From: a virus
Direction: 5' to 3' (one strand)
Length of the DNA: 64,000 nucleotides
IMG/VR virus record: IMGVR_UViG_3300014819_000003
Coordinates: 1-64,000 of that record
Positions within the stretch are counted from its first letter, which is position 1. Every line of letters starts with the position of its first letter. This document shows positions 1 to 64,000 of the stretch, piece by piece. The notes beneath the pieces were generated by a model. It worked only from the letters and a program-made list of their open reading frames with translations. It did no database searches and was not told where the DNA came from. The position numbers were made by a program, and so were the translations under genes.

Positions 1-102
1 TGTGGAGATAACTCCAAAAGAATATGCGTATTCGCTATAACCTTTTTCTTTTGCGATAGCAATTAGGCTATCAAGTATTTTTGTTCTGTCTAAACTATTC
101 AT
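1..102 (-). CDS. small hypothetical early protein, truncated at window edge (MNSLDRTKILDSLIAIAKEKGYSEYAYSFGVIST...)
   Basis: manual translation; AGAAAGG RBS upstream; promoter at 133-173. Confidence 0.7.
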   Translation of the reverse strand, partial: MNSLDRTKILDSLIAIAKEKGYSEYAYSFGVIST

Positions 103-132
103 TAGTTTTCCTTTCTAATTTTTCAGGCTTCT

Positions 133-211
133 AGCCTACCATTTTCTACTGACATTTTCAAATCCGACACGCCCAGATTTCGGGAAAAATTCGGGTGTGA
201 TAATAATCACG
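133..211 (-). promoter_or_regulatory. composite early promoter P1
   Basis: minus strand: CRP-like site 196-211, GGCGTGTC 166-173, TTGAAA-17-TAGGCT, TGTCAG 10 nt before -10. Confidence 0.75.
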
Positions 212-220
212 TCATAAACA

Positions 221-244
221 CCCTGTGGATAACCCTGTGGAAAA
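221..244. promoter_or_regulatory. tandem DnaA-box-like direct repeat
   Basis: CCCTGTGGATAA CCCTGTGGAAAA; TGTGGATAA is the exact reverse complement of TTATCCACA. Confidence 0.55.
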
Positions 245-300
245 CGTGGCGGCAAATGTTGAAACTTCAACCAATTTAGTCAAAGTTTCAACCATTTAAT

Positions 301-447
301 TTAGATCTTTATTTCATTCCATTTCATCTCAGCAATTTCTTTACGCAAATTTTTATTTTCAATTTCAAATCTACGCAAATTCATTAGCATTCCAAAAAAG
401 AAAACGCCGAATGAAATTAGAGCGAATGTCAAAATTATTTCTGTCAT
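301..447 (-). CDS. 48-aa membrane-anchored hypothetical protein (not in ORF track)
   Basis: MTEIILTFALISFGVFFFGMLMNLRRFEIENKNLRKEIAEMKWNEIKI; ATGA overlap with upstream gene. Confidence 0.7.
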   Translation of the reverse strand: MTEIILTFALISFGVFFFGMLMNLRRFEIENKNLRKEIAEMKWNEIKI

Positions 448-635
448 GCGTTTATTAGTCCTAACTCATCAACGCCACACGCTTTCTCAAAACGGGCTTT
501 ATCAAATCTGTCATTATCAGCGAGAAAGAATTGAGCAAATTCCTCTACTAAATCCTCAAAAACCTGTGGGTGTATCTCGCCAGAAAATCCAGCGAGAATG
601 TTAGCAGTTTCAATATAGTCTTTACGAGTCATCAT
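444..635 (-). CDS. small hypothetical phage protein
   Basis: MTRKDY...DNDRFDKARFEKAC motif typical of small phage proteins; GAGGAG RBS. Confidence 0.8.
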   Translation of the reverse strand: MMTRKDYIETANILAGFSGEIHPQVFEDLVEEFAQFFLADNDRFDKARFEKACGVDELGLINA

Positions 636-896
636 TTAGTTATTCTCCTCATCTAGTAGAATGAACGCATGAGTGCCACCTTCATTAACACGCTCTAATT
701 CTGAAAGTAATTCATCACGAGTTAGAAGTGAAGCATTACCTACTAATTCTGTTACTGCTTGAATGTTTAGGTCTGTTACAACCTGCGTAGGCATTTTAGC
801 AAGTGTGCCTGCGAATGGAGAGTCAGCGTTAATTCTTGAAATAAATTTTACGCCATCAACCACGAATGGATAGTCTGTATAGTTAGTTGTTGTCAT
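636..896 (-). CDS. hypothetical protein (start revised to MTTTNY)
   Basis: AGAAAGGT RBS before ATG at 896. Confidence 0.75.
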   Translation of the reverse strand: MTTTNYTDYPFVVDGVKFISRINADSPFAGTLAKMPTQVVTDLNIQAVTELVGNASLLTRDELLSELERVNEGGTHAFILLDEENN

Positions 897-897
897 T

Positions 898-1020
898 TTA
901 GTTTTTACCTTTCTTGGGTGTTTTAGTTGTATTGACAAGTTTAGCGATTTTCTCTAAGTTTGTCAAGCGAGTAGCCTCACGCTCTTTCTTGACTAATTCT
1001 TGGAATTCATGAAGTTTCAT
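898..1020 (-). CDS. 40-aa basic helical hypothetical protein (not in ORF track)
   Basis: MKLHEFQELVKKEREATRLTNLEKIAKLVNTTKTPKKGKN; TAATG coupling to upstream gene. Confidence 0.65.
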   Translation of the reverse strand: MKLHEFQELVKKEREATRLTNLEKIAKLVNTTKTPKKGKN

Positions 1021-1214
1021 TAGTCTGCCACCTTTACTGCGACAGTAGCCCAACGATTACCATTGAAGCGAATTGCGTAGGCTTCATAGCCGTCAAGCCA
1101 AATATCCTCACGCTTTTCTGCGAAATTGATTTCGCCATATTGATATTTTCTCGCAAGTGAGCGAGGGTAGTAAGTGTGACCTATTAGCAGGTCTGTAATT
1201 GAATAACTTTTCAT
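1020..1214 (-). CDS. hypothetical early protein
   Basis: ORF with AGAAAGGT RBS and own promoter. Confidence 0.75.
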   Translation of the reverse strand: MKSYSITDLLIGHTYYPRSLARKYQYGEINFAEKREDIWLDGYEAYAIRFNGNRWATVAVKVAD

Positions 1215-1239
1215 AGTTTTTACCTTTCTTTATAAATCT

Positions 1240-1304
1240 ATTATTTCATTTTTTTTCTCAAAAGTCAAAGTGACACGCCGTCTATTTTTGTGGCGTAGGT
1301 CACA
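1240..1304 (-). promoter_or_regulatory. composite early promoter P2
   Basis: CRP-like site 1289-1304; GGCGTGTC-N3-TTGACT-17-AATAAT. Confidence 0.7.
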
Positions 1305-1494
1305 AGGGGAGAATATCTCTCCCGTAGTATTCAACGGCATCAACGATATTCATTACGCCTTTATATTCACGGCAATTTGAGCAGATACTATCCCAACGAT
1401 CAAAAGTGCGTGAGCAGAATACGCAAATATTATCCTGAATTGAATAACCATTATCAATTAGAAAATCTGCTATTTCAATTATTTTGTTAGTCAT
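1300..1494 (-). CDS. small zinc-ribbon protein
   Basis: CVFC...CSNC; AGAAAGG RBS. Confidence 0.75.
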   Translation of the reverse strand: MTNKIIEIADFLIDNGYSIQDNICVFCSRTFDRWDSICSNCREYKGVMNIVDAVEYYGRDILPL

Positions 1495-1523
1495 AAGTTT
1501 TCCTTTCTTTTTCTTACTCCGTA

Positions 1524-1611
1524 AGTCTAGCAGAAATCTCTGACAAAATCAAATCCAAATCACGCTTAGATTTTGTGAGAAATATCACAAGAAACGTAAG
1601 CACGACACGCC
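1524..1611 (-). promoter_or_regulatory. composite early promoter P3
   Basis: perfect TGTGA-N6-TCACA 1574-1589; TTGATT-17-TAGACT with TGTCAG-N10; GACACGCC 1604-1611. Confidence 0.75.
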
Positions 1612-1682
1612 CGAGTGCGGGGGGCGGCAAATATTTTGCGGCAATTTTGCTAATCAATTAAAATTAGCAAAAATTATTTTTT

Positions 1683-1829
1683 TTATTCTACAACATCTAG
1701 AACATCAAAAACATCAAATTTAACTAAGTCACTTTCGGAAAGTGCTAAGAAAATTTTATTTAAATCAAACACAGCACCTAAATCTGTATCTGATTCAGTA
1801 ACGAAACTAATCAAAACATTTTTTTTCAT
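1683..1829 (-). CDS. 48-aa acidic hypothetical protein (not in ORF track)
   Basis: MKKNVLISFVTESDTDLGAVFDLNKIFLALSESDLVKFDVFDVLDVVE; AGAAAGGA RBS. Confidence 0.7.
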   Translation of the reverse strand: MKKNVLISFVTESDTDLGAVFDLNKIFLALSESDLVKFDVFDVLDVVE

Positions 1830-1845
1830 TTGTTTATCCTTTCTA

Positions 1846-2073
1846 TTATTTTTTTCTCATGTGTTTAGCATACTTGAGAAATAGTCTGCGATAACCACAG
1901 GTTTCGCAATAGTGATTTATTGAGGGTTTCACACTCTCAGATGTTTCTACTCTATAAGTAGGGTGCTTACAAGTAGGGTCATTACCTCTAACATTGTAGT
2001 CATTGTAGTATTTTTCTACTTTATCAAAAGACCAATAACCATTTACAATTTCATTTACTTTAATGTTAGTCAT
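1846..2073 (-). CDS. small Zn-binding hypothetical protein
   Basis: CKH...HYCETCG; AGAAAGGT RBS. Confidence 0.75.
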   Translation of the reverse strand: MTNIKVNEIVNGYWSFDKVEKYYNDYNVRGNDPTCKHPTYRVETSESVKPSINHYCETCGYRRLFLKYAKHMRKK

Positions 2074-2110
2074 TTTATCTAACCTTTCTTTTTATAGTTG
2101 AGATACTAAT

Positions 2111-2156
2111 TTATTTGCTAGGCTCATGTTATTTCTAACCTTATTTGCTAGGCTCA
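2111..2156. repeat. 16-bp direct repeat TTATTTGCTAGGCTCA x2 (30-bp period) inside an inverted repeat
   Basis: copies 2111-2126 and 2141-2156; flanked by GAGATACTAA...TTAGTATCTC. Confidence 0.9.
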
Positions 2157-2184
2157 CTTAGTATCTCTATTTTGTTATGTAGCA

Positions 2185-2271
2185 ATACTAACACCCACCA
2201 CTGACATTTTGAGGGAACAAAGTAGGGCAATTCGGACATTCTAAAAAACTTTTTTTGTGATAAGAGTCACA
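2185..2271 (-). promoter_or_regulatory. early promoter P4 (leftward member of divergent pair)
   Basis: TGTCAGTG-N8-TAGTAT, poor -35; perfect CRP site 2256-2271. Confidence 0.7.
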
Positions 2272-2371
2272 AACTTTCGGGCATTTCTATAAATGTCCAT
2301 AAGTATCGGCGTGTCTACTTGACAAATATTTTGCGGCAAATACCGCAAGTCCAAAATGTCCGATTTGTCCA

Positions 2372-2437
2372 TGTGACCAACACCACAAAAGACACGCATG
2401 ATTTAGACTTGACTTTGTCAGTAAGTTATAGTATTAT
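2372..2437 (+). promoter_or_regulatory. early promoter P5 (rightward member of divergent pair)
   Basis: CRP-like site 2372-2387; TTGACT-17-TATTAT with TGTCAG-N10. Confidence 0.75.
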
Positions 2438-2468
2438 TCTCCTATAACAAAAAGAAAGGTTAGAACAA

Positions 2469-2567
2469 ATGTTTGACTTAGCAGATTACCTAGACGGATA
2501 CGGCGTTGCCATTGCAATGGTGCTAGTGCTTGTGATTATCCCCTTCCTCCTCATTCTTGTGGGCTAA
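2469..2567 (+). CDS. 32-aa single-TM peptide (not in ORF track)
   Basis: MFDLADYLDGYGVAIAMVLVLVIIPFLLILVG; AGAAAGG RBS. Confidence 0.75.
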   Translation: MFDLADYLDGYGVAIAMVLVLVIIPFLLILVG

Positions 2568-2623
2568 ATCACACCAAGCCTACGGCGTGTCGCCTTGACT
2601 TTTGGCAGGGTATAGGATAGAAT
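2558..2623 (+). promoter_or_regulatory. composite early promoter P6
   Basis: CRP-like site 2558-2573; GGCGTGTC-N3-TTGACT-17-TAGAAT. Confidence 0.75.
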
Positions 2624-2671
2624 TCTCCTACAAAATTAAATAAGAAAGTGTCTAAAGAAAGGACAACTAAA

Positions 2672-2779
2672 ATGATAAAGAAAAATTGTATGCTATGTGG
2701 TCAGACCACTCATGTATCTAAACGCAGTATCCCTGCGATATGTCCGAATTGTATAGATTCGCTAAATAGTGTGAGATAA
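2672..2779 (+). CDS. 35-aa zinc-ribbon micro-protein (not in ORF track)
   Basis: MIKKNCMLCGQTTHVSKRSIPAICPNCIDSLNSVR; AGAAAGGA RBS. Confidence 0.7.
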   Translation: MIKKNCMLCGQTTHVSKRSIPAICPNCIDSLNSVR

Positions 2780-2846
2780 GTCACACGGGTATGACCAGAC
2801 ATACCCACAAACCACCCCCCAAAATGTCAGTGGTATCAGATAGACT
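2770..2846 (+). promoter_or_regulatory. early promoter P7
   Basis: perfect CRP site 2770-2785; TGTCAGTG-N8-TAGACT, no recognisable -35. Confidence 0.7.
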
Positions 2847-2880
2847 ACCATTATTAGAAACTAAAGAAAGGTTAGAAAAA

Positions 2881-3072
2881 ATGCTAACACTAAATTACAC
2901 AATAGAAAAAGACGGAATTGAACTTTCCGAAATAAATAAACTCATGCTATCAGAGCGTCAGATAAATGACCTCATGGATACTCTTGTGGCTCATGGCTAC
3001 ACAGTATTAGAAATGTCAGTGGATAGTGCTACGATTATCCCTACAATTCACTATTCAGAAAGGAATAACTAA
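2881..3072 (+). CDS. hypothetical protein (start revised to MLTLNY)
   Basis: AGAAAGG RBS before 2881; upstream part of track ORF overlaps promoter P7. Confidence 0.7.
   Translation: MLTLNYTIEKDGIELSEINKLMLSERQINDLMDTLVAHGYTVLEMSVDSATIIPTIHYSERNN
3014..3035 (+). promoter_or_regulatory. internal promoter P8
   Basis: TGTCAGTG-N8-TACGAT upstream of RBS at ~3057. Confidence 0.6.
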
Positions 3073-3073
3073 G

Positions 3074-3181
3074 ATGATAAACTCAATTCAAAGAATAAAC
3101 TGTGACGAGTGTTATGGTCACGGCGTTATCTTCTACGGAGATGATAACGATTATGCCGTTGAACCTTGTGAGTGTATATGA
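3074..3181 (+). CDS. 35-aa Cys-rich micro-protein (CxxCxGxG motif; not in ORF track)
   Basis: MINSIQRINCDECYGHGVIFYGDDNDYAVEPCECI; AGAAAGGA RBS. Confidence 0.7.
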   Translation: MINSIQRINCDECYGHGVIFYGDDNDYAVEPCECI

Positions 3182-3303
3182 CCTACACTCATGAGCAACA
3201 ATTACGGCTCGCATGGATAACAAAATACGGAAGCCCCGAAGGGTATCACAAAGCAACACAACTAGAGAAAGAAGAAATACTAAATGAAACTAACAATAAC
3301 TAG
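3178..3303 (+). CDS. 41-aa hypothetical protein (not in ORF track)
   Basis: MTYTHEQQLRLAWITKYGSPEGYHKATQLEKEEILNETNNN; ATGA overlap. Confidence 0.55.
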   Translation: MTYTHEQQLRLAWITKYGSPEGYHKATQLEKEEILNETNNN

Positions 3304-3466
3304 CATGGCAGGCAATACTTCTAGCATGGAATTGCCAACTAAAGAAGATGTTTATTATTTTATTGACTTGTATAAATCAGCATTGAAAAAAAATCAGCGA
3401 GTAAAAATTACTTGCGATATTCTTGGAATTGACGGGTATTTACAAGGCACTAAACCAATACGCTAA
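3284..3466 (+). CDS. hypothetical protein
   Basis: ORF track; last gene before terminator. Confidence 0.7.
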   Translation: MKLTITSMAGNTSSMELPTKEDVYYFIDLYKSALKKNQRVKITCDILGIDGYLQGTKPIR

Positions 3467-3473
3467 AGCCCTC

Positions 3474-3512
3474 TAGTGCGATCTCTCCAATAGTGGTCGC
3501 ACTATTTTTTTT
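3474..3512 (+). terminator. intrinsic terminator closing the rightward early operon
   Basis: TAGTGCGATC...GGTCGCACTA followed by T-run. Confidence 0.85.
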
Positions 3513-3580
3513 GTATTTTTTTTCTAAATCATGCATCATACATCTTAGAAAAATATTCAGATTTTTGGTATAATGAAAAT

Positions 3581-3778
3581 ATGACAAACCACAACCTTTG
3601 TATCCACGTATACGAATATGTTAATTCCGAGGTTTGCCCTCATTGTGGGCGGTATACACATGAAGTAGATCGTGAACTACACTATAAACTCTTTAAGCAA
3701 TATTATGATGAAGGAAAACATCTAGCCTACAAATGCCCAATCGAGGGCGGTACCATAAGAGGCTGGTGGTCTATATAA
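3581..3778 (+). CDS. leaderless Zn-binding hypothetical protein
   Basis: TGGTATAAT 6 nt before ATG; CIH, CPHC motifs. Confidence 0.75.
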   Translation: MTNHNLCIHVYEYVNSEVCPHCGRYTHEVDRELHYKLFKQYYDEGKHLAYKCPIEGGTIRGWWSI

Positions 3779-3860
3779 AATACGCTATAGCACTCTTAAT
3801 TCTGCTATTTGGTTTGTTAAACTATTTTGCCTATTTGCAAAAAATCAACGGTATGTAAAA

Positions 3861-4061
3861 TTACCATTTTCCAACAGGACATTTAGCATTCTCTAACCCT
3901 GTTTTTAACTTCATAAAACATCCACACTTGCCACATCGTTGAGTCTTTGGTTTGAAAAATTCACAACTCTTACAAATTTCAAGGCGGTAGTTAGCAAGTT
4001 CTTCACCACTTCTTGGCGAGTTTGGATTTAACAAATCCCATGGCTTAACATCATCTGACAT
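3861..4061 (-). CDS. Cys-rich protein, DUF6171-like (start revised to MSDDV)
   Basis: RLEICKSC...RCGKCGCFM..K......CPVGKW; TATAAT and AAGGAAGG upstream. Confidence 0.75.
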   Translation of the reverse strand: MSDDVKPWDLLNPNSPRSGEELANYRLEICKSCEFFKPKTQRCGKCGCFMKLKTGLENAKCPVGKW

Positions 4062-4214
4062 ATAAAACCTTCCTTTAACTCCATTATATCCTATTGGCCG
4101 TATAGAATGCAAACCAGGTTATTGACGCTATTCGTATCTTTGATTCGTGTTAGTCATTGATGGTTTGTTATTCTTTTTGCGCCCCGCCGAAATACGTGAT
4201 ATAATTTCTTCATT

Positions 4215-4442
4215 ATGTCACCACAAGAATGGGCTGGATTCGTTGCAACGATCATAGGAATCGTCGGCTCGGTGGGACTAGTTTTGAGGTGGATCTTGAA
4301 AAAATATGTGCAAGAAATAATGACAGAACTAAAGCCAAACAGTGGATCTTCAATGAAAGATCAAGTAACACGGCTTGAGGATAAAGTCGATAAACTATAC
4401 GACGCTATTTTGATTCATCTTGAAGATCACGCTAATAAGTAA
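4215..4442 (+). CDS. small membrane protein (holin-like or lysis-associated, DUF2746-like)
   Basis: N-terminal TM helix, PNSGSSMKD motif, coiled coil. Confidence 0.6.
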   Translation: MSPQEWAGFVATIIGIVGSVGLVLRWILKKYVQEIMTELKPNSGSSMKDQVTRLEDKVDKLYDAILIHLEDHANK

Positions 4443-4493
4443 CTATATATTATATATATTATATTCTTTTACTATTTTCTCTCTTAATTAATT

Positions 4494-4522
4494 ATTATAC
4501 ACACACTAATTATTGTTGTCAA
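4494..4522 (-). promoter_or_regulatory. perfect-consensus sigmaA promoter pointing antisense to 4215-4442
   Basis: TTGACA-17-TATAAT on the minus strand. Confidence 0.7.
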
Positions 4523-4605
4523 GCAAATACCCCCACTTTTTGAAAAAATTTACCTAATCGTTATAAACTTTTATTTATTGTCCTAAATAATGTTAGAATG
4601 AACGT

Positions 4606-4667
4606 GCTGGCCCGTCAGGTTGCTCTCTACCCACCCCCACTGCCCCTGACGGGTTCAGCCTTATTTT
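4606..4667 (+). ncRNA. candidate small hairpin RNA with C-rich loop
   Basis: TGTTAGAAT -10 at 4591-4599; stem 4606-4619/4645-4659; U-rich tail. Confidence 0.45.
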
Positions 4668-4686
4668 CATGGTATAATCAAACATT

Positions 4687-5097
4687 ATGACCGAAAAATC
4701 CTTTGTTGTTTCTGACACCTATAAATTCGGAGCGAATCCAGCCACTATTCAATGGAATGTTGTTCGTGGCGATACTGCTACGCTAAAGGTAGACTTTCTA
4801 GATGATGATGAAGTAACAAAATGGAATATATCTACTTGGGATTTTGAGGCTACTGCTTATGATGCAAGTGGCGATGTATTAGATGAATTATCTGTGACTG
4901 CTACTACTGGATCGGTTACTATTACTGCCCCCGCCTCATTGACGGAAAAGTGGGGTACTACTTATAAAACCGTTGTAGCAGAACTACCTTTTGATTTAAC
5001 AGCACACATTCCAGTATCTGGTGAAGATACATCTTGGACACCAGTTATTGGTACAATTAGAGTATTGGGAGATGTAACTCCAGGAGGATCGTTATGA
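4687..5097 (+). CDS. virion protein, BppU-N/Ig-like
   Basis: VVRGDT...G.I.V motif; paralog of 5189 and 16215. Confidence 0.65.
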   Translation: MTEKSFVVSDTYKFGANPATIQWNVVRGDTATLKVDFLDDDEVTKWNISTWDFEATAYDASGDVLDELSVTATTGSVTITAPASLTEKWGTTYKTVVAELPFDLTAHIPVSGEDTSWTPVIGTIRVLGDVTPGGSL

Positions 5098-5189
5098 CTT
5101 TGCCTACCGTCGTAAAAATTAGTGATACACGCACTGACATTCCGCCTGTTATTAAAGTAGACGGAAAGATTTATAAGGTGTCACGCTAA
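5094..5189 (+). CDS. 31-aa hypothetical protein (not in ORF track)
   Basis: MTLPTVVKISDTRTDIPPVIKVDGKIYKVSR; ATGA and TAATG overlaps on both sides; AGGAGG upstream. Confidence 0.7.
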   Translation: MTLPTVVKISDTRTDIPPVIKVDGKIYKVSR

Positions 5190-5539
5190 TGGCATTTCCA
5201 GCAACATATAATTTTAGTTACTACCGTGGAGATACAAATCAATTTGTAATTCGTCCAAAGAATTCTGACGGATCTGCTTTTGACCTTGCTGGTTATGATG
5301 CAGATTTTTTTATTGCTACCGCTCGTGGTGCTGCGACAAGCGTTGTTCAGTATGAAGCACAGGCAGTAGTAGATTCAACAAATGATTTAGTTACATGCAC
5401 GATTCTGCCAGGTGTTGGATCACAACTTGCTCCAGGAACTTATGTTTATGACGTACAGGTTGATTCTGGTGCTTCGCTTGTTTACACATTGCTAACTGGC
5501 ACTATCACTGTAACAGAGCAGGTTTCGGGTGCCGTGTAA
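5189..5539 (+). CDS. virion protein, BppU-N/Ig-like
   Basis: YRGDT, FDLAGY, YVYDVQ, LLTGTITV motifs. Confidence 0.7.
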   Translation: MAFPATYNFSYYRGDTNQFVIRPKNSDGSAFDLAGYDADFFIATARGAATSVVQYEAQAVVDSTNDLVTCTILPGVGSQLAPGTYVYDVQVDSGASLVYTLLTGTITVTEQVSGAV

Positions 5540-6105
5540 TGCCAGAAGTATTATTGTCAAATGACGACATTACGGTATTAGGTCCACCTACAACAATAGA
5601 ATTACTTGTAGATATTGGACCACAAGGAATTCGTGGTAGCCAGGTATTTGTTGGTACTGGAAATCCAAATAGTATTGAAATTGGACAAGAGCCAGAACTT
5701 AACGATTTATTTATAAATACATCTCCAGGTGCAAACTATGGATATTTATATCAATACGTTTCTGAGCCAGGTGGAGATACCTGGATTGAAATACTAAAAA
5801 TGAATCCAACAATTTATAGCAAAAATCACTCTGTTACATTTACCAGTGGTACTGCAGAAGTAATTATTCCTATTGCTGATATCACAACCACAGAGACGGC
5901 GCTTATAGCCGATAACTTTAGCATTCAGTATAGTATTGCCCATGACAGTCCAGTAGCCTCTACAATGACCCTTGTAAGCGCTACAACATCTGATCTGGTA
6001 ATAGATCTAGAAGCAGTAGAATATGTAAGTAGCGCTTGGTCTAATTTGGCCGAGGAAGTAGTTGTCCACTTTTTTATTACGATAGTCGAAGCAGGCGAAT
6101 CGTAA
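5539..6105 (+). CDS. putative virion structural protein
   Basis: GPQGIRGS collagen-like stub; acidic, beta-rich; context. Confidence 0.65.
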   Translation: MPEVLLSNDDITVLGPPTTIELLVDIGPQGIRGSQVFVGTGNPNSIEIGQEPELNDLFINTSPGANYGYLYQYVSEPGGDTWIEILKMNPTIYSKNHSVTFTSGTAEVIIPIADITTTETALIADNFSIQYSIAHDSPVASTMTLVSATTSDLVIDLEAVEYVSSAWSNLAEEVVVHFFITIVEAGES

Positions 6106-6136
6106 GAATGTGGTATAATTTTCGAGAGGTGATCCT

Positions 6137-7396
6137 ATGGCAGTAGAAAGTATTGGCACGATATACAGTGTTAATATCCCAGGCTTAACAGATTCAGCAG
6201 ATATTCAAAATGCGTTTAAGGCATATCATTATGGCGCATATACTTCTATTGCAACTACCGCTGGAATTGGTTCTGGTGGTATCGCTTACTGGCTAAAAGG
6301 AATTGAAGAAGATATTGCATTGCTAGAAGCACGTCCATCATCAGGTGGAGATGCAACATCAAGTGCTCCAGTTGCTGGAGACTTTACACCTTCAGGAATT
6401 CCAGATGGTTATATCTGGGTTGATCTTGATGGATCAATGACAAGTTCTGTTATTGGTGCTACTGCAGTTTATAATAATAATGCACCTACATCTAATCTTA
6501 CATCAGGAATTATTTGGGTAGATAAAGATTCATCTACTTCTACAACTGGTAATCCATTTATTCCTTCTGCAATTATTGCAGCAAAAGGAGATTTACTAGC
6601 GGGTAGTGCAAATGATACTGTAGTAGTTCTAACAGTTGGAACAGATGGACAATATTTAAAGGCTGACTCAAGTACAACAAGTGGACTTGCTTGGGCTGCT
6701 CCAGGAGATCTAACTGCAGTTTCTGCAGGAACTGGTATTACTGTTACAAATGGCGCTGGTCCAATACCATCAGTTGCTGTTGATGACACACTTGTTGCTA
6801 CAACCAGCAACACAATGACTCTTACAAATAAAACTTTAGTTGCTCCAACTATTCAAGGCGCATCTGTAACTGGTGGTACATTCGTTGCTCCAACATTACA
6901 AAATCAAGCATCAACTGGTGGAACCTTTATTGGTGCAGCAATTACAAGTAGTACAACTTTTGCAGGTACATCAACAATTGAAACAGTTGCATATCCAATA
7001 TTAGTTGCTCCAGAAGAGCGATGGAATGTAGTCGCAGCATCAGCAGGCAGTACAGTAAACCTTGATGTTTTAACTTCTGCTGTGTGGTACTATACTAGCA
7101 GTTCAAGTTCTAACTGGACACTAAATATTCGTGGCAATTCTTCAACATCTCTTAACAATGTTCTTAATACTGGTGATTCTATTACTACCGTTTTCTTTGC
7201 AACAAATGGAACAACTCCATTTTATCAAACAGTGCTTACAGTTGATGGAGCCACAAGCGGCGTAAATACAAGATGGCAAAATGCTACTGCACCAACATCA
7301 GGAAATACAAGCAGCGTTGACATTTATTCATTCACAATTGTAAAGACAGGAAACGCTGCGTTTTCGGCATTTGGATCTCAAACTAGATTTGCTTAA
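6137..7396 (+). CDS. fibre protein, cassette 1 carrier
   Basis: AKGDLL and TLTNKTL fibre repeats; C-terminal domain ending FGSQTRFA. Confidence 0.75.
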   Translation: MAVESIGTIYSVNIPGLTDSADIQNAFKAYHYGAYTSIATTAGIGSGGIAYWLKGIEEDIALLEARPSSGGDATSSAPVAGDFTPSGIPDGYIWVDLDGSMTSSVIGATAVYNNNAPTSNLTSGIIWVDKDSSTSTTGNPFIPSAIIAAKGDLLAGSANDTVVVLTVGTDGQYLKADSSTTSGLAWAAPGDLTAVSAGTGITVTNGAGPIPSVAVDDTLVATTSNTMTLTNKTLVAPTIQGASVTGGTFVAPTLQNQASTGGTFIGAAITSSTTFAGTSTIETVAYPILVAPEERWNVVAASAGSTVNLDVLTSAVWYYTSSSSSNWTLNIRGNSSTSLNNVLNTGDSITTVFFATNGTTPFYQTVLTVDGATSGVNTRWQNATAPTSGNTSSVDIYSFTIVKTGNAAFSAFGSQTRFA

Positions 7397-7405
7397 GGAG
7401 TATAG

Positions 7406-8788
7406 ATGCCTATCATTGGTGGAAGATCAGCAGGAGTAAGAGGTCTTGGATTTCAAGGTGCTGGAAAACCAGGTAAAGTAATAACTTTTACAGCAACAGA
7501 TGTTGGTAGTGGAAGAGCATATAATAATGGAAGAATTGATATTTCTTGGACTGCGCCATCAAGCAACGGTGCTCCAATTACTGGGTATTTAATTGAAAGA
7601 TCTACTAACTCAGGTTCAACATGGTCAACTTTAATTTCTAGCAATGCTACAACTTCTTATTCTGATACTGGACTATCAAGTGCAACAAGATATGATTATA
7701 GAGTTACAGCAATCAATGCAGTAGGCTCAGGAGAAGTTTCCTCATCTGTTAATGCAACTGCAACAACTGTTCCACAGGCACCAACTGTTGGAGCAGCATC
7801 AAGAGCAGCAGATAATCAAGTTTCATTGGCTTTCACTGCCAATGCAAATGGAGGATCATCAATTACATCATATACAATAGTAGCAAGTCCATCAATATCA
7901 GTAAGCACTAATGCTGGAACAACATCGCCAAGAACCGCAACTGCATCATTTGGTTCTGGAACATCTTATACCTTTACAATTGCAGCAGTTAATGCTAATG
8001 GAACATCTGCTGCATCTTCAGCAAGCGGATCAGTTATGCCAAATCAACCTGCTCCAAGCAGCGTTGAGTATGTTGTTGTTTCTGGTGGTGGAACTGGATA
8101 TAGTGGTGGCGGTGGAGCGGGAGGAGTTTTTGCTGGAACACAATCTGTAAGTGCTGGAACTAATTATTCTATTTCTATTGCAGGTGGAGGCGGAACATCT
8201 AACTTTATATCATTTACACCTTCTGCTGGTGGAAATGGTGGCCAAAGTCAAGGAAATGCTGGTGCTTCTGGTGGAGGATGTGCAGTATTTAATAACAATG
8301 GACGTGGAAATGCAATTGCTGGCCAAGGACATATAGGTGGTAAAACTAACCATGGCGGATCAAGTGGAGGTGGAGGTGGATACGGTGGACCAGGTAGTGA
8401 TGGAAGAAAAGCAACAGATCCAAATAATGGAAACGAGTTTACATATTCGGAGCCAGGACAGGCTGGCGGTGGAGGTGGAGCATATTCTGCAACCATTGAA
8501 GGTGGAACCAACTACTATGCATATGGTGGTGGAGGATTTGGTCAAGGATATTATCCATGGGTATGGAGTGCAAATGGAGATGCTAGCGATGGAGCAGCAA
8601 ATAGTGGCGCAGGCGGCGGAGGTTGGGGATTCCATAATGGTGGATCTGGAACTGTGATTTTAGCCCATTCAAGCAATGAAAAATCTGCCACAGTTTCTGG
8701 AGGACTTAGTTATAATTTAAATACTAACTCTAGGGCTGGATACAAAGTTTATAAATTTACTGGTGGAAGTGGAAACGTGAGTTGGTAA
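7406..8788 (+). CDS. FN3 plus glycine-rich adhesin-like protein
   Basis: two FN3 repeats (WTAP.SNG.PITGY, YRVTAINAVG) and polyglycine C-terminus. Confidence 0.8.
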   Translation: MPIIGGRSAGVRGLGFQGAGKPGKVITFTATDVGSGRAYNNGRIDISWTAPSSNGAPITGYLIERSTNSGSTWSTLISSNATTSYSDTGLSSATRYDYRVTAINAVGSGEVSSSVNATATTVPQAPTVGAASRAADNQVSLAFTANANGGSSITSYTIVASPSISVSTNAGTTSPRTATASFGSGTSYTFTIAAVNANGTSAASSASGSVMPNQPAPSSVEYVVVSGGGTGYSGGGGAGGVFAGTQSVSAGTNYSISIAGGGGTSNFISFTPSAGGNGGQSQGNAGASGGGCAVFNNNGRGNAIAGQGHIGGKTNHGGSSGGGGGYGGPGSDGRKATDPNNGNEFTYSEPGQAGGGGGAYSATIEGGTNYYAYGGGGFGQGYYPWVWSANGDASDGAANSGAGGGGWGFHNGGSGTVILAHSSNEKSATVSGGLSYNLNTNSRAGYKVYKFTGGSGNVSW

Positions 8789-8790
8789 AG

Positions 8791-9180
8791 ATGGCACATT
8801 ATGCATTATTAGATGAAAATAACATAGTAGTTAACGTTCTTGTAGGCAGGAACGAAGATGAAGTTGTTGATGGAATTACTGACTGGGAAGAATATTATGG
8901 TAATTTTCATAATATGAGATGCAAGAGAACATCATATAACACACATTTGGGTCAACATAGATTTGATGGAACTCCATTTAGAAAAAATTATGCACAGGTT
9001 GGTGGCACTTATGATGAAGAACGAGATGCCTTTATACCAATAAAAGATTTTGAATCTTGGATTTTTGATGAAGATACCTGTGCTTGGAAAGCGCCTATAC
9101 CACAGCCAGATAATGATCACTATTATCGTTGGAATGAAGAAACCTTAAGTTGGGATAATCTTGGACAAAAATTTGAGTAA
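8791..9180 (+). CDS. small partner protein of glycine-rich adhesin (putative chaperone)
   Basis: MAHYALLDENNIV...YDEERDAFI...W repeats; paralog of 11152. Confidence 0.7.
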   Translation: MAHYALLDENNIVVNVLVGRNEDEVVDGITDWEEYYGNFHNMRCKRTSYNTHLGQHRFDGTPFRKNYAQVGGTYDEERDAFIPIKDFESWIFDEDTCAWKAPIPQPDNDHYYRWNEETLSWDNLGQKFE

Positions 9181-9220
9181 TAGCAAGAGAAACCTGCTAT
9201 AATAACAATAAGGAGCGACG

Positions 9221-9976
9221 ATGCCAACATTTAACACCACAGACCCAAAACCAGGGTATATATATGACTCAAGCGATGATACTTGGTATCCCCTTGCTGG
9301 TATTGCAGTACAGTCATTAGATGGATTGACGGATGTTGTTATTTCTTCCGCCGCTTCTGGACAGACTCTTGTTTATAATGGAACTAACTGGGTAAATACC
9401 GCCGAAACTGGCGATGTGTCTGCTGTTTCAGCGGGTACAGGAATAACAGTAACAAACGGTACAGGACCAATTCCATCAGTTGCAGTAGACACTACTCTTG
9501 TAGCAACTACAAGCAACACTATGACTTTATCAAATAAGACTTTAACATCTCCAATAGTAAATGGAGCAACGATTAATTCTTCAATTCTTGTTGGTCCAGA
9601 AGAACGTTGTAGCGTTGTTGCATCAGCAGCAACAGGAACAATTAATATTGATACCATAACTGCTGGAACTTGGTATTATACATCAAATGCTGGTGCAAAC
9701 CATACACTAAATTTGCGTGGCAGTTCAACAACATCATTAAATAATCTTCTTGCAACAGGAGATTCACAAACAATTGTTTGGTTAAATACAAATGGTGCTA
9801 CTCCATATTATGTTAGCGCAGTACAGGTAGATACCGTATCGCAAACTGTTAAATGGCAGAATGGTACAGCACCATCTGCTGGAAATGCCTCATCTATTGA
9901 TGCTTATGTATTTACAGTTATTAAAACTGCTGCTTCAACATATACAGTATTCGGTACTCAGACTAAGTTTGCGTAA
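9221..9976 (+). CDS. fibre protein, cassette 2 carrier
   Basis: C-terminal ~190 aa paralogous to 6137; ends FGTQTKFA. Confidence 0.75.
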   Translation: MPTFNTTDPKPGYIYDSSDDTWYPLAGIAVQSLDGLTDVVISSAASGQTLVYNGTNWVNTAETGDVSAVSAGTGITVTNGTGPIPSVAVDTTLVATTSNTMTLSNKTLTSPIVNGATINSSILVGPEERCSVVASAATGTINIDTITAGTWYYTSNAGANHTLNLRGSSTTSLNNLLATGDSQTIVWLNTNGATPYYVSAVQVDTVSQTVKWQNGTAPSAGNASSIDAYVFTVIKTAASTYTVFGTQTKFA

Positions 9977-9987
9977 GGAGGGTTTTA

Positions 9988-11139
9988 GTGCCAACATTAA
10001 ATACCTTCGGTAGTGCAAGAGGATTTGGTAGAGCAGGTGCTGCTAAACCTAATGCTCCAACAATTAACAGCGTAACAGCAGATTCTGCAACACAAGTAAC
10101 AATTAACTATACTCTTGGCGCTAATAATGGTGCACCTATTACAACTATTGGAATTACTTCATCTCCCTCAATTGCTTTAACATATACCAATACAGATCTT
10201 GATGGATCAATCACAGTTACAGGATCTTTTGTTTTAGATCAAACGTATACTTTTACAATGACAGCAACAAATGCTGTAGGTACCTCAGATGCATCTACTG
10301 CTTCTAATGCTATAACTCCAAACTTTTCATACTCTCTTGCTCAAACATATAATGCATCAACTACATACACAGTTCCAAATACTGGCGTAAGTAAAATTGC
10401 AGTATATGCTTGGGCAGGCGGTGGAGGAGGAAATGGTGGAAACGGCTTAGACACTACAAATAATACCAATTCCCCCTCTGCAGGTAATGGAGGTAGCGGA
10501 GGTAGTGGCGGAAATGGTGTAGCATTTAAAGATTATTCCGTATCACCTGGACAAACTTTTACAGTTACTATAGGTAGCGGTGGAAATGCAGGATCTGCTG
10601 GTGGAGTAACATCTTTTGGTAATTTATTAAATACAACAAATGGTAGTAATGTGGCTGGATATGCAACTTCAAATGGTGGAGGTGGAGGTGGCGGAGGTAG
10701 TGGTGCTGGTGGTAACTGTTATGGTCTTGGTAATGGTAATACAGGTGGAACATCAAATGCTTTGACATTAAATGGAACAGGATTGACTAGTTACACAGTC
10801 GGTGCTGGCGGCGGTGGCGGTGCAGGAGGCTCATGCAGAAGCGTATCAGCAGGAGGAACTTGCGGTCCAGCAAATGGTGGAGCAGGAGCAAATAACGCAG
10901 GCTCAAATGGTAATGGTGGTGCAGGCGGTAACGGTGGTGCTAGTACAAACAACAGCATTACTACTAGCCCTAACTCTGGCTCCTCTGCTAATGGTATTGC
11001 TGCAGGCGGTGGCGGAGGTTCAGGTGCTGGAATGTTGTTTAATGGTTCTGGTACTAGTGCTACTATAAATGCTTCTTATGGAGCGACTGGTGGTGCTGCA
11101 GGTACAGGCGGTAGAATATATGTTTATCAGGCCGTGTAG
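9988..11139 (+). CDS. FN3 plus glycine-rich adhesin-like protein
   Basis: one FN3 repeat, long polyglycine region; GTG start after TAAGGAG. Confidence 0.8.
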   Translation: MPTLNTFGSARGFGRAGAAKPNAPTINSVTADSATQVTINYTLGANNGAPITTIGITSSPSIALTYTNTDLDGSITVTGSFVLDQTYTFTMTATNAVGTSDASTASNAITPNFSYSLAQTYNASTTYTVPNTGVSKIAVYAWAGGGGGNGGNGLDTTNNTNSPSAGNGGSGGSGGNGVAFKDYSVSPGQTFTVTIGSGGNAGSAGGVTSFGNLLNTTNGSNVAGYATSNGGGGGGGGSGAGGNCYGLGNGNTGGTSNALTLNGTGLTSYTVGAGGGGGAGGSCRSVSAGGTCGPANGGAGANNAGSNGNGGAGGNGGASTNNSITTSPNSGSSANGIAAGGGGGSGAGMLFNGSGTSATINASYGATGGAAGTGGRIYVYQAV

Positions 11140-11151
11140 TTAGGAAAAATA

Positions 11152-11604
11152 ATGGCAGAAAAAAATTATGCTTTAATTAAAAATAATAATGTTACAAATA
11201 TTGTAGTTTTTGATGATCTTTCAGAAGAATTGTTTTTAGTTTTTTTAAATGAGTATCAACTTGATGATATTGTTATTGCAAATGAAAAAACAGAAATTGG
11301 TGGAATATACGATGGCGTAAAATTCTGGCCAACTAAGCCATATCCATCTTGGATTAAAAATGAAGAATTAACAAAATGGGAAGCACCAATAGCAATGCCT
11401 GAAAATAAACCAAATAAATATGTTTGGAATGAAAGTTTAATGGTTTGGGAACTTGCTCCTATTCCTACAAAACCATTCAATTCTTGGATATTTGATGAAG
11501 ATTCATATCAATGGTTTGCGCCTGTTGCAAGACCAAATGATGAAAATGACTATGAGTGGGATGAAGAATCTAATTCTTGGAATTTGCTTCCACCTTGTTG
11601 TTAG
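11152..11604 (+). CDS. small Trp/Pro-repeat partner protein (putative chaperone)
   Basis: NYALIKNNNVTNIVV; KPYPSWI..W repeats. Confidence 0.7.
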   Translation: MAEKNYALIKNNNVTNIVVFDDLSEELFLVFLNEYQLDDIVIANEKTEIGGIYDGVKFWPTKPYPSWIKNEELTKWEAPIAMPENKPNKYVWNESLMVWELAPIPTKPFNSWIFDEDSYQWFAPVARPNDENDYEWDEESNSWNLLPPCC

Positions 11605-11636
11605 TGTATAATTAAAACAAACGGGGGTAGTTAAAA

Positions 11637-12347
11637 ATGGAAATAATTAAGTTTACAGATACTATTGGGGTACCAGAAGAATATCGTCCAGTACCCGCTT
11701 CAAGACTTATTCCAGAATGGTATAAAGATTTAGAATCTTATATTGGTGGAGAAAAAAGACCAGATGGAAATGCAATGACTACGGCAACAGCAAAACGCTG
11801 TATGCCTATCTTTGATGCTATAACTGGTGGATATATAATTTCTACTCATACAGATTTATGGGTATCACAAAGACCAGATGGACCAGAAAATAAAATTAGT
11901 CCGTATTATGAATGGGCTAATTTTGGCGCTATTTCTTTTCACCCAAAAAGCCAACTACCAGAACATCCAAATGATACAGGTCATGAATTTGCATATCCTA
12001 AATGGAATAACACTTGGGCTATACAAACTCCTCCTGGATATTCATGTCTTTTTATATCTCCGCTTCATAGAGAAACTCCTATAATTGCTTTGCCTGCAAT
12101 TGTAGATACAGATAATTATAATGCTCCAGTTAACTTCCCGTTCGTTTTACGTGATCCAAAGATGGATGGTTTAATTCCAGCAGGTACTCCAATAATGCAA
12201 GTAATCCCATTTAAACGAGATGAGTTCCAAATGGAAATTGGAGATTCAGAAGATTTTAAAAAACAGATGGCTACTACTACTAAATTAAGAACCTTATTCT
12301 TTGACTCTTATAAGAGACAGTATAGACAGCCCAAAGAATACCGTTGA
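11637..12347 (+). CDS. conserved phage hypothetical protein, DUF6065-like
   Basis: PEWYK, KRCMPIFDA, TPPGYS, VDTD, GTPIMQVIPFKR motifs. Confidence 0.6.
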   Translation: MEIIKFTDTIGVPEEYRPVPASRLIPEWYKDLESYIGGEKRPDGNAMTTATAKRCMPIFDAITGGYIISTHTDLWVSQRPDGPENKISPYYEWANFGAISFHPKSQLPEHPNDTGHEFAYPKWNNTWAIQTPPGYSCLFISPLHRETPIIALPAIVDTDNYNAPVNFPFVLRDPKMDGLIPAGTPIMQVIPFKRDEFQMEIGDSEDFKKQMATTTKLRTLFFDSYKRQYRQPKEYR

Positions 12348-12405
12348 TTTTGTGGTATAATTTTCGTGAGAGGGTAGCAGCAAGAAACCTGCTATAATAA
12401 ACACT

Positions 12406-13086
12406 ATGCCTACAACATTTAACTACTCTGGCAAACCAGCCTTCATGTACGATCAGGAAACTGACGTATGGCTACAACTAGGCGGTGCAATAGATACCTC
12501 TGCAGGATATACATGGACAGGTGTTCATGCATTTTCTAGCGATGCGAGTTTTGCAGATTCTTTGACTTCAAGAGAAGGTATTAATAACTTTTTAAATCCC
12601 GCTGCACGTGACGCAGCAATTACATCTCCTGTTCATGGAACAGTAGCATTTGTTCGTCAGGATGCTGGCGGTAACACAATCAATCAATGGCAATATTACA
12701 ATGGCTCTGCTTGGGTTGCTAATGATGGAGATATTTCTGGAGTTACAGCAGGCACAGGTTTAAGCGGAGGTGGAACCGCTGGCAGCGTAACTTTGTCGGT
12801 AGATACAACATTCGTTGCTACCACAAGCAATACAATGACTTTAACAAACAAGACTCTTGCTCTTGGATCTAATACAATTTCTGGAACTCTTGCTCAATTT
12901 AATAGTGCTGTAACAGATGCAGATCTAGTTTCTTTAGCAGGTAGTGAAACATTAACTAATAAAACATTGACTGCTCCAATTCTTACTGGTGCAGTAACAT
13001 CAACAGGTGATATTATTATGACTGGCGCAGGTCATGTCGGAAGTGTCAAAGACGAATTTATGATGATTTTAATGGGAGCACTTTAA
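12406..13086 (+). CDS. fibre protein, cassette 3 carrier
   Basis: ARDAAI, GDISGVTAGTGL, TLTNKTL motifs; leaderless. Confidence 0.7.
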   Translation: MPTTFNYSGKPAFMYDQETDVWLQLGGAIDTSAGYTWTGVHAFSSDASFADSLTSREGINNFLNPAARDAAITSPVHGTVAFVRQDAGGNTINQWQYYNGSAWVANDGDISGVTAGTGLSGGGTAGSVTLSVDTTFVATTSNTMTLTNKTLALGSNTISGTLAQFNSAVTDADLVSLAGSETLTNKTLTAPILTGAVTSTGDIIMTGAGHVGSVKDEFMMILMGAL

Positions 13087-13119
13087 AATGCTATATAATA
13101 CTATTGGAGGTAGTAACTA

Positions 13120-13446
13120 ATGGCTACAACAACTAAAGCACTTTATCGTGGTGCTGCAACAACTTCAGGAACTGCTGCACCTTTATATACCGTGCCAGCA
13201 ACAGGAACAACAGCAGTAATTACAAACATTGCAGTATGTAATCCACTTGCATCTACATCTACATTTTCACTAAACATCGGCGGTATTGCATTAGCAGCAA
13301 CATCAGCAATGGCACCAAGTACAACAACTTTTATTGATCTCAAGCAGGTACTTGAGTATAATGCAACAACATCAAATATGCAAATCACAGCAAGTGCTGT
13401 AACTACAGCAGTAACATTCCATATTTCTGGAATAGAAATCTCGTAA
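13120..13446 (+). CDS. small beta-rich virion protein
   Basis: LYTVP...FHISGIEIS family; GGAGG RBS. Confidence 0.7.
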   Translation: MATTTKALYRGAATTSGTAAPLYTVPATGTTAVITNIAVCNPLASTSTFSLNIGGIALAATSAMAPSTTTFIDLKQVLEYNATTSNMQITASAVTTAVTFHISGIEIS

Positions 13447-13456
13447 GGAGACTAGA

Positions 13457-13945
13457 ATGGGATTATCAGTATTAAATCAACCTGCAGCAGCAAGTGGCGG
13501 TATTAAATCAGTACAGCGTGGATCCGCTGCTGGTGCTGGTAACGTAACAATTACATCTGTTGATATTGCAAAATCATTTGTTACAGTATTTGGAACAACA
13601 TCTTCTGGAACAGTAGCAGCATCTGGAACTATTAATGCTGCCAGTGGAAATATAAATGCAGCAAATGGTAACGTTGCTAAAACTAATATGAATCACTTAC
13701 CATCTACTGGTGGCAATTATAATACTTGGCCAGCATCAAATGACTCAAATACAGCAGGTGCTTTAATAGGAAATATTCCAAGCACAAGTCTTTCTTTAAA
13801 TTCAACTACTTTTAGCGCAAACTCAACAACCCTAACTGGTGGTTCAAATAATCTAGTTGCAGCAGTTGTTCAAGGATATCTTTCAAATTCAACAACCTTA
13901 GTAGTCAGCGGCGCTTGCCGTTGGGAAGTAGTGGAGTTTAACTAA
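13457..13945 (+). CDS. putative fibre-tip protein
   Basis: IKSVQRG...WEVVEF signature. Confidence 0.65.
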   Translation: MGLSVLNQPAAASGGIKSVQRGSAAGAGNVTITSVDIAKSFVTVFGTTSSGTVAASGTINAASGNINAANGNVAKTNMNHLPSTGGNYNTWPASNDSNTAGALIGNIPSTSLSLNSTTFSANSTTLTGGSNNLVAAVVQGYLSNSTTLVVSGACRWEVVEFN

Positions 13946-14490
13946 TGAAAACATTCATTCAACTTAAAGATAATGTTGGTTTTGCTGCAATAAATACCGC
14001 TGGAGAAACAGATGGTATTCAAGTAGCATTTGGAACTGGTGATGAATATATTGGAAAACTATACTCTGACGGATCTTGGTCTATTGCTCCCACAATTAAG
14101 TATGCAATAGTTGATGAAAATGGAAACATTATTGAATTTCGTCAAACAAAATTTTCTTCTGATCTTGGTCCATGGCCAGAATGGAATTCTGAAATCCCAG
14201 TAACTTGGAAATGGAATGGAGATGCATGGATAGATCCAAATCCAGTAATTATTTGGAATAATCCAGATGAAATTATTGAGGGCACACCACTATCAGAAAC
14301 TCAATTAAATGCAACTTGTTCGGTTCCAGGAGTTTTAACGTATAGCCATGAATTATCAACAGTGCTTGGCGCTGGAAGTTATTCCTTAAGCGTAACTTTT
14401 ACGCCCGTTAATACATCTTTATACAACACAGTCACCAAAGTTGTAACACTTGTTGTTACTAAACCTCTTCCAGAAATAACAGAAGAGTAA
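13945..14490 (+). CDS. partner protein with C-terminal MBG/Ig-like adhesin repeat
   Basis: PVIIWNNP..I..GTPLS.TQLNAT.SVPG...SVTFTP motif. Confidence 0.65.
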   Translation: MKTFIQLKDNVGFAAINTAGETDGIQVAFGTGDEYIGKLYSDGSWSIAPTIKYAIVDENGNIIEFRQTKFSSDLGPWPEWNSEIPVTWKWNGDAWIDPNPVIIWNNPDEIIEGTPLSETQLNATCSVPGVLTYSHELSTVLGAGSYSLSVTFTPVNTSLYNTVTKVVTLVVTKPLPEITEE

Positions 14491-14495
14491 TATTT

Positions 14496-14540
14496 AAAAA
14501 AAACAACCCCCAGACCTTGAAGCCTGGGGGTATTTTTATT
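14496..14540. terminator. bidirectional intrinsic terminator
   Basis: A-run, CCCCCAG...CTGGGGG, T-run between convergent genes. Confidence 0.85.
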
Positions 14541-14548
14541 CCCTAAAA

Positions 14549-15106
14549 TTAACCAGGGAATTTATGAAGCCATTTATTCACAGCACCTTTTTTATAGGAT
14601 GACCATGAACTCCAATCAGTACCGCCTTTAGTCATGTGATACACGATCTCAGCGTTCTTGACGGGGCTAAATAACTCGGCATTTAAATCAAGATCAAACT
14701 TATCTCGTCTGTCTGGACCTAAAGTACCAAGCATGTTAATCTGAAAGATTCCATATGAGGAGTCTCCAGTTTTAGCGTTTCCATTAAAGGCGAAAGGCCT
14801 TCCGTTAGATTCAGCCTTAGCCACTGCCCAAGCAGTTCTAAGACCTTTTCCTTTGAATCCCACCGCTTTAAGTAACTCAACCAACTGGCTGTCGCTGAGA
14901 CTTATAGCATTTTCATATTTCTCAAGTACCTTATTTTTGTTAGGCTTAATTAGCAAAAGAGCCGCTTTGTGGGCGGCGGCATTGGCTGATTCATTAACCC
15001 TACTAGATAAGTTATTCTTGACAAAAGCATTTGCTTGTGGTCCTAAAACCATAACCAAACAAAACGCCGTTGTAAGAACCCCCGATAGTATTTTTCTGTC
15101 TCTCAA
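14549..15106 (-). CDS. secreted lytic transglycosylase (SLT/lysozyme-like)
   Basis: signal peptide; AKAES catalytic Glu; GIFQIN motif; AGGAGG RBS, TTG start; TTGACA-18-TATACT promoter. Confidence 0.85.
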   Translation of the reverse strand: MRDRKILSGVLTTAFCLVMVLGPQANAFVKNNLSSRVNESANAAAHKAALLLIKPNKNKVLEKYENAISLSDSQLVELLKAVGFKGKGLRTAWAVAKAESNGRPFAFNGNAKTGDSSYGIFQINMLGTLGPDRRDKFDLDLNAELFSPVKNAEIVYHMTKGGTDWSSWSSYKKGAVNKWLHKFPG

Positions 15107-15209
15107 GTTTTCCTCCTAAACAGAACAACACCATTTATCATGGTGTTGGTAACACCAGTATAACATATTTTGGAGCGGCATGTCAAACAGGTTATGGTAT
15201 ATTATATGT

Positions 15210-15680
15210 ATGAATACCTGTATTTATGATAGTTGTGATCAAATTGGGCAAATAAAAGGCATGTGTAGGAAGCACTATAACGCTGAATATTTTAAACAAA
15301 ATAGAGAGTCTATATTAATATCTCATAGAAAGTACTATAAAGAAAATCAAGAGAAAATGCAAAAATGGAGAAGAGATTATCACAAAAAACATCCAGAGGT
15401 TTCAAGACGAAATAGCCTAATTCGTAAAAACAGAGAAAACTCTAAATATAAAACATATACAGATTTAGAGGTTTTACAGTTATATGGAATAAACTGTAGT
15501 ATATGCTTAGAGCCAATTGACTTAAATGCCCCAAGAAAAACTGGAAGACCAGGCTGGCAAAAAGGTCTACATATTGATCATTTAATTCCAGTTTCTCTTG
15601 GAGGGCTAGATAATATACAGAATGTAAGGCCAACACATGGGCTTTGCAACCTACATAAGTCTAGTCTGAAAGTGCTATAA
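15210..15680 (+). CDS. HNH endonuclease (free-standing, leaderless start revised to MNTC)
   Basis: CSIC, HIDHLIPVS.GG...N....H..CN..K. Confidence 0.9.
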   Translation: MNTCIYDSCDQIGQIKGMCRKHYNAEYFKQNRESILISHRKYYKENQEKMQKWRRDYHKKHPEVSRRNSLIRKNRENSKYKTYTDLEVLQLYGINCSICLEPIDLNAPRKTGRPGWQKGLHIDHLIPVSLGGLDNIQNVRPTHGLCNLHKSSLKVL

Positions 15681-15690
15681 TATAAGAACT

Positions 15691-16218
15691 ATGGCATCTG
15701 GCGAAACAATTACGTATGATTTACCTTATCCCGTCGCATCTGATCCAGTAAATGTACACGGTGACATTCAGGATTTAGCAGAAGCAATTGATGCTATTCT
15801 GCCTACCCTCGGACTTCCATATCATACATTAGAAGTTGTTAATAATACTGGCGCAACAATTGCAAAAGCATCACCAGTTTATATTTCTGGATTTGGTGCA
15901 ACAAAACCACGTATTACAAAATCAGACGCAAATACATCAGCAACATTTCCTGTAGTTGGTCTTGCACAAGCAGCAATTACAAATGGTTCTGATGGTGTAA
16001 TTATTGTTAATGGAATTTTTAGTGATGTTAATACTTCTGCATATGCTGCTGGAGATAGATTATATGTTGCAGCAGGTGGAGGTCTTACAAATGCACAACC
16101 AACAAGCGGTGGTGGCGTAATTGGCGTGGTAGCCAAAGCAGCAGCATCAGGTATAATTATAGTCGGTGCAAATAAAGGCAATGGCACATGGGGAGCACTT
16201 AAGGAAGGTTTGTCATGA
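15691..16218 (+). CDS. virion structural protein (capsid-fibre-like)
   Basis: LPYP..SDP.NVHGDIQ.LA N-terminus; beta-rich body. Confidence 0.6.
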   Translation: MASGETITYDLPYPVASDPVNVHGDIQDLAEAIDAILPTLGLPYHTLEVVNNTGATIAKASPVYISGFGATKPRITKSDANTSATFPVVGLAQAAITNGSDGVIIVNGIFSDVNTSAYAAGDRLYVAAGGGLTNAQPTSGGGVIGVVAKAAASGIIIVGANKGNGTWGALKEGLS

Positions 16219-16613
16219 CAAGTTATAGAAACACTGGCAGCAGTGCTTATTCGATTGGTTCTGAGCCACCTACGATTACTTGGACGGTAGTTAGTGGAGA
16301 TACTGCTTCATTTCGTGTATACGTAGAAGATGATGACCGTAATCCATTAGATTTGTCTACCTGGACTCTTGCCATGGATATTGTTAGAACTGGTACTACC
16401 AGCACAGAAACTATAGTTGCTCTAACTCCAACAATTACTGAAGATGACGATGCTACTGGTAGTTTTACAGTTTCCCTTTCAAGTTCTGATTCTCAGGCAT
16501 TAGAAACCGATGATGAGTTTGATATTCAAATTTCTGATACTGACCGTGTTTGGACTCTTGCTAAAGGTAAAATGATTATTATTGATGATATTACAGCAGA
16601 TCCAACATCATGA
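16215..16613 (+). CDS. virion protein, BppU-N/Ig-like
   Basis: paralog of 4687 (WTVVSGDTASF). Confidence 0.65.
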   Translation: MTSYRNTGSSAYSIGSEPPTITWTVVSGDTASFRVYVEDDDRNPLDLSTWTLAMDIVRTGTTSTETIVALTPTITEDDDATGSFTVSLSSSDSQALETDDEFDIQISDTDRVWTLAKGKMIIIDDITADPTS

Positions 16614-16807
16614 GAAATGCAACATTTGAACAGACCTGGGAAACACGTAGGATAATTAAATTAAAAGATTTATCTCCAAGAGTAAAACCAAAACAAATAC
16701 TGCCATTTAGAGTACAGTTTGAAACTCTTGGTTTATCACTTGCTGGTGGTTCTGGGGCTGCTGGTATTGGTGTTGCTATTATTGGCACTAATTTCTATAT
16801 CAGATAG
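16610..16807 (+). CDS. small hypothetical protein
   Basis: ATGA overlap; GIGVAIIG.NF C-terminus. Confidence 0.6.
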   Translation: MRNATFEQTWETRRIIKLKDLSPRVKPKQILPFRVQFETLGLSLAGGSGAAGIGVAIIGTNFYIR

Positions 16808-16836
16808 AAACCTTATTTTGTGATATAATCAACATT

Positions 16837-17274
16837 ATGGCAATTGTCCCGATTACTACCCTGAAAACTAAGTTTGAAACTGGCGATAGGCCAACACAAC
16901 AGGATTTCGTGGATCTAATTGATACTACTTCCTACCGTGCCGATTCTCTCGGCGGGGATGGAAACAACTCCGTAACAATCAATGGCATAGAATCTCCATT
17001 AGTATTTGACACAATAGATACTACGGTTTGGAGAACTGTAAAGTATTTGCTTCAACTTTCTCATGCTGGATCTTCATCATATAGAAGTACTGAAATAAAC
17101 TTGGTTTTTGATGGTACCAATCAAAACATAACAGAGTACGGCTCTGTTAAGAATAATGCTAGTGACGTTGGGACAATCTCAGCATCATTAAGTTCTGGTA
17201 CAATTAGCATGACGGTTACCCCCGTCTTAACGCCTATGACCATAAGGTATTACCGCACTGGTCTTAAGGCATGA
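16837..17274 (+). CDS. virion structural protein
   Basis: LKTKFETGDRPTQQDFVDLID N-terminus; C-domain paralogous to end of 17295. Confidence 0.7.
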   Translation: MAIVPITTLKTKFETGDRPTQQDFVDLIDTTSYRADSLGGDGNNSVTINGIESPLVFDTIDTTVWRTVKYLLQLSHAGSSSYRSTEINLVFDGTNQNITEYGSVKNNASDVGTISASLSSGTISMTVTPVLTPMTIRYYRTGLKA

Positions 17275-17294
17275 CCCTTATAAGGAGATAAAAA

Positions 17295-18854
17295 ATGGCG
17301 ACAGTCGATAAAGCCTTCCGAATTAAGAATGGTTTAGTTGTTGAAGGTAGTACGGCTACCGTTAATGGCTCAAACGTTCTTACAGAAGCATCAACGTCAT
17401 TTCTAGCAGAGTATGTTGCTGATACCGTAGGCGCAATGGTAACAAGCAATACTGAATCTGGTATTACAGTAACCTACCAAGATGCAGACAATACACTAGA
17501 TTTTGATGTTGCAGATTTTACAATTACACTTGGTGGAGATCTTTCAGGTTCTGTAACAATTACAGATCTTGCAAACGCAACTCTTACCGCATCTATTGCA
17601 GCAGACTCTGTTGCACTCGGCACAGACACAACAGGTAACTACGTAGCATCTGTTACATCTGGCTCAGGACTTTCAATCACTGGATCAATTGGAGAAGGTT
17701 CAACAATTGTTCTAGCAAACGATGATAAAGGTTCTTCACAAAATATTTTTAAGAATATTGCAATTACTGGTGGGGCAACAGTTGTAGCAGACTCAAATGA
17801 TGATACTGTCACTTTTACTGCTGGCACTGGTGTTTCTCTTGTTGCTGCTACATCAACAGATACAATCACAGTAACAAATACTGGTGTAACACAACTTGCT
17901 GGAACAACAAATGAAATTACAGTTTCCGCTTCCACTGGTTCAATTACACTTGGTTTAGCAACAAACCCAACAGTTGCTGGTAACCTAACAGTCACTGGTG
18001 ATCTAACTGTTAATGGAAGCACTACAACTCTTAATACAGAAACACTTGCTGTAGAAGATAATCTAATTGTTCTTAACAGCAATGTTACAAGCACTCCGTC
18101 AACAAACGCAGGTATTGAAGTTGAGCGTGGTACTTCAACAAACGCATCTCTATACTGGGATGAGACAACAGACAAGTGGTATGTAAATGATTCAACAACC
18201 TCTAAGGCAATTGCTTTGGTTGGAGATGCAACATTTAATACCTTCTCAACTTTCACAGATGGCTCAACCAGCGCAACTCCAGATTCATCTTCAGATACAT
18301 TTACATTTACTGGTGGAACTGGTATTAGCGTAGCAATTAACTCAGGTGCAGATAGTTTAACAATTACAAACGAAGGTGTTAGAACCATTACAGGAACTGC
18401 AGATCAAATTTCTACGACTGCATCAACTGGTTCTGTTACTTTGTCTCTACCACAGGGCATTGCAACAACTTCTAGCCCAACATTTGCATCACTTACTCTT
18501 AACGGAGCATTGACAACAACAGCAATTAATCTAACAAATACATTTGTTGGAGATGCTGCTGTTTCTTCAGCAACTACCGCTGGAACAGTAGTTGACTCAT
18601 GGGCTGCATCAGGCTGGAGAAGTGCAAAGTATATTGTTCAAATGAAAGATGGTAACGATATTGAAGTTCTAGAGGTTCTTGTAACCGTAGATGGAAACAA
18701 TAACGTATATCTAACCGAGTATGCAGATGTTCAAAGCAATGCACAACTTGGAACTACCGATGCAGATTATTCTGGAGGCGATGTTCGTCTTAAGGTAACT
18801 GCAGCAGGTAATAACGTTTCAGTAAAGGTTCACAAGACGCTTATCGAAGCGTAG
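17295..18854 (+). CDS. fibre/virion structural protein
   Basis: Thr-rich beta repeats, NAGIEVERG, RSAKYIVQ domain. Confidence 0.75.
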   Translation: MATVDKAFRIKNGLVVEGSTATVNGSNVLTEASTSFLAEYVADTVGAMVTSNTESGITVTYQDADNTLDFDVADFTITLGGDLSGSVTITDLANATLTASIAADSVALGTDTTGNYVASVTSGSGLSITGSIGEGSTIVLANDDKGSSQNIFKNIAITGGATVVADSNDDTVTFTAGTGVSLVAATSTDTITVTNTGVTQLAGTTNEITVSASTGSITLGLATNPTVAGNLTVTGDLTVNGSTTTLNTETLAVEDNLIVLNSNVTSTPSTNAGIEVERGTSTNASLYWDETTDKWYVNDSTTSKAIALVGDATFNTFSTFTDGSTSATPDSSSDTFTFTGGTGISVAINSGADSLTITNEGVRTITGTADQISTTASTGSVTLSLPQGIATTSSPTFASLTLNGALTTTAINLTNTFVGDAAVSSATTAGTVVDSWAASGWRSAKYIVQMKDGNDIEVLEVLVTVDGNNNVYLTEYADVQSNAQLGTTDADYSGGDVRLKVTAAGNNVSVKVHKTLIEA

Positions 18855-18882
18855 TGTGACCACGAAGGGATAGTGAACTTCA

Positions 18883-19293
18883 GTGGCAACAACTAATAAG
18901 GATTTTGTCGTAAAGGCAGGACTTAAGGTTGCCACTGGGGTTACTTTCCCAGATAATTCAGTTCAAACCACAGCCTTTACAGGTAATGCTTTAACAGTAG
19001 GATCAACATTTCCAGTATCACCAAGTAATGGAAATTTATTTTTATATACAGAAACTAATCGTATTTATTATTATTATAATTCTGAATGGTATGCTCTTGC
19101 TAACTTTGATGATACCGCTACTGTTCAAGAGCACACACATGATACATCTATTGGCGGTGGAGGATTTGTTGATGATATTTATCAGTATGCTGGAGATGGA
19201 GTCGCTGGTCCATGGCTTGGAACATCACTAGACGGCGGTACACCAGCAACAACATCATTCGCTTTTGTAATTGATGGCGGTGCTGTAGCATGA
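18883..19293 (+). CDS. virion structural protein
   Basis: MATTNKDFVVK N-terminus like 17295; DGG C-terminal motifs; GTG start. Confidence 0.65.
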   Translation: MATTNKDFVVKAGLKVATGVTFPDNSVQTTAFTGNALTVGSTFPVSPSNGNLFLYTETNRIYYYYNSEWYALANFDDTATVQEHTHDTSIGGGGFVDDIYQYAGDGVAGPWLGTSLDGGTPATTSFAFVIDGGAVA

Positions 19294-19333
19294 CAAACTT
19301 TGATATAATAGGATTGATTACGGAGGCTATCAA

Positions 19334-21646
19334 ATGGCAGTAAGAATTCAGATGCGTCGTGGTAGCACCACATCTTGGAACGCTACAGACCCAGTTCTTG
19401 CAGAAGGCGAATTTGGTTATAATACAACAAATGGTCAAGTAAAAATAGGTACTGGCGTAACTTCTTGGAGCAACCTAGACTATTTAGTTACAGACGCAAG
19501 CCTTGGAACAAGCCTTGGTGATTATATTGAACTTATTGAAAAAGGCTCAACAAGTGGTGTTGCAGAACTTGATAGCAATAGAAATTTGTTAGTTCCTAAT
19601 TCAAGTATTATTTTTGAAGGCTCTTCTGCAGATGAATATGAAACAACTCTTACAGTTACAAACCCTACAGCAGACCGTACTATAACAATTCCAAATTCAT
19701 CAGGAACAATAGTTTTAGCCGACGGTAGCGGAAATGTAACAGTATCAGGAAATTTAACAGTAAGCGGAACAACTACAACTATTGATTCTACTACTATTAA
19801 TGTTACTAATTCTTTTGTTTTTGAAGGTACCGCAAATGATCATGAAACCACTCTAACAGTAACCGATCCCACTGCAGACCGTACAATTACACTTCCAGAT
19901 GCTACTGGAACAGTAGCCCTTACAACAGACCTTTCAGCATTTGCCACAACATCATATGTAGGCAATTCAGTTTCAAGCCATAACGCCACTACAACAAGCG
20001 TACACGGTATAACAGATACAGCCGCTCTAGCAACTACATCTTATGTTGGTACCGCAATAGCAAACTTAGCAAGCACTTCTTTTGTAGGTAACTCTGTATC
20101 TAGCCATAATGCTACAACTACAAATGTTCATGGTATAACAGATACGGCTGCATTAGCAACTACATCATACGTAGGCACTGCTATTGCTTCTTTTGCCACA
20201 ACTTCATATGTAACAAATTCTGTTTCTAGCCATAATGCCACAACAACAAATGTTCACGGTATTACAGATACAGCAGCACTTGCAACAACTTCCTATGTTG
20301 GAACAGCAATTGCTTCATTTGCTACAACATCATATGTTGGAACAGCAGTTGCAAATCTTGCAAGTACATCGTTTGTTGGCAACTCAGTATCAAGTCATAA
20401 TTCCACTACTACAAATGTTCATGGTATTACAGATACCGCTGCTCTTGCAACTACCTCTTATGTAGGTACTGCAATTGCTAACTTTGCCACCACATCATTT
20501 GTCGGTGCTTCAGTATCAAGCCATGCAACTTTAACTTCAACACATGGTGTAACTGGTGCAATTGTAGGTACAACTGATACCCAGACACTATCTAATAAAA
20601 CACTTGGAAATAATCTTGCTGCAGGTGGATATAAAGTAACTGGTCTTGCAACCCCTACTGCTGATGCAGATGCAGCAACAAAAGCCTATGTTGATTTAGC
20701 AACTGCAGGATTAAATGTTCACGAAAATGTTAAGGCTGCAACAGTATCAAACGTAAACCTTAATAATGGCCTTGAAAATAACGATGTTATTGACGGCGTA
20801 ACTCTTACAACTGGTGATCGTGTTTTGGTTAAAGATCAAAATACTACATCTCAAAATGGTATTTATATAGTTCAAGCATCTGGCGCAGCAGTTCGTGCAA
20901 CTGACTACGATTCGACTCCAGAAGTTGATGCTGGTGATTTTGTTTTCGTACAATCTGGAACGGTAAATGGAAAAACAGGTTGGGTACAAACAAATACAAT
21001 TACTACAGTAGGAACTGACCCAATTGCGTTTTCACAATTCTCTGGTGCTGGAACCTATACCGCTGGAAATGGACTGACACTAACTGGTACTCAGTTTACT
21101 ATTAATACTGCAATTACTGCTGATTTAAATACCGCTCAAACTCTTACAAATAAGTCAATATCTCTTGGCTCAAATACTTTGACAACAACTTTAGCCCAGT
21201 TAAATACTGCAGTAACAGACGCTGACCTAGCATCTCTAGCAGGATCAGAGACTCTTACCAATAAGACAATTAATCTTTCTAGCAATACTTTGACTGGAAC
21301 TACCGCTCAGTTTAATACGGCTTTATCTGACGGAGATTTTGCAACTTTGGCTGGTAGCGAAACACTTACAAATAAAACACTAACTAGCCCATCTGTTGGA
21401 ACATCTCTAACCACAGCAAGCACATCGTTTAACTTACTTAATACAACAGCAACCACAGTCAACTTTGCTGGTGCTGCTACCACGCTTTCAATTGGCGCTG
21501 GATCTGGTACAACCACAGTAAATAACGATTTAAGCCTTGGTGCTGGTAAATCTTATAAGATTAACGGCACAAACATTTCTGCTGCTCTTCCTGGTCTTAC
21601 ATGGGGAGATGTTAAGAATGGCAAGTCTGGTCTAACAATTAGTTAG
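19334..21646 (+). CDS. long tail fibre with Mtd-N-like N-terminus and internal repeats
   Basis: MAVRIQMRRG...LAEGEFG..KIGTG..W; GDRVLVKDQ...NGIY; TLTNKT repeats. Confidence 0.8.
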   Translation: MAVRIQMRRGSTTSWNATDPVLAEGEFGYNTTNGQVKIGTGVTSWSNLDYLVTDASLGTSLGDYIELIEKGSTSGVAELDSNRNLLVPNSSIIFEGSSADEYETTLTVTNPTADRTITIPNSSGTIVLADGSGNVTVSGNLTVSGTTTTIDSTTINVTNSFVFEGTANDHETTLTVTDPTADRTITLPDATGTVALTTDLSAFATTSYVGNSVSSHNATTTSVHGITDTAALATTSYVGTAIANLASTSFVGNSVSSHNATTTNVHGITDTAALATTSYVGTAIASFATTSYVTNSVSSHNATTTNVHGITDTAALATTSYVGTAIASFATTSYVGTAVANLASTSFVGNSVSSHNSTTTNVHGITDTAALATTSYVGTAIANFATTSFVGASVSSHATLTSTHGVTGAIVGTTDTQTLSNKTLGNNLAAGGYKVTGLATPTADADAATKAYVDLATAGLNVHENVKAATVSNVNLNNGLENNDVIDGVTLTTGDRVLVKDQNTTSQNGIYIVQASGAAVRATDYDSTPEVDAGDFVFVQSGTVNGKTGWVQTNTITTVGTDPIAFSQFSGAGTYTAGNGLTLTGTQFTINTAITADLNTAQTLTNKSISLGSNTLTTTLAQLNTAVTDADLASLAGSETLTNKTINLSSNTLTGTTAQFNTALSDGDFATLAGSETLTNKTLTSPSVGTSLTTASTSFNLLNTTATTVNFAGAATTLSIGAGSGTTTVNNDLSLGAGKSYKINGTNISAALPGLTWGDVKNGKSGLTIS
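19940..20560 (+). repeat. coding tandem repeats (about 11/29/40-aa units, VHGITDTAALATTSYVG)
   Basis: four near-identical peptide units with synonymous divergence. Confidence 0.85.
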
Positions 21647-21813
21647 ACTACTTTATAAAACCAAAAGTACTCAACCTTTAGTTGATGCTTACTGTTTGCA
21701 AAAAGCACTATAAATTATAACTTTTCTTTATCTAAACTTTATGCTATACTAGACACTACTTTGCGATTTGCAAAGTTCTCATAATATTTTTGTGGAAAGG
21801 TAGTTAAAAACAA

Positions 21814-23844
21814 ATGTCAGATGTATTTTCTTTTCGTCTATTGGATGAATTTGTAAATAAATATAAGGAAGTAGAGCCTCCTTTTGGCTTTGCCGACGCA
21901 GGAAATAACTCGTTAGGCGAAATCACATTCATCCGTACCTATTCTAGGGTCAAGGAAGATGGGCGTAAGGAACGCTGGTATGAGGTTTGCAAGAGGGTAA
22001 TTGAAGGAATGTACTCGGTACAGAAGAATCACGCCAAGGAGAACCGTTTGCCTTGGAACGACAATAAGGCACAGAAGTCTGCTCAAGAGGCTTATGATCG
22101 CATGTTTAACCTCAAATGGACACCCCCTGGACGTGGCCTATGGGCATTTGGTACCCCTATGACTATGGAGCGTAGAAACTCTGCTGCCCTGCAGAATTGT
22201 GCGATGGTATCAACAAGAGACATTGACCGTAATGATCCAGGTGCATTATTTGCTTGGGTAATGGATGCTTTAATGTTAGGTGTAGGTGTAGGGTTTGATA
22301 CCTTGGGTCAGGATAAAGGGTTTGATATTTATGCCAATACCGCTGACAAAATAACATATGAGATTCCAGATACTCGTGAGGGTTGGGTAGAGTCCGTAAG
22401 ACTTATTCTTAACTCCTATCTAAAGCCAAATCAGGCTAAGGTTGTATTTGACTATTCTAAGATCAGACCATTAGGAGCACCTATTAAGGGCTTTGGTGGT
22501 ACCGCTTCAGGTCCAGCACCACTTATTAAATTACATGACACACTTCGTAAAGTTATTGGTGACAGGGCTGGAGAAAAACTAGATAGCCGTGCAATTGTAG
22601 ATATTGTAAATCTTATTGGAACCTGTGTAGTTGCAGGTAATGTTCGTCGTTCTGCAACACTTGCTCTTGGTGGTTCTGGAGACAAAGATTTTATGAACTT
22701 AAAGAATGCAGAGATCTTTGCAGAGCGTAATTCTTATGATCCAGAAAATCCAGGATGGGCATGGATGAGTAATAACTCTATCTCTGCTAATGTAGGAACT
22801 AAATATGAAGATTATGTAGATCTTATTTCTAACAATGGTGAGCCAGGATTTATTTGGCTAGATGTTGCTCGTAACTTTGGTCGTCTTGCAGATCCTGCAG
22901 ATGGTAAGGATTATCGTGTAATGGGATTCAACCCTTGTGCGGAGCAACCACTTGAGTCTTATGAACTTTGTACGCTTGTAGAAGTGCACTTAAACAGACA
23001 TAAAGATAAAGAAGATTTCTTACGAACACTTAAGTTTGCTTATTTGTATGGTAAGACAGTTACTCTTGTTCCTACACATTGGCAGATTACAAATGGCATT
23101 ATGCAACGCAACCGTCGTATCGGAACATCATTAACGGGTATTGCATCGTTCTCTGATGAGCATGGTTTGCCTACCGTTCGTGACTGGATGGATGAAGGCT
23201 ATAAGACAATTCGTAAATATGATCATGCATATTCTGAATGGCTATGTGTTCGTGAATCAATTCGTGTAACAACTGTTAAGCCATCAGGCTCTGTTTCACT
23301 TTTGTCTGGTGCAACTCCAGGTGTTCACTGGGGTCCAGGAGGAAACTATTTCCTTCGTGCAATCCGATTTGGAAATCAAGATCCAATGATTCATTTATTC
23401 AAAGCAGCGGGATATAAAATGGAAGCCGATCTAGTATCTGCTAATACAACAGTCGTATACTTCCCAGTTCATTCAGGACACCCACGATCTGAGAAAGATG
23501 TAACTCTATTTGAGAAGATTGGTCTTGCTGCTACTACGCAAAAATACTGGTCTGATAACGGAGTATCTGTAACATTGTCATTTGATAAGGAAACAGAAAC
23601 AAAGCACATTGCTCCAGCACTTCATATGTATGAAGGTCAGTTAAAGGCTGTTTCATTTTTGCCTATGGGTAATATGACATATCCACAACAACCTTATACT
23701 CAGATCACTCAAGAAGAGTATGACTCATATGTAGGAAAGATTAAAAAGATTAACTGGTCTGCTATTTATGACGGCATTGATAATCTTGAGGCTCTTGGCG
23801 AAGCATACTGCACTACAGACGTATGTGAGATAAAAATAGCGTAA
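21814..23844 (+). CDS. nrdJ: class II (adenosylcobalamin-dependent) monomeric ribonucleotide reductase
   Basis: PPGRGLW, NPCAEQPL, TTVKPSG, C-terminal YCTTDVC redox pair. Confidence 0.93.
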   Translation: MSDVFSFRLLDEFVNKYKEVEPPFGFADAGNNSLGEITFIRTYSRVKEDGRKERWYEVCKRVIEGMYSVQKNHAKENRLPWNDNKAQKSAQEAYDRMFNLKWTPPGRGLWAFGTPMTMERRNSAALQNCAMVSTRDIDRNDPGALFAWVMDALMLGVGVGFDTLGQDKGFDIYANTADKITYEIPDTREGWVESVRLILNSYLKPNQAKVVFDYSKIRPLGAPIKGFGGTASGPAPLIKLHDTLRKVIGDRAGEKLDSRAIVDIVNLIGTCVVAGNVRRSATLALGGSGDKDFMNLKNAEIFAERNSYDPENPGWAWMSNNSISANVGTKYEDYVDLISNNGEPGFIWLDVARNFGRLADPADGKDYRVMGFNPCAEQPLESYELCTLVEVHLNRHKDKEDFLRTLKFAYLYGKTVTLVPTHWQITNGIMQRNRRIGTSLTGIASFSDEHGLPTVRDWMDEGYKTIRKYDHAYSEWLCVRESIRVTTVKPSGSVSLLSGATPGVHWGPGGNYFLRAIRFGNQDPMIHLFKAAGYKMEADLVSANTTVVYFPVHSGHPRSEKDVTLFEKIGLAATTQKYWSDNGVSVTLSFDKETETKHIAPALHMYEGQLKAVSFLPMGNMTYPQQPYTQITQEEYDSYVGKIKKINWSAIYDGIDNLEALGEAYCTTDVCEIKIA

Positions 23845-23871
23845 ATGCTATAATAAAGGGTAAGGAGTAAT

Positions 23872-26800
23872 ATGTCCAACCCGTCTAACTTATATGCAGA
23901 AAAGATATTTGCAGAGCATCCTACAGTTCTCTGGGCTTTAGACGATGTTGCAGACTACATAAGTCTCATAACAGAGGCACAACGCAGTTTTACAAGTTGG
24001 ACTATAACAAATGCTACTGAGAGTATAAACAGTGCTCCTAAGACAGAGCCATTTACAGATAGCGTTGTAAATAAACTTGATTTGATAATACCAGCAAATA
24101 CAAGTTTTACAGTAACATGCTCTAGTGACGATCTTATAAATTTTAATTCCCTTAATTCTAATCTAGCAACATTTTCAGTTGGAAGTTATTTTTATGACTC
24201 AAGCGGTGTTTTGAGTTCTGTTTCTATTGGCTACGAATATACAGATACAACTACTGCCCAAAACGTTCAAGATCTTAATACGTTCTTTACAAATATGACT
24301 GGTGCTTGGGGGTTTGTTTCTGGAACGTTTGAAATACCAAATGAAAATACTACAATGAGGGCAGTCATTAAAGCAACATTTCAGGGCGGTGCTTCAACAT
24401 CAACTACTGCATTCTATGTTAATGGCACTACGCTTGGTCAATGGTCAGAAAACCATAATGCAACATCTCTTGGTGTTAATGCACAAGCAATAACATCTAA
24501 TATTGCAATTAGCACAACAAGCGGAATTGAAGCAGAAGCATATGGAATTAGTGGTGATAATGGTTATTATTTATCCAATAATAATGCCTTGGTTGCAAGA
24601 AATACAAGCATACCGATGGTATTTGGAGCATCTGGTGTAACGGTCTTAACTCCAAATAGTTCTGGAGAACCATCTTTAATTATTCCAGGCAAAGGATTTT
24701 TAAACAAGGCTGGTCAACATAAAGAATATACAGTAGAGTTTTGGACTAAGATTAATTCTAGTGCTACCACACCAAAAAGAATATTTGGTCCTATAGCGTC
24801 TTCAGATGGTTTATACGTAGAAAGTGGATTTTTAACACTAGTAATTGGAAAAGAATTTGCCTCTCACTTCGTAGGTGAATGGTTTAGGCCAATGCTTATT
24901 CATGTCAGAGTAATTAGAAATAATGCCACAGTTCTTATAAACGGTGAAGAAGTAATTACTCTAAACATAGCAACAGATGATTTAGTTCTACCAGAAATAC
25001 TAGATAACTCTAATAATGAACAAGACTGGCTTGGATTTTATGCCTATACAGATGTAAGTCCTGTAGAAATTGACTGCATTGCTATTTATCCATATCAAGT
25101 TCCATTGCCAGTAGCAAAGCGTAGATGGGTATATGGACAAGGAGTATTATCTCCAGAAGGAATTAATTCAGCGTACGGAGGAACATCTGCTTTTATTGAT
25201 TATTCGTTTGCAGACTATACTTCTAATTATACTTATCCAGATTTTGCAAATTGGAGTCAAGGAACATTTGATAATCTTATAACTGCTGGAACATATATAA
25301 GTACACCCAACTATCAGTTACCGACGGTATTTATAGGTAACGAAATTTTACAAGATTTATATGACGATAATCAAAATATACAGGCTGGAGCCAATAAGTT
25401 TATAACATTTAGACCTACAACTAGTTGGAATTCAGTACATGCTTACTATAACTTCCCTAATTTTAATATTTTAAACGAAGAGGTAAAAGCAGTTTATGGA
25501 GTGTTTAGTCATGATGATATAACATCAATTAATCAAACACTATTTAAAATTTATAATAAAACAAACGGAAACTATTTTCAAGTAAAACAAGATGACAATG
25601 AACTTGTTTATAGTCTTTACTATAATGGGGCCAGCACATCTTTGTATACATCTAACACAATAAGTGTTGATCAGATTTTTGCTGTTGGAATAAATATTCC
25701 AGATCTAGTTACTAGATTTGGAGGCAATGTTTCTTCGTTCTTTGGAAACAGAAATGGTCTTGAACTATATGTTGCTGGAGATGCATCAACATCAAATACT
25801 TTTGAAGGCAATCTGTATTCTTTTGGACTTTGCACAGCCCTTAATGCAAATGAAGCAGATGCTTATTTTGTTAATGGATTTGCAACGGTAACATCTGGAC
25901 AAAACCTAATATCATTTACAGCAAGTTATACTCTTTTGCCTACAGAAGCATATGATACATATTTCTTAGACATAGGTGTTGCTGGATACTGGGAAGACTA
26001 TTTGCCTCTTTCATACTTTGCACAATATGTCCAAAACGACATGGGCAATCTTTTTTATGACCTAGACTTTTTGCAATTTAATATAGGATACCCAAAGCCA
26101 TCTAATCTAGTAGAACAAGCATCAACAAGTACCTGGACATATCAAGCACTTAAAGATGATTATGAATACCCTGTTCAAAGAACCTATGGTCAATTAGATA
26201 ATTATCTATTTACTGGTTGGGAAAGTTATTCTGAAATGGCTAGTAAGACTGCAAAATACTATGAATACGATACAGCCGATGCATCAATTAGAAGTTTTAT
26301 TACTTTCCAATATATAGCAGAAGGTGCAAATGCACCAAGATCTGATTTTACTGTTATGACTGCAAGAGAGGGATCTATTATTGATATAGATAACTTTACG
26401 GGTTGGCAGGGTACAAAATTTGAGGTAGTAGATAATACACTAATATATCCAACAAAAACTATAGACTTTAATGATTTAGCAATTGTGTATCATCTTGATT
26501 TTAATATTCGTGGCATATTAAGAAAACCAGTTAGACTTCGTAGACTAGAACTAGCATCACAAGCATTAAATGATAACTCGTTTAATCCAGTTGGAACTCG
26601 TTTTGGTGTAAACCTATTTCCATATAAAAAGTCTGGAATCTATTACGATTACAAAGCAAAAAATCCATTCAGCATATACAAGGGCAGCACTCCATACCTT
26701 TATATGAATAGAACATCTGGAATACAGATTCGTGGTGATTATGATCCATTAGTTAGTAGAGGAATTGCCATACCAGTAAATCCAAATACTGCTGATAACT

Positions 26801-27447
26801 ATCGTGTTAGTGCTTTACAGATGTGGTTAAAATATGATGAAAGACAGTTCCCAGAAACACCAGTAGAACTTTTTGAAGTTAAATATCGCTCTGATACTAT
26901 TAAATTTTATTTTGTAGCAGATAGTGAAACTGGAGATAGGGCAAGAATATATGCAAAGAGCGTAGCAACTGGAGACGACTATAACGGTTTATCATATTAT
27001 TGGAATGGTGAACTTGTTAGAGAGCCAGTGGCGACCAGAAATGAATGGGGAGTGTTAGGCATAGGGTTTAATAATGCCCTTAATTTTGACTCATTCCTTG
27101 GTGGAATAAATCTTAATGGTCAATTTGTATTTAATAATGTGGCATTCTATCAGGCAAATAATTTGCAGCAGGTACAAAGTACAACCTTAAGACCTTGGCA
27201 GCAGGTAATAACAGACGGAATAACAAATTATGATTGGGAGTACTGGCTCAACTCATCCACATGGGAAGGTGTTCTCGTTATTGGAACGTCTGATCTATAT
27301 GGCGTAAACCCAGTTGATGTTTATAAGACTTATATTGGAACTAATAAGATTATTTTTGATGATGATGAAGGTTTGACAGTAGATGCAGATAAAATCAAGG
27401 TATATACCGATACAACATGGACAATTCAGGTAGGTACACCAGTATAA
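23872..27447 (+). CDS. large virion protein with LamG/ConA-like domains
   Basis: YTVEFW, WALDD motifs; beta-rich; precedes head genes. Confidence 0.65.
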   Translation: MSNPSNLYAEKIFAEHPTVLWALDDVADYISLITEAQRSFTSWTITNATESINSAPKTEPFTDSVVNKLDLIIPANTSFTVTCSSDDLINFNSLNSNLATFSVGSYFYDSSGVLSSVSIGYEYTDTTTAQNVQDLNTFFTNMTGAWGFVSGTFEIPNENTTMRAVIKATFQGGASTSTTAFYVNGTTLGQWSENHNATSLGVNAQAITSNIAISTTSGIEAEAYGISGDNGYYLSNNNALVARNTSIPMVFGASGVTVLTPNSSGEPSLIIPGKGFLNKAGQHKEYTVEFWTKINSSATTPKRIFGPIASSDGLYVESGFLTLVIGKEFASHFVGEWFRPMLIHVRVIRNNATVLINGEEVITLNIATDDLVLPEILDNSNNEQDWLGFYAYTDVSPVEIDCIAIYPYQVPLPVAKRRWVYGQGVLSPEGINSAYGGTSAFIDYSFADYTSNYTYPDFANWSQGTFDNLITAGTYISTPNYQLPTVFIGNEILQDLYDDNQNIQAGANKFITFRPTTSWNSVHAYYNFPNFNILNEEVKAVYGVFSHDDITSINQTLFKIYNKTNGNYFQVKQDDNELVYSLYYNGASTSLYTSNTISVDQIFAVGINIPDLVTRFGGNVSSFFGNRNGLELYVAGDASTSNTFEGNLYSFGLCTALNANEADAYFVNGFATVTSGQNLISFTASYTLLPTEAYDTYFLDIGVAGYWEDYLPLSYFAQYVQNDMGNLFYDLDFLQFNIGYPKPSNLVEQASTSTWTYQALKDDYEYPVQRTYGQLDNYLFTGWESYSEMASKTAKYYEYDTADASIRSFITFQYIAEGANAPRSDFTVMTAREGSIIDIDNFTGWQGTKFEVVDNTLIYPTKTIDFNDLAIVYHLDFNIRGILRKPVRLRRLELASQALNDNSFNPVGTRFGVNLFPYKKSGIYYDYKAKNPFSIYKGSTPYLYMNRTSGIQIRGDYDPLVSRGIAIPVNPNTADNYRVSALQMWLKYDERQFPETPVELFEVKYRSDTIKFYFVADSETGDRARIYAKSVATGDDYNGLSYYWNGELVREPVATRNEWGVLGIGFNNALNFDSFLGGINLNGQFVFNNVAFYQANNLQQVQSTTLRPWQQVITDGITNYDWEYWLNSSTWEGVLVIGTSDLYGVNPVDVYKTYIGTNKIIFDDDEGLTVDADKIKVYTDTTWTIQVGTPV

Positions 27448-27465
27448 TCTGCTATACTTATGGAT

Positions 27466-27849
27466 ATGAGTAGTGGAAAATTGCCAAAAGTTGGTAACGT
27501 CAGGCGCAAAGTTATAGAAAAAAACTACGCTTGGGGTCTTTATGTGTACAAAAAGTCCAATGGTAAGTGGTTTACCGATGGTGAGGGTAGTGTTTTAAAT
27601 ATTCCAGCAATGCGTGGAGACTTATCAAAGATTGCTGAACTCAAGAAGGCTGCCATGTATTATGGCGATGAAGGTGACGGAGAATGTATTTTTGTACCTG
27701 GTTTAAGCAGGGTAACAGAAGAACAGTATTCAGAAATGGTAGACAGAATGAAACAAGGTCTTATTCCTAACCTCAATGATATGGGTGCTGTATACGATGC
27801 TCAACAAACCCTAAAGAAACATGGAAGGGATACGTTTGACAGTGAGTGA
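27466..27849 (+). CDS. conserved hypothetical protein upstream of portal
   Basis: leaderless start 7 nt after TGCTATACT. Confidence 0.7.
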   Translation: MSSGKLPKVGNVRRKVIEKNYAWGLYVYKKSNGKWFTDGEGSVLNIPAMRGDLSKIAELKKAAMYYGDEGDGECIFVPGLSRVTEEQYSEMVDRMKQGLIPNLNDMGAVYDAQQTLKKHGRDTFDSE

Positions 27850-29443
27850 AAATTTTGAATATATTCAGGCAGGTCTGAATACACAACAAAAAGAACCCAA
27901 TCAATTTGCAGGATTAGATCCTTTTGCAAAGTCTTGGGATGATCTTAAAGGTTTAAATGGAATTGATAACAACTTCCGTCGTAGAACAACTAGAAATCTT
28001 ACAAAGGTTGCATCTGAAAGTCCTGCATATTTAGAATCTGCTGGTGCTACGCCAATGGGCGACGGTAGCGGATCAAAACAATTAAATGCTGGCACGGTAT
28101 ATAGAAACGGCTACGGATTATTTGACGTAATTACTCCACCATATAACATGTATGAGTTGGCTAACTTTTATGATACAAACTTTGCTAACCATGCTGCTAT
28201 TGATGCTAAGGTAGAAAATGTTGTTGGTTTGGGATACCGTTTTGATATTACAGATCGCACAATGCTTAGTTTTGAAATGAGTGACGACGAGGGCAAGGTA
28301 GATAGAGCAAGAAATAGAATTGAACGAGCAAAAATTATGCTTCGTGACTGGCTTGAAGGTCTTAATGATGATGACTCATTTACAACTACAATGGAAAAGG
28401 TTTATACAGATCTACAGGCTACAGGTAATGGATTTCTTGAGGTTGGTCGTAAGGTAAATGGCGAGATTGGTTATATTGGACATATTCCAGCAACTACAGT
28501 TCGTGTTCGTCGTTTAAAAGATGGCTTCTTGCAGATTATTGGAAATAAGATTGTTTACTTCCGTAACTTTGGTGCAAGAAATGCAAACCCAGTAACTTCG
28601 GATCCAAGACCAAATGAGATTATTCATCTTAAGCAATACTCACCACTAAATACATTTTATGGCATTCCAGATATTCTTTCTGCATTACCTTCTCTAATCG
28701 GTGATCAATTAGCATCTCAATATAATATTGATTACTTTGAAAACAAGGCTGTTCCACGCTATGTTATTACAGTAAAGGGCGCTAAGTTATCTGCTGATGC
28801 TGAAGATAAGATGTTTAGATTCTTGCAGACAGGCCTAAAGGCTCAGTCTCATAGAACTCTTTATATTCCACTTCCAGGCGATAGTGAAAACAATAAAGTT
28901 GAATTTAAGATGGAGCCTATCGAAAACGGTATTCAAGAAGGATCATTTAAAGAATATCGTAAGCAAAATCGTGATGATATTTTGATTGCTCATCAGGTTC
29001 CTATTTCTAAACTTGGTGGCTCTGATTCTGCTGCTATTGCTGCTGCGATTTCTCAGGATCGTACATTTAAAGAGCAGGTATCACGTCCAGCCCAAAGATA
29101 CCTAGAAAAGATGATTAATAAGGTTGTTAAAGAAAAAACTGATGTTCTTGAGTTGAAGTTTAACGAACTAACATTAACAGACGAAATTGCACAGTCTCAG
29201 ATTTTGGAACGCTATGTTAAGACTCAGGTTATGACTCCTAACGAGGCTCGTGAGAAGTTAGATCTTCCACAACGTCCAGACGGAGATAGCCCATTTGTTA
29301 TGAGTCCACGTCAGGCTACTGATGCTAGGGCAGATTTGGCAGGAAATCGACAAAGAGATACCGAAAGAACAAATAATAACTCTGATTCTCCATCCACAAT
29401 TTCAGGAAGAAATCCACAGGGAGAAGGGCGTTCATCCACATAA
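27842..29443 (+). CDS. portal protein
   Basis: GNGFLEV, NEIIH.K, FYGIP, FEN.AVP, MTPNEAR motifs. Confidence 0.92.
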   Translation: MSENFEYIQAGLNTQQKEPNQFAGLDPFAKSWDDLKGLNGIDNNFRRRTTRNLTKVASESPAYLESAGATPMGDGSGSKQLNAGTVYRNGYGLFDVITPPYNMYELANFYDTNFANHAAIDAKVENVVGLGYRFDITDRTMLSFEMSDDEGKVDRARNRIERAKIMLRDWLEGLNDDDSFTTTMEKVYTDLQATGNGFLEVGRKVNGEIGYIGHIPATTVRVRRLKDGFLQIIGNKIVYFRNFGARNANPVTSDPRPNEIIHLKQYSPLNTFYGIPDILSALPSLIGDQLASQYNIDYFENKAVPRYVITVKGAKLSADAEDKMFRFLQTGLKAQSHRTLYIPLPGDSENNKVEFKMEPIENGIQEGSFKEYRKQNRDDILIAHQVPISKLGGSDSAAIAAAISQDRTFKEQVSRPAQRYLEKMINKVVKEKTDVLELKFNELTLTDEIAQSQILERYVKTQVMTPNEAREKLDLPQRPDGDSPFVMSPRQATDARADLAGNRQRDTERTNNNSDSPSTISGRNPQGEGRSST

Positions 29444-29485
29444 TATCCACATAGTGATATAAACGGATGATATAATTAACCTGCA

Positions 29486-30778
29486 ATGATTATAAACAAA
29501 GCACACTGGGTTACAGAAGGCGACAGCGTTCGCTTTTCTATGCCCATTGGCAAAATTGATCAGGAACGTCGTATTGTATCAGGTTTTGCAACATTAGATA
29601 ACATTGATAAACAAAATGATATTGTAACTACGGAAGCAAGCATGACTGCTTTTAAAAAGTTCCGTGGCAACCTTCGTGAAATGCATCAACCCAGTGCTGT
29701 CGGTAAGGTTGTTTCTTTTAAAGAGGATCGTTACTTTGATCCAGAAACAAAGAAGTTTTATAGTGGAGTTTATGTTTCTGCATATGTTTCTAAAGGTGCA
29801 CAAGATACATGGGAAAAAGTTCTTGATGGAACTTTGACTGGTTTTTCAATCGGTGGAAACATCAAAAAGTTTGATGATGAGTTTAATGCAGATATGGATA
29901 AATCAGTGCGTATAATTAAAGAGTATGAATTGCATGAATTATCACTCGTAGATAATCCTGCTAACCAATTCGCTAATGTTATCTCTATTGAAAAAGGACA
30001 ACTCGGCGGGTATTTGGCAAAAGCAGTAGTTGATACAGTGTATTGGTGCAAACAAGACGATATTGTTCGTCTATCTCCTGAAGATAAGGAAGCATGTCCT
30101 ACTTGCGATACTTCAATGTCAAACATTGGTTTTGTTGAGTCGGGCGATGACAATATTGAAACATTAAAGTTCTTAGTTGATAGTGCAAAAGGCATTAGGA
30201 CAATTAAGATGACTAAGGAGGATAATCCTATGACAGAAGAAACAGAAGTTGTAGCAGAGGCACCAGCCGAAGCAGCACCAGTTGTTGAAAATGTTGAGGT
30301 TGCTCCAGAGGCTACAGCAGAAGTCGTAGCAGAAGAGGCACCAGCAGTTGCTGAAGAAGCACCTGTTGATACTGAAATTGTTAAGGCTGATGAAGTTGCT
30401 CCTTCAACAGAAGAAGTTGTAGAGAAGAAAGAAGATGTTGTTACAGATATCGCCAAAAATGTAACAGACATTAAAGACTCTCTAACTAATGCCTTGAGCA
30501 GTCTAGCAGAAACCGTTAAGTCACTTCAGGCTAACGTTGATGCAATTACAAAGTCCCTTGAAACCGTTACAGGTGAAGTTAAGTCTGTAGCAAGTGAGGT
30601 TAAAGAAGTAAAGGGTTCTTTCGATGAGTTTGGCAAGCGAGTAGATGCAGTAGAAGCAGATACCGCTTTCCGCAAGTCTGGCGATCTAGGCGAGATCGTG
30701 CAGGAGTTTTCAGAAATGAAGACTCAAAAATCCCTATGGGGCGGACGTTTCCTCACAAATGCCGACCTATTTAAGTGA
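29486..30778 (+). CDS. prohead protease fused to scaffold-like acidic/coiled-coil tail
   Basis: EMH, TGFSIGG, ELSLVDNPAN. Confidence 0.9.
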   Translation: MIINKAHWVTEGDSVRFSMPIGKIDQERRIVSGFATLDNIDKQNDIVTTEASMTAFKKFRGNLREMHQPSAVGKVVSFKEDRYFDPETKKFYSGVYVSAYVSKGAQDTWEKVLDGTLTGFSIGGNIKKFDDEFNADMDKSVRIIKEYELHELSLVDNPANQFANVISIEKGQLGGYLAKAVVDTVYWCKQDDIVRLSPEDKEACPTCDTSMSNIGFVESGDDNIETLKFLVDSAKGIRTIKMTKEDNPMTEETEVVAEAPAEAAPVVENVEVAPEATAEVVAEEAPAVAEEAPVDTEIVKADEVAPSTEEVVEKKEDVVTDIAKNVTDIKDSLTNALSSLAETVKSLQANVDAITKSLETVTGEVKSVASEVKEVKGSFDEFGKRVDAVEADTAFRKSGDLGEIVQEFSEMKTQKSLWGGRFLTNADLFK

Positions 30779-30804
30779 ACATAAACCAAATGGAGGTGAA
30801 CAAT

Positions 30805-31923
30805 ATGTCGGAACAAGAACAATTAATTAAGGCTGCTGAAGCGGGTGCTTTCGTATCTGGCGGGATTGGTGGCGCAACTGCTACTGATCGTGACAGCAAC
30901 GTATCTCCTGCTACTTCTCTTGGTAACGTTACTGGCGGAACTTTCGGTTCAATTACTGGACCTAACGCAGTAAACCCAACAGGAAGTAACAGTGGTATTC
31001 TAAACCCTGAGCAGGCTCGCCGCTTTATCGACTACGTGTGGGATGCAACAGTTCTCGCCAAGGATGGTCGTAGAGTTACAATGCGAGCAAACACCATGGA
31101 AATCGAAAAGGTTAACGTGGGTGAGCGTGTAATCCGTGCTGCTGCACAAGCAGATGACGCATACACAAACGCAGGCGCAACATTTACAAAAGTAGAACTA
31201 ACAACCAAAAAGATTCGTCTTGACTGGGAAGTTTCTACTGAGTCTCTAGAAGACAATATTGAAGGAGCGGCTCTTGAAGACCGTCTCGTTCGCTTGATGA
31301 CCAATGCATTCGCAAATGACATTGAAGATCTAGCGATTAACGGTGATGGTGCTACAGGCAACTTCCTCTCAATCATGTCTGGCTTTATTAAGCAAACTCG
31401 TGGTACAGTAGGCAACGCTGCTCATGAAGCAGATGTTACCGTATCTAACAACGAGTGGACTCCACAAGTAATGCAGGATATCATTCTTGCAATGCCACGT
31501 AAGTATCGTGCACTTAAGAGCAATCTTAAGTTCTATGCAGGTACTGACGCATTCCAGGGTATCGTTAAGAATAACGGTACACTCGCTGATGCTATTGCTG
31601 AAGCGATTGCTGGACAAACACCAGGTAGCACACAGGCTAACCGTCAAGCATATCTTGATGGTCTAGGACAGACATTCGGTGGTTCTCGTACCACCCGTGT
31701 TCTTGGAGTGGATGTACTTGAGGTTCCTTACTATCCAGCAGGATATGTAGATCTCACATTCCCTGAGAACCGTGTCTGGGGCTTCCAGCGTGATATCACG
31801 GTAAACCGTGAATACAAGCCAAAGAAGGATACTGTAGAATATACAGTTTTCGTTCGCTTTGGTATTGCATGGGAAGAGTTGGATGCAGTTGCTTATGGCG
31901 ACGCAGACAGCGCAGATTCCTAA
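30805..31923 (+). CDS. major capsid protein (HK97 fold)
   Basis: GILNPEQA..FI, LEDNIEG, DIEDLAING; GGAGGTG RBS; followed by terminator. Confidence 0.92.
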   Translation: MSEQEQLIKAAEAGAFVSGGIGGATATDRDSNVSPATSLGNVTGGTFGSITGPNAVNPTGSNSGILNPEQARRFIDYVWDATVLAKDGRRVTMRANTMEIEKVNVGERVIRAAAQADDAYTNAGATFTKVELTTKKIRLDWEVSTESLEDNIEGAALEDRLVRLMTNAFANDIEDLAINGDGATGNFLSIMSGFIKQTRGTVGNAAHEADVTVSNNEWTPQVMQDIILAMPRKYRALKSNLKFYAGTDAFQGIVKNNGTLADAIAEAIAGQTPGSTQANRQAYLDGLGQTFGGSRTTRVLGVDVLEVPYYPAGYVDLTFPENRVWGFQRDITVNREYKPKKDTVEYTVFVRFGIAWEELDAVAYGDADSADS

Positions 31924-31941
31924 AATTAAATAAGCAGTATT

Positions 31942-31973
31942 AAGAGGGAGCGGAATAAACCCCGCTCCCTTTT
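31942..31973 (+). terminator. intrinsic terminator after capsid gene
   Basis: GAGGGAGCGG...CCGCTCCCTTTT. Confidence 0.85.
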
Positions 31974-32007
31974 AGCATCTCTGGTATAATGACAGTGGAG
32001 GAATAAT

Positions 32008-32340
32008 ATGTTAAATGTAGAAGATTTAAAAACAAAAAGCGTATTTGAAATTAAATCATTTGCAAAGAAAAATAATATTGATCTCAAAGATGCAAGAACA
32101 AAAATAGAAATGTTAAATATTTTAGAGGGTAAAGAAGTAGTACAAATAGCCAAAAAAAAGGTGCCAGAAAAAGTTGCTATTTACTCAGAACGAAACAAGC
32201 ATAATAGCGATAAAAAAATTGGCTCACTCAAAGTTGGTTATAATATAGTTAGTAAGGAGGCAGCCGACTGGTGGCTTTCTCGCAAGGGAGTTAGACTAGC
32301 AACGCCCCAAGAGTTAGCAAAACACTACGGTATAGACTAA
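32008..32340 (+). CDS. basic hypothetical protein with Rho-N/HeH-like N-terminus
   Basis: LKTKSVFEIKSFAKKNNI...TKIEML pattern. Confidence 0.55.
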   Translation: MLNVEDLKTKSVFEIKSFAKKNNIDLKDARTKIEMLNILEGKEVVQIAKKKVPEKVAIYSERNKHNSDKKIGSLKVGYNIVSKEAADWWLSRKGVRLATPQELAKHYGID

Positions 32341-33311
32341 TGGAGATTTTAAGGATTCCCCCATATCCACTTGAAATTGAGTATACAGTGCCGACAGCAA
32401 GCACATCATATTTTCTTGTTATAGAAAGTAATGATAGAAATGAAGAATTGGTAGATGTAGCGGTTACATCAAACTCAAGTTCTGTGGTTTCTTATACTCT
32501 ATCTGACACTCTTGCAAAGTATGATGAGCACTACGCCCTAACAATTTATGAAAAAAATGGTGCTAATCGTGGAGATATTGTTGTTGAAGATAATTTAGAG
32601 ATAGTAAGACCATATGTTGATCCAAATACACTTGCAACTACTGCCACAGAAATAGCACAATATAGAGAATATGAGGCTTTGGCTCGTCAAATTATTGATG
32701 CCTATGTTCCAGATGGATTTTATTTTACAACAGAATGGCTACAGGTAGTAGGACAAGGCACAGATTATATGCCTATTTGGATGCGTGGATATAAGGTTCT
32801 TAAGGTGTATGAAAATGCTGAGAAGGTTTGGGATGTTGATGACGCTGATGGTCCAGCCCTTGACGAATATGACTATAGCATTACAAAAGATAAAACAGCA
32901 ATTATTAAAGATCCAGTCGCTGGTGTAGATAACTGGAATAGAGATGAGCGCAAACCAGCAAGAACTGCTATGGCAGCATCAGACTCATTTGATTGGTATG
33001 ATACTGGAGATAGTGCAAATATTCAAACCTTCAAGGGTGGAGTAAGTTTTCCAGAAGGTGCAGACTATATGTTTTATATTGAGGCAGGGTATAAAGTAGT
33101 TCCTAACGATATTAAAGATGCAACTAATATGCTTATTGAAGATATCAAGTGTGGAAAGTTAGATTATTATAAACGATATGTTGATAACTATAGAACAGAT
33201 CAGTTTAGTATAAAGTATAACCCTATGATGCTAGAGGGCACTGGAAATCTTTTAGTAGATAAAATTTTAGATAAATATGTAAATGTGGTAACTCGTCCTG
33301 GAGTATTATAA
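32340..33311 (+). CDS. head-to-tail adaptor
   Basis: ARQIIDAY, GY.VVP.DIKDA motifs; synteny. Confidence 0.7.
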   Translation: MEILRIPPYPLEIEYTVPTASTSYFLVIESNDRNEELVDVAVTSNSSSVVSYTLSDTLAKYDEHYALTIYEKNGANRGDIVVEDNLEIVRPYVDPNTLATTATEIAQYREYEALARQIIDAYVPDGFYFTTEWLQVVGQGTDYMPIWMRGYKVLKVYENAEKVWDVDDADGPALDEYDYSITKDKTAIIKDPVAGVDNWNRDERKPARTAMAASDSFDWYDTGDSANIQTFKGGVSFPEGADYMFYIEAGYKVVPNDIKDATNMLIEDIKCGKLDYYKRYVDNYRTDQFSIKYNPMMLEGTGNLLVDKILDKYVNVVTRPGVL

Positions 33312-33760
33312 TGGTGATCTGCGAAGATACCGACTTTATTTATCCTATGAAGGCTGATGTTTATTATCCTATAATTACTCAAGGCGATTATGGACAACCA
33401 AAAAAACAATGGGTTCTTGATAGAACAATAGCCTGTAATGCAACATCAGTAGGCGGTGCTGGTGAAGAAAATATTAAACCAGAAGTTTTTCTTCAATATG
33501 AAAATAAGTTAGTTGCTAGAACAAAAGCAGATCCAAGAATTTCTTCTCAAAAAGGAACAAACGCTATATCAAATATTCTAATAACAAATGTTAGACATGC
33601 TAATGATGAAATTATATATAAAGAAACCGCAGGAGTTCGTGCTGGTAAGTCAACAATATTTGAAATTGCTACAGTAGAGCCATATGTTGGTCCTTTTAAT
33701 ACAGTAGAATATTATAAAATGTTGTGGCGTAGAGCAGAAAACCAGAATGTTGGTGACTAA
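33311..33760 (+). CDS. head-tail stopper/closure protein
   Basis: synteny; size; GDYGQPKKQW. Confidence 0.6.
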   Translation: MVICEDTDFIYPMKADVYYPIITQGDYGQPKKQWVLDRTIACNATSVGGAGEENIKPEVFLQYENKLVARTKADPRISSQKGTNAISNILITNVRHANDEIIYKETAGVRAGKSTIFEIATVEPYVGPFNTVEYYKMLWRRAENQNVGD

Positions 33761-34437
33761 TGATAGTCTCTTTCGACTTTAAAAAGTTTCAAAAAACAAT
33801 GAATAATGTTGTTGATTATTCGTATGGATTTATTGATGGCATTGAAAAAGGTAAACCTAAGTTTTTAGAAAAATTAGGCAGGGAAGTTATAGTAGCACTA
33901 GGCCAATATATAGACCTCAATGCCAGGGCAAATCCTTCAGCAATGCACCATGTATACGAGTGGTATAGAACTGGAAGTCCAGCATCAAGACTATTTGATA
34001 TAGATTTTGTAGTTAATAAGAATGGCCTTGTTTTATTTTCAAATTTTAAACAATCAAGGTCTATGTCTGCAGATGCAACTACGCCATTTTTTAATAAAGC
34101 AAAAATAATGGAACAAGGTAGAACAGTAGTAATAAAACCTAAAAGTGGATCAGTTCTTGCCTTTGAAGATGGTGGACAAACAATATTTACAAAAAAACCA
34201 ATTACAGTTAGAAGTCCTGGAGGAGACGAAGTTCAGGGATCTTATGAAAAGGTTTTTGATGAATTTATGGTTAGATATTTTAAACAGTCATTTATTCGTG
34301 CTTCTGGTCTTTATGATTATATTAAAAAACCAACGGCATTTAAAAAGAATATTCGTGCTGGAGCAAAAGTAGGTAGATCAAAAGGCGTTAGTACTGGTTT
34401 TAGTTGGATAGCAGATGCAAGAATTGGGGTAGAATAG
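33760..34437 (+). CDS. neck/tail completion protein
   Basis: synteny; HHVYEW motif. Confidence 0.5.
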   Translation: MIVSFDFKKFQKTMNNVVDYSYGFIDGIEKGKPKFLEKLGREVIVALGQYIDLNARANPSAMHHVYEWYRTGSPASRLFDIDFVVNKNGLVLFSNFKQSRSMSADATTPFFNKAKIMEQGRTVVIKPKSGSVLAFEDGGQTIFTKKPITVRSPGGDEVQGSYEKVFDEFMVRYFKQSFIRASGLYDYIKKPTAFKKNIRAGAKVGRSKGVSTGFSWIADARIGVE

Positions 34438-34441
34438 AACA

Positions 34442-35020
34442 ATGGCAGATAATGTAAAAACAACTGGATACCCTCCACTTTTTCTTAATGCATATATAAA
34501 TGCACAATTAGAAAGATTTGGTCTTATTGCAGAAAGCCAAACAATGCTTCCTCCGCCATTTATTCCAGCAAGCGTTCCAACAAATATAGAAGATTTATAT
34601 AATGATCAGATTCAAATTCGTGGAACTGAAAAGCCAATCCTAATAATGTATGATCGTCTAACTAGATTTAGGCCTACTCCGTTTTATAGACATAAAAGAG
34701 AGCAGTTGATATATTTTATATATACTGCTCAAGATGAAACTCTTCTAAATATAATGAGAGTAATAACTGAGGCTTTAGATCGTGAAGATGCTGCAGCACA
34801 AGACATTAATTCTTGGCTAAAGTCAAACCCATTAGCCTATGCCCCAACAAATGTATTTTTTCACAATGTTAGGGTTTATCAGGCTGACGAAAGCAGGGAT
34901 GTAGTAGAACTAGCCTCTGCCAAGACCTTATTTGTTAATAAGATCATAATTGAATATGACTACCACACAAACGATACAATAACCATAGGTAGCACGTCCT
35001 ATACTAATATCTATACCTAA
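34442..35020 (+). CDS. tail terminator-like protein
   Basis: position immediately before major tail gene. Confidence 0.5.
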   Translation: MADNVKTTGYPPLFLNAYINAQLERFGLIAESQTMLPPPFIPASVPTNIEDLYNDQIQIRGTEKPILIMYDRLTRFRPTPFYRHKREQLIYFIYTAQDETLLNIMRVITEALDREDAAAQDINSWLKSNPLAYAPTNVFFHNVRVYQADESRDVVELASAKTLFVNKIIIEYDYHTNDTITIGSTSYTNIYT

Positions 35021-35091
35021 AAAATACTGTTATACTTAGTAACGAGGAAACACGCCCACTTATTCAACAAGGAAAAAAGAGGTGAAACAAT

Positions 35092-35733
35092 ATGCCAGCA
35101 TATACCCGTGGTACGTCTAACAACATCATCGTAGGTGCCGCAGCGTTCTTTATCTGCGATACTACTTTGGATGCTGACGTTTTTTCAGATTATCCATTTG
35201 TAAGCACAGAGTCGTATAAATCAACTTTGTCTGCAAGTTCTTTCTGGACAAACGTTGGTTACACAATGAACGGTCTTGAGATGCAATTCCAGCCTGACTT
35301 CGGTGAGGTTGCAGTTGACCAAGTACTCGATGTTGCTAAACTTTACAAGCAAGGTATGCAGGTAAACGTTGCTACAGCATTTGCTGAAGCAACTCTTGAG
35401 AATCTACTCTATGCTCTTGCATTCGCAGATGATCAACTCACTGGTACAAAGTCAACTTCCGCAGGCCGCCGTCTGAATCTTTCAGCAGGCGAACTCGGAG
35501 AGTGCCCAGTAGAGCGTGGTATCGCAGCCGTCGGTCCTGGTACTGGTGACTGTGATTCATCTGGTAACGTAGAACGTGTCTATGTCGGATACCGTGCGCT
35601 TTCAATTGAAAACGTAACTGTTTCGGCAAAGCGTGATGAACCTTCAATGTTTGAAGTTTCATTCCGTCTACTTCCAGAAGATGCATCTGGCGCATATGGT
35701 AAGATCGTAGATCGTACTCATACCGCATCATAA
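35092..35733 (+). CDS. major tail (tube) protein
   Basis: NIIVGAA, VGYT..GL, VDQ.LD, EATLENL motifs; followed by terminator. Confidence 0.85.
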   Translation: MPAYTRGTSNNIIVGAAAFFICDTTLDADVFSDYPFVSTESYKSTLSASSFWTNVGYTMNGLEMQFQPDFGEVAVDQVLDVAKLYKQGMQVNVATAFAEATLENLLYALAFADDQLTGTKSTSAGRRLNLSAGELGECPVERGIAAVGPGTGDCDSSGNVERVYVGYRALSIENVTVSAKRDEPSMFEVSFRLLPEDASGAYGKIVDRTHTAS

Positions 35734-35753
35734 TCTTAAAATAAGATTAATAA

Positions 35754-35790
35754 CAGCCCACTCCCTAATATGGGGGTGGGTTTGTTGTTT
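35754..35790 (+). terminator. intrinsic terminator after major tail gene
   Basis: GCCCACTCCC...GGGGGTGGGT plus T-rich tail. Confidence 0.8.
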
Positions 35791-35807
35791 ATGGTAAAAT
35801 GGTTTAA

Positions 35808-36533
35808 ATGGCTACTGAGATATATAAAATAGAAAAAATAAACTTGGTTGATGGAACAGAACTTGAAATAGTTCCATTAAAAATTAAATACCTAAGAGAG
35901 TTTATGACAACATTTGATGCCATACGTGTAACAAAAAATGATCAAGAAGCAATATTAGTATTATCAGAATGTGTTAGAGTATGTATGAAACAATATCATC
36001 CATCTATATCTAAAACAATAGAAGATATTGAAGAAAATCTTGATCTTCCAACAGTATATAAAATATTAAATGTTGCTGCTGGCATTAAGGTGGATAAAAA
36101 ATCAGAAGAGCCTGTAAAAGATCAAGCAACTAATAGTGGTCCAACCTGGGAAACATTAGACTTAGCAAATTTAGAATCTGAGGTATTTTTGCTCGGTATT
36201 TGGAAAGACTATGATGAATTAGAAACTTCTATGTCTATGCCAGAACTTATGGCTACCATTTCAAGTAAGCGTGAACTAGATTATGAAGAAAAGAAGTTCT
36301 TGGCAGCAATTCAGGGAGTAGACCTAGATGCTAACTCTAAGTCATCAGATGGCAAACAGCGAGGGCAGCAAGAATGGGAAGACCTTAAAGCAAGAGTATT
36401 TAGTGGTGGTAAGGCAAGAGATGGAAATGACATTCTTGCACTTCAAGGACCTGCTGCTGAAAAGGCAGGGTTTGGTATTGGTATGGGTCTAGATTATGAT
36501 GACCTACGTGATCCTTCAATAATGAAAAATTAA
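35808..36533 (+). CDS. tail assembly chaperone, long (G+T-like fusion)
   Basis: N-terminal ~100 aa paralogous to 36584; between tail tube and tape measure. Confidence 0.75.
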   Translation: MATEIYKIEKINLVDGTELEIVPLKIKYLREFMTTFDAIRVTKNDQEAILVLSECVRVCMKQYHPSISKTIEDIEENLDLPTVYKILNVAAGIKVDKKSEEPVKDQATNSGPTWETLDLANLESEVFLLGIWKDYDELETSMSMPELMATISSKRELDYEEKKFLAAIQGVDLDANSKSSDGKQRGQQEWEDLKARVFSGGKARDGNDILALQGPAAEKAGFGIGMGLDYDDLRDPSIMKN

Positions 36534-36583
36534 AAAATAAGCGTTTTGTGCTATAATTACATTTAGCCTATATAGGAGGATAA

Positions 36584-36913
36584 ATGGCAACAACAACGTA
36601 TGAGAGCCAAGAACTTTCCCTTATGGATGGTACGAAAATCACAGTGAGACCATTAAAAATCTCATTGCTTCGTCCTTTCATGACTAAGTTCGAAAAAGTG
36701 GCAGCGGTGGCAGACGATAACGAAAAGTCAATGACTCTTCTTGTCGAATGTGTGGAAATTGCTATGAAGCAGTTCAATCCAGAACTCGCTGATGTTAAGA
36801 AACTTGAGGAAGTTCTAGACCTTCCAACAGTTTATAAGATCATTGAGGCTGCTTCGGGGGTCAAACTCCAAGACGCATCTGCTTTGCTAAATGCAGCACT
36901 TGCAACAAACTAA
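36584..36913 (+). CDS. tail assembly chaperone, short (G-like)
   Basis: position; AGGAGG RBS; own promoter. Confidence 0.75.
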   Translation: MATTTYESQELSLMDGTKITVRPLKISLLRPFMTKFEKVAAVADDNEKSMTLLVECVEIAMKQFNPELADVKKLEEVLDLPTVYKIIEAASGVKLQDASALLNAALATN

Positions 36914-36938
36914 ATAAGAATAGTGAGAGGTGTCATAA

Positions 36939-39900
36939 GTGGCTGATGTTAACGCAAATATTGGCGTACATATTGACACCTCTGCAACTATTGCTCAACT
37001 CAAGGCACTACGTGCTGAGATATCTAGATTTAATCAATCTGTAATAAAATCAAGCGCTTCTGCTGCTATAGCACAGCGTGATCTACAAACCAACCTAGTA
37101 AATGCTATAAATGCCACTGGCAAATTCCATGCCAAGATGGGCTTAATTAGAACATCTACAGAGTCCTTTACACATGCCCTTGAAACCAATAAACTTTCAA
37201 TGCGTGAGTACTTCAGGTACGCTGGCGGGGCAAGTACAACATTCCGTAAACTATTTACAAAAGAATTTGACACTATAAGTCAGGTTGCTGCAGACCGTGT
37301 AAAGAGAATGCAGACTCAATATGTTAAGTTGGGTCGTGATGCATCTGGAGCAATGAAGGCAATATCCATAACTCCTACAACCTTAAATATGAAGGACTAT
37401 GGAACTCAAGTTGCAATGGCAGCACAGAGACAGGCACTTTTAAATCAATTATTGAAACAAGGATCAACTAATCTATTAAATTTTGGTAAGAATACTCAAT
37501 GGGCTGGTCGCCAGTTGATGGTTGGTTTTACAGTTCCACTAGCCTATCTTGGAACATCAGCAGCCAAAACATTTATGGCAATTGAAGAACAGGTTATCAA
37601 ATTTAAACGTGTTTATGGTGAAATGTTTACTACTTCAGACCAAACAAATAAGGCTTTAGAGGACGTTAGAAGGCTTGCTGAAGAATTTACAAAATATGGT
37701 GTTGCTGTAGAAAAAACAATTGAACTTGCAGCAAAGGCTGCTGCTACAGGTAAGATGGGTGCAGATCTTACTGCACAGGTTGCAGAAGCAACAAGGCTTG
37801 CTGTTCTTGGTGGAGTTGAACAAGAAGAGGCTCTAGATACAACAATTTCATTAACAAATGCATTTGGAATAGCGGCTGCAGATTTAAGTAAAAAGATTGA
37901 CTTCCTTAACGCAGTAGAAAACCAAACAGTTGTATCTATTGAAGATTTAACTATTGCAGTTCCAAAGGCTGGACCAGTTATTCAGCAACTAGGCGGTAAT
38001 GTAGAAGACCTTGCATTCTTTTTAACTGCCATGAAAGAAGGTGGCATTAATGCATCTGAAGGTGCTAACGCTCTAAAGTCTGGTCTTGCATCTCTTATTA
38101 ATCCAACAGATAAAGCATCCAAAATGTTGGGTGAGTTGGGAATTAATATTAAGGGAATTGTTGAAGCAAATAAAGGAAATGTAAAAGGCGTAGTTCTTGA
38201 TTTTGCTGCAGCATTAGACACTCTTGATCCACTAAATCGTGCTCGTGCTATTGAACAATTATTTGGTAAATTCCAGTTTGCTCGTTTATCTACTTTATTT
38301 TCAAATGTTTCTAAAGAAGGAACACAGGCATCAAGGGTATTAGATTTAGCAACTGCATCAGTTGAAGAACTTGCTATTATTTCAGAACGAGAATTAAAAG
38401 CAGTAGAAGATGCTATTGGAACAAATTTTAAAGAAGCAGTTCAGCAGTTAAGACTTGCTTTAGAGCCAATAGGAAAAGAATTTTTAAAAGTTATCACCCC
38501 TATAGCACAAACCATAGCAAACCTTTTAGATAAATTTAATAATCTTGGCGACGGAACAAAGAAATTTATTGTTATTGCTACAACATTAGTAGGGGTAATA
38601 GGACCAACATTTTTGATGACATTTGGTTTGCTTGCTAACGCAGTTGCTAATATTATTAAATTATTTACAACAATGCGTGGTGGATTTTTAAGGCTTAAAG
38701 GTGGATCAGCAGTCCTTGCAGAACAAACAAATTATTTAACCAAAGAGCAAATGGAGGCAACAACTGTTGCTGCTGCTCTTGATCAAGCACATAATAGATT
38801 AACTCAAAGATTTACATCAGAGGCTGTAGCATTACAGAAACTAAGAGCAGCATTTGATAGTGCTTCTGCAGCGCAGGCAAGATTTGCTGCTACCAATCCA
38901 GGAATGATGATTCCAGGATTTAAAGGTGCAAAGAAATTTAATTTTGGAACCATGAAAGTTCCAGGGTATGCAAAAGGAACTGACACAGTACCTGCAATGC
39001 TTACACCTGGAGAAGCAGTTATTCCAGCAGACATAGCACAAGATGAAAGATTTAAACCAATCATTCAGGCACTAGTAACTGGAGATCTTCCAGGATATCA
39101 AGATGGAACTGAGGGAGTTGGTAAACAGTCTGGAAGAAAACTCAAACAAACAGTATTTTTTGATTTTGATGATACCTTGGCTAGAAGCACATCTGCTATA
39201 GAACAATGGAAAGCAGAACGTGGAATCACTGGCAAGACTACACCAGAAATGTATGATGCATTTAATAAAGATGTTGTTGCTGGAAGAAAAGTTCCAATCA
39301 TACAAGAAAATATTGATAAACTAAAAAGACTTCAGGCTGCTGGTGTTGATGTTAGAATTTTGACTGCTAGAACTGCAAATGAAACTAACTTAGAATCACT
39401 TAAAAAAGTTTTAGCATCAAATGGTGTAATAATCCAAGATAGTAAAATTCAATTAAATAATACTGGAGATACTGATGCAAAATTTAAAGCATCACATATT
39501 AAGGGCTTTTTAAAAGATAATCCAGATTCTAGAGCACAGTTAATAGATGACAAAATAGAAAATGTAAAAGCAGTAAGAGCACTAAGTTCTGCAAAAGATA
39601 TGTCTAAGAGATTTGGTGCTGTTGTTACCTCTGCTGCTGTCGAACCTGCCGAGTTTGTTAAGATGAAAGACGGAGTTCTTGGAGTTAAGTTCCAAGGAAG
39701 AACTTATCCAGTTGGAGAAAATGAAGCAAAAGCAAAAGCAGTTGTTACTAAACTCAATGATGAACTCGCTGCTCAAAAATCACAAGAAGGAAGAATTAAA
39801 ACTGCAAACTGGGCAACAAACAGATTTGGGGAACTAGTAGATGCTAGAGACAAAGGTAGATTAATAAGCACATCAAGAATTTGGCGTAAAGAACGTGGTA

Positions 39901-42900
39901 GAGGTGGAATTAATTATGTAGTTAGAAAAGCGCTAAATGATCTTGCTGGTGGAAGCAGTTATGAAAACCTAATTAAGGCTCGTCAAAATTCGGAACAAAA
40001 ACTTGTTATGCAGGCCTTGGAAGACTATCAAAAGAGGACTGGAAAAGCCTTAACACCAAAACAAATTGAGCAGGCTTTACAGATTCAAGCATCACATGTG
40101 TGGCCAAGTAAAGATGAAACAGGAAGACAACTTAAGTTTGATGATCCATTAAAATGGCAGCGTGGTCATGTATTTGATGATTTAGGAATTCTTAATAATT
40201 ATTTGAATAGAACTGGAACAACTAGAACTGGTCAGCCTACAGCATTTCAGAAAGTTGCAGATGCATTTTTACAAGATGATGAATTTACTAAACAATCTGG
40301 ATTAAATAAACAACAACTTTATAAAGATTTAGAATGGGCTAGACAAAATAAACAACCAACAACAATGCAGGAACTGCAATCTATCAAGAGATTAGCAGAA
40401 CTTGATCAAATAATGAGTAATGCTGGAGTTTATACAAATAAGTCAGTAATTGATAGACTTGGTATTCGTGGAGTTGGAAACTTACAGTCACTAGCGAATG
40501 GTATTTATCAAGCAGAAGTGTCTGGTAAATTAGTTGCTGCTCGTGGTCCAGAATGGGCTAAAGGACTTGCAGCGAGAATATTAGATTTAGCAAGTATGAA
40601 ATCTGTAGCAAAAGGTGGAGCACCATTAGCAGAATATGATTTTGCTGTTGCTAGAGGAGAAAGAATAAAATCAACTGCTGGATCACGTACAGTAACAGGT
40701 GCAACTGGAAGAAAGAAACCAGCATCTACTAAGGCTGTAGGTCCTTCGGCTGGTCCAAAAGATACCAGATTGATTACATCAAAAGGCGTAAAGTCTATTA
40801 CTCCAGTAAGAGTTGGTCGTTTTGCTTATGGAGCAGAGGGTGGATTTGGAGATCAACGTGTTGCTGGTTCAACTACCGCTCAAGAAATAGCAAGAGAACG
40901 AAGAATAAGTCTTAATGAAGCAAAGAAACTTCTTGCACAAGAAAGAAAACTTGCTGAGGCAAGAGCAGCGGGTACTGACGTAACAGAAGAATCTGGTAAA
41001 GCAACATCTCAAAAAACTGAACTAGATAAAAAACAATTACAGCAGATGAGATATGAAAGAGTTTCTAGAATATCATCTCCAGTTGCAATGGCATCTGGAA
41101 CTGCAGTTATGGCTGGAGCAATGATGGGAGCGCCAGAAGGATTTACAAAAATGATGCTAGGCGTTTCTGTTATTTCTTCAATCCTACCATTAATGACAAA
41201 TCCATGGATGCTTGCAATTGCTGCAGTTGTAGGTACTGGTGCATTATTATTAAAATTTAATAATGATATAAAGAAGGCAAGAGAAGCAGGCATAAATCTT
41301 GCCAAAGCAATGACAATGAGTGCTGATGATGTAAAAGAATTAAGCATGATGACTGGAAAACCTAGTGCGTCAGAAATTGCAGATAGACGTAGAAAAAATA
41401 TTCTTGGTGGTGGAATAACAGAGCCACAACGTCAATTTGGTCAAAATGTTTTAGAAAGTGAATTTGGTAAAAAATTATTGGCTGATGTTCAAACATTGTC
41501 TAAAACTGGAATGCAGCCAAAAGATGTTGCAAAAAATATTTCTACACAGTTAGGGCAAGCAGTTCTTCAAGGAGTAATAACTATGAAAGAAGCAGCAAGT
41601 ATTGCTTCTGCTCTTGGAGAAAAATTAGGAAGTTATGAAATACCATTAAATATTACTGGTAATTTAAATCAAATATTTGGTCCAAATGGAGAAAATTTAA
41701 AAACAGATCCATTAAGAATTGCTTTAGAAATTAAAAAAGATTCAATAAATACACAAGCACAAGCATTTCAACAAGCAATAGCAAATAGAAAACCAACAGT
41801 TGGCCTTGGTGCAGCACAAACTATTGGTGGTGCTACTGCTGCTGGTGCTGCAATTGGAGCAGGAATTGGTGCATTTGGAGGTCCATTTGCTCCAGTTACT
41901 GCCACTGGTGGTGCTGCTATTGGTGCTGTGGTTGGTGCAATTGGCGGTACTGGTGCAGCAATTATTAATGAAGGTGATAAAGCAAAAAATGCAAAGTTAG
42001 ATGCGGCAGCACTTCAGTTAGGTATTGAACTTGTAGCACAAAACCAAGATCTTGTAGACTCACTTAATCAACAATATGATGTCAAAGTTAAACAGGCCAA
42101 GACAACTGCAGAAATAGATGCTATAGAAAAAGAACGTAAAGCAGCGGTAGATAGACTAAATGCAGAAAATACAAAAACACTACAGTTGTTGATTGAACAA
42201 AGAAAACAAATGGGCGACGGTACATTTAATGCTGCTATTAAGGCTGCAGCAGATGCAATGTATAAAGAAGGCCCAATGGCTGTTTTCAAAGATCAGGCAC
42301 TAGAAGCATTAAATTCTTTAGAGAGTTCAGATTTTAAAGCACAACTACAACTTGGTTTTGCATCTGGAGATATAGATCCGCTTACATTAACAAATATATT
42401 AAACCTATCTGCACAAAATAAACCTATACAGCAAGATATACAATTTTTAATTAATACAGAAGGTTTTGCAGACATGGCCGTGCTTACGCAACTTCTTAAC
42501 TCAGTTGCTATTGATCCAAAAACAGGAAAAGCAGACCCACTAGTTTTTCAAACTATTTTAAGTTATATAAATAAAAATGAACAAACTTTTGATGAAGATC
42601 TTGAGGCAGTTCGTCGTATTGCTGATTTTAAAGGTGCATACAACGTAACACTAGACGCAAAAACAAATGGTATTGAAAAACTTCAAATTGCTACAACAGC
42701 ATTAAAACAAATTGAAGATCTTCCAGAAAAAGTTACTAAACAAGCACTTATTGATGCAAATACAAACGGACAGTTTAATGATATTATTGCAAACTGGTCA
42801 GCACTTTCTCAAGGTAAAGATTTAATTAATAAAAATCTTATAGTAAATTATAAAGTCGGTGCAATAGATCCAAATTTGCAAAATGCTGCTAAGGCTGCAA

Positions 42901-45900
42901 ACCAAAGTGTTCCAGAATTTTTGGCTAAAGGGTTTGTTGCTCCAACACCAACTAATATTCCGCCAACAGAAACTCCTGGGCCTAAAAAGGGTAGAGATAC
43001 AACACTTGATGAATTATTAAAAAGACTTAAGTTTATTCGCAAAGCATCTATTGATGCACAAGGAGGAGTAAAAGAACTAGAAAGAATAACTGCTGGCAAA
43101 GGACTTACCAAGTTTAATGGAGTAGTACAACAACTTGCTGCTGGTCCAAAAGGTGGTTTTAATAGAGAGTTTATTTCATTCCTTGAGGGAATGGATAATG
43201 CAACTCGTAAAACATACATGACCATTAAAAATGGACAGGTCATTCTTACTAAACAAGGCAAGGCACTCAAAGAAGCATTTAATGAAAAAGTAATAGGTGA
43301 ATATCAAGTAGCACAGTTCCAAGCAGTTCAGGATACTAAGGCTCAGGGTGCAGCACTTGCTAAATTACGTGCTGCTGGAATTGATTCTGCCACCGCTCTT
43401 GAAATGGTCGCTGACGCTAATCTTGCAGTAGCAATAAATAGCAAAAATATTTCATCTGCAGAACTTAAGAATATGGCTACACAAGCCCAGGAAGCAAAAG
43501 ATAAAGTAAGAGAACTAAATCTTGAACTTCAAGGAACTGTTACAACAATGGTTGGTCGTGGTCAAGAACTAGATGAAACAATTAAAGTTATATCAAGAAT
43601 AAAAGAAATAAATCCAAATGTTTCTTCTGAATTCCTACAGGCTCTTGCTTCTGATAAAACTGCTGTTCAAGGTTTTTATGATGCATTTTTCAAAGGTGCA
43701 CAAAATAATGTACCTAATCTAAAAGATTATATAGATACATACTTTAAGAATAATCAATTAGAAGTAACTCTTAAAGGTATTTTAGATCCACAAGAACTTG
43801 TAAGACAGGCTCAAGAAGCATTTGATAAAGCATCATCTACTATTGATAAATATCTAAGTGCACAAAGAGCACAGGCAACTCTTCAGGTTGCACCACCAAC
43901 ACTAATGAATGAACTAGGTAGAAATCTACAAGTTGCACAAGATACATTAGTAGAAGCAGAAACAAATCTACAAAATATAAAGGATGCAACTGGAAGAACT
44001 ATAACAAACTATCAGTCCGAAATAGATGCCCTAAGACGAGAACTTGATGCTGGACTAGAAATAGAAATCAGAAAACTTACTGAACAGATAAAGGCTGAAC
44101 AGGATAAGATTGCTGCAGAATATGACAAGCCAATTGAAGGTCTTCGTAAGAACATTGAAAAAATTCAAAGAGATATTGAGATTAATTTTACAAGACCAAT
44201 TGAAGAGTTAAATAATCAAATTGATGATATTCAGCGAGGTATAGAACTAAACTTTGATCGTCCAATTGCTACACTACAAGAAGAATCATCTGACCTATCT
44301 AATGAATTAACCTTGATGGATAAGGTTGCAGAGTCTATAAATAAGAAATATGATGAACAAGCAGCAGCCTTGCAAAAAGTTGCAGATATTAATCAAGAAA
44401 TATCTGATCAACAAAAGGGACAATTAGATCTTGCTGGTGCATTAAGCCGTGGAGATGTTGCTGCTGCTGCTCAGGCTGCACAAGAGATGAGAGCACAGGC
44501 AGCGGCACGTGCAAAAGAACGAGCATCTGGAGTAATAGAAGCAGCAAGACAGGCAGAACTTGGAGGACTACGTTCTGCTACTGGAATGACCAGAGCACAA
44601 ATAGAAGAACGTCAGTTCCAAATTAGCCAACAAATATTCCAACTTGAAGAACAAAAAGAAGCACAGTTAACTAAAGTAACTGAACTTCAAGATCAAATTT
44701 ATGCTAAAACACAACTTCTTGAAGTTGAACAACGTAAGATTCGTGACCTTGAAGACCAGATTTATGCAAAAGAAGTTGCACGTCAAGCAGCACTAGATGC
44801 CTTAATTCCAAAGCAAGAACTATTAACAGATTTGGAAAAGAAACGTGCTGCCGCTCTTGAAAAGATTGCAGAAAAAGAAGATGCTATATCAAAAATTAAA
44901 AACTCACAAGCATATAAAGATGCTGAAAAGGCTGTTGCAGATGCTCAAAAGGCTGTAGATGCTGCTCAAAAGAAACTTGATGATATTGAAAAGAAATTAA
45001 GAGATGCGCTTGCTAAAGTTGATGCACAACAAGCAAAATGGGACGATATTAAACTTGGTATTGAAGGTGCTCAAGGCGCTGTAAAAGACTTTGATGCAGA
45101 GTTAGCAAATGCAAAAATAGCAGCAGATAAATTAGCAAAGGCAATTGCTAGTGTTGTTTCTGCAGATGCAAACATTACTGGCGCTGATGTATTTGGAAAT
45201 GGTTTAGGTACAAGTACGGTTACAGATGAATATGGATTAGATCCAAAAGATCCAGACTATCAAGAAAAACGTAGAGCAAGACAGGGTATTGGAATGGGTG
45301 CAGGTACAAAAACTGCAACAAAAGAAACTGCAACAAAGGCTCTTGCAACCAACCTTAATTCAGCAGCAACTTCTGCTACAGTTGTTCAAACAGCACTAGG
45401 AAAAATAGCAGAACTATCTAAACTTTCTGCTGTAGATCAAGAAAAGATTGCAACCTCTATTGTAAAACAGGCAGAACAGTCTGGACTGTTAAAGAGTGCA
45501 GAAGAAGCAATAACTCAGTTTATTAAAGATCAGGTGACCCCATCAGAACAAATAGCAACTAATACTAAGAATATGCTTGATTCTTTAGTTGCTGCAATAG
45601 TACCAGCCAATACAATTGCTGGAATATTTAATTCAATTTTAAGCACTGCAAATGCAATTTATCAAAGAATCTTAAGTTGGAATACAACAGTAACAACAGT
45701 ACATAATATTATAGAAAATGTAACAAGAAACATTACAGAATATATAACACAAATAATTAAACAAGTAGTTGATACTGGTCCAGGTAAGATGTATGGTGGA
45801 AAGATTACTGGATACATGGGTGGAGGTATGGTAAAGCCAATGTATCTTGCTGGTGGTGGCGCTATTGGATCTGATACCGTGCCAGCGATGCTAACTCCTG

Positions 45901-46262
45901 GTGAGTTTGTTGTTAATAAAGCATCTTCACAAGCATTTGCTCCTTTCTTAACAGCAATTAATGAAAGTAAATATCCTTCAATTTTGGCTAAAAATATATC
46001 AAATGCTAGACCAATATATCAAATTCCAATACAAACATCTTTATCTCAGCCATCATATGATATATCCTCTCCAGTATTTAGTGCATCTCCAACAAATATT
46101 GCAAATGCTGCCTATAACGATAACTCCAGTTCAGTGTATAATTATAGTGTTGGAATTAGTGTTGGTGGAACAAATGCTTCTCCAGATACAATAGCAAAGG
46201 CAGTAATGAACGAAATTAAATATCTAGACTCTCAGCGAGTTAAAAGTCAGAAGGTTTCATAA
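36939..46262 (+). CDS. tape measure protein with inserted HAD-phosphatase and other cargo domains
   Basis: 3107 aa, Ala-rich helical; TP901-like core; DTVPAMLTPGE x2; DFDDT HAD motif. Confidence 0.93.
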   Translation: MADVNANIGVHIDTSATIAQLKALRAEISRFNQSVIKSSASAAIAQRDLQTNLVNAINATGKFHAKMGLIRTSTESFTHALETNKLSMREYFRYAGGASTTFRKLFTKEFDTISQVAADRVKRMQTQYVKLGRDASGAMKAISITPTTLNMKDYGTQVAMAAQRQALLNQLLKQGSTNLLNFGKNTQWAGRQLMVGFTVPLAYLGTSAAKTFMAIEEQVIKFKRVYGEMFTTSDQTNKALEDVRRLAEEFTKYGVAVEKTIELAAKAAATGKMGADLTAQVAEATRLAVLGGVEQEEALDTTISLTNAFGIAAADLSKKIDFLNAVENQTVVSIEDLTIAVPKAGPVIQQLGGNVEDLAFFLTAMKEGGINASEGANALKSGLASLINPTDKASKMLGELGINIKGIVEANKGNVKGVVLDFAAALDTLDPLNRARAIEQLFGKFQFARLSTLFSNVSKEGTQASRVLDLATASVEELAIISERELKAVEDAIGTNFKEAVQQLRLALEPIGKEFLKVITPIAQTIANLLDKFNNLGDGTKKFIVIATTLVGVIGPTFLMTFGLLANAVANIIKLFTTMRGGFLRLKGGSAVLAEQTNYLTKEQMEATTVAAALDQAHNRLTQRFTSEAVALQKLRAAFDSASAAQARFAATNPGMMIPGFKGAKKFNFGTMKVPGYAKGTDTVPAMLTPGEAVIPADIAQDERFKPIIQALVTGDLPGYQDGTEGVGKQSGRKLKQTVFFDFDDTLARSTSAIEQWKAERGITGKTTPEMYDAFNKDVVAGRKVPIIQENIDKLKRLQAAGVDVRILTARTANETNLESLKKVLASNGVIIQDSKIQLNNTGDTDAKFKASHIKGFLKDNPDSRAQLIDDKIENVKAVRALSSAKDMSKRFGAVVTSAAVEPAEFVKMKDGVLGVKFQGRTYPVGENEAKAKAVVTKLNDELAAQKSQEGRIKTANWATNRFGELVDARDKGRLISTSRIWRKERGRGGINYVVRKALNDLAGGSSYENLIKARQNSEQKLVMQALEDYQKRTGKALTPKQIEQALQIQASHVWPSKDETGRQLKFDDPLKWQRGHVFDDLGILNNYLNRTGTTRTGQPTAFQKVADAFLQDDEFTKQSGLNKQQLYKDLEWARQNKQPTTMQELQSIKRLAELDQIMSNAGVYTNKSVIDRLGIRGVGNLQSLANGIYQAEVSGKLVAARGPEWAKGLAARILDLASMKSVAKGGAPLAEYDFAVARGERIKSTAGSRTVTGATGRKKPASTKAVGPSAGPKDTRLITSKGVKSITPVRVGRFAYGAEGGFGDQRVAGSTTAQEIARERRISLNEAKKLLAQERKLAEARAAGTDVTEESGKATSQKTELDKKQLQQMRYERVSRISSPVAMASGTAVMAGAMMGAPEGFTKMMLGVSVISSILPLMTNPWMLAIAAVVGTGALLLKFNNDIKKAREAGINLAKAMTMSADDVKELSMMTGKPSASEIADRRRKNILGGGITEPQRQFGQNVLESEFGKKLLADVQTLSKTGMQPKDVAKNISTQLGQAVLQGVITMKEAASIASALGEKLGSYEIPLNITGNLNQIFGPNGENLKTDPLRIALEIKKDSINTQAQAFQQAIANRKPTVGLGAAQTIGGATAAGAAIGAGIGAFGGPFAPVTATGGAAIGAVVGAIGGTGAAIINEGDKAKNAKLDAAALQLGIELVAQNQDLVDSLNQQYDVKVKQAKTTAEIDAIEKERKAAVDRLNAENTKTLQLLIEQRKQMGDGTFNAAIKAAADAMYKEGPMAVFKDQALEALNSLESSDFKAQLQLGFASGDIDPLTLTNILNLSAQNKPIQQDIQFLINTEGFADMAVLTQLLNSVAIDPKTGKADPLVFQTILSYINKNEQTFDEDLEAVRRIADFKGAYNVTLDAKTNGIEKLQIATTALKQIEDLPEKVTKQALIDANTNGQFNDIIANWSALSQGKDLINKNLIVNYKVGAIDPNLQNAAKAANQSVPEFLAKGFVAPTPTNIPPTETPGPKKGRDTTLDELLKRLKFIRKASIDAQGGVKELERITAGKGLTKFNGVVQQLAAGPKGGFNREFISFLEGMDNATRKTYMTIKNGQVILTKQGKALKEAFNEKVIGEYQVAQFQAVQDTKAQGAALAKLRAAGIDSATALEMVADANLAVAINSKNISSAELKNMATQAQEAKDKVRELNLELQGTVTTMVGRGQELDETIKVISRIKEINPNVSSEFLQALASDKTAVQGFYDAFFKGAQNNVPNLKDYIDTYFKNNQLEVTLKGILDPQELVRQAQEAFDKASSTIDKYLSAQRAQATLQVAPPTLMNELGRNLQVAQDTLVEAETNLQNIKDATGRTITNYQSEIDALRRELDAGLEIEIRKLTEQIKAEQDKIAAEYDKPIEGLRKNIEKIQRDIEINFTRPIEELNNQIDDIQRGIELNFDRPIATLQEESSDLSNELTLMDKVAESINKKYDEQAAALQKVADINQEISDQQKGQLDLAGALSRGDVAAAAQAAQEMRAQAAARAKERASGVIEAARQAELGGLRSATGMTRAQIEERQFQISQQIFQLEEQKEAQLTKVTELQDQIYAKTQLLEVEQRKIRDLEDQIYAKEVARQAALDALIPKQELLTDLEKKRAAALEKIAEKEDAISKIKNSQAYKDAEKAVADAQKAVDAAQKKLDDIEKKLRDALAKVDAQQAKWDDIKLGIEGAQGAVKDFDAELANAKIAADKLAKAIASVVSADANITGADVFGNGLGTSTVTDEYGLDPKDPDYQEKRRARQGIGMGAGTKTATKETATKALATNLNSAATSATVVQTALGKIAELSKLSAVDQEKIATSIVKQAEQSGLLKSAEEAITQFIKDQVTPSEQIATNTKNMLDSLVAAIVPANTIAGIFNSILSTANAIYQRILSWNTTVTTVHNIIENVTRNITEYITQIIKQVVDTGPGKMYGGKITGYMGGGMVKPMYLAGGGAIGSDTVPAMLTPGEFVVNKASSQAFAPFLTAINESKYPSILAKNISNARPIYQIPIQTSLSQPSYDISSPVFSASPTNIANAAYNDNSSSVYNYSVGISVGGTNASPDTIAKAVMNEIKYLDSQRVKSQKVS

Positions 46263-46909
46263 TGACTACCTCGGCATACTTAAGCGGGAGAAAAAGATAT
46301 CAGCGTCCTCAAGCAATACTGTGGTCTAATAATTCTGGAACCTTAACTGGTGGTCTTTATGTTCCTAATGGATATGAAGTCGGAGCAGATACTGCTGAGA
46401 CTGATCCAGATCTACTAAATCAATTTATTATATTATCTGATCACAATAGAAGCGAAATGTCTTTTACTCCACAAAGAATAGAACAGCGTCAGCGTACTAT
46501 AAACGGTCGTATGCGTTCTTATCATATTGCAGACAAGTTACAAATTAGTTTTTCTTGGAGTATGTTGCCATCTAGATCACATTATCAAGTAGCAGCATTT
46601 GATGATGCAACAGGATTATCTCCATATCAGAATAATACACAAGAGTTTACTGCAGATGGTGGAGCAGGCGGGGTAGCAATATTAGACTGGTATAACTCTC
46701 ATACTGGACCATTCTGGATGTATTTGGCATATGATAACTATGCTAACTTTAAAGAAAATGGAGAAGTTGTAAATAATTCTTTTGGCCACCTTGCACAATA
46801 TAATGAAATTATTCAGGTATATTTTGCAGACTTTAACTACTCTGTAGTCAAGCGTGGTGGAAATAATTTTGACATGTGGAATATATCGGTAACACTGGAA
46901 GAGGTCTAA
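46262..46909 (+). CDS. distal tail/minor tail protein
   Basis: directly after tape measure; ends WNISVTLEEV. Confidence 0.7.
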   Translation: MTTSAYLSGRKRYQRPQAILWSNNSGTLTGGLYVPNGYEVGADTAETDPDLLNQFIILSDHNRSEMSFTPQRIEQRQRTINGRMRSYHIADKLQISFSWSMLPSRSHYQVAAFDDATGLSPYQNNTQEFTADGGAGGVAILDWYNSHTGPFWMYLAYDNYANFKENGEVVNNSFGHLAQYNEIIQVYFADFNYSVVKRGGNNFDMWNISVTLEEV

Positions 46910-46910
46910 A

Positions 46911-49900
46911 GTGTTTGTAAGTGAAGCATTAAAGACCCATCTTGAAACATCAGCAACAATAAACTTACAGTCTTTAGTTTTGGCTGAGTGGAATATGAAT
47001 ATGCCAGATAATATTTTTAAGGTTGGAAACTATCGATATAGACCTACAACAACTGGCTCTATATATAGAACACTCCCATCCACATTTGATCAGTTAGATG
47101 CTGGTAACTACTATACTGGCGCTACTGATGCAGATGTAGTTATAGATGGTGGTTTTGATAATACTGGTACACCACAACAATTTACATTAACTAAAGATAA
47201 AATGAAAATGATTTATTCTTTAGAAGATTGTTTAAAACCATTTAGACCTAGATCTGGAATTAATAAAGCCTTATATGTTTCTGGTAGATATCTTGCAAAT
47301 TCTGGAGCAAATCTTGCAGAGCGTCCAAGATACTATATGCCATCAAGATATGATCAATTTAGATACTGGACTTCTTATAGAACAGAAGAAGGCGCTGAAT
47401 ATGGAATTGCAAAAAATGTATCAAATGGATTATATTTTATTGATGATGCCGTTCCATTTGTTGTTTATAAAGAACCAGTTCCAGTAAACAGAGTTGTAGT
47501 AAAAATGCAAACAAATGTTGGATCTGTAGACCTTGGTCCATTTGCTACAAACACAGGAAGCATTAGCGATCCTTTATTTGGAGATGCTAATAAAACAACT
47601 CCAGCAAGATGGAAAATTCAATATCTTGATGGAACAAACTGGACTGATCTATACGTAATTAATGAGTTTGATACAAGAGATAACGAAACAAATTCTTCTA
47701 TTATAAGTTCAGATGGATATGTTGAATTAGAATACGGACTAATCATTCCAGATGCATATAAAGATATTTTTATATTTGCAGAACAACTATCATCAGATAC
47801 TATGCTTCCAGAATCCAATATTACTGGATATGCATATTTAATTGTAGAAAACGATGGAGAAGTTGGAACCTTTCATATTTGGACTGGCACAGAATATGAA
47901 ACATTTACTCCAACATATGGTTGGTCTCTTGGGTCTGAAACAATAACAAATCAAACAAACTTTGTAAATGATTTAACATCTCCGCAAACATTTACTGATG
48001 GAGTTGGCGGCGGTACAAAGTATAGACAATTTCAATACCTAAAGGGATTACGCATAGTAGTAGATACTATGAATAAACTAGATTCAACATTTGATCTTAT
48101 TGAAATGTCACCACGTTTAGTAGTAGATATATCTGATAAGGTTATTGACTATAGAGTAACAAAGATGCTCTCTGATCTTGGAAATAGTTCTATTCCAGTA
48201 GGTCAACTACTCGCATCAACTGGACAGATGACAATGTTTGATGATGATCAAGCCTTTAATGATAATAATACTAATAGCATAGTTTCTAACTACCTCCGTA
48301 AAAATATAAAATTTAATTTCTATGAAAAAATTATAAATGTTGATGGCTTTGATTATTTTATACCAATTAAAACTTTATACTCAGATGGTTTTCCACAAGC
48401 AGACGTTACTGGGGCAACAGTTTCTTTAGGACTAAGAGACTTTTATTTCTTTTTAGAGTCAATGCCAGCACCAAGACTATTGATGACTGAAACCTCATTA
48501 AGCATGGCCGTATCAACGCTTTTAGATTATATTGGTTTTTCAAATTATACTTTTAGAAGAGTAACTGGTGAATCAGATCCTGTAATACCATTTTTCTTTG
48601 TTGCACCAGATCAAAGCGTTGCAGAGGTCTTAAACCAATTAGCAATAGCAACACAGACAGCAATGTTCTTTGATGAATACAATAACTTTATTGTAATGAG
48701 CAAAGACTATTTGCTTCCAGAGTCAGGAAATCGTAGCACTGATTTTATATTATCTGGATCAAATAATCAAACAGATAATGGAGTTATTAAAAACTCAACA
48801 TCTGGAAATCTTCCAAATATAATTTCAATATCTTCGCAGGATAAAAAAATATATAATGATGGCAAAATTACATATACTACAAGATATATTCAAAGAACTT
48901 TTGGTGTAAGAAAACAAGCAGATAAGTTAGAATCTGAACAAACATGGATTTACCTACCATCACTGCTATGGGAAGTTGCTGGTACTGAAGAAACCAGATC
49001 AAGAAACAATGCAGCACAACAGGCAAGTGCTTATGCTTTAGGTGCTATTCCAATTAACTCCTCCTTAACATCTTCAGTTCCATCTGTATCTAATGGTGCT
49101 GTAATAAATAACATTATGGATCTTGGAGAGGGAATATTTTATTTGCCAAGGTATCAAGGATACTTCTATTCTAATGGAGAGATTATAAAATTTGATGCAG
49201 TTCAATTTAATATAACTGGAACTGGAAATGTATGGATTAGTAGTAATCAAGAATATCAGAGATACTTTGCTTCCCTGCCATTTAACGGAAAGATCTATCC
49301 TACAGGGCTAGTTAGAATATATTCCTTGCCATACTATGAGACGGTAGATGGAAATACAAGAATGAAATCTGGAGCAGTCTATCAACATGGTCGTGGACAA
49401 TTTGGAACACCAGTTGTAGAACATACTGCTGGTATCAATGAGTATTGGACAAATAATGATTATGTTCGTGGTTGTGATATGCAAACTCAGTATTTATTTA
49501 CAACTGTATTAGATGAAGATATAAATCCTCCATCTACAACAGTGGCTGCTGCTGGACAAAATAATACACTGGCTAGACAAACAACTAGAAATGGTATTAT
49601 AAAAAATTTTATGGCAACAAACTATTTAACAGAAACACAAGTTAATAACTTAAAAAGCACTCAATCTGGAACTATACAGTCCTCTGCTTTTGTTATGAAT
49701 GGCCCATCTTTTAAAACTACAGAAACACCATTAAACTTTGTTTCATACGTTTATAAAAATTTAGATAATGCATACAGGCACTTTGGAACAAGATTAAGAA
49801 TCATAGGCAAGATTGAAAACAATGAAGTTCGTGGACAAACTCCAATTGGCAGCACTCCATATTTCCAAATTACTGGATCTGGTACAAATCAAAATATTAG

Positions 49901-51230
49901 CATAGGTGGAGGATCTGGTGGTCTAGCAGTTCTTCTAAATCCAGAAACAAACAATGGATACTATTTTGAGATAGTTGCCCTTACAGAAAATAATATAGAG
50001 CAATACCTAAAGCGTGACAGTAAAACTGGTCAAGCGCAGGTATCTGTAAACAATATAGTTTTTTATAAAGTAAAAAAGGACTCATCAAACAACAATGCCA
50101 TTCCTATTAAACTTTGGGGTGGCCTAACAAATATATTAGTAGATGATGGAAGATTTACTGGACAGTATAGAAGGACGGCAGAAGAAAATCCAACAGTATA
50201 TGATTTGTCCGTAGAGTATCAAGATATAGGAAACTTTAGAAGATTCTATCTATATATAAACAATAAGTTAATTAAAATTGTTGATGATAAAGATCCACTT
50301 CCAGTTTATAATAACATGGCTCTTTTTGTAAGAGGATCTTCAAGATGTATGTTTGAAAATATATATGCCTTAACAAATAATTATGCACAAAATACTGTAT
50401 TTACAGTTGGAGAAACTTTGTCAAGTGCTTTTGGAGATAAAGAGATTGATGCTAATGAATCATTAAGAAAATATGCAATGAGTGGTATTGTTCAATCTAC
50501 ATACCTGTCTGGAATTAGTACGCAACAGCCACCTAAATACAATATGTACTTTGATGAGTTCGGCAGTATTATGCGTGAGTGTGCATATTTTGATATTAGA
50601 TATGATCGTGCGTACCCTGCTCTTTATGCAAAAATAGCACCGACATTTAATAGAATGAAAGGCTATAGCATATCTGGATTTCAGGCTGATTCATATGGAG
50701 CAGAATTTTTAGTGTTTAACACTACGGATACTGTACTAGTTCTTGATGATACAAGTGGTAACTATTTAAGAATTTTAGGTATAACATTTACCCAAGATAC
50801 AACACATGAATTATCTGTTGATGAATACTTTAAAAAGAAAAGCAATTTATCAGATCCAGAATTTGAAGGTGATTCAATAACCACTTCTGCCTTAGTAGAA
50901 AAATCTAAATATGATGAGATAAAACTAAGTAGATTGATATATGGTAAAAGTGAATTTGCTTTAGAAAGTCAATACATTCAGTCTCAAGATGATGCAGAAA
51001 GTATACTTGGATGGATTATAAATAAAACTAAAGATCCAAAAAAGGCAATAGGTTTAGAGGTGTTTACAATTCCTACCTTGCAGTTAGGTGACATTGTTAC
51101 AGTTACATATCAAAATAATGACGGTCTAGATTTAGTTACAGATTCGGAAACAAGATTTGTAGTATATAATATTGATTATTCTAGATCAAATGCTGGACCA
51201 AGTATGACTTTATATTTGAGTGAGGTGTAG
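46911..51230 (+). CDS. large tail tip/hub protein
   Basis: C-terminal LQLGDIVTV hub motif; synteny. Confidence 0.7.
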   Translation: MFVSEALKTHLETSATINLQSLVLAEWNMNMPDNIFKVGNYRYRPTTTGSIYRTLPSTFDQLDAGNYYTGATDADVVIDGGFDNTGTPQQFTLTKDKMKMIYSLEDCLKPFRPRSGINKALYVSGRYLANSGANLAERPRYYMPSRYDQFRYWTSYRTEEGAEYGIAKNVSNGLYFIDDAVPFVVYKEPVPVNRVVVKMQTNVGSVDLGPFATNTGSISDPLFGDANKTTPARWKIQYLDGTNWTDLYVINEFDTRDNETNSSIISSDGYVELEYGLIIPDAYKDIFIFAEQLSSDTMLPESNITGYAYLIVENDGEVGTFHIWTGTEYETFTPTYGWSLGSETITNQTNFVNDLTSPQTFTDGVGGGTKYRQFQYLKGLRIVVDTMNKLDSTFDLIEMSPRLVVDISDKVIDYRVTKMLSDLGNSSIPVGQLLASTGQMTMFDDDQAFNDNNTNSIVSNYLRKNIKFNFYEKIINVDGFDYFIPIKTLYSDGFPQADVTGATVSLGLRDFYFFLESMPAPRLLMTETSLSMAVSTLLDYIGFSNYTFRRVTGESDPVIPFFFVAPDQSVAEVLNQLAIATQTAMFFDEYNNFIVMSKDYLLPESGNRSTDFILSGSNNQTDNGVIKNSTSGNLPNIISISSQDKKIYNDGKITYTTRYIQRTFGVRKQADKLESEQTWIYLPSLLWEVAGTEETRSRNNAAQQASAYALGAIPINSSLTSSVPSVSNGAVINNIMDLGEGIFYLPRYQGYFYSNGEIIKFDAVQFNITGTGNVWISSNQEYQRYFASLPFNGKIYPTGLVRIYSLPYYETVDGNTRMKSGAVYQHGRGQFGTPVVEHTAGINEYWTNNDYVRGCDMQTQYLFTTVLDEDINPPSTTVAAAGQNNTLARQTTRNGIIKNFMATNYLTETQVNNLKSTQSGTIQSSAFVMNGPSFKTTETPLNFVSYVYKNLDNAYRHFGTRLRIIGKIENNEVRGQTPIGSTPYFQITGSGTNQNISIGGGSGGLAVLLNPETNNGYYFEIVALTENNIEQYLKRDSKTGQAQVSVNNIVFYKVKKDSSNNNAIPIKLWGGLTNILVDDGRFTGQYRRTAEENPTVYDLSVEYQDIGNFRRFYLYINNKLIKIVDDKDPLPVYNNMALFVRGSSRCMFENIYALTNNYAQNTVFTVGETLSSAFGDKEIDANESLRKYAMSGIVQSTYLSGISTQQPPKYNMYFDEFGSIMRECAYFDIRYDRAYPALYAKIAPTFNRMKGYSISGFQADSYGAEFLVFNTTDTVLVLDDTSGNYLRILGITFTQDTTHELSVDEYFKKKSNLSDPEFEGDSITTSALVEKSKYDEIKLSRLIYGKSEFALESQYIQSQDDAESILGWIINKTKDPKKAIGLEVFTIPTLQLGDIVTVTYQNNDGLDLVTDSETRFVVYNIDYSRSNAGPSMTLYLSEV

Positions 51231-51231
51231 T

Positions 51232-52200
51232 ATGGCACGTCTTGAAGATGATGCAATTCCACCAATTATTAAAAAACCATCTACATCTGAGTTTGATACT
51301 GCAATAAGAAATATTAAACAAATAATTGCAGATTCACAAGCAGCAAGAGAGGCTAGACAAAAGGCTGCTGCAGAGAAAAAAGCACAACTTGATGCACAAC
51401 GTGAGGCTGCATTTGCTCCGATATATGAAAGAATAGAAACTGCAAGGCAGAATGTAGCAGCAATTAAAGAAGATTTAGCAGATGGAGTTTATAAAGGTAC
51501 TCCGATAGTAACTCCAACTCCAACACCTACTCCAAAACCAAAAACTGTAACAGGTGTAACTTATGTAGGAACATGTTTAAATAGAAAAAAGATAACATCG
51601 TATTCTGATGGAACAACAACTTCAGAGTCTGCACCAGAAAATTGTGATGATGGTAATAATGGAGGATTTAGCACAAGTCTAATAGATACACCGACTACGC
51701 CTACTCCAACGCCACCACCAACTCCTACAAAGCCTCCAGCCCCACCACCTCCTCCACCTCCACCACCTAAAACAGCACCTATAGATACTGTATTAATTGA
51801 TCAAGAAGCAGTAGATATTGAGATAATGCAAGATCTTATATGGGAAGATATTGGTGGACATGAACTTATTAATATTGCTAGAAATGATATTGTTAATGGA
51901 CAAACTGTTTCGTATCAGCCAATAAAAAATTTAACAACAATCAATCAGCAATATAATCCTAATAATATTGTTAGTCTTCAAAATACCTCCGATAAATACT
52001 TTGCAAACTTTTCAATTAAACTTGAAACAAAGACTTTAGAAGAGGGCGAGGGTAGCGGACCAGACGGAGCATATGTATATATAGAAGATGCTACAGGGGA
52101 TCTAATAGTAGAACTTATCAACTTAGAGCCTGATGAACAAATAGAAGTTCAAATCAGCCTAAGTGGTACAATATATGAGGCGGAGTTTAATGAATCATGA
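51232..52200 (+). CDS. minor tail protein with Pro/Thr-rich linker
   Basis: PTPTP/PPPP linker; conserved-looking C-terminal domain. Confidence 0.65.
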   Translation: MARLEDDAIPPIIKKPSTSEFDTAIRNIKQIIADSQAAREARQKAAAEKKAQLDAQREAAFAPIYERIETARQNVAAIKEDLADGVYKGTPIVTPTPTPTPKPKTVTGVTYVGTCLNRKKITSYSDGTTTSESAPENCDDGNNGGFSTSLIDTPTTPTPTPPPTPTKPPAPPPPPPPPPKTAPIDTVLIDQEAVDIEIMQDLIWEDIGGHELINIARNDIVNGQTVSYQPIKNLTTINQQYNPNNIVSLQNTSDKYFANFSIKLETKTLEEGEGSGPDGAYVYIEDATGDLIVELINLEPDEQIEVQISLSGTIYEAEFNES

Positions 52201-53330
52201 TAACTAATACTGGTAAGAATATTATTGGCAAGTACCTGCTTGGACAGGCACCTGCATATGCATCCTATATAGCCGTTGGATGCGGTCCAGAGCCTCTATC
52301 AACAGCAGACCCATATGGTAACTACGCCACAAAAGAAAACCTTGACTTTGAAATGTTTCGTGTACCAATCTCATCAAGAGGTTTTATTAATGATGCGGGT
52401 ATAACAAAACTAGTATTGACTGCAGAATTGCCGACGGAAGAAAGATATGAAATAACAGAAGTAGGATTATATTCAGCAGGAACAAACCCATCTGCTGGAG
52501 CATATGATAGTAAGACTGTATTTGCATTTACTACTGGAGAGACGTGGCAATATCATTCTGCTACCTCGGCAGTTGAGATAGATACTATAACTGTAGCACT
52601 TGATGATCCAAGTGTCGGTGGAGCAGAAGATGACATAATTGCAGTATCAGATGTTGTATTTCAAACAAACGCTGATAATGCTACATTCTATAATGTAGAT
52701 AGAGCAGATAGATATGAAAGATGCAGATTTTTTAATAACATAATTGTAATACAAGGAGATACTGCCGAATTAACATCCGCAACATCTGGTTTTACAATTG
52801 TTGCAGGATCTGATCATATTCATAAAACTGGTATTGATGTAGACTTTACAAGAAATGCACCAACTGATGAACTTCGTCTTGCATTTTCTATTATAAACAA
52901 AGACGGTGGATCTGCCTCATCTCCTACTAAAGTAAAAATATTGGTTGAGTTTGCTGATACTGAAGGTGGATCTCCAGAATATGCTAGGTTTGAAGTTGAA
53001 GCACAAGACGGTGTAGGAAACTATGATTTTGCAAATAATAGATATTATGTTGTAACAAAACAACTTCAAGATCTAATAGTTACAAATAACTTTACATGGG
53101 ATGCAGTAACTGTTGTTAAGATTTATGTTTCAACAGAGGTTACAGGAAGTCCATCAGATGATTACTATGTGGCACTAGATGCTATGCGATTAGAAAATGT
53201 AACTACGTCTAACCCACTTTATGGACTAACTGGTTATACCGTCGTTAAAAATACAGATGCAGAAACTGTTATTAAATCACCAAATACCAGTAACTATATA
53301 GAATTTAGATTTTCTGTCGGAGTTTCATAA
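52197..53330 (+). CDS. minor tail/baseplate protein
   Basis: MITNTGK...YIAVG.G, ITEVGLY motifs. Confidence 0.7.
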   Translation: MITNTGKNIIGKYLLGQAPAYASYIAVGCGPEPLSTADPYGNYATKENLDFEMFRVPISSRGFINDAGITKLVLTAELPTEERYEITEVGLYSAGTNPSAGAYDSKTVFAFTTGETWQYHSATSAVEIDTITVALDDPSVGGAEDDIIAVSDVVFQTNADNATFYNVDRADRYERCRFFNNIIVIQGDTAELTSATSGFTIVAGSDHIHKTGIDVDFTRNAPTDELRLAFSIINKDGGSASSPTKVKILVEFADTEGGSPEYARFEVEAQDGVGNYDFANNRYYVVTKQLQDLIVTNNFTWDAVTVVKIYVSTEVTGSPSDDYYVALDAMRLENVTTSNPLYGLTGYTVVKNTDAETVIKSPNTSNYIEFRFSVGVS

Positions 53331-53749
53331 TGGCAAATAAAATTTTAAGAATTCCAAAAAATCAACTTCCACCAGTTCCATCAGACAATAAATATTCTGT
53401 TAGATTTAGAGTTGTATCAGAAGATAAAAACAGATCTTCTCATTGGTCCCCAATTCATATAATTGATTCTACTGCCCCAGTAGCAGTTAATGGAACTGTT
53501 GTTGTTAATGGAAGCGCAATAACTGCAATTTGGGAAGACGAAGAAGGTCGTCCATATTATGATGTTTTTGTAAAATTTGATTCTGGAACATATCAATATC
53601 ACGGCACCACTGGAGTTCATAGTTATAATTTTTTAAAAGCGGCTGCAGCAACTAGCACAGTTCGTGTAGCAGTACAAATCGCTGGAGCACCACCAAAAGC
53701 AAGAAATGCAACATTAGAAATTTGGGAATCATCAGTAACCTCATTGTAG
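53330..53749 (+). CDS. minor tail protein
   Basis: RFRVVSEDKNRSSHWS; synteny. Confidence 0.55.
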   Translation: MANKILRIPKNQLPPVPSDNKYSVRFRVVSEDKNRSSHWSPIHIIDSTAPVAVNGTVVVNGSAITAIWEDEEGRPYYDVFVKFDSGTYQYHGTTGVHSYNFLKAAAATSTVRVAVQIAGAPPKARNATLEIWESSVTSL

Positions 53750-53781
53750 GCTCTACTGGTATAATTGACTAAAGGAGAAAT

Positions 53782-54225
53782 ATGGCAAAAGTACCACTAC
53801 CAGAACGAGGTCAGCCTCTTGATGTAACTTATATTTATCAATTGGCAGAAACCATCAACGATCTGGCAACTCAGGTATCATCTGCTACCTATAACTATAC
53901 TACTATTGATACTGTTAGTGCTGGAAAACAAAGTGTAAAAACATCAGAGGCTAGAGTAATCGGCGGGTATGTAGAAGTAGCCAATAACTCTACAGTAAGC
54001 GCAGGTAATGAAAAGACTTTTTCATACGACTTTCCATCAGACTTTAAATATGCACCAATTGCTACAGCAACACCTATTAACATAGGTAATACACCAGCAG
54101 GACAAAATGTTACAGTTATTTTAAAATCAGTAACTACATCAAGAGTTGAAGGCGTAGTTCGCTTTGGTGCATCTGGCGATCTTTCGCTTAACGTAAATAT
54201 TATTGTTGTTGGTATTCCAAACTAA
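53782..54225 (+). CDS. minor tail protein with H-type-lectin/gp53-like C-terminus
   Basis: F...F...P...AT...VNIIVVG pattern. Confidence 0.55.
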   Translation: MAKVPLPERGQPLDVTYIYQLAETINDLATQVSSATYNYTTIDTVSAGKQSVKTSEARVIGGYVEVANNSTVSAGNEKTFSYDFPSDFKYAPIATATPINIGNTPAGQNVTVILKSVTTSRVEGVVRFGASGDLSLNVNIIVVGIPN

Positions 54226-54234
54226 GGGGTAATT

Positions 54235-54429
54235 TTGGTTCTTCGTTGCAAAAAGTGCAATGGCAGAATGTTTGTTGACAGACAGTATTCTAGTCAGATA
54301 CACTTAGAGATATATTGCTTGGCGTGTGGTAATAGGAAGTTTTTCCATCCCCCGTCAGACAGCAAGGAGGGTTTATGGCTCATGGCCCAAGAAACATTGA
54401 GAGCAAAGACTATAATAACAAGCCTGTAA
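54235..54429 (+). CDS. zinc-ribbon protein
   Basis: CKKC.GRM...CLACG. Confidence 0.75.
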   Translation: MVLRCKKCNGRMFVDRQYSSQIHLEIYCLACGNRKFFHPPSDSKEGLWLMAQETLRAKTIITSL

Positions 54430-54917
54430 TTAAAGGTAATAAAAAGATTTGGTTTCTTAATGGTGACCTTGTAAGACTTTATCATAGTTCTAGATCAACA
54501 GGAATGGTAACTGTTTATAATATTACAAAAGATAGATTGGAAACTTGCTTGCGATACGATTTTAGAAAAAATAGAGAAAGAGCGTTCACTGTATCAGAAA
54601 CTGCTCAACTTGTCAATAGGCATCGTAAATATTTTCCATCATTAGTGAAAAAAGGAATTATTCCACCACCTATGGGATCACAGCCTGGAGGGGTTCGTGG
54701 TTGGCAAATAAGAGCATATTATTCCGAATCGCAAGTTAAAGAGATTCGTGATATACTCGCTAGTTATCATCTAGGTAGACCTAGAAAAGATAAGTTAATT
54801 ACAAATGGAATTACACCAACAAAGCAAGAGTTGACACGCAGAATTGGTGATGGTATACTGACATATACGAAAACTGAAGATGGAAGATTTGTTCCAGTTT
54901 GGTCAGAAAAGATTTAG
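54375..54917 (+). CDS. MerR-like HTH DNA-binding protein
   Basis: FTVSETAQLVNRH...G.IP.P...R.Y.E. Confidence 0.65.
   Translation: MAHGPRNIESKDYNNKPVIKGNKKIWFLNGDLVRLYHSSRSTGMVTVYNITKDRLETCLRYDFRKNRERAFTVSETAQLVNRHRKYFPSLVKKGIIPPPMGSQPGGVRGWQIRAYYSESQVKEIRDILASYHLGRPRKDKLITNGITPTKQELTRRIGDGILTYTKTEDGRFVPVWSEKI
54831..54859 (+). promoter_or_regulatory. sigmaA promoter for replication operon
   Basis: TTGACA-17-TATACT with extended TG. Confidence 0.7.
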
Positions 54918-54932
54918 TCCTTGGGAGGGGCA

Positions 54933-55142
54933 ATGGAAAAAGAGAGCACAAAGGTATCAGCAACACTTGGCTACACACTTAATCTTGGTAACTTTCAGTC
55001 ATTGAGAGTTGATCTTGGAGTTGTAGATAATGTTCGTGATAATGAAAATGTAGACGAAGCAATGAATCGTATATATGATTTTGTTGAGAGCAAAGTTATT
55101 GAAAAGGTTAATGAAGCAAAGGCAGCACTGGTAGAAGAATAA
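54933..55142 (+). CDS. conserved hypothetical protein
   Basis: GYTLNLGNFQSLRVD motif. Confidence 0.7.
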   Translation: MEKESTKVSATLGYTLNLGNFQSLRVDLGVVDNVRDNENVDEAMNRIYDFVESKVIEKVNEAKAALVEE

Positions 55143-55143
55143 T

Positions 55144-55452
55144 ATGGCTGATCGCAAAGACCGTATGGCTTTGCTCAGTCGGTATAACAAACTGCATTTG
55201 CAAAGGTACGAAAAGAAGTCTACACTCAACCTTAATGTTGAGCAATGGGCTGCTGATGCACTTGTTGAATCATATGGACTTCAGCAATGTTATGATTTAC
55301 TAACATATTATTTTGAGATATCTAAAAATCCATCTTGGAATAGTTTTGCTTATAACGCACAAGATTTGCTTGATGGTAAAATTGCTATAGAACAAGATTT
55401 AAAAGAACGTGAAGAGCGCAGGGCAAAGGCTAGGGAGTGGCTAAATGGTTGA
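55144..55452 (+). CDS. hypothetical protein upstream of helicase
   Basis: ORF track, coupled. Confidence 0.7.
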   Translation: MADRKDRMALLSRYNKLHLQRYEKKSTLNLNVEQWAADALVESYGLQQCYDLLTYYFEISKNPSWNSFAYNAQDLLDGKIAIEQDLKEREERRAKAREWLNG

Positions 55453-56671
55453 TATAGAATCTAAATTAATTTCTGCAGTTCTTAATGATAAACAGATACA
55501 TGTATTACTTCAGGCTAATGTAGAAAATATTATGCGAACCCATACAGATGTATGGCAGTTCATTCGTAGGTATGCTGAGACTAATGGCTCAGTACCTCCA
55601 GTTTCTTTGGTAGTTGAGAAGTTTAGAGATTTTGTTCCAGATAAAGAAGTAGGCGCTACCAAACATCATCTAGAAGAATTGCAAGTTGAGTATTTAAATG
55701 AAAGCGTAAAAGACATTCTTAGATCTGCAGCATCAGAGGTGCAGGCAGGAAATGGAACAGCAGCACTAAATGATTTAATTACAAAAACATCAGAGTTGAA
55801 GAAAAATACTTCAACCATTCGTGATATTGATGCTACAGATATTCAGTCTGCTATCGCATATTTTGAAAATGTCCGTAAGGAACAAGAGTTAGGCAAGATA
55901 GGTATCAGAACTGGTCTGCCAGGATTTGACAATTATCTCCCATCTGGAATCATGCCAGGTCAACTCGGTATCTTTCTTGCCTATCCAGGAATTGGTAAGT
56001 CATGGCTATCTTTGTACTTTGCAGTACAGGCATGGAAGCAAGGTAAGACTCCGTTGGTTATCAGTCTTGAAATGTCTGAGGTAGAAGTTCGTAACCGTGT
56101 CTATGCAATTATGGGTGAAGGCTTATGGTCGCATCGTAAACTTAGCAATGGTGAAGTAGAAATAGATATGCTTAAGAAATGGCATACAGATAGAATTGAA
56201 GGCAAGCCACCATTCCATATTATTTCTAATGATAACGGTGGCGAGATTACTCCATCTGTAATTCGTGGCAAGATAGATCAATATAAACCAGACTTTGTTA
56301 TTGTTGACTACTTGCAACTTATGAGTCCAAACCAAAAGTCTGATAATGAGACGGTACGAATGAAGAACCTTTCACGAGAACTAAAACTTATGTCTATTAG
56401 TGAAGAAGTTCCTATTATCTCTATTTCTTCTGCTACACCTGATGATGTTACAAATCTAAATACCGTGCCAACTTTGGGTCAAACAGCATGGTCACGACAG
56501 ATTGCATATGATGCAGACTGGGTTCTTGCACTTGGTCGTGCAGCAAACAGTGATATTATTGAATGTGCATTTAGGAAAAACCGTAATGGTTTTATGGGAG
56601 ACTTCCTAATTCAGGTTGACTTTGACAAAGGCTATTACAGATATAAAGACTTTGAGGCTGCAAATGTTTAA
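55445..56671 (+). CDS. dnaB: DnaB-like replicative helicase
   Basis: AYPGIGKS Walker A, SLEMS, IVDYLQLM, KNRNG. Confidence 0.93.
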   Translation: MVDIESKLISAVLNDKQIHVLLQANVENIMRTHTDVWQFIRRYAETNGSVPPVSLVVEKFRDFVPDKEVGATKHHLEELQVEYLNESVKDILRSAASEVQAGNGTAALNDLITKTSELKKNTSTIRDIDATDIQSAIAYFENVRKEQELGKIGIRTGLPGFDNYLPSGIMPGQLGIFLAYPGIGKSWLSLYFAVQAWKQGKTPLVISLEMSEVEVRNRVYAIMGEGLWSHRKLSNGEVEIDMLKKWHTDRIEGKPPFHIISNDNGGEITPSVIRGKIDQYKPDFVIVDYLQLMSPNQKSDNETVRMKNLSRELKLMSISEEVPIISISSATPDDVTNLNTVPTLGQTAWSRQIAYDADWVLALGRAANSDIIECAFRKNRNGFMGDFLIQVDFDKGYYRYKDFEAANV

Positions 56672-57587
56672 TGAAACATACACAGAAGAACAAGTAGAGC
56701 GAGTCCTAAATGGGGTAGGTATTGAACCTGCATCAGAGACAGAAAGTAACTTTATGGTTTTCTGTCCGTTTCATAATAATTCTCGTACGCCAGCAGGAAC
56801 TGTATCCAAGGAAAAGGGTTTGTTCTTTTGCTTTGGCTGCCAGACAAGCAAGAATCTTGTAGAGTTTGTTATGGCTATATCAAATAGATCTTATTTTGAA
56901 TCTGTTAGATATATTAAGCAGAAAGATAGCGAGACAGACATTACACAACTTGTAAACAAAAAGTTGTATGTTGCTCCTGAATTTGTGCAGTTTGACGAGG
57001 TATTAATCAAGAGACTAAACAATCAAGCACTAGAAACACCAAGAGCCATGAACTATTTTCATAGTCGTAGAATAACAGAGGCATCTGTTAATAAGTTTAC
57101 TCTTGGATATTCAGATAAGCAAGACTATGTGACAATACCAGTTCAGTCTCCAGATGGCATGACTATTGGTTTTGTAGCAAGATCTATAGAAGGCAAAGAG
57201 TTTAAAAATACACCAGGTCTTCCAAAATCAAAGATACTATTTAATCTTCATAGAGTTAGATCGTCTAAATTTATTTATGTAGTTGAATCATCTTTTGATG
57301 CAATCAGATTAGACCAAGTAGGTTTCCCCGCAGTTGCTACCCTAGGGGCTAATGTTTCATCTGTTCAGATGGATCTATTGGAAAAGTATTTCAGCGATGT
57401 TATACTTGTAGCAGACAATGATGAAGCAGGTTCTACAATGATAGAGCGTATTGTTGGAAAGATAGGCTCAAAAGTATCTGTTTTAAACATTGACAAAAAA
57501 TATAAAGACATAGGCGAAATGAGCGACGAGGAAATCAAAAAACTAGAATATAAGTTTGACAACTCTATAGTCGCTATGCTAAAATAG
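56664..57587 (+). CDS. dnaG: DNA primase (CHC2 zinc finger plus TOPRIM)
   Basis: CPFH...CFGC; VESSFD; DNDEAG; KDIGE. Confidence 0.92.
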   Translation: MFNETYTEEQVERVLNGVGIEPASETESNFMVFCPFHNNSRTPAGTVSKEKGLFFCFGCQTSKNLVEFVMAISNRSYFESVRYIKQKDSETDITQLVNKKLYVAPEFVQFDEVLIKRLNNQALETPRAMNYFHSRRITEASVNKFTLGYSDKQDYVTIPVQSPDGMTIGFVARSIEGKEFKNTPGLPKSKILFNLHRVRSSKFIYVVESSFDAIRLDQVGFPAVATLGANVSSVQMDLLEKYFSDVILVADNDEAGSTMIERIVGKIGSKVSVLNIDKKYKDIGEMSDEEIKKLEYKFDNSIVAMLK

Positions 57588-57605
57588 AAAAAACAAGGAG
57601 AAACA

Positions 57606-58259
57606 ATGACAATAGTAAAAGGGCTAAAGAATATCAACGCTCTAGTTGATAAGCCAAAATATGAAGGTACTGGATCAAAAGTCCGCTGGCTCAAGTTGGC
57701 AGACGGTCAATCAGTAAAAATTCGTTTCATTGAAGAGTTGGATGAAGACTCTTCTAACTACAATGACAAGCGTGGTCTTGCTCTTGTTGTTAAGGAACAT
57801 ACAAACCCAAAGGACTACAAGCGCCGTGCTCTAGACACAATGGAAGCAGAAGGCCGTGACTGGGCAGAAGAAATGCATCGTAAAGATCCAAAGGCTGGAT
57901 GGCGAGCACGTCTTCGTTTCTACTGCAATGTGTTAGTAGACGATGGTCTTGAAGAGCCATATGTTGCTGTTTGGGCAATGGGTGTAAGCAAGCAATCTGC
58001 ATTTAATACAATTCGTGAGTATGCACTAGAAACTGGTAGCATCTCAAACCTAACATGGAAGTTGAAGCGTAACGGTCAGGGAACTGAAACAAGTTACACA
58101 CTTATTCCAGGAGTTCCAGATAAGGAACCATATGACTGGTCTAAGGTTGAGCCATTCCCACTAGAGAAGGCTCTCAACAAAATTCCATACGCTGAACAAG
58201 AGGCATTCTATCTCGGATTTGATACACCATCTGCTGGTTCATCAAATATTGAGTGGTAA
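57606..58259 (+). CDS. single-stranded DNA-binding protein (gp32-like)
   Basis: KRNGQGTETSY motif, acidic tail; own promoter TTGACA-18-TAAAAT at 57556-57585. Confidence 0.7.
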   Translation: MTIVKGLKNINALVDKPKYEGTGSKVRWLKLADGQSVKIRFIEELDEDSSNYNDKRGLALVVKEHTNPKDYKRRALDTMEAEGRDWAEEMHRKDPKAGWRARLRFYCNVLVDDGLEEPYVAVWAMGVSKQSAFNTIREYALETGSISNLTWKLKRNGQGTETSYTLIPGVPDKEPYDWSKVEPFPLEKALNKIPYAEQEAFYLGFDTPSAGSSNIEW

Positions 58260-58266
58260 TTAACTA

Positions 58267-61200
58267 GTGTCTTACGTTGGGCTTCATGTCCACACCCATT
58301 ACTCTTTGATGGATGGTGTGGCAACTCCGCAGGAATATGTAAAACGTGCCGTTGAACTCGGTATGCCTGCAATTGCGATTACAGATCACGGTACTCTATC
58401 AGGGCACCGTGAGATGTATCGTACCTGCAAGGAAGCGGGTATTAAACCTATTCTTGGCGTAGAAGGATATATTGCATACGATAGATTTGATAAGCGTGAT
58501 AAGTCTGAAAGAACTGGTCCACTTGATCTTAACTATTTTCATATTGTCCTTCTTGCCAAGAACCAACAAGGCCTAGAAAACCTAAATAAATTAAATGAAA
58601 TTGGTTGGACTGAAGGTTTCTATAAGAAACCAAGAATTGATTTTGAAGTTCTACAAAAATATAAAGAAGGCATTATTGTTTTATCTGCCTGCATGAGTGG
58701 ACTCATTGCAAAAGCAATTGAGGTAGGAGAATATGCAGAAGCAAAGAAACATATTGAATGGTTTAAAGATAATTTTGGTGATGATTTCTATATTGAAGTT
58801 ATGCCACACAACAAGCAAGAAATTAATGAATCGCTTGTTGAACTTGCCAAGGCATATTCTGTAAAGATTGTTGTAACGCCAGACTGCCATCATTCTACTG
58901 TTGATCAAAAGATTATTCAGGAAATGATGTTGCTTCTTAATACCCACGCAAAATTGCAAAAGGATGTTACATACGAAAAATCTAAGAAGCAAAAAGACAT
59001 GATGGATCGTCTTGATTATTTATATGGGGCAGACCGTCAAATGTCATTCCGTTCTTTTGATATTCACTTATTGTCTCGTGATGAAATGGCAAATGCCATG
59101 GCCGAGCACGGTATAAAAGATGAACAAATGTTTGCATCAACTTTAGAGATAGCAAATAAGGTAGAAGACTATGATATTAAATCTGGTTTAAACCTATTGC
59201 CAGTACAGTATAAGAAGCCACTAGAAGAGTTAAGATCTCTTGCTATGGAAGGCTTGAAGAATCTTGGTTTGGTAGACAAACAAGAATATCTTGATAGGCT
59301 TGAAGAAGAACTTTCCGTGATTGAGGAAAAGAATTTTGCACCATACTTCTTGGTCGTATACAACATGTTAAGTTGGGCTAAGAAGCAAGAGATTATGGTT
59401 GGTCCAGGTCGTGGATCTTCTGCTGGTTCATTACTTTGTTATGCCATTGGAATTACAGATATTGATCCAATTAAACACGGACTTCTGTTCTTCCGTTTTA
59501 TTAATCCTGAGCGTAATGACTTTCCAGATATCGATTCAGACATTCAAGATTCACGCCGTGATGAAGTAAAAGACTATCTTGTTAAGCAGTATCGTCACGT
59601 CGCATCTATTGCAACATTCTTAGAGTTTAAAGATAAAGGCGTAGTACGAGATGTTTCTCGTGCATTAAATATTCCATTGCCTGATGTAAATAAAGTATTG
59701 AAGACTGTAGATACATGGGATGATTTTGTAACATCTAGAAACTCTGAATGGTTCCGTGAAAAATATCCAGAAGTAATTATTTATGGTGAACAACTTCGTG
59801 GTCGCATTCGTGGTACTGGTATTCATGCTGCTGGTGTTGTGACTAGTAAAGAGCCAATATTTAGACATGCTCCTATGGAAACTCGTTCTTCTCCAGGATC
59901 TGATGAGCGAATTCCAGTAGTTGGTGTTGATATGGAAGAAGCCGAAAAGATTGGCTTAATTAAGATTGATGCACTTGGACTTAAGACTCTTAGTGTAATT
60001 AAAGATTGTATTGACATTATCAAAGAACGAGAAGGTACAAAGATAGATCTCCTTAAGATTGATATGGATGACAGCAATGTTTATAATATGTTATCTGATG
60101 GATATACTAAGGGCGTATTCCAGTGTGAAGCAACTCCATATACTAATCTTCTAGTTAAGATGCGTGTTAAAAACCTTGCTGAACTTGCTGCTTCTAACGC
60201 ACTAGTTCGTCCAGGTGCTATGAATACAATTGGTAAAGATTATATTGCTCGTAAACATGGTCGTCAAAACATTGATTATTTGCATCAGATTCTAAAACCT
60301 TTTACAGAAGAAACATATGGGTGTATTTTGTATCAGGAACAAGTTATGCAGGCCTGCGTTCAACTTGGCGGTATGACAATGGCAGAGGCTGATAAGGTTC
60401 GTAAGATCATTGGTAAAAAGAAAGATGCAAGAGAATTTGATGTATTCAAAGATAAGTTTATCAAAGGCGCTTCTGCTTATATTAGTCCAAACAATGCATT
60501 AGATTTATGGCATGACTTTGAAGCACATGCGGGGTACTCATTCAATAAATCACATGCTGTTGCTTACAGTACCGTATCATATTGGACAGCATGGCTTAAA
60601 TATCATTATCCACTAGAGTTTATGTTTGCACTTCTCAAGAATGAGAAAGACAAAGATGCAAGAACAGAATATCTAATTGAAGCAAAGCGTATGGGTATTC
60701 CAATTAGATTACCACATATCAATGAATCAGAAATTGATTTTAAGATTGAAGGCAAGGGTATTAGATTTGGTTTATCTGCAATAAAGTGGATATCAAATAC
60801 AATTGCAGAACGATATATTGCAGCAAGGCCGTTTAAATCTTTTAAAGAGGTAGAAGAATTTACCTTTACAAAAGGTAATGGTGTTAATAGTCGTGCTTTG
60901 CAAGCCATGAACTCTGTTGGTGCTTTAACTTTTCCAGACAATCCAGCAGATCCAGATAAGGTAAGAGAAAATGTTTATGAGTACCTTAACTTGCCAGAGT
61001 TTAATATGCAAATACCACAACACTATTATGCTTACATAAATGATATTGAAGAGTATGAAGAAAAGGGTGCATTCATATTGATGGGTATGGTAAAATCAAT
61101 TAAGAGATCAAAAGGATGGTCACGGGTAGAGTTGTTAGATAAAACTGGAAGTGTGGGAATTTTTGATGAAGAAAACACGGTTATTGAGGCAGGTCGTACT

Positions 61201-61542
61201 TATATTATTCTTGCAAATGATAATAGGATTGTATCTGCAGTTCCAGTTGATGAAATATCTCAATCCAAAGATGCCCTAGTTAAGTTTCTAAATTACAAGA
61301 TGCTACCTTATAAAGAAGGCGAGCACTATGTTGTATCATTCAAGCCCAGAGTTACAAAGGCTGGAAAAAAGATGGCATCTCTTACTGTTGCAGATGCAGG
61401 CAGAGAATTACATGCTATAACAGTATTTCCAACTGCATTTCCAAAAGCATACATGAATGTTCAAGCAGGAAACGTATATAAATTTGAATTTAAAGAAACA
61501 AAAGATGGAACTACAATAATGGAGGATGTAATAAATGTTTGA
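58267..61542 (+). CDS. dnaE: DNA polymerase III alpha subunit
   Basis: LHVHTHYSLMDG PHP domain, GPGRGS, PDIDSD, GIHAAG, YSFNKSHA. Confidence 0.96.
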   Translation: MSYVGLHVHTHYSLMDGVATPQEYVKRAVELGMPAIAITDHGTLSGHREMYRTCKEAGIKPILGVEGYIAYDRFDKRDKSERTGPLDLNYFHIVLLAKNQQGLENLNKLNEIGWTEGFYKKPRIDFEVLQKYKEGIIVLSACMSGLIAKAIEVGEYAEAKKHIEWFKDNFGDDFYIEVMPHNKQEINESLVELAKAYSVKIVVTPDCHHSTVDQKIIQEMMLLLNTHAKLQKDVTYEKSKKQKDMMDRLDYLYGADRQMSFRSFDIHLLSRDEMANAMAEHGIKDEQMFASTLEIANKVEDYDIKSGLNLLPVQYKKPLEELRSLAMEGLKNLGLVDKQEYLDRLEEELSVIEEKNFAPYFLVVYNMLSWAKKQEIMVGPGRGSSAGSLLCYAIGITDIDPIKHGLLFFRFINPERNDFPDIDSDIQDSRRDEVKDYLVKQYRHVASIATFLEFKDKGVVRDVSRALNIPLPDVNKVLKTVDTWDDFVTSRNSEWFREKYPEVIIYGEQLRGRIRGTGIHAAGVVTSKEPIFRHAPMETRSSPGSDERIPVVGVDMEEAEKIGLIKIDALGLKTLSVIKDCIDIIKEREGTKIDLLKIDMDDSNVYNMLSDGYTKGVFQCEATPYTNLLVKMRVKNLAELAASNALVRPGAMNTIGKDYIARKHGRQNIDYLHQILKPFTEETYGCILYQEQVMQACVQLGGMTMAEADKVRKIIGKKKDAREFDVFKDKFIKGASAYISPNNALDLWHDFEAHAGYSFNKSHAVAYSTVSYWTAWLKYHYPLEFMFALLKNEKDKDARTEYLIEAKRMGIPIRLPHINESEIDFKIEGKGIRFGLSAIKWISNTIAERYIAARPFKSFKEVEEFTFTKGNGVNSRALQAMNSVGALTFPDNPADPDKVRENVYEYLNLPEFNMQIPQHYYAYINDIEEYEEKGAFILMGMVKSIKRSKGWSRVELLDKTGSVGIFDEENTVIEAGRTYIILANDNRIVSAVPVDEISQSKDALVKFLNYKMLPYKEGEHYVVSFKPRVTKAGKKMASLTVADAGRELHAITVFPTAFPKAYMNVQAGNVYKFEFKETKDGTTIMEDVINV

Positions 61543-61852
61543 TGAATTAGCAGAAGAAATACATAAAAATGCAGTAGACAAAGGTTTTTGGGATAGAACT
61601 GCAGACCCAATATTTTTAGCAAAACAAATGATGATGATTGTATCTGAGGTATCAGAAGCCATGGAAGCAGTTCGTAAAGAAATGAATCCAGAACAGATAT
61701 CAGATGAGTTTGCAGATATTATTATTCGTACCATTGATCTTTATGCTGGTATGGTTGAGGCGGGGTATGTAACAAAATCACTAGACTATGCAATTAAAGA
61801 AAAGATGGAACGCAACACACATAGACCAAAGAAGCATGGGGTAAGATTCTAG
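61535..61852 (+). CDS. MazG-like nucleotide pyrophosphohydrolase
   Basis: SEVSEAMEA..K...EFADIIIR..D. Confidence 0.85.
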   Translation: MFDELAEEIHKNAVDKGFWDRTADPIFLAKQMMMIVSEVSEAMEAVRKEMNPEQISDEFADIIIRTIDLYAGMVEAGYVTKSLDYAIKEKMERNTHRPKKHGVRF

Positions 61853-62868
61853 TGACAGTTACAGTTGAAGAGGTATTGGCACAACTAAATCCCAAACTAA
61901 GAAAGAATATTCTTGTTGGAGATGAAATCCCAAAGACTGAATATGCAACAACTCCTAGTTTCGGTTTAAACCGTGCACTTAATGGTGGTTTGCCATATGG
62001 TAGACAAGTTCTTATTTGGGGTAGCAAGTCAAGTGCTAAATCATCCTTTTGCCTACAGTTAATTGCTGAAGCACAAAAAGAAGGCAAGATCTGTGCGTGG
62101 ATAGATGCAGAAATGTCATACGATAAAACTTGGGCAGAAAAACTAGGCGTAGATATATCTAAGTTAATTGTTTCTCAGGCTCGTACCATCAATGAGATGG
62201 TTGATGTTGGAGTAAATCTTATTGAGGCTGGCGTAGATATTATTGTTGTTGATTCAATAACATCATTGCTTCCTGCTATTTATTTTGAGAAAGACTCTAC
62301 AGAACTTAAACAGTTAGAAAATACTAAACAGATTGGTGCAGAGTCTCGTGACTTTAGCAATGCGTGGAAGATGCTTAACTATGCTAACAATAAGGTAAAG
62401 CCTACATTGCTTGTATTAATATCACAGTCTAGAAATAACATCAATGCTATGTACACAAGCCAACAGCCTACAGGTGGACAGGCTACAAAGTTTTATTCGT
62501 CTACTGTCATAAAGTTATTTTCGTCTGAATCAGATAATCAGGCAATCAAGGGGAAGATACATGTTGGAGATAAACTCATTGAGGAAAAGATTGGTCGCAA
62601 AGTTCGTTGGGAATTACAATTCTCTAAAACTTCGCCTGCCTTCCAGAGTGGTGAGTATGATTTCTATTTTAGAGGTGACAATCTTGGCGTTGATACTATT
62701 GGCGATCTTGTCGATACCGCTGAACTTGTTGGTCTGGTTAGTAGAACTGGTGCATGGTACCAACTAGAAGATGGTACTAAGGTTCAAGGCAGAGATGGTC
62801 TTGTTAATCGTGTTAAAGAAGATTTAGATTTGCAGAACATGCTTAAGAGCAAGTTGGAAAATGTCTAG
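61852..62868 (+). CDS. recA: RecA-family recombinase
   Basis: L.GGLP.GR, GSKSSAKS, IDAE, VVDSI, GG.A.KFYSS, GAWY. Confidence 0.93.
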   Translation: MTVTVEEVLAQLNPKLRKNILVGDEIPKTEYATTPSFGLNRALNGGLPYGRQVLIWGSKSSAKSSFCLQLIAEAQKEGKICAWIDAEMSYDKTWAEKLGVDISKLIVSQARTINEMVDVGVNLIEAGVDIIVVDSITSLLPAIYFEKDSTELKQLENTKQIGAESRDFSNAWKMLNYANNKVKPTLLVLISQSRNNINAMYTSQQPTGGQATKFYSSTVIKLFSSESDNQAIKGKIHVGDKLIEEKIGRKVRWELQFSKTSPAFQSGEYDFYFRGDNLGVDTIGDLVDTAELVGLVSRTGAWYQLEDGTKVQGRDGLVNRVKEDLDLQNMLKSKLENV

Positions 62869-63049
62869 CAAATTTGTAGTATACAAAGGTAAGTTCTGGT
62901 GCAAGACTTGTGGAAAAGAAGTTAGCACAATAAGAATTTATCCAGAAACTGGTATGGGTTCTTGGATGTGTTCTGAGAAACATTTATCAGAGGTTCATGT
63001 TTTTCAGGTTGGATATAAAAAGAAGAAGGACTATGAGCGAGAAGAATGA
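62861..63049 (+). CDS. small zinc-binding protein
   Basis: CKTC...C..KH. Confidence 0.65.
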   Translation: MSSKFVVYKGKFWCKTCGKEVSTIRIYPETGMGSWMCSEKHLSEVHVFQVGYKKKKDYEREE

Positions 63050-63344
63050 AAGTAAAAGAATCGGTGCTAAACAGCACAAGAATTCTGGTCGTAATACTAA
63101 AAAGGGCGATGCTACATGGCGTAGTTTTGTTATTGACTTTAAAGAATCAGAAAAGTCATTTACCATCAATCAAGACATATGGGCCAAGGCAGTAACAGAT
63201 GCTCTTAAGGCTGGCAAAGATAAGTCTCCAGCCGTTGTTATTATTTTGGGCAAGGGAAATAAAAAGACCCGCCTAGCATTAATAGAGTTTGACTTACTAG
63301 ATCAACTAACATGGGAAGCAAAATATGACAGAGACAACACATAA
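63033..63344 (+). CDS. Holliday junction resolvase-like PD-(D/E)xK nuclease
   Basis: NSGR...KGD.......IDFK. Confidence 0.7.
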   Translation: MSEKNESKRIGAKQHKNSGRNTKKGDATWRSFVIDFKESEKSFTINQDIWAKAVTDALKAGKDKSPAVVIILGKGNKKTRLALIEFDLLDQLTWEAKYDRDNT

Positions 63345-63636
63345 AAATACAATAGAACAAGTTAATGGTTTGACAGAAATTGCAGAGTATATGCAAGATG
63401 AAGAACTTACTACTGCATTAACCTTCATTGCCAAGATAATCTTAAAGCCAGACATTCCGCTAAACGTAGCAACAGTAGAGATAGTTAGACTACAGGCTAT
63501 TGCAGCAAAAATGTCATTTAGGGCTACGTGGATGGCCAATGTGGATAAGAATGATAGAGGAAAGAAGAACATTTACTATACCGCTGCAGAAGCAATCAAT
63601 AATCTGGTATCTGCTCTTAAGTATACGATACGCTAA
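63325..63636 (+). CDS. conserved helical hypothetical protein
   Basis: ORF track, coupled. Confidence 0.7.
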   Translation: MTETTHKNTIEQVNGLTEIAEYMQDEELTTALTFIAKIILKPDIPLNVATVEIVRLQAIAAKMSFRATWMANVDKNDRGKKNIYYTAAEAINNLVSALKYTIR

Positions 63637-63662
63637 CTGATATAATAGATAAAAAGGTATAT

Positions 63663-64000
63663 ATGACAAAAAACTTATTGAAGCAGGTAATGGTAAAGGG
63701 AGAACCTAAACCAGTAAAGAAAGAAAGTGATTTTAAACTAGATGGTCTTGTAGAAAAGATTAACTCTGGTTATACAATCAAGAATGAACCAAAGCATCAA
63801 ACCAAGAAAACTTTTGCACCATCAACCCTGGCCTACAACCATGGTGAGTGTCCAAGATACTGGTATCTAGCATTTTCTGGTGTGACATTTGAAGATAATT
63901 CAAATGCTTTTGGTGTTGCCAATAGAACAAATGGCACATATGGTCATAAAAGAATTCAAGATGCACTTATTAATTCTGGTATTGCTAAGATCTTTCAGGA
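63663..64000 (+). CDS. Cas4-like PD-(D/E)xK exonuclease, truncated at window end (not in ORF track)
   Basis: MTKNLLKQ...FAPSTLAYNHGECPRYWYLAF...G..GH.RIQ; TGATATAAT promoter upstream. Confidence 0.75.
   Translation, partial: MTKNLLKQVMVKGEPKPVKKESDFKLDGLVEKINSGYTIKNEPKHQTKKTFAPSTLAYNHGECPRYWYLAFSGVTFEDNSNAFGVANRTNGTYGHKRIQDALINSGIAKIFQ

Follow-up and report, generated by a model that had tools for sequence, protein, structure and literature searches.

PafBC promoters (the RecA-NDp or recA P1 type) are read by sigma adaptation (PMC8635444, PMC11804915). The published motif is tGTCgg(N10)tA(N3)T, with its box at positions -23 to -28; the GTC of the box is strictly conserved across actinobacteria, and there is no -35 element (PMC8635444). 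Promoters of this type have been found beyond mycobacteria (PMC8223512). PafBC can bind its promoter DNA only where polymerase with sigma-A is already in place, and sigma adaptation has been proposed to be widespread in actinobacteria, with AfsR as its second example (PMC11804915).

Among phages, the middle promoters of T4 offer one comparison: a MotA box at -30 replaces the -35 element before a -10, and, with AsiA, the host's housekeeping sigma factor is reprogrammed by adaptors. Both T4 adaptors, however, are phage-encoded and remodel region 4, whereas the lake phage described here has no recognisable factor, and its box is that of a host motif. The host-takeover early modules of SPO1 and T5 offer another, since they place many strong promoters before tiny genes. 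Our locus resembles these modules in its dense promoters, its strong ribosome sites, and its small, fast-evolving genes beside a divergent control region; but in SPO1 and T5 the housekeeping sigma uses simple -35/-10 promoters that lack a box at -26, whereas the lake phage has one.

We analysed a window of 64,000 nucleotides, that is, positions 1 to 64,000 of the IMG/VR virus record IMGVR_UViG_3300014819_000003, which is 91,275 bp long.

Box promoters of the small-gene block

A sequence-only reading of the window had claimed six promoters in which TGTCAG stands exactly 10 nt before a TANNNT hexamer. We recover all six, in position and in strand, and their number exceeds the expectation from dinucleotide shuffles (0.83, sd 0.92), with none of 100 shuffles reaching six. 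All of the copies fall inside 133-3035, within 2.9 kb, and each faces a small ORF. The rest of the 91,275-bp record holds no further copy, which bears out the earlier remark that the motif is absent before the structural genes. When the spacer is varied, a length of 10 yields the six sites in the window, and any other spacing from 4 to 20 yields none or one. We conclude that the TGTCAG-N10-TANNNT sites are a real promoter class.

The surrounding block (1..3181) is divergent and comprises about 15 ORFs of 30-86 codons, its leftward arm continuing past the contig end. The ribosome site AAAGAAAGG occurs six times in this block and nowhere else in the genome, and the small genes of the block are probably early genes. 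For five of the six ORFs that the box promoters face, a GAAAGG-type ribosome site lies 25-40 nt downstream of the promoter.

At the head of the leftward arm is the sixth site, P2206 (2185..2206, minus strand), of the AAAATGTCAGTGG subtype without a -35, with a TGT extended -10 and TAGTAT at 2190-2185. Its predicted start is near 2178, and its leader of 105 nt carries two TTATTTGCTAGGCTC copies (2111, 2141) ahead of the target ORF, 2073-1846. P1545 (1524..1545, minus strand) combines TGTCAG (1545-1540), a TGC extended -10, TAGACT (1529-1524) and a -35-like TTGATT; its predicted start is near 1517 and its target is a 64-codon Cys-rich ORF (1494-1300). P154 (133..154, minus strand) consists of TGTCAG (154-149), a 10-nt spacer with a TGG extended -10, and TAGGCT (138-133), with a -35-like TTGAAA at 17 nt; from a predicted start near 126 it faces an ORF that begins at 102 and is cut off by the left end of the contig.

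On the plus strand, P2416 (2409..2437) reads TTGACT as its -35 (2409-2414), a single T, TGTCAG (2416-2421) and TATTAT (2432-2437); transcription is predicted to start near 2444, ahead of a 32-codon membrane peptide (ORF 2469-2567). P2825 (2825..2846, plus strand) is again of the AAAATGTCAGTGG subtype without a -35, with TAGACT at 2841-2846, a predicted start near 2853 and the 63-codon ORF 2881-3072 as its target. Inside that ORF lies P3014 (3014..3035, plus strand), of the AAATGTCAGTGG subtype without a -35, with a TGC extended -10 and TACGAT (3030-3035), which would be an internal promoter for a 35-codon zinc-ribbon-like ORF (3074-3181).

The block also contains two ordinary sigma-A-type promoters without the box, each preceded by GGCGTGTC. 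The first (2595..2623, plus strand; TTGACT-17-TAGAAT) faces a 35-codon zinc-ribbon ORF at 2672-2779. The second (1240..1268, minus strand; TTGACT-17-AATAAT with TG) faces the 64-codon ORF 1214-1020, which encodes the sole early protein common to all four genomes compared.

The three sites that had been described as reading TGTCAGTG without a good -35 are correctly 2206-, 2825+ and 3014+, whose -35 positions hold CTCAAA, CCCAAA and TTAGAA (2-3 of 6). The remaining three do show a hexamer resembling a -35 at 17 nt (TTGAAA, TTGATT and TTGACT). With a usable -35 at half of the window sites, full activator dependence is not needed there, and these promoters could support a basal start without any adaptor.

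Upstream of four of the box promoters lie CRP-type palindromes. Three are perfect (TGTGA-N6-TCACA), and their centres lie upstream of predicted transcription starts: 1574..1589 by 64.5 nt (P1545), 2256..2271 by 85.5 nt (P2206), and 2770..2785 by 74.5-75.5 nt (P2825). A near-perfect copy (TGTGA-N6-TCACg) lies at 196..211, upstream of P154. The phasing of these sites, at -64.5, about -75 and -85.5, argues for the use of host polymerase and host factors, and the sites may provide a second host input. Class I promoters dependent on CRP or GlxR likewise carry such palindromes at helically phased upstream distances; the phage sites, which are predicted, differ in lying about 3 bp off the textbook positions and in being paired with a box at -26.

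Conservation of the motif among related phages

Three related genomes contain 14, 9 and 7 motif sites, against 0-1 in the reversed control. In 80 related early regions the sites number 647 in forward and 55 in reverse orientation, where the control has 4. Here too the spacer is strictly 10: the four genomes have 6, 14, 7 and 9 sites at that length and 0-4 at others, and in the 80 loci the other spacers from 6 to 14 give at most 30 forward and 6 reverse sites, with 71 and 23 at a spacer of 15. In the same 80 regions TGTCAG dominates and TGTCGG is the sole enriched variant of the box (45 versus 6.5), so that the consensus is TGTCRG. Between orthologous promoters the box and the -10 are kept while the spacer sequence has wholly changed. 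We have thus shown, at the level of sequence conservation, that the box and the -10 are under selection across the family.

A weight matrix built from the 563 unique sites has near-zero information at the -35, where only 11% of sites match TTGACA at 4 or more of 6 positions. The comparison with the PafBC consensus that the sequence-only reading had proposed for related phages gives TGTCRG, a spacer of 10 and no conserved -35, although three of the six window sites still have a -35-like hexamer.

A rival explanation is that these are ordinary extended -10 promoters of sigma-A, in which TGTCAG is a spacer element touched by polymerase or the operator of a phage repressor. An extended -10 is indeed frequent (TGn at four of the six window sites and at 60% of family sites) and can stand in for a -35, which three window sites have as well; and repressors classically bind in the interval that separates the -35 from the -10. 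However, the other 40% of sites lack TGn and mostly lack a -35 too, and an extended -10 does not explain an invariant box at a fixed distance. A repressor would not need the exact distance to the -10, yet 702 sites keep it, and the box, short at 6 bp and without symmetry, is unlike the usual dimeric operators. We know of no contact between sigma-A and positions -28 to -23, and we consider this explanation improbable.

The register of the box can be read from leaderless genes. Start codons stand exactly 7 nt past TANNNT in 32 cases, against 0-3 at adjacent offsets, and 31 of these 32 open ORFs of at least 40 codons; among the 563 unique sites, A is favoured at the same distance. The start position is thereby fixed, which places the box at -28 to -23. 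It has to be asked whether the sites are working promoters at all, or decoys in an array that sequesters PafBC and so blunts the host's damage response. Relatives carry 7-31 copies per genome, and such an array would multiply with replication. Yet each of the sites points at a gene from a constant distance, the leaderless genes begin exactly at the predicted start, and PafBC is not bound to promoter DNA without polymerase and sigma-A already there (PMC11804915); a decoy seems to us highly improbable.

In its box bases, its N10 spacer and its register of -28 to -23, the motif agrees exactly with the PafBC consensus (PMC8635444), as the earlier comparison with RecA-NDp promoters had proposed. 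That is, both are 22-nt bipartite motifs in which a GTC box, present as TGTCAG at all six window sites, stands 10 nt before the TANNNT of sigma-A; both allow R at box position 5, have no conserved -35, and occur in an actinobacterial setting. The phage sites differ in standing before small genes of unknown function in a virulent phage rather than before DNA-repair genes, in numbering 7-30 per genome, in their frequent TGn and upstream CRP-type sites, and in having a -35 at some copies. Box positions T1 and G6, weakly conserved in Mycobacterium smegmatis, are invariant in the phage family, and the bases after the box are mostly TCC, ACC or TGG, with the GTG of RecA-NDp at only 28% of sites; these departures count against a PafBC reading. 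The greater strictness of T1 and G6 would fit a host sigma-adaptation activator other than PafBC, for example of the WYL or SARP type, as would the proposal that sigma adaptation is widespread. We find this quite improbable: no other known factor has such a box and spacing, and it is the PafBC motif that shares the GTC core and the N10 register.

We found no published description of the phage motif in the literature. It shows no enrichment in the distant Streptomyces relatives of the Stanwilliamsviridae (portal 47% identical). Their hosts have PafBC, and that these phages do without the motif is a point against a PafBC reading. We sought unrelated carriers by two pattern scans of IMG/VR; among the matches listed, only one contig outside the family, G007, has a motif array, so that a phage factor specific to the family is possible. 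G007 is a phage with unrelated proteins and has five such promoters.

Two further patterns did not hold. A shuffle of the window hinted that TGTCAG is depleted elsewhere, but no such avoidance appears in four genomes under an order-4 Markov model. TTGAGG-N10-TANNNT seemed enriched, but its sites fall inside genes.

Host setting and candidate readers of the box

The phage encodes a WhiB protein (scoring 48.9 bits), a GP88 and a DUF932 protein, and all 200 of the 200 INPHARED records with a relative of this WhiB are actinophages. WhiB and GP88 together indicate that the host is very probably a lake actinobacterium, and the leaderless genes agree; the actinobacterial setting presupposed by the sequence-only reading is thus very probable, as read from the genes of the phage. 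The search for WhiB homologues returned proteins of the phage family only, with no link to a host. In a scan of genome contigs the sole match to the WhiB alignment is a 4-kb phage-like contig, mis-binned in a 0.7-Mb 'Saccharibacteria' MAG otherwise without a WhiB. The cultured phage collection holds no near-identical relative.

Neither a tyrosine nor a serine recombinase is encoded in the four genomes (one of them complete), and on this ground we reject a temperate lifestyle in which the motif would serve for induction. For a virulent phage, tying its first genes to a stress-activated factor is a risk, which again speaks against PafBC.

Six-frame searches of the four genomes found no WYL domain and no sigma factor (Sigma70_r2), and the 51 early-arm proteins include no transcription-factor family, HTH included. 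The absence of any recognisable phage sigma, WYL protein or transcription factor supports PafBC as the reader. It also weighs against a phage-made or virion-delivered adaptor that would bind TGTCAG (near -26) and region 4 of sigma-A, in the manner of MotA and AsiA. Such an adaptor would first be made from the promoters with a -35 or from the ordinary promoters 2595 and 1268, and its likeness to PafBC would be convergence or mimicry. Candidates exist: p141, p94, p80 and p72 have no known function and are each kept in 66-78 of the 80 loci, GP88 and DUF932 are likewise unexplained, and the relative of p72 in the window is ORF 1214-1020, served by an ordinary promoter that has no box. The near confinement of motif arrays to one phage family, among the matches listed, and their absence from the Streptomyces relatives point the same way. 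In the relatives, however, the conserved early proteins themselves lie behind TGTCAG promoters. We set p141 aside as a candidate reader of the box: searches of Pfam, PDB sequences, the Atlas and known folds gave no match, and a confident structure model (pLDDT 84) fits no DNA-binding fold. It would be strange for core bases and exact spacing both to agree with the host motif by coincidence, and G007, despite its unrelated proteins, has the same promoters. A phage adaptor is therefore unlikely in our view, though if a phage protein did read the box it would be a new sigma-adaptor mimicking that of the host.

We give an even chance to the reading in which the host polymerase with sigma-A uses these promoters through the host's own PafBC, single-stranded DNA raising early expression. 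We infer both the identity of this reader and the trigger. Each promoter combines a sigma-A -10, usually with TGn, with the fixed TGTCAG, and most have no conserved -35. At known PafBC promoters the heterodimer, after binding single-stranded DNA, inserts itself between promoter DNA and sigma-A region 4 and recognises the box at -26. In the phage, the single-stranded DNA that arises when its genome is injected, attacked by nucleases or replicated would in this way increase early-gene expression. More tentatively, a very abundant family of virulent lake actinophages that encodes no transcription factor for its early genes may ignite its early programme through the PafBC and CRP of the host, such that damage in the cell, or attack by host nucleases on the incoming phage DNA, directly raises early and counter-defence genes.

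If this is true, the phage would be the first virulent phage whose whole early block is tied to a sigma-adapting activator of the host's DNA-damage response. PafBC-type control would reach the streamlined, uncultured actinobacteria that dominate lakes, and in hundreds of genomes of uncultured phages the motif would be a simple signature by which to find early genes and, likely, genes for anti-defence. For Mycobacterium smegmatis there are already assays as well as PafBC and polymerase, and the window contains a matched set of promoters: 2416+ has a -35, and 2206-, 2825+ and 3014+ lack it.

The TGTCAG promoters in the window and in related phages

Six sites of the form TGTCAG-N10-TANNNT lie between 133 and 3035 in the window, exactly where the sequence-only reading had placed them, against 0.83 expected by chance. 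We name them by box start and strand: 154-, 1545-, 2206-, 2416+, 2825+ and 3014+. Spacers other than 10 yield 0-1 sites in the window, and a small ORF follows each of the six. The earlier claim that the motif does not precede the structural genes is borne out, as the whole 91-kb record contains zero further copies. It is likewise confirmed that the three TGTCAGTG sites (2206-, 2825+ and 3014+) have no usable -35; the remaining three carry a -35-like TTGAAA, TTGATT or TTGACT at 17 nt. A TGn extended -10 is found at four of the six. An independent repeat search recovers the TGTCAG promoters as repeats too. When the region is scanned for plain -35/-10 pairs, 18 matches are obtained versus 17.6 by chance, that is, no excess.

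In three related genomes the motif occurs in 14, 9 and 7 copies, clustered within small-gene blocks, and the reversed pattern in 0-1. Using the conserved early protein GP88, we retrieved 80 related early regions, totalling 1.37 Mb, which contain 647 forward and 55 reverse copies of the motif, compared with 4 in a reversed control. The other spacers from 6 to 14 give at most 30 forward copies each; spacer 15 gives 71, an excess that, we would guess, comes from another TANNNT located 5 nt further on. Among all forward TGTCAG hexamers in these regions, 75% are followed by TANNNT exactly 10 nt later, and the sole box variant above background is TGTCGG (45 versus 6.5). Orthologous promoters retain the box and the -10 while their 10-nt spacers are wholly different. 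For example, this is the case upstream of the DUF932 gene in the related genomes G001, G002 and G003, where one copy has TGTCGG. We conclude that TGTCAG-N10-TANNNT defines a real class of promoters that is under strong selection throughout the family.

A weight matrix built from 563 unique sites reads A-W-W-TGTCAG-(T/A)-S-S ... T-G-n-TAnAAT, with A preferred 7 nt past the -10 and nearly zero information at -35. Only 11% of family sites match TTGACA at four or more of six positions, and TGn is present at 60%. The TGTCAGTG sites account for 28% of family sites; TTG stands at -35 in 12% of them versus 26% of the rest (Fisher p = 3e-4, with related promoters counted as if they were independent). 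With TGn so frequent, the box might be read by polymerase alone, or serve as an operator; we consider this rather improbable.

Transcription start and the reader of the box

In 32 of 556 unique promoters a start codon lies exactly 7 nt past TANNNT, compared with 0-3 at neighbouring offsets, and 31 of these 32 codons open an ORF of at least 40 codons. This pattern is a strong indication that such genes are leaderless, their first codon being the presumed transcription start. If so, it follows that TANNNT is the -10 and that TGTCAG occupies -28 to -23. In the remaining family genes the start codon lies 31-36 nt past the -10, preceded by a GAAAGG ribosome site.

PafBC is a host activator of the WYL type that responds to single-stranded DNA and acts by sigma adaptation at RecA-NDp promoters. 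Its in vivo consensus is tGTCgg(N10)tA(N3)T, with the 5' part at -23 to -28 and without a -35 consensus, and the GTC triplet, which two PafB arginines contact, shows strict conservation in actinobacteria (PMC8635444). PafBC joins polymerase-sigma-A only if the latter is already on such DNA and PafBC itself holds single-stranded DNA (PMC11804915). Promoters of this type are also known outside mycobacteria (PMC8223512; PMC5087735). The likeness to RecA-NDp promoters proposed earlier stands for the core, the purine at position 5, the spacing and the missing -35, but not for the GTG tail, which is present at only 28% of phage family sites. The wording tTGTCRgtg-N8-TAnnnT, in which the RecA-NDp consensus had been quoted, was not found verbatim in the literature searched.

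Could the reader instead be encoded by the phage? Six-frame searches of four genomes reveal neither a WYL domain nor a sigma-70 region 2. In Pfam, 51 early-arm proteins, of which the complete relative supplied 39 and the window 12, yield no match to a transcription-factor family; the matches obtained are GP88, DUF932, DUF4241, DUF6171, an NMN transporter and weak zinc fingers. Four small early proteins (p141, p94, p80 and p72) are retained in 66-78 of the 80 relatives, and the model of p141 (pLDDT 84), made up of one long helix and a small sheet, has no match among solved DNA-binding folds. An adaptor could still be a phage or virion protein of unrecognised kind. However, the conserved early proteins of the relatives themselves sit downstream of TGTCAG promoters, and the box must therefore be read by a factor present at time zero, or else a first trickle must come from the copies with a -35. 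This arrangement favours a host factor, and we regard a phage adaptor as unlikely.

The geometry, the host phylum and the missing phage factor all fit PafBC, so that the earlier interpretation gains partial support. Judging from these sequence comparisons, we would give host PafBC an even chance of being the reader of the box, and we think it improbable that a host adaptor other than PafBC fills this role. No description of PafBC-type promoters on phages was found in the literature searched; one citation connects PafBC with resistance to mycobacteriophages (PMC12848934).

Further elements around the promoters and arrays outside the family

Perfect TGTGA-N6-TCACA palindromes precede ~40% of family promoters (236 palindromes within 150 nt upstream in 598 promoter contexts), with favoured centres at -64.5, -74.5 and -85.5, spaced by one helical turn. 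In the window, palindromes of this CRP/GlxR type precede four of the six promoters (196-211, 1574-1589, 2256-2271 and 2770-2785; three perfect, one near-perfect). Such phased sites suggest that host polymerase may act here together with host factors. The GACACGCC boxes number 5 in the first 4.5 kb and zero elsewhere in the 91 kb; GACACG stands at window 166, 1272, 1604 and 2391, and CGTGTC at 2310 and 2586. Two of the boxes adjoin the -35 of ordinary sigma-A-type promoters without a TGTCAG box, 1268- and 2595+, and a 23-nt cassette is common to both.

Several minor features accompany these elements. An early-gene ribosome-site cassette, AAAGAAAGG(TTAGAA), has 6 copies in window 1-4500 and none in the remaining 87 kb, whose genes have Shine-Dalgarno forms other than AAAGAAAGG. 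A 15-nt direct repeat, TTATTTGCTAGGCTC (2111-2125 and 2141-2155), lies in the leader of promoter 2206-, unusually long at 105 nt, and a word resembling the repeat stands upstream of the equivalent promoter in G002. The exact 17-nt repeat CAAATATTTTGCGGCAA occupies 1628-1644 and 2323-2339, its second copy coming after a TTGACA hexamer (2319) that lacks a -10 partner. A full-consensus promoter, TTGACA-17-TATAAT, at 4494-4522 on the minus strand faces leftward to a Cys-rich ORF of 66 codons (4061-3861), which is DUF6171-like in relatives.

We sought arrays of the motif by two pattern scans of IMG/VR. Among the matches listed, arrays occur only on contigs sharing proteins with the family, including 16 sites in the more distant member G008, with one exception; the motif is absent from Streptomyces relatives. 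The exception, G007 (IMGVR_UViG_3300042257_000024), is a 30-kb fragment with a terminase and an exonuclease like those of Enterococcus and gut phages, and with zero proteins in common with the lake phage family. Five TGTCAG-N7-TGn-TANNNT promoters lie upstream of small genes at 25913-27750, on an island of 50% GC in a genome otherwise of 37% GC, and a sigma-factor-like gene adjoins the island. Cultured relatives of G007 are without the motif. This single case fits either a signal read by the host or gene cassettes travelling with their promoters.

Probable host phylum and genome plan

The host is very probably an actinobacterium, because WhiB, GP88/DUF932 and the leaderless genes all fit such a host. 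The early arm of the relatives contains GP88 and DUF932, which are common among actinophages. The WhiB gene of the phage (record 80092-80277) scores 48.9 bits (cut-off 23.6), and all 200 cultured-phage records with a WhiB relative belong to phages that infect Streptomyces, Mycobacterium, Rhodococcus, Gordonia, Propionibacterium or Tsukamurella; WhiB serves as an actinophage marker (PMC10202952; PMC10914622). Low G+C together with the lake habitat points to low-GC freshwater lineages. A 4-kb contig bearing a WhiB of the phage family (CAYZIG010000046.1; 64% identical) is placed in a 0.7-Mb Candidatus Saccharibacteria MAG, probably through a binning error, since that MAG holds no other WhiB.

The record (91,275 bp, 37% G+C, estimated completeness 84%) has the window as its first 64 kb, and near-identical DNA is present in a dozen studies of freshwater and lake metagenomes. 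Its portal is 78-95% identical to that of at least 597 further IMG/VR contigs, and the family is thus large and abundant; identity to the portal of Streptomyces phages of the Stanwilliamsviridae is only 47%. The genome has a single divergent control region, at ~2200-2420. The leftward arm is short, consists of small genes and continues off the contig end; it is extended by glycosyltransferases, FkbM-type methyltransferases, a PIG-L-like deacetylase and endonuclease VII at 82456-90245 of the record (minus strand), beyond the window. The long rightward arm carries tail-fibre-like genes, ribonucleotide reductase, head genes and a 3107-codon tape measure, followed by DnaB helicase and DnaG primase (55445-57587), a DnaE-type polymerase (58267-61542) and a bacterial-type RecA (61852-62868; 134 bits), none of these four replication and repair genes being preceded by a TGTCAG promoter. 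The complete relative G002, a circular assembly of 101.5 kb with a 33-bp overlap, has the same plan and an early arm of ~22 kb. The phage is probably virulent, since tyrosine and serine integrases are both absent from the four genomes searched. Between 4700 and 82000 of the record, GACATC/GATGTC is nearly missing (1 occurrence, where an order-4 Markov model predicts 22.7) and GGATCC is likewise depleted, which looks like avoidance of restriction sites.

Follow-up and report, generated by a model that had tools for sequence, protein, structure and literature searches.

The first 2.6 kb of an uncultured freshwater phage genome carry a repeated octamer, GGCGTGTC, among predicted promoters of very small genes. 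Which protein reads this octamer, and what does it do to the first genes of the phage? We analysed the window, the first 64,000 nt of IMG/VR record IMGVR_UViG_3300014819_000003, together with the remainder of the 91,275-bp contig and related phage loci.

The phage is an actinophage that encodes WhiB

The phage portal protein and DnaE are 47% and 54% identical, respectively, to those of Streptomyces Stanwilliamsviridae phages, and among cultured phages its nearest relatives are those of Streptomyces and Rhodococcus. Nucleotide-level comparison with cultured phages, by megablast and by more distant searches, returned nothing useful. The genome also encodes a WhiB protein (contig positions 80077-80358; 49 bits against PF02467), in line with the remark in a first-pass annotation of the window that many actinophages do so. 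This WhiB is orthologous to that of Streptomyces phages; the homologues retrieved were all metagenomic. A Firmicutes or cyanobacterial origin, considered from the low GC content and the AAAGAAAGG ribosome sites, was dropped given the WhiB match and the Streptomyces-phage homologies. Judged by these homologies, this low-GC phage, which recurs in lake metagenomes, is an actinophage, and its host is predicted to be actinobacterial. Genes for WhiB are among the commonest regulators in actinophages, and we know of no DNA target of an actinophage WhiB on a phage genome.

An octamer clustered in the first 2.6 kb is identical to the WhiA motif

Exact GGCGTGTC occurs five times in the contig, always in intergenic DNA and always within the first 2.6 kb; the remaining 88 kb contain none. 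The five matches in the window compare with 0.33 expected, and at least five were reached in 0 of 100 shuffles. The four copies that the first-pass annotation had placed next to a -35 element (166, 1272, 2308, and 2584) are all exact. Its two extra copies differ: that at 1604 is exact, and that at 2391, also intergenic, is GACACGCA, which has one mismatch and lies on the + strand. The bare GACAC pentamer is not enriched (39 observed versus 81 in shuffles; observed/expected 1.11 under an order-3 Markov model), indicating that the signal is the full octamer. An apparent avoidance of GACAC outside the cluster, seen against dinucleotide shuffles, disappeared under the order-3 model. Scanning for inverted octamer pairs gave mostly chance matches in high-GC coding DNA, and an Rfam scan of positions 1-5000 gave no match.

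Reverse-complemented, the octamer is identical to GACACGCC, the 8-bp WhiA/WhiB2 motif determined in Mycobacterium tuberculosis by ChIP-seq and in vitro IDAP-seq (PMC13473873), which bears out the earlier reading of GACAC(GCC) as a WhiA recognition motif. WhiA is a host cell-division regulator that recognises GACAC(GCC) via its sigma-region-4-like C-terminal HTH, and in vivo it binds only with WhiB present. Its motif is kept from Streptomyces to Mycobacterium: the S. venezuelae core is GACAC, the M. smegmatis motif is cGACACGc, and an earlier M. tuberculosis ChIP-seq motif is CGACACGCCGn (PMC13473873, PMC3781837). A frequency matrix built from 239 non-ascertained copies reads (C/G)GGCGTGTC(G, 82%), and these flanks fit the longer CGACACGCCG motif. 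In the literature searched, we found no report of WhiA boxes on phage promoters.

The octamers take three placements in the control region

The features of the region are collected in Table 1. Three of the promoters, at 1268-1240 (-), 2409-2437 (+), and 2595-2623 (+), were also called by an independent consensus scan. The ORF starting at 102 runs past the contig start. Boxes of the form TGTGA-N6-TCACA with at most one mismatch number seven in the 91-kb genome, all within 196-2785.

Table 1. Octamers, CRP-like boxes, and predicted promoter elements in the first part of the window
Feature	Position	Strand	Context
Octamer GGCGTGTC	166-173	-	4 nt upstream of -35 TTGAAA
Promoter of the 166 octamer	-35 TTGAAA (161-156), 17 nt, -10 TAGGCT (138-133)	-	Predicted driver of ORF starting at 102
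CRP-like box	196-211		22 nt upstream of the 166 octamer
Octamer, canonical proximal class	1272-1279	-	3 nt to -35 TTGACT
Promoter of the 1272 octamer	-35 TTGACT (1268-1263), 17 nt, AATAAT (1245-1240)	-	Heads leftward micro-gene operon 1214-301
CRP-like box	1289-1304		9 nt from the 1272 octamer
Octamer, upstream class	1604-1611	-	14 nt upstream of CRP-like box 1574-1589; no -35 adjoining
GC-rich block	about 1612-1628		Ahead of the 1604 octamer
CRP-like box	1574-1589		21 nt upstream of -35 TTGATT
Promoter downstream of the 1604 octamer	-35 TTGATT (1552-1547), 17 nt, TAGACT (1529-1524)	-	Predicted driver of ORF 1494-1300
Octamer with TTGACA	2308-2315	+	3 nt upstream of TTGACA (2319-2324); no -10
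Small hairpin	2331-2348		3' of the TTGACA
Inverted one-mismatch octamer GACACGCA, distal class	2391-2398	+	10 nt to -35 TTGACT
2409 promoter	-35 TTGACT (2409-2414), 17 nt, TATTAT (2432-2437)	+	Predicted driver of 32-aa ORF 2469-2567
CRP-like box	2372-2387		3 nt from the 2391 octamer
Octamer, canonical proximal class	2584-2591	+	3 nt to -35 TTGACT
Promoter of the 2584 octamer	-35 TTGACT (2595-2600), 17 nt, TAGAAT (2618-2623)	+	Predicted driver of 35-aa Cys-rich ORF 2672-2779
CRP-like box	2558-2573		10 nt from the 2584 octamer
TGTGA-N6-TCACA boxes	starts 196, 1289, 1574, 2256, 2372, 2558, 2770

The gap of 3-4 nt that the first-pass annotation had noted between octamer and TTGA(C/A) was recovered at all four sites concerned (4 nt at 166 and 3 nt at the others). 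Its description of the boxes as abutting the -35 element stands as one placement of three and does not extend to the 1604 copy, which lies further upstream, or to the 2391 copy, which is inverted and separated by ten nucleotides. The copies at 166, 1272, 2391, and 2584 are upstream of a sigma-A-type -35 element; this placement fails for those at 1604 and 2308.

The 2308 copy had been described as lacking a usable -10 element, and the same holds for nearly all of its counterparts: a -10 was present at 1 of 27 sites combining the octamer with TTGACA, compared with 78 of 124 combining it with TTGACT. This copy belongs to a conserved non-promoter subclass consisting of octamer, TTGACA, and hairpin. 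Sites of this type lie at most 40 nt from the end of a same-strand ORF in 9 of 26 cases, versus 14 of 77 for real promoters. In the present genome the 2308 copy is the far-upstream part of a control region of about 130 bp that belongs to the 2409 promoter.

Sequence and spacing of the octamer are conserved across a phage family

Among 120 motif-rich IMG/VR loci, 83 share proteins and were taken as the family set; the remainder are mostly chance matches. The octamer is invariant across the 83 related loci and 20-30 times as frequent as its one-mismatch neighbours: 327 exact copies occur in 845 kb, compared with 11 on average for each variant with one mismatch. It stays unchanged where the median identity of shared proteins falls to 39-61%, and also in relatives that carry a different central box. 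Clustering within 1-3 kb was found in four other near-complete relatives of about 100 kb as well. By comparison, the Streptomyces phages Wakanda, NootNoot, and Gilson, the nearest cultured relatives, contain 2-4 copies of GACACGCC per 130 kb, the same as the control and hence no enrichment. Three 45%-GC contigs (L016, L029, and L090) with an antisense octamer between terminase and portal were set aside as uninformative.

Across the family the octamers occupy fixed, conserved positions on predicted early promoters. The gap from GGCGTGTC to TTGAC peaks at 3 nt, and that from GACACGCC to TTGAC, counted without ascertainment, peaks at 10 nt (41 copies). Exact copies in these two slots number 78 and 36, compared with a single one-mismatch variant. 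In the proximal geometry the template strand carries GACAC, with 3 nt between it and the -35; in the distal geometry the non-template strand carries it, and 13 nt intervene. The centres of the two placements are 10 bp apart. The gaps between the octamer and the TGTGA-N6-TCACA box are quantised at 10/20 or 3/13 nt and are helically phased, and the distance between the CRP/GlxR-like box and the -35 is fixed at 21 nt.

Host WhiA is the probable reader of the octamers

Taken together, the octamers suggest that the phage couples its first genes to the host cell-cycle machinery. We estimate a probability of about 0.6 that they are read by host WhiA acting with a Wbl partner. This reading is favoured because the octamer is clustered, equals GACACGCC, and has flanks that fit CGACACGCCG; because its geometry is discrete and its sequence invariant despite protein divergence; because the host is predicted to be actinobacterial and the phage carries WhiB in a contig lacking a WhiA-type HTH or sigma region 4; and because the orientation and spacing of the WhiA motif are known to vary among promoters (PMC10243135). 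The WhiA core of the first-pass interpretation was accordingly retained. Each micro-gene unit may, as that annotation suggested, combine CRP, WhiA/B, and PafBC inputs to sense the state of the host.

In the proposed mechanism, the octamers would serve as binding sites for a protein in the region of the immediate-early promoters. WhiA would dock on the octamer, and a WhiB-like protein seated on region 4 of sigma-A at the adjacent -35 would bridge it to RNA polymerase, as modelled on the S. venezuelae sepX complex (PMC10243135). A host WhiB2-type protein would act as the bridge at the onset of infection, and later the phage's own, highly conserved WhiB could serve. Two docking geometries would be used, each phased to a CRP/GlxR-like box, and early phage transcription would be tuned to the activity of host cell-division and replication regulators. 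We give activation or recruitment as the effect of the octamer somewhat less than an even chance. Many octamers in the family lie away from any -35, either upstream of a CRP-like box or in the TTGACA and hairpin subclass, so simple activation does not explain all of them.

Several observations speak against host WhiA. The -35 and -10 elements are near consensus, and an activator may not be needed. In the text of the sepX report (PMC10243135), GCCAATT stands between motif and -35, a spacing that appears to be about 7 nt and matches neither 3 nor 13 nt. The lack of enrichment in the three Streptomyces relatives also counts against it.

That last observation is what a lineage-specific reader encoded by the phage would predict. 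Under this alternative, a sequence-specific phage DNA-binding protein reads the octamer and the WhiA match is coincidence or mimicry; we regard it as unlikely, and the same estimate covers the variants in which a shut-off factor for early promoters, or an activator, is made or injected by the phage. Motif-rich loci come almost all from one broad phage family with common early genes, so their distribution does not tell whether the reader belongs to the host or is a conserved phage protein, and no function is known for many of the small early ORFs. However, the contig (about 84% complete) encodes neither a WhiA-type HTH nor a sigma region 4, no annotated regulator was found in it, and none of its early ORFs matches a DNA-binding family. 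A single HTH candidate emerged, the 51-aa ORF at contig positions 65350-65505, which matches the N-terminal DNA-binding module of HNH endonucleases; a search for longer, fused relatives of the phage WhiB found none. Promoters of the first genes must fire before any phage protein exists. Phage operator/repressor pairs usually drift, whereas the octamer is invariant at about 40% protein identity, and a 10/10 match to CGACACGCCG is improbable by chance.

The recurrence of the modules at gene boundaries, and the subclass in which TTGACA without a -10 is followed by a GC hairpin, would fit an octamer that is part of a promoter/terminator cassette spread by recombination, or a UP-type element read directly by RNA polymerase through alpha-CTD or sigma. 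We consider this improbable: conservation is limited to discrete boxes with variable spacers between them, the two orientations, several -35 distances, and copies upstream of CRP boxes misfit a fixed polymerase contact, and the identity to the WhiA motif is left unexplained. It seems very unlikely that the octamer is bound by some other host transcription factor whose site is similar, for example a response regulator or a further sigma-4-like HTH protein. No mapped regulons are known for low-GC freshwater actinobacteria, and the neighbouring TGTGA-N6-TCACA, ATGTCCGnTTTGTCC, and TTATCCACA elements indicate that several host-type factors may act here; yet no other actinobacterial motif in the papers searched fits all 8-10 positions, and conservation of the WhiA motif from Streptomyces to Mycobacterium favours WhiA. 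A scan of genome contigs for host-side composites yielded only phage contigs binned into non-actinobacterial MAGs without WhiA, and was discarded.

Comparison with known systems

The closest counterparts of the proposed WhiA sites on phage promoters are the S. venezuelae sepX promoter, which is co-activated by WhiA and WhiB and has a cryo-EM complex (PMC10243135), and the mapped M. tuberculosis WhiA/WhiB2 regulon (PMC13473873). The phage sites share with them the GACAC core, the full GACACGCC, and the CGACACGCCG flanks, an asymmetric, monomer-type site just upstream of a sigma-A -35, the use of either orientation, and a WhiB-family protein in the system. Unlike those promoters, they belong to a phage genome, where the predicted immediate-early promoters have -35 and -10 elements close to consensus; they keep tight phase with a CRP-like box and include extra copies away from any -35. 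Their two quantised GACAC-to-35 spacings of 3 and 13 nt also appear to differ from the sepX arrangement.

In having a site that adjoins the -35 and a second factor site upstream, the phage promoters resemble class II and class I + II CAP/CRP promoters of E. coli (PMC10243135). Their spacing is likewise specific for the face of the helix and quantised by 10 bp. However, the proximal element is an asymmetric 8-mer rather than a dimer palindrome, and its proposed reader would need an iron-sulfur protein seated on sigma region 4 as a bridge.

Stoperators of cluster A mycobacteriophages are asymmetric repressor sites present in many copies and oriented with transcription; they are distributed genome-wide, vary from one subcluster to another, and are bound by the repressor of the phage itself. 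The octamers are similarly short, asymmetric, multicopy, and oriented, in short intergenic gaps of an actinophage, but they are confined to about 2.6 kb, invariant in a deeply diverged family, and match a host-factor motif. Like the promoter-early stem-loops (PeSLs) of T4-type phages, the 2308-type subclass pairs a front half resembling a promoter with a stem-loop at gene boundaries, and it recurs among relatives. It differs in lacking a -10, and bona fide promoters and upstream positions that have no stem-loop carry the octamer too.

Implications

If the octamers are WhiA sites, compact natural promoters in which an exact WhiA box stands at a defined spacing become available by the dozen, and WhiA-Wbl-sigma-A cooperation and the effects of orientation and distance become directly testable in them. 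A further proposal, which we advance as doubtful, is that lake actinophages of a large, global family have their immediate-early promoters wired to WhiA and that the phage WhiB replaces WhiB2 to form a hybrid sigma-A activator. Were it true, the two opposite docking positions one helical turn apart would reveal how the tethered WhiA HTH is placed, the CRP/GlxR phasing would make each promoter a logic gate for the growth state of the host, and the frequency of whiB in actinophages would be accounted for. Reading by host WhiA would itself allow actinobacterial hosts to be predicted for uncultured phages from a sequence signature, and would make it testable how the phages that infect the most abundant freshwater bacteria sense the growth of their hosts.

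A WhiA-type octamer is concentrated in a cluster of tiny genes

The linear IMG/VR viral contig has 91,275 bp and approximately 37% G+C, and the window covers its first 64 kb. The octamer GGCGTGTC occurs 5 times in the window against 0.33 expected, a count that none of the shuffles reached, and no exact copy was found in the remaining 88 kb of the contig. One-mismatch variants occur at chance frequency across the contig, except for GACACGCA at 2391. All 6 copies are intergenic and lie inside a divergent cluster of tiny genes. The three − strand copies are located left of ~2250, in the region of leftward genes; right of it are the exact + strand copies and the inverted 2391 copy. Enrichment is absent for the pentamer GACAC by itself, indicating that the unit is the full octamer. 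The four octamers claimed in the first-pass annotation (166, 1272, 2308, and 2584) are all exact; of its two extra copies, 1604 is exact and 2391 is an inverted one-mismatch variant. The contig is ~84% complete and its left arm is truncated by the contig start, and further octamers and genes may be absent from it.

GACAC is asymmetric and is bound by S. venezuelae WhiA as a monomer (PMC3781837). In M. tuberculosis, WhiA ChIP-seq, WhiB2 ChIP-seq, and in vitro IDAP-seq with pure WhiA each yielded GACACGCC. The motif from an earlier data set reads CGACACGCCGn, and that of M. smegmatis WhiB2 is cGACACGc (PMC13473873). The phage octamer is the exact reverse complement of GACACGCC. Among 239 related-locus copies outside the search-pattern selection, C or G precedes GGCGTGTC and G (82%) follows it, giving C-GACACGCC-(G/C) on the opposite strand. 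With these flanks, 10 of 10 positions agree with the longest published WhiA motif, so the earlier description of GACAC(GCC) as WhiA-like holds at the sequence level. In full-text literature searches, the mycobacterial WhiA paper was the only one to contain the motif, and none described WhiA boxes at phage promoters.

Promoter architecture

The octamers combine with CRP/GlxR-like boxes (TGTGA-N6-TCACA) and −35 elements in a proximal layout and an inverted, distal layout, and the box-to-−35 distance is 21 nt in both (10+8+3 and 3+8+10). All 7 boxes of the 91-kb genome (≤1 mismatch) fall inside 196–2785, each partnered with an octamer or promoter at phased distances. The previously proposed spacing of 3–4 nt between octamer and TTGA(C/A) applies to 166, 1272, 2308, and 2584, and is not seen at 1604, which lies upstream of its box, or at 2391 (10 nt). 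The core promoters look strong by themselves and may need no activator.

Octamer copies and neighbouring elements in the window
Feature	Position (strand)	Arrangement
Exact GGCGTGTC	166 (−)	resembles proximal: box gap 22 nt; 4 nt to TTGAAA; 17 nt to TAGGCT
Exact GGCGTGTC	1272 (−)	canonical proximal: box, 9–10 nt, octamer, 3 nt, TTGACT, 17 nt, −10
Exact GGCGTGTC	1604 (−)	behind GC-rich block; 14 nt upstream of box; box 21 nt from TTGATT-17-TAGACT
Exact GGCGTGTC	2308 (+)	then TTGACA, no −10, small hairpin 2331–2348
GACACGCA	2391	inverted: box, 3 nt, GACACGCA, 10 nt, TTGACT, 17 nt, TATTAT
Exact GGCGTGTC	2584 (+)	canonical proximal, as 1272
(A/T)TGTCAGTGG spacer element	2185–2206 (−), 2825–2846 (+), 3014–3035 (+)	
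(A/T)TGTCAGTGG spacer element, also	139–155 (−), 1530–1546 (−), 2415–2431 (+)	
DnaA-box-like words	223–231, 235–241	TGTGGATAA at 223–231
ATGTCCGnTTTGTCC element	2355–2369, 2226–2240 (−)	
17-mer CAAATATTTTGCGGCAA	1628–1644, 2324–2340	related GGCGGCAAATGTT at 249–261

The first-pass annotation had doubted that the 2308 copy is a promoter, and this doubt is justified: TAnnnT follows at 16–18 nt in 78 of 124 octamer+TTGACT sites and in 1 of 27 octamer+TTGACA sites. The TTGACA type has a more stable hairpin downstream and is somewhat commoner at gene ends. Such copies could be either binding-only sites or terminator-associated punctuation. The hairpin at 2331–2348, which follows the 2308 copy, is formed by a copy of the repeated 17-mer and was flagged as terminator-like on the − strand.

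Promoter spacers carry (A/T)TGTCAGTGG-N7-8-TAnnnT, which resembles the mycobacterial RecA-NDp/PafBC element. Exact TGTCAGTG-N7-9-TAnnnT occurs at 3 sites against 0.18 expected, and the 161 and 2409 promoters have both this element and the octamer. At M. tuberculosis recA, a WhiA peak adjoins the PafBC-type P1 promoter. DnaA-box-like words (TTATCCACA, TGTGGATAA) adjoin octamers in the phage and in related loci L024, L033, and L062, and may represent a DnaA input or origin.

The micro-genes in window 1–4500 share a uniform ribosome site, AAAGAAAGG, 8–10 nt before ATG and complementary to the CCUUUCU-3' 16S rRNA end of Actinobacteria/Firmicutes type; several encode Cys-rich (CxxC...CxxC) peptides of 32–83 aa. 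The leftward arm (G000:C1:82456–91114 of the whole contig, beyond the window) continues into window 1–2073 and codes for glycosyltransferases, FkbM-type methyltransferases, a PIG-L-like deacetylase, and a Stealth-like protein, suggesting that the early leftward promoters govern surface-glycan or DNA modification functions. Across the contig, AGCT, CCGG, and CGCG are absent (~306, ~105, and ~105 expected), TCGA is strongly depleted (29 against ~306), and TGCA is doubled; this pattern of 4-bp palindromes looks like stringent restriction-site avoidance.

The octamer grammar is shared by related phages

Scanning IMG/VR for GGCGTGTCNNNTTGACT retrieved at least 120 loci; among the matches listed, most have 34–41% G+C and 2–11 octamers each, and 83 of 120 have small early proteins in common with the phage (median identity 39–61%). 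These 83 loci hold 327 exact octamers in 845 kb; the one-mismatch variants average 11 copies each. The gap to TTGAC peaks at 3 nt for GGCGTGTC and sharply at 10 nt for GACACGCC (41 copies), the latter lying outside the search pattern. Promoter-like sites have 78 and 36 exact octamers in the two slots, 1 single-mismatch, and 0 two-mismatch words. Octamer-to-box gaps are quantised (10/20 on one side, 3/13 on the other), indicating face-of-helix coupling. In L013 and L036, a TTATAAC-type palindrome or repeat replaces the CRP-like box and the octamer is retained. Four other ~100-kb genomes (3 complete) likewise restrict the octamer to 1–3 kb; in the Streptomyces phage relatives it is not enriched over the control. 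In 41 related loci, distal-class promoters have a conserved ATGTCCGnTTTGTCC element ~2–10 nt upstream of the CRP-like box.

Candidate reader and host

A WhiB-family gene, sought in the rest of the genome as first proposed, is present beyond the window at G000:C1:80077–80358 (49 bits against PF02467). Its product is orthologous to WhiB of Stanwilliamsviridae and Rhodococcus phages and has 67–87% identity over at least 120 protein clusters, far above the median of 39–61% for the shared early proteins. The portal and DnaE are 47% and 54% identical to those of Streptomyces Stanwilliamsviridae phages. Wbl proteins are described as limited to Actinobacteria and their phages (PMC13013590). The phage DNA recurs in freshwater/lake metagenomes from at least 7 studies, and a low-GC freshwater actinobacterium, e.g., Nanopelagicales (PMC10202952), is a reasonable guess for the host.

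In the cryo-EM complex at the S. venezuelae sepX promoter, as described in PMC10243135, WhiB sits on σA region 4 and in the minor groove directly upstream of the −35; WhiA packs against WhiB with its N-terminal domain, and its tethered C-terminal HTH contacts GACAC in a σ region 4-like manner. According to its authors, WhiA targets vary in orientation and spacing, and in vivo WhiA occupancy requires WhiB. The GACAC centres of the two phage slots are 10 bp apart in opposite orientations, which would fit a tethered reader with a single anchor point; the sepX spacing, as far as that text shows, differs from both.

Less probably, a conserved phage-encoded protein could read the octamer in place of a host factor, since the octamer-rich loci are essentially one phage family and distribution alone cannot separate host from phage reader. 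However, no WhiA-HTH or σ region 4 was found in the ~84% complete contig, its sole small HTH is similar to the DNA-binding end of HNH endonucleases, and the early ORFs have no family matches. The favoured proposal is that host WhiA and a Wbl protein would bind the octamers and modulate early transcription, most likely by stimulation, and the phage WhiB would be a candidate Wbl partner later in infection.

Follow-up and report, generated by a model that had tools for sequence, protein, structure and literature searches.

The question raised by this locus is why a viral tape measure protein (TMP) should contain the motifs of a HAD phosphatase, and what such an enzyme might do there. The window, i.e. 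the whole stretch of 64,000 nucleotides of viral DNA that was analysed, had earlier been interpreted from its sequence alone as encoding a TMP with two inserted enzymatic cargoes, a HAD phosphatase and a possible His-Me nuclease, in a swappable slot behind a PAMLTPGE motif.

The tape measure gene and its HAD insert

The gene (P0001, Table 1) encodes a giant TP901-type tape measure protein of an uncultured siphophage. The product matched PF10145 (91 bits, cut-off 33), TIGR01760 (92 bits, cut-off 29) and phrog_10030, annotated as 'tail length tape measure protein' (E 4.5e-102), and the gene is flanked by two chaperone-like paralogues (35808-36913, both phrog_10504) on one side and by minor tail genes on the other. 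The TP901-type core has approximately 70 % identity across all homologues. Hydrophobic segments were located with a Kyte-Doolittle scan (19-residue window, mean ≥ 1.6). The motif positions given in the sequence-only reading were all correct and fall within one ORF. The two PGE motifs, which were thought to flank the cargo, do not do so, being approximately 2,290 amino acids apart and both family-wide; the first occurs as PGEA[VI][VI]P at approximately residue 690 in all full-length homologues.

Table 1 Features of the tape measure gene in the window
Feature	Residues (aa)	Position (nt)	Strand	Basis or remark
TMP gene P0001, 3,107 aa, GTG start		36939-46262	+	single uninterrupted ORF
TP901-type TMP core	208-545	37560-38573	+	TIGR01760 extent
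Hydrophobic, membrane-type segment 1	542-576	38562-38666	+	Kyte-Doolittle
First GTDTVPAMLTPGEAV motif	680-694	38976-39020	+	common to TMP family
HAD cassette, ~187 aa in-frame insert	728-914	39120-39680	+	collinearity, phrog_415, AF2 model, dN/dS
HAD motif I, VFFDFDDTL (nucleophile D742, acid/base D744, T746)	739-747	39153-39179	+	invariant in alignments A2 and A5
HAD motif II, RILTAR (T809, invariant R811)	806-811	39354-39371	+	alignment A5
HAD motif III lysine K850, AKFKA	847-851	39477-39491	+	invariant in A2 and A5
HAD motif IV, LIDDKIENV (D870, D871, N875)	868-876	39540-39566	+	invariant in A5
Conserved globular domain ('second domain' of the sequence-only reading)	~1015-1205	39981-40553	+	homologue conservation, AF2
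QASHVWP	1050-1056	40086-40106	+	read in ORF
RGHV		40161-40172	+	read in ORF
NNYL		40194-40205	+	read in ORF
Hydrophobic segment	1422-1440	41202-41258	+	Kyte-Doolittle
Gly/Ala-rich hydrophobic segment	1650-1677	41886-41969	+	Kyte-Doolittle
Second DTVPAMLTPGEFV motif (DTVPAMLTPGE copy), near C-terminus	2979-2991	45873-45911	+	common to TMP family

Collinearity of the TMP with HAD-less homologues is lost at residues ~728-731 and returns at ~915-928. In most HAD-less TMPs the sequence '...GT.NVG' runs directly into 'G[KR]SFTTRSQ', and the PGE motif and QASH are separated by 151 amino acids in most homologues and by 343-363 in the HAD carriers. The alignment of homologous TMPs that had been proposed as a check revealed the HAD domain to be optional, since it is absent from most of them: among approximately 40, only P0001, P0002, P0003, L001 and L002 carry it. 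The insert is not an assembly artefact, because the carriers represent five independent assemblies (51-100 % identical) with all junctions in frame. They form one clade in the tree of the N-terminal TMP region (100/100 support), and the cassette was thus gained once in the family. The GC3 of the insert (0.150) matches that of the remainder of the gene. In the comparison of the window with L001, dN/dS of the HAD was the lowest (0.158, with 0.23-0.46 in the other gene regions compared), indicating that the HAD is the most strongly constrained of these regions and under purifying selection.

The isolated segment matched phrog_415 with an E value of 6e-16, and its best-matching PHROG family carries the label polynucleotide kinase. 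None of the HAD models of Pfam and NCBIfam reached its curated cut-off, the best being PF03767 (22 bits, cut-off 27, E 1e-4). The HAD assignment is nevertheless beyond chance, and the claim of a globular HAD domain directly behind the PGE motif was borne out, and its four catalytic motifs are complete. Across 40 family members of 24-80 % identity, motifs I-IV do not vary (alignment positions D16, D18 and T20 of motif I and K124 of motif III in A2 and A5; L82, T83, A84 and R85 of motif II and D144, D145 and N149 of motif IV in A5). The basic region reported behind the HAD is likewise present, residues 901-1000 containing 21 K+R and 12 D+E.

The QASH...NNYLN domain that follows, with invariant residues H1053, W1073, N1086/N1087, Y1088 and N1090, was modelled by AlphaFold (AF2) with pLDDT >90 over model residues ~60-240. 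It had no sequence match in Pfam, PHROG, NCBIfam or PDB, its best Foldseek E value was 0.38 and its best VIA-align Z was 4.3 over 48,161 chains. The domain is kept in almost all homologous TMPs, with or without the HAD, and its candidacy as a second cargo was therefore rejected.

Predicted fold and relatives of the HAD domain

The AF2 model of the HAD segment (m6f3d91597226; pLDDT 77, pTM 0.75), searched with Foldseek as had been suggested, recovered the HAD fold: every match at E ≤ 0.001 was a HAD enzyme, with class C acid phosphatases and phosphoserine phosphatases in the top ranks and class B acid phosphatases among the top matches. In VIA-align the top rank went to the T4 Pnkp 3'-phosphatase, ahead of Nir2 and Pnkp1, with Z 12.8 for both 5uj0_B (rmsd 3.0, 128 aligned residues) and 2ia5_I (rmsd 2.7, 126 aligned residues); the lead of T4 Pnkp over generic HADs was only 1-2 Z units. 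The predicted structure thus agrees with the earlier description of the domain as PNKP-like, T4 Pnkp being the closest structural neighbour in VIA-align. The description as capless does not strictly hold, since the model contains a small two-helix cap, although this is shorter than in free-standing relatives.

By sequence comparison the TMP HAD belongs to a large family of approximately 190-amino-acid phage HADs, with no characterised member, the profile of which covers >4,278 free-standing proteins and at least 123 IMG/VR loci. Its true sequence family is that of phrog_415 (partly Pfam DUF2608, PF11019; e.g. P0047). The free-standing proteins have 24-32 % identity with the TMP HAD and the common signature DFDDTL...LTAR...K...DD..N, but they stand alone, unlike the TMP-embedded copies, and a cap loop 'D..DYSDF' that is near-invariant in them has been lost from the TMP copies.

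At approximately 30 loci the family is embedded in proteins of 2,500-3,200 amino acids, and the HADs of these form a clade apart from the TMP copies in the domain tree, representing a second, independent capture by crAss-like giant proteins encoded beside the muzzle gene. In a complete 59-kb genome the giant gene is found two genes behind a crAss-muzzle homologue. The matching genome position in crAss001 holds ejected virion cargo (PMC10172136), and judging only by gene order, the crAss-like HAD giants may also be virion cargo. BFVD contains fusions of HAD folds with prohead protease and with XkdF proteins.

Possible roles of the inserted domain

We favour, with moderate confidence, the explanation that a free-standing phage HAD was inserted into the TMP and is a working enzyme, ejected with the TMP into the host. 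What follows is inferred as regards activity, packaging in the virion, ejection, the place where the enzyme acts and its substrate. The ancestor of a single small sub-lineage would have acquired a free-standing HAD of approximately 190 amino acids, inserted in frame into an indel-prone linker, approximately 35 residues past the first 'PGEAVIP' motif. Because the full HAD catalytic apparatus is present and the constraint is the strongest among the compared regions, the domain is read as a working Mg2+-dependent phosphomonoesterase in which D870/D871 would bind Mg. As part of the TMP, it would be assembled inside the tail lumen and leave with the TMP at infection. It lies in the N-terminal quarter, the portion expected to come out last, just before the DNA, and would enter the host membrane or cytoplasm with the leading DNA, ahead of phage gene expression. 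By comparison with the T4 Pnkp 3'-phosphatase, the likeliest substrates would be phosphomonoesters, carried either by a nucleotide or by the end of a nucleic acid; phosphoproteins or other small molecules may also be considered. With an apparently active HAD inserted in the TMP and absent from most relatives, the phage probably supplies its host with a preformed enzyme.

The enzymatic domains known from TMPs act on the envelope, and the HAD could likewise dephosphorylate a wall or membrane component during penetration, e.g. a teichoic-acid, lipid-carrier or lipid A type phosphate. Its location between hydrophobic segments, the match to PF03767, which is a periplasmic class B acid phosphatase family, and the class C and B enzymes among the Foldseek matches would all fit such a role. 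This role is considered unlikely, as free-standing relatives start directly at motif I without a signal peptide, so that the ancestral enzyme would have been cytoplasmic, VIA-align prefers T4 Pnkp and Pnkp1, and the positional counterparts of the crAss-like giants are cytoplasm-bound cargo. Action in the producing cell ahead of tail assembly, by a metabolic enzyme such as a nucleotidase whose fusion partner is a strongly expressed late protein and whose packaging is incidental, has a similarly small chance of being correct. Most family members are indeed small free-standing proteins of large phage genomes, and 5'-3' deoxyribonucleotidase and GmhB-like families are among the PHROG neighbours of the TMP HAD. 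Irrelevant packaging is, however, hard to reconcile with two independent fusions to large virion-module proteins together with the prohead-protease fusions in BFVD; a late-only, chaperone-held protein would also be an odd carrier for a metabolic enzyme, and the cap loop is trimmed in the TMP copies only, suggesting that these have adapted to their new context.

The model of a swappable slot with two cargoes, HAD phosphatase and His-Me nuclease, seems improbable as a whole. The site is indeed indel-prone and mosaic, with fillers of 0-100 amino acids in relatives and another block of approximately 300 amino acids in P0019, P0032, L096 and L099, and in the AF2 model of the QASH region the invariant His sits where a strand ends, ahead of a second strand and a helix bearing the invariant Asn residues, in a predicted beta-beta-alpha-like arrangement. 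That region is nonetheless independent of the HAD and was matched by no nuclease family or fold, and no other enzyme was recognised at the site when four relatives, of which three have other inserts there, were scanned with Pfam. The slot idea is therefore weakly supported, and the HAD is better described as a cassette gained once in a variable linker than as the occupant of a demonstrated swappable slot. It is very improbable that the fold has no catalytic function and acts in the tail only as a spacer, a plug or an interaction domain: tail length follows TMP length and the ruler grows with any insert, but all catalytic residues are invariant down to 24 % identity, in all five TMP copies as well, and the low dN/dS also argues against it.

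Comparison with known systems

The C-terminal 3'-phosphatase of T4 Pnkp (PseT; 5uj0, 2ia5, 1ltq) and Pnkp1 (4xrp) aligned with the TMP HAD model at Z 11.5-12.8 (rmsd 2.7-3.2, 121-130 aligned residues) and have the DxDxT, T/S, K and DD motifs and a small cap in common with it. Sequence identity is only 16-19 %, and hmmsearch of the HAD against PDB gave no significant match. The kinase domain of T4 Pnkp is without a counterpart in the TMP. The genome, 84 % complete, gave no match to a kinase (PF13671, the one kinase family tested) or an RNA ligase (PF09414), and the RNA-repair role proposed earlier therefore stays speculative; of 40 records with free-standing family members, only 7 also contain an RNA ligase.

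The TMPs of T5 (pb2) and mycobacteriophage TM4 contain muralytic or Rpf-like motifs, i.e. enzymatic or signalling modules embedded in the ruler protein and expelled along with it, as proposed for the HAD. Their target is peptidoglycan, outside the membrane, whereas the HAD is a predicted phosphatase of a cytoplasmic enzyme family.

The crassvirus cargo proteins (crAss001 gp45-gp50, PMC10172136) and phage polyvalent proteins (PMC5512222) are also large, multidomain, packaged in the virion and ejected before the DNA, on a scaffold other than the TMP; the searched terms HAD domain, 'phosphatase' and 'tape measure' gave no mention in the polyvalent-protein paper (PMC5512222). In CIS effectors derived from TMPs, functional domains are exchangeable (PMC13277306).

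Delivery of the HAD into the host is suggested because the TMP of Thermus phage P23-45, gp96, carries a fused virion RNA polymerase, as in P74-26, G20c and TSP4 (PMC10770324), and gp96 is the published precedent for enzyme delivery from the N-terminal part of a TMP. [quoted passage not shown] The enzyme of gp96 is an N-terminal RNA polymerase of approximately 800 amino acids, whereas the HAD is a predicted phosphatase of approximately 160 amino acids, internal, behind residue 727. Both appear to be slimmed enzymes, the polymerase being clamp-less and the HAD having a shortened cap loop.

An optional HAD insert in a tape measure protein

The 3,107-aa protein encoded in the window is a TP901-family phage tail tape measure protein (TMP), which matched PF10145 with 91.3 bits (cut-off 33.2), TIGR01760 with 92.1 bits (cut-off 28.8) and phrog_10030, 'tail length tape measure protein', with an E value of 4.5e-102. 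It is a long helical chain with hydrophobic segments and is encoded between chaperone genes and distal tail genes. The surrounding region is a normal siphophage tail module, running from the head protease, the capsid protein and an Ig-domain tail protein through two chaperone-like paralogues to the TMP and the minor tail proteins, the downstream genes including a minor tail protein (phrog_10359) and a tail protein (phrog_9983). The longer of the two paralogues has an extra C-terminal part (phrog_10474), and the pair fits a gene pair in place of the usual G/GT frameshift.

The HAD domain that the sequence-only reading had described inside the TMP was borne out by motifs I-IV, by a match to phrog_415 and by an AlphaFold2 model searched with Foldseek, and every motif that the reading had listed was found where it had been placed. 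A search with aa 690-1290 of the window TMP (P0001) against 5.8 billion proteins returned 33 other TMPs, all of them ~70% identical to it over aa 1-727. In a side-by-side alignment most of these homologues pass directly from '...ALVSG.I.KY..GT.NVG' to 'G[KR]SFTTRSQ...', the latter corresponding to 'FQGRTYPVGENEAK' at aa 918 of the window protein. Among these TMPs the HAD domain was present only in P0001, in P0002 (identical here) and in P0003 (58% identical), and two further carriers were found in IMG/VR, at loci L001 (78%) and L002 (51%). The first copy of the conserved PGE motif ('PGEAVIP'/DTVPAMLTPGE) is separated from the QASH motif by 151 aa in most homologues, by 175-252 aa in some and by 343-363 aa in the HAD carriers. 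The features are collected in the table.

Location of the tape measure gene, its domains and related HAD proteins (nucleotides of the window or of the named locus; aa, residues of the window TMP)
Feature	Location	Strand	Remarks
TMP gene	36939-46262	+	single 3,107-aa ORF
Chaperone-like paralogue pair upstream of TMP	35808-36533 and 36584-36913		both match phrog_10504 over first ~100 residues
PGE motif, two copies	aa 680-694 and aa 2979-2991
HAD insert	about aa 728-914
QASH domain, conserved and globular (QASH...W...NNYLN)	39981-40553		aa ~1015-1205 of TMP
TMP of HAD carrier L002	L002:7916-15418
HAD giants of ~60-kb phages	L017:333-7811
	L025:54-7961
	L092:8069-17629	-	genome G005
	~27 more IMG/VR loci
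Three-part fusion with HAD in the middle	L061:4290-6878		862 aa; also L055 and L070
HAD-fold entries in BFVD			A0A6J5NAI8, A0A6J5R419, A0A6J5N6Z6, A0A218ML07, A0A218MMX7

A tree built on the first 690 residues grouped the three carriers that have the N-terminus in one clade (support 100/100), which indicates that the domain was gained once and then inherited vertically. The insert has been kept under selection, its dN/dS between the window and L001 being 0.158, the lowest of the regions compared (0.23-0.46 in the others); the corresponding comparison with L002 was saturated. A chimeric assembly or contig was ruled out by the presence of the insert, with in-frame junctions, in five independent assemblies, and the enzyme domain lies within the full-length TMP polypeptide. 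A recent horizontal gain was likewise discarded: at third codon positions the insert has the same GC content as the remainder of the gene (GC3 0.150), and its carriers make up a single deep clade. The HAD domain is thus an optional, anciently acquired insert. Elsewhere the gene is strongly mosaic: the window TMP and that of L002 share 80% identity at the N-terminus, 28-35% through the central part and 72% over those stretches of aa 2000-3100 that align, a pattern that indicates recombination within the gene.

Within the N-terminal half of these TMPs, no part varies more than the stretch that follows the first PGE motif. Most homologues have no filler there, some have 25-100 aa of low-complexity filler (e.g. 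'NAQPFANSPQFQPK...'), one clade has the HAD domain and other branches have unrelated blocks. The site proposed as a variable cargo slot does vary in length and content among homologous TMPs, but no other enzyme was recognised in it, Pfam searches of four relatives (P0019, P0004, P0033 and P0046) giving only PF10145. The recurrence of the PGE motif near the C-terminus, to which the same reading had drawn attention, is real, with a second copy ~2,290 residues away, yet the two copies are a family-wide pair and not fences around the cassette. Distant TMP relatives on MAG contigs (L096, L097, L099) and P0042 have other blocks after the PGE motif, among which a motif '...V[YF]VKP..D...ALAEQRAT.IARD.HGL.APKQE...' is shared.

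The source record is a 91,275-bp IMG/VR virus contig with an estimated completeness of 84%, in which no tRNA genes were found. Its GC content is low. The TMP gene has a GC3 of only 15% (overall GC 36.5%), and from this GC3 the host is presumably very AT-rich. No match to the region was obtained with blastn among 50,697 GenBank phages, and the nearest cultured TMPs are those of Streptomyces phages, ~29% identical and at the N-terminus only. The MAG bins containing TMP relatives are labelled Chitinophagia, Acidimicrobiaceae, Bifidobacterium, Methylococcus and Crocinitomicaceae, mutually inconsistent labels that are probably binning noise.

Fold and source family of the HAD domain

The isolated HAD segment matched phrog_415 with an E value of 6e-16. 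This family is labelled polynucleotide kinase, yet its 218-position profile is HAD-sized. An alignment of the window domain with P0047, a free-standing protein, and two relatives from IMG/VR was later extended by 36 more relatives. Throughout the resulting 40 sequences, at 24-80% identity, the invariant residues were D742, D744 and T746 (motif I), T809 and R811 (motif II, LTAR), K850 (motif III), and D870, D871 and N875 (motif IV). These active-site residues are intact in the window domain, and we infer that it is catalytic.

The AlphaFold2 model obtained with the four-sequence alignment (pLDDT 77, pTM 0.75) has a five-stranded Rossmann-like core with strands alternating with helices, a small two-helix insert at the cap position, and motif I (D742-F-D744-D-T746) coming after strand E10-16. 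Every Foldseek match at E <= 0.001 was a HAD enzyme, the matches including class C and class B acid phosphatases, phosphoserine phosphatases and Lem4, an effector of Legionella; the T4 Pnkp phosphatase came further down, at rank 36 (E 2.7e-3). In VIA-align, the T4 Pnkp 3'-phosphatase came first, as 5uj0_B (Z 12.8, rmsd 3.0, 128 aligned residues) and as 2ia5_I (Z 12.8, rmsd 2.7, 126 aligned residues), and was followed by Nir2 and Pnkp1; its lead over generic or unrelated HADs was only 1-2 Z units. Z exceeded 8 for 234 chains, and the matches listed were HAD-fold proteins, almost all of them phosphatases. Several Pfam and NCBIfam HAD models matched the window domain, all below their cut-offs, the best being PF03767 (22.2 bits, cut-off 27) and TIGR00099 (20 bits, cut-off 137), and PDB searches with the segment, with HAD profiles and with the whole TMP profile gave no significant match to a solved structure. 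By its motifs and predicted fold the insert is a member of the HAD superfamily, belonging to phrog_415 and to no curated subfamily.

A phmmer search with aa 690-1290 against 1.84 billion representatives found P0047 as the only HAD-only relative, word-based searching with that one HAD sequence gave no hit, and in tblastn none of the 50,697 GenBank phages was matched by the HAD domain, by P0047 or by one giant HAD protein. Searching with a HAD profile yielded more than 4,278 proteins of 96-343 aa, most of them ~190 aa long and unannotated, and some carrying Pfam DUF2608. The TMP copies differ consistently from these free forms in having lost seven cap-loop residues, including the near-invariant 'DYSDF' motif of the free forms. 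This loss could be a trimming of the cap, recalling the clamp-less, flattened RNA polymerase of P23-45 gp96.

In IMG/VR the family profile matched at least 123 loci, of which 78 were examined: 42 encode free-standing forms, 6 mid-sized fusions, and the remaining 30 have the domain within ORFs of 2,500-3,200 aa, where it lies ~1,560-1,670 residues in. These giant proteins have no PHROG family match, only a weak, sub-threshold Pfam match (DUF5763, on L017), no relative among cultured phages (tblastn against 50,697 GenBank phages) and no conserved copy of the RNA polymerase signature DxDxD. From the HAD domain to the C-terminus they are 43-51% identical to each other, their N-terminal halves are dissimilar, and a HExxH motif occurs at variable positions.

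The complete 59-kb genome G005 has the gene order terminase, portal, capsid-module proteins, 2,500-aa protein, 601-aa protein and 3,186-aa HAD giant. Matches to PF25731 and PF25729 mark the 2,500-aa protein as a homologue of the Crassvirus muzzle protein, two genes beyond which the HAD giant is encoded. In crAss001 the genes that follow the muzzle gene code for cargo proteins and for giant proteins associated with RNA polymerase, and these products are packed in the virion and ejected before the DNA (PMC10172136). In a domain-only tree, made with a quick method and having long stems, the TMP copies (100*) and the giant-protein copies (99*) were separate clades, each among free-standing forms. 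The HAD family was captured a second, independent time, by giant proteins that adjoin a crAss-muzzle homologue and whose virion status is read from gene order only.

HAD folds were also found in BFVD, fused to prohead protease and XkdF proteins, and within 1,000-1,500-aa proteins of uncultured viruses; all of these may be further virion-linked HAD fusions. Another arrangement was seen in the three-part fusion at L061, with an N-terminal domain that looks nucleotidyltransferase-like ('GGFKPITGAHL' motif) and a C-terminal part of ~440 aa that looks ligase-like ('EKTDGQN', a KxDG motif). Neither Pfam nor PDB searches confirmed these two motifs, and in the ESM Atlas the protein led to viral clusters with DUF6267 in 23-24% of the members.

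The conserved QASH domain beside the insert

The sequence-only reading had taken the region following the HAD domain for a second enzymatic cargo, weakly resembling His-Me nucleases. The reading as a second cargo was not borne out, since the QASH domain is present in almost all homologous TMPs, with or without HAD, with H1053, W1073, N1086, N1087, Y1088 and N1090 nearly invariant. The exceptions are P0019, P0032, L096 and L099, in which the whole region is swapped for a different block.

AlphaFold2 with a 29-sequence alignment gave a model with pLDDT > 90 over ~180 residues (aa ~1020-1200). The best Foldseek match of this model had an E value of 0.38, and the best of 48,161 chains in VIA-align a Z of 4.3, with none at 5 or above and no nuclease among the rows. 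The domain had no Pfam, PHROG, NCBIfam or PDB sequence match and gave nothing in the ESM Atlas; a His-Me motif of 40 residues within a 190-residue domain could escape detection in such searches. In the model, H1053 ends a strand (1049-1053), and a second strand (1077-1082) is followed by a helix (1083-1092) with N1086, N1087 and N1090. This local topology is compatible with a beta-beta-alpha-metal finger, though far from proof of one, and a His-Me finger would not typically have a connection of 23 residues or be surrounded by a helical domain. A lytic transglycosylase, which 'Q-E-S-H ... NNYLN' might call to mind, was ruled out: most homologues have Ala in place of the Glu, and nothing with a lysozyme-like fold was matched. 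The region is best described as a conserved TMP domain, possibly of a new fold with an invariant His.

Substrate, delivery and comparison with known systems

To judge from the Pnkp-like predicted fold and the label of the PHROG family, the substrate may be a nucleic acid or nucleotide bearing a 3'-phosphate. A phosphoprotein is a possible substrate as well, from the structural likeness of the model to Lem4, an injected phosphotyrosine phosphatase of Legionella. Essential Arg residues of the T4 Pnkp phosphatase contact the polynucleotide; the HAD family has an invariant Arg after motif II (R811), and the residue after motif I is not conserved as basic (R, K or N). Unlike T4 Pnkp, which has a linked 5'-kinase and a partner RNA ligase, the window TMP has no P-loop kinase. 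The RNA-repair partners PF13671 (kinase) and PF09414 (RNA ligase) had no match in the 84%-complete genome, and an RNA ligase was present in only 7 of the 40 records with free-standing HADs, near the HAD gene in one of them. Since a phosphatase lacking kinase and ligase cannot repair RNA alone, a repair pathway of the T4 type is disfavoured.

A TMP, by its nature, is assembled inside the tail lumen and is expelled on infection, and in siphophage tails its C-terminus is at the tail tip and exits first. The HAD domain lies in the N-terminal quarter of the TMP, and would therefore leave the tail last, immediately before the DNA. From the expulsion of TMPs, from the precedent of P23-45 and from the occurrence of the HAD family in positional counterparts of crassvirus cargo, we infer that the domain is packaged and delivered. 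The observation made by the sequence-only reading was confirmed as a whole, and its interpretation was partly supported.

More speculatively, and with the odds in our view clearly against the reading as a whole, this small phage HAD family would be a recurrent 'first-minute' effector, built independently into siphophage TMPs, giant crAss-like cargo proteins and perhaps prohead-protease fusions, which arrives before gene expression and removes a phosphate needed by a host defence or an early infection step. It might act on RNA ends that defence nucleases leave with a 3'-phosphate or 2',3'-cyclic phosphate, on a phosphoprotein or on some phosphorylated signal. On the same reading the QASH...NNYLN domain, conserved in this TMP family, might have a novel fold and a catalytic His.

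TMP-embedded enzymes are already known as a class. A HAD phosphatase inside a TMP is, to our knowledge, unpublished: no description of one came up in full-text literature searches, and the polyvalent-protein survey (PMC5512222), searched by term, mentions neither 'HAD' nor 'phosphatase' nor 'tape measure'. What is most clearly new is that the source family has been defined, that injection scaffolds have captured it independently on two occasions, and that the conserved domain beside the HAD domain has no match. The analysis brings into view a large phage HAD family that had gone unstudied and a TMP domain that is conserved and of no known fold, both easily expressed.

TMPs are usually viewed as rulers and channel formers, at most with wall-cutting domains, and the published case of the P23-45 RNA polymerase demonstrates delivery of a cytoplasmic enzyme by a TMP. 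Such delivery would be widened to small effector enzymes by a conserved phosphatase that occupies the corresponding position and is catalytically intact as judged from its residues, especially as the HAD family has been captured twice by different injection scaffolds. It would hint at a phosphate-dependent step, within seconds of the start of infection, that phages gain from pre-empting. The P23-45 protein gp96 is a TMP of 5,002 aa with an active RNA polymerase as its N-terminal part, and it is full-length in virions and found on phage DNA five minutes after infection (PMC10770324). As in gp96, the enzyme domain described here is encoded as part of a full-length TMP polypeptide. The TMP-derived effectors of contractile injection systems, with their exchangeable functional domains (PMC13277306), follow the same principle as delivery of an enzyme borne on a TMP.
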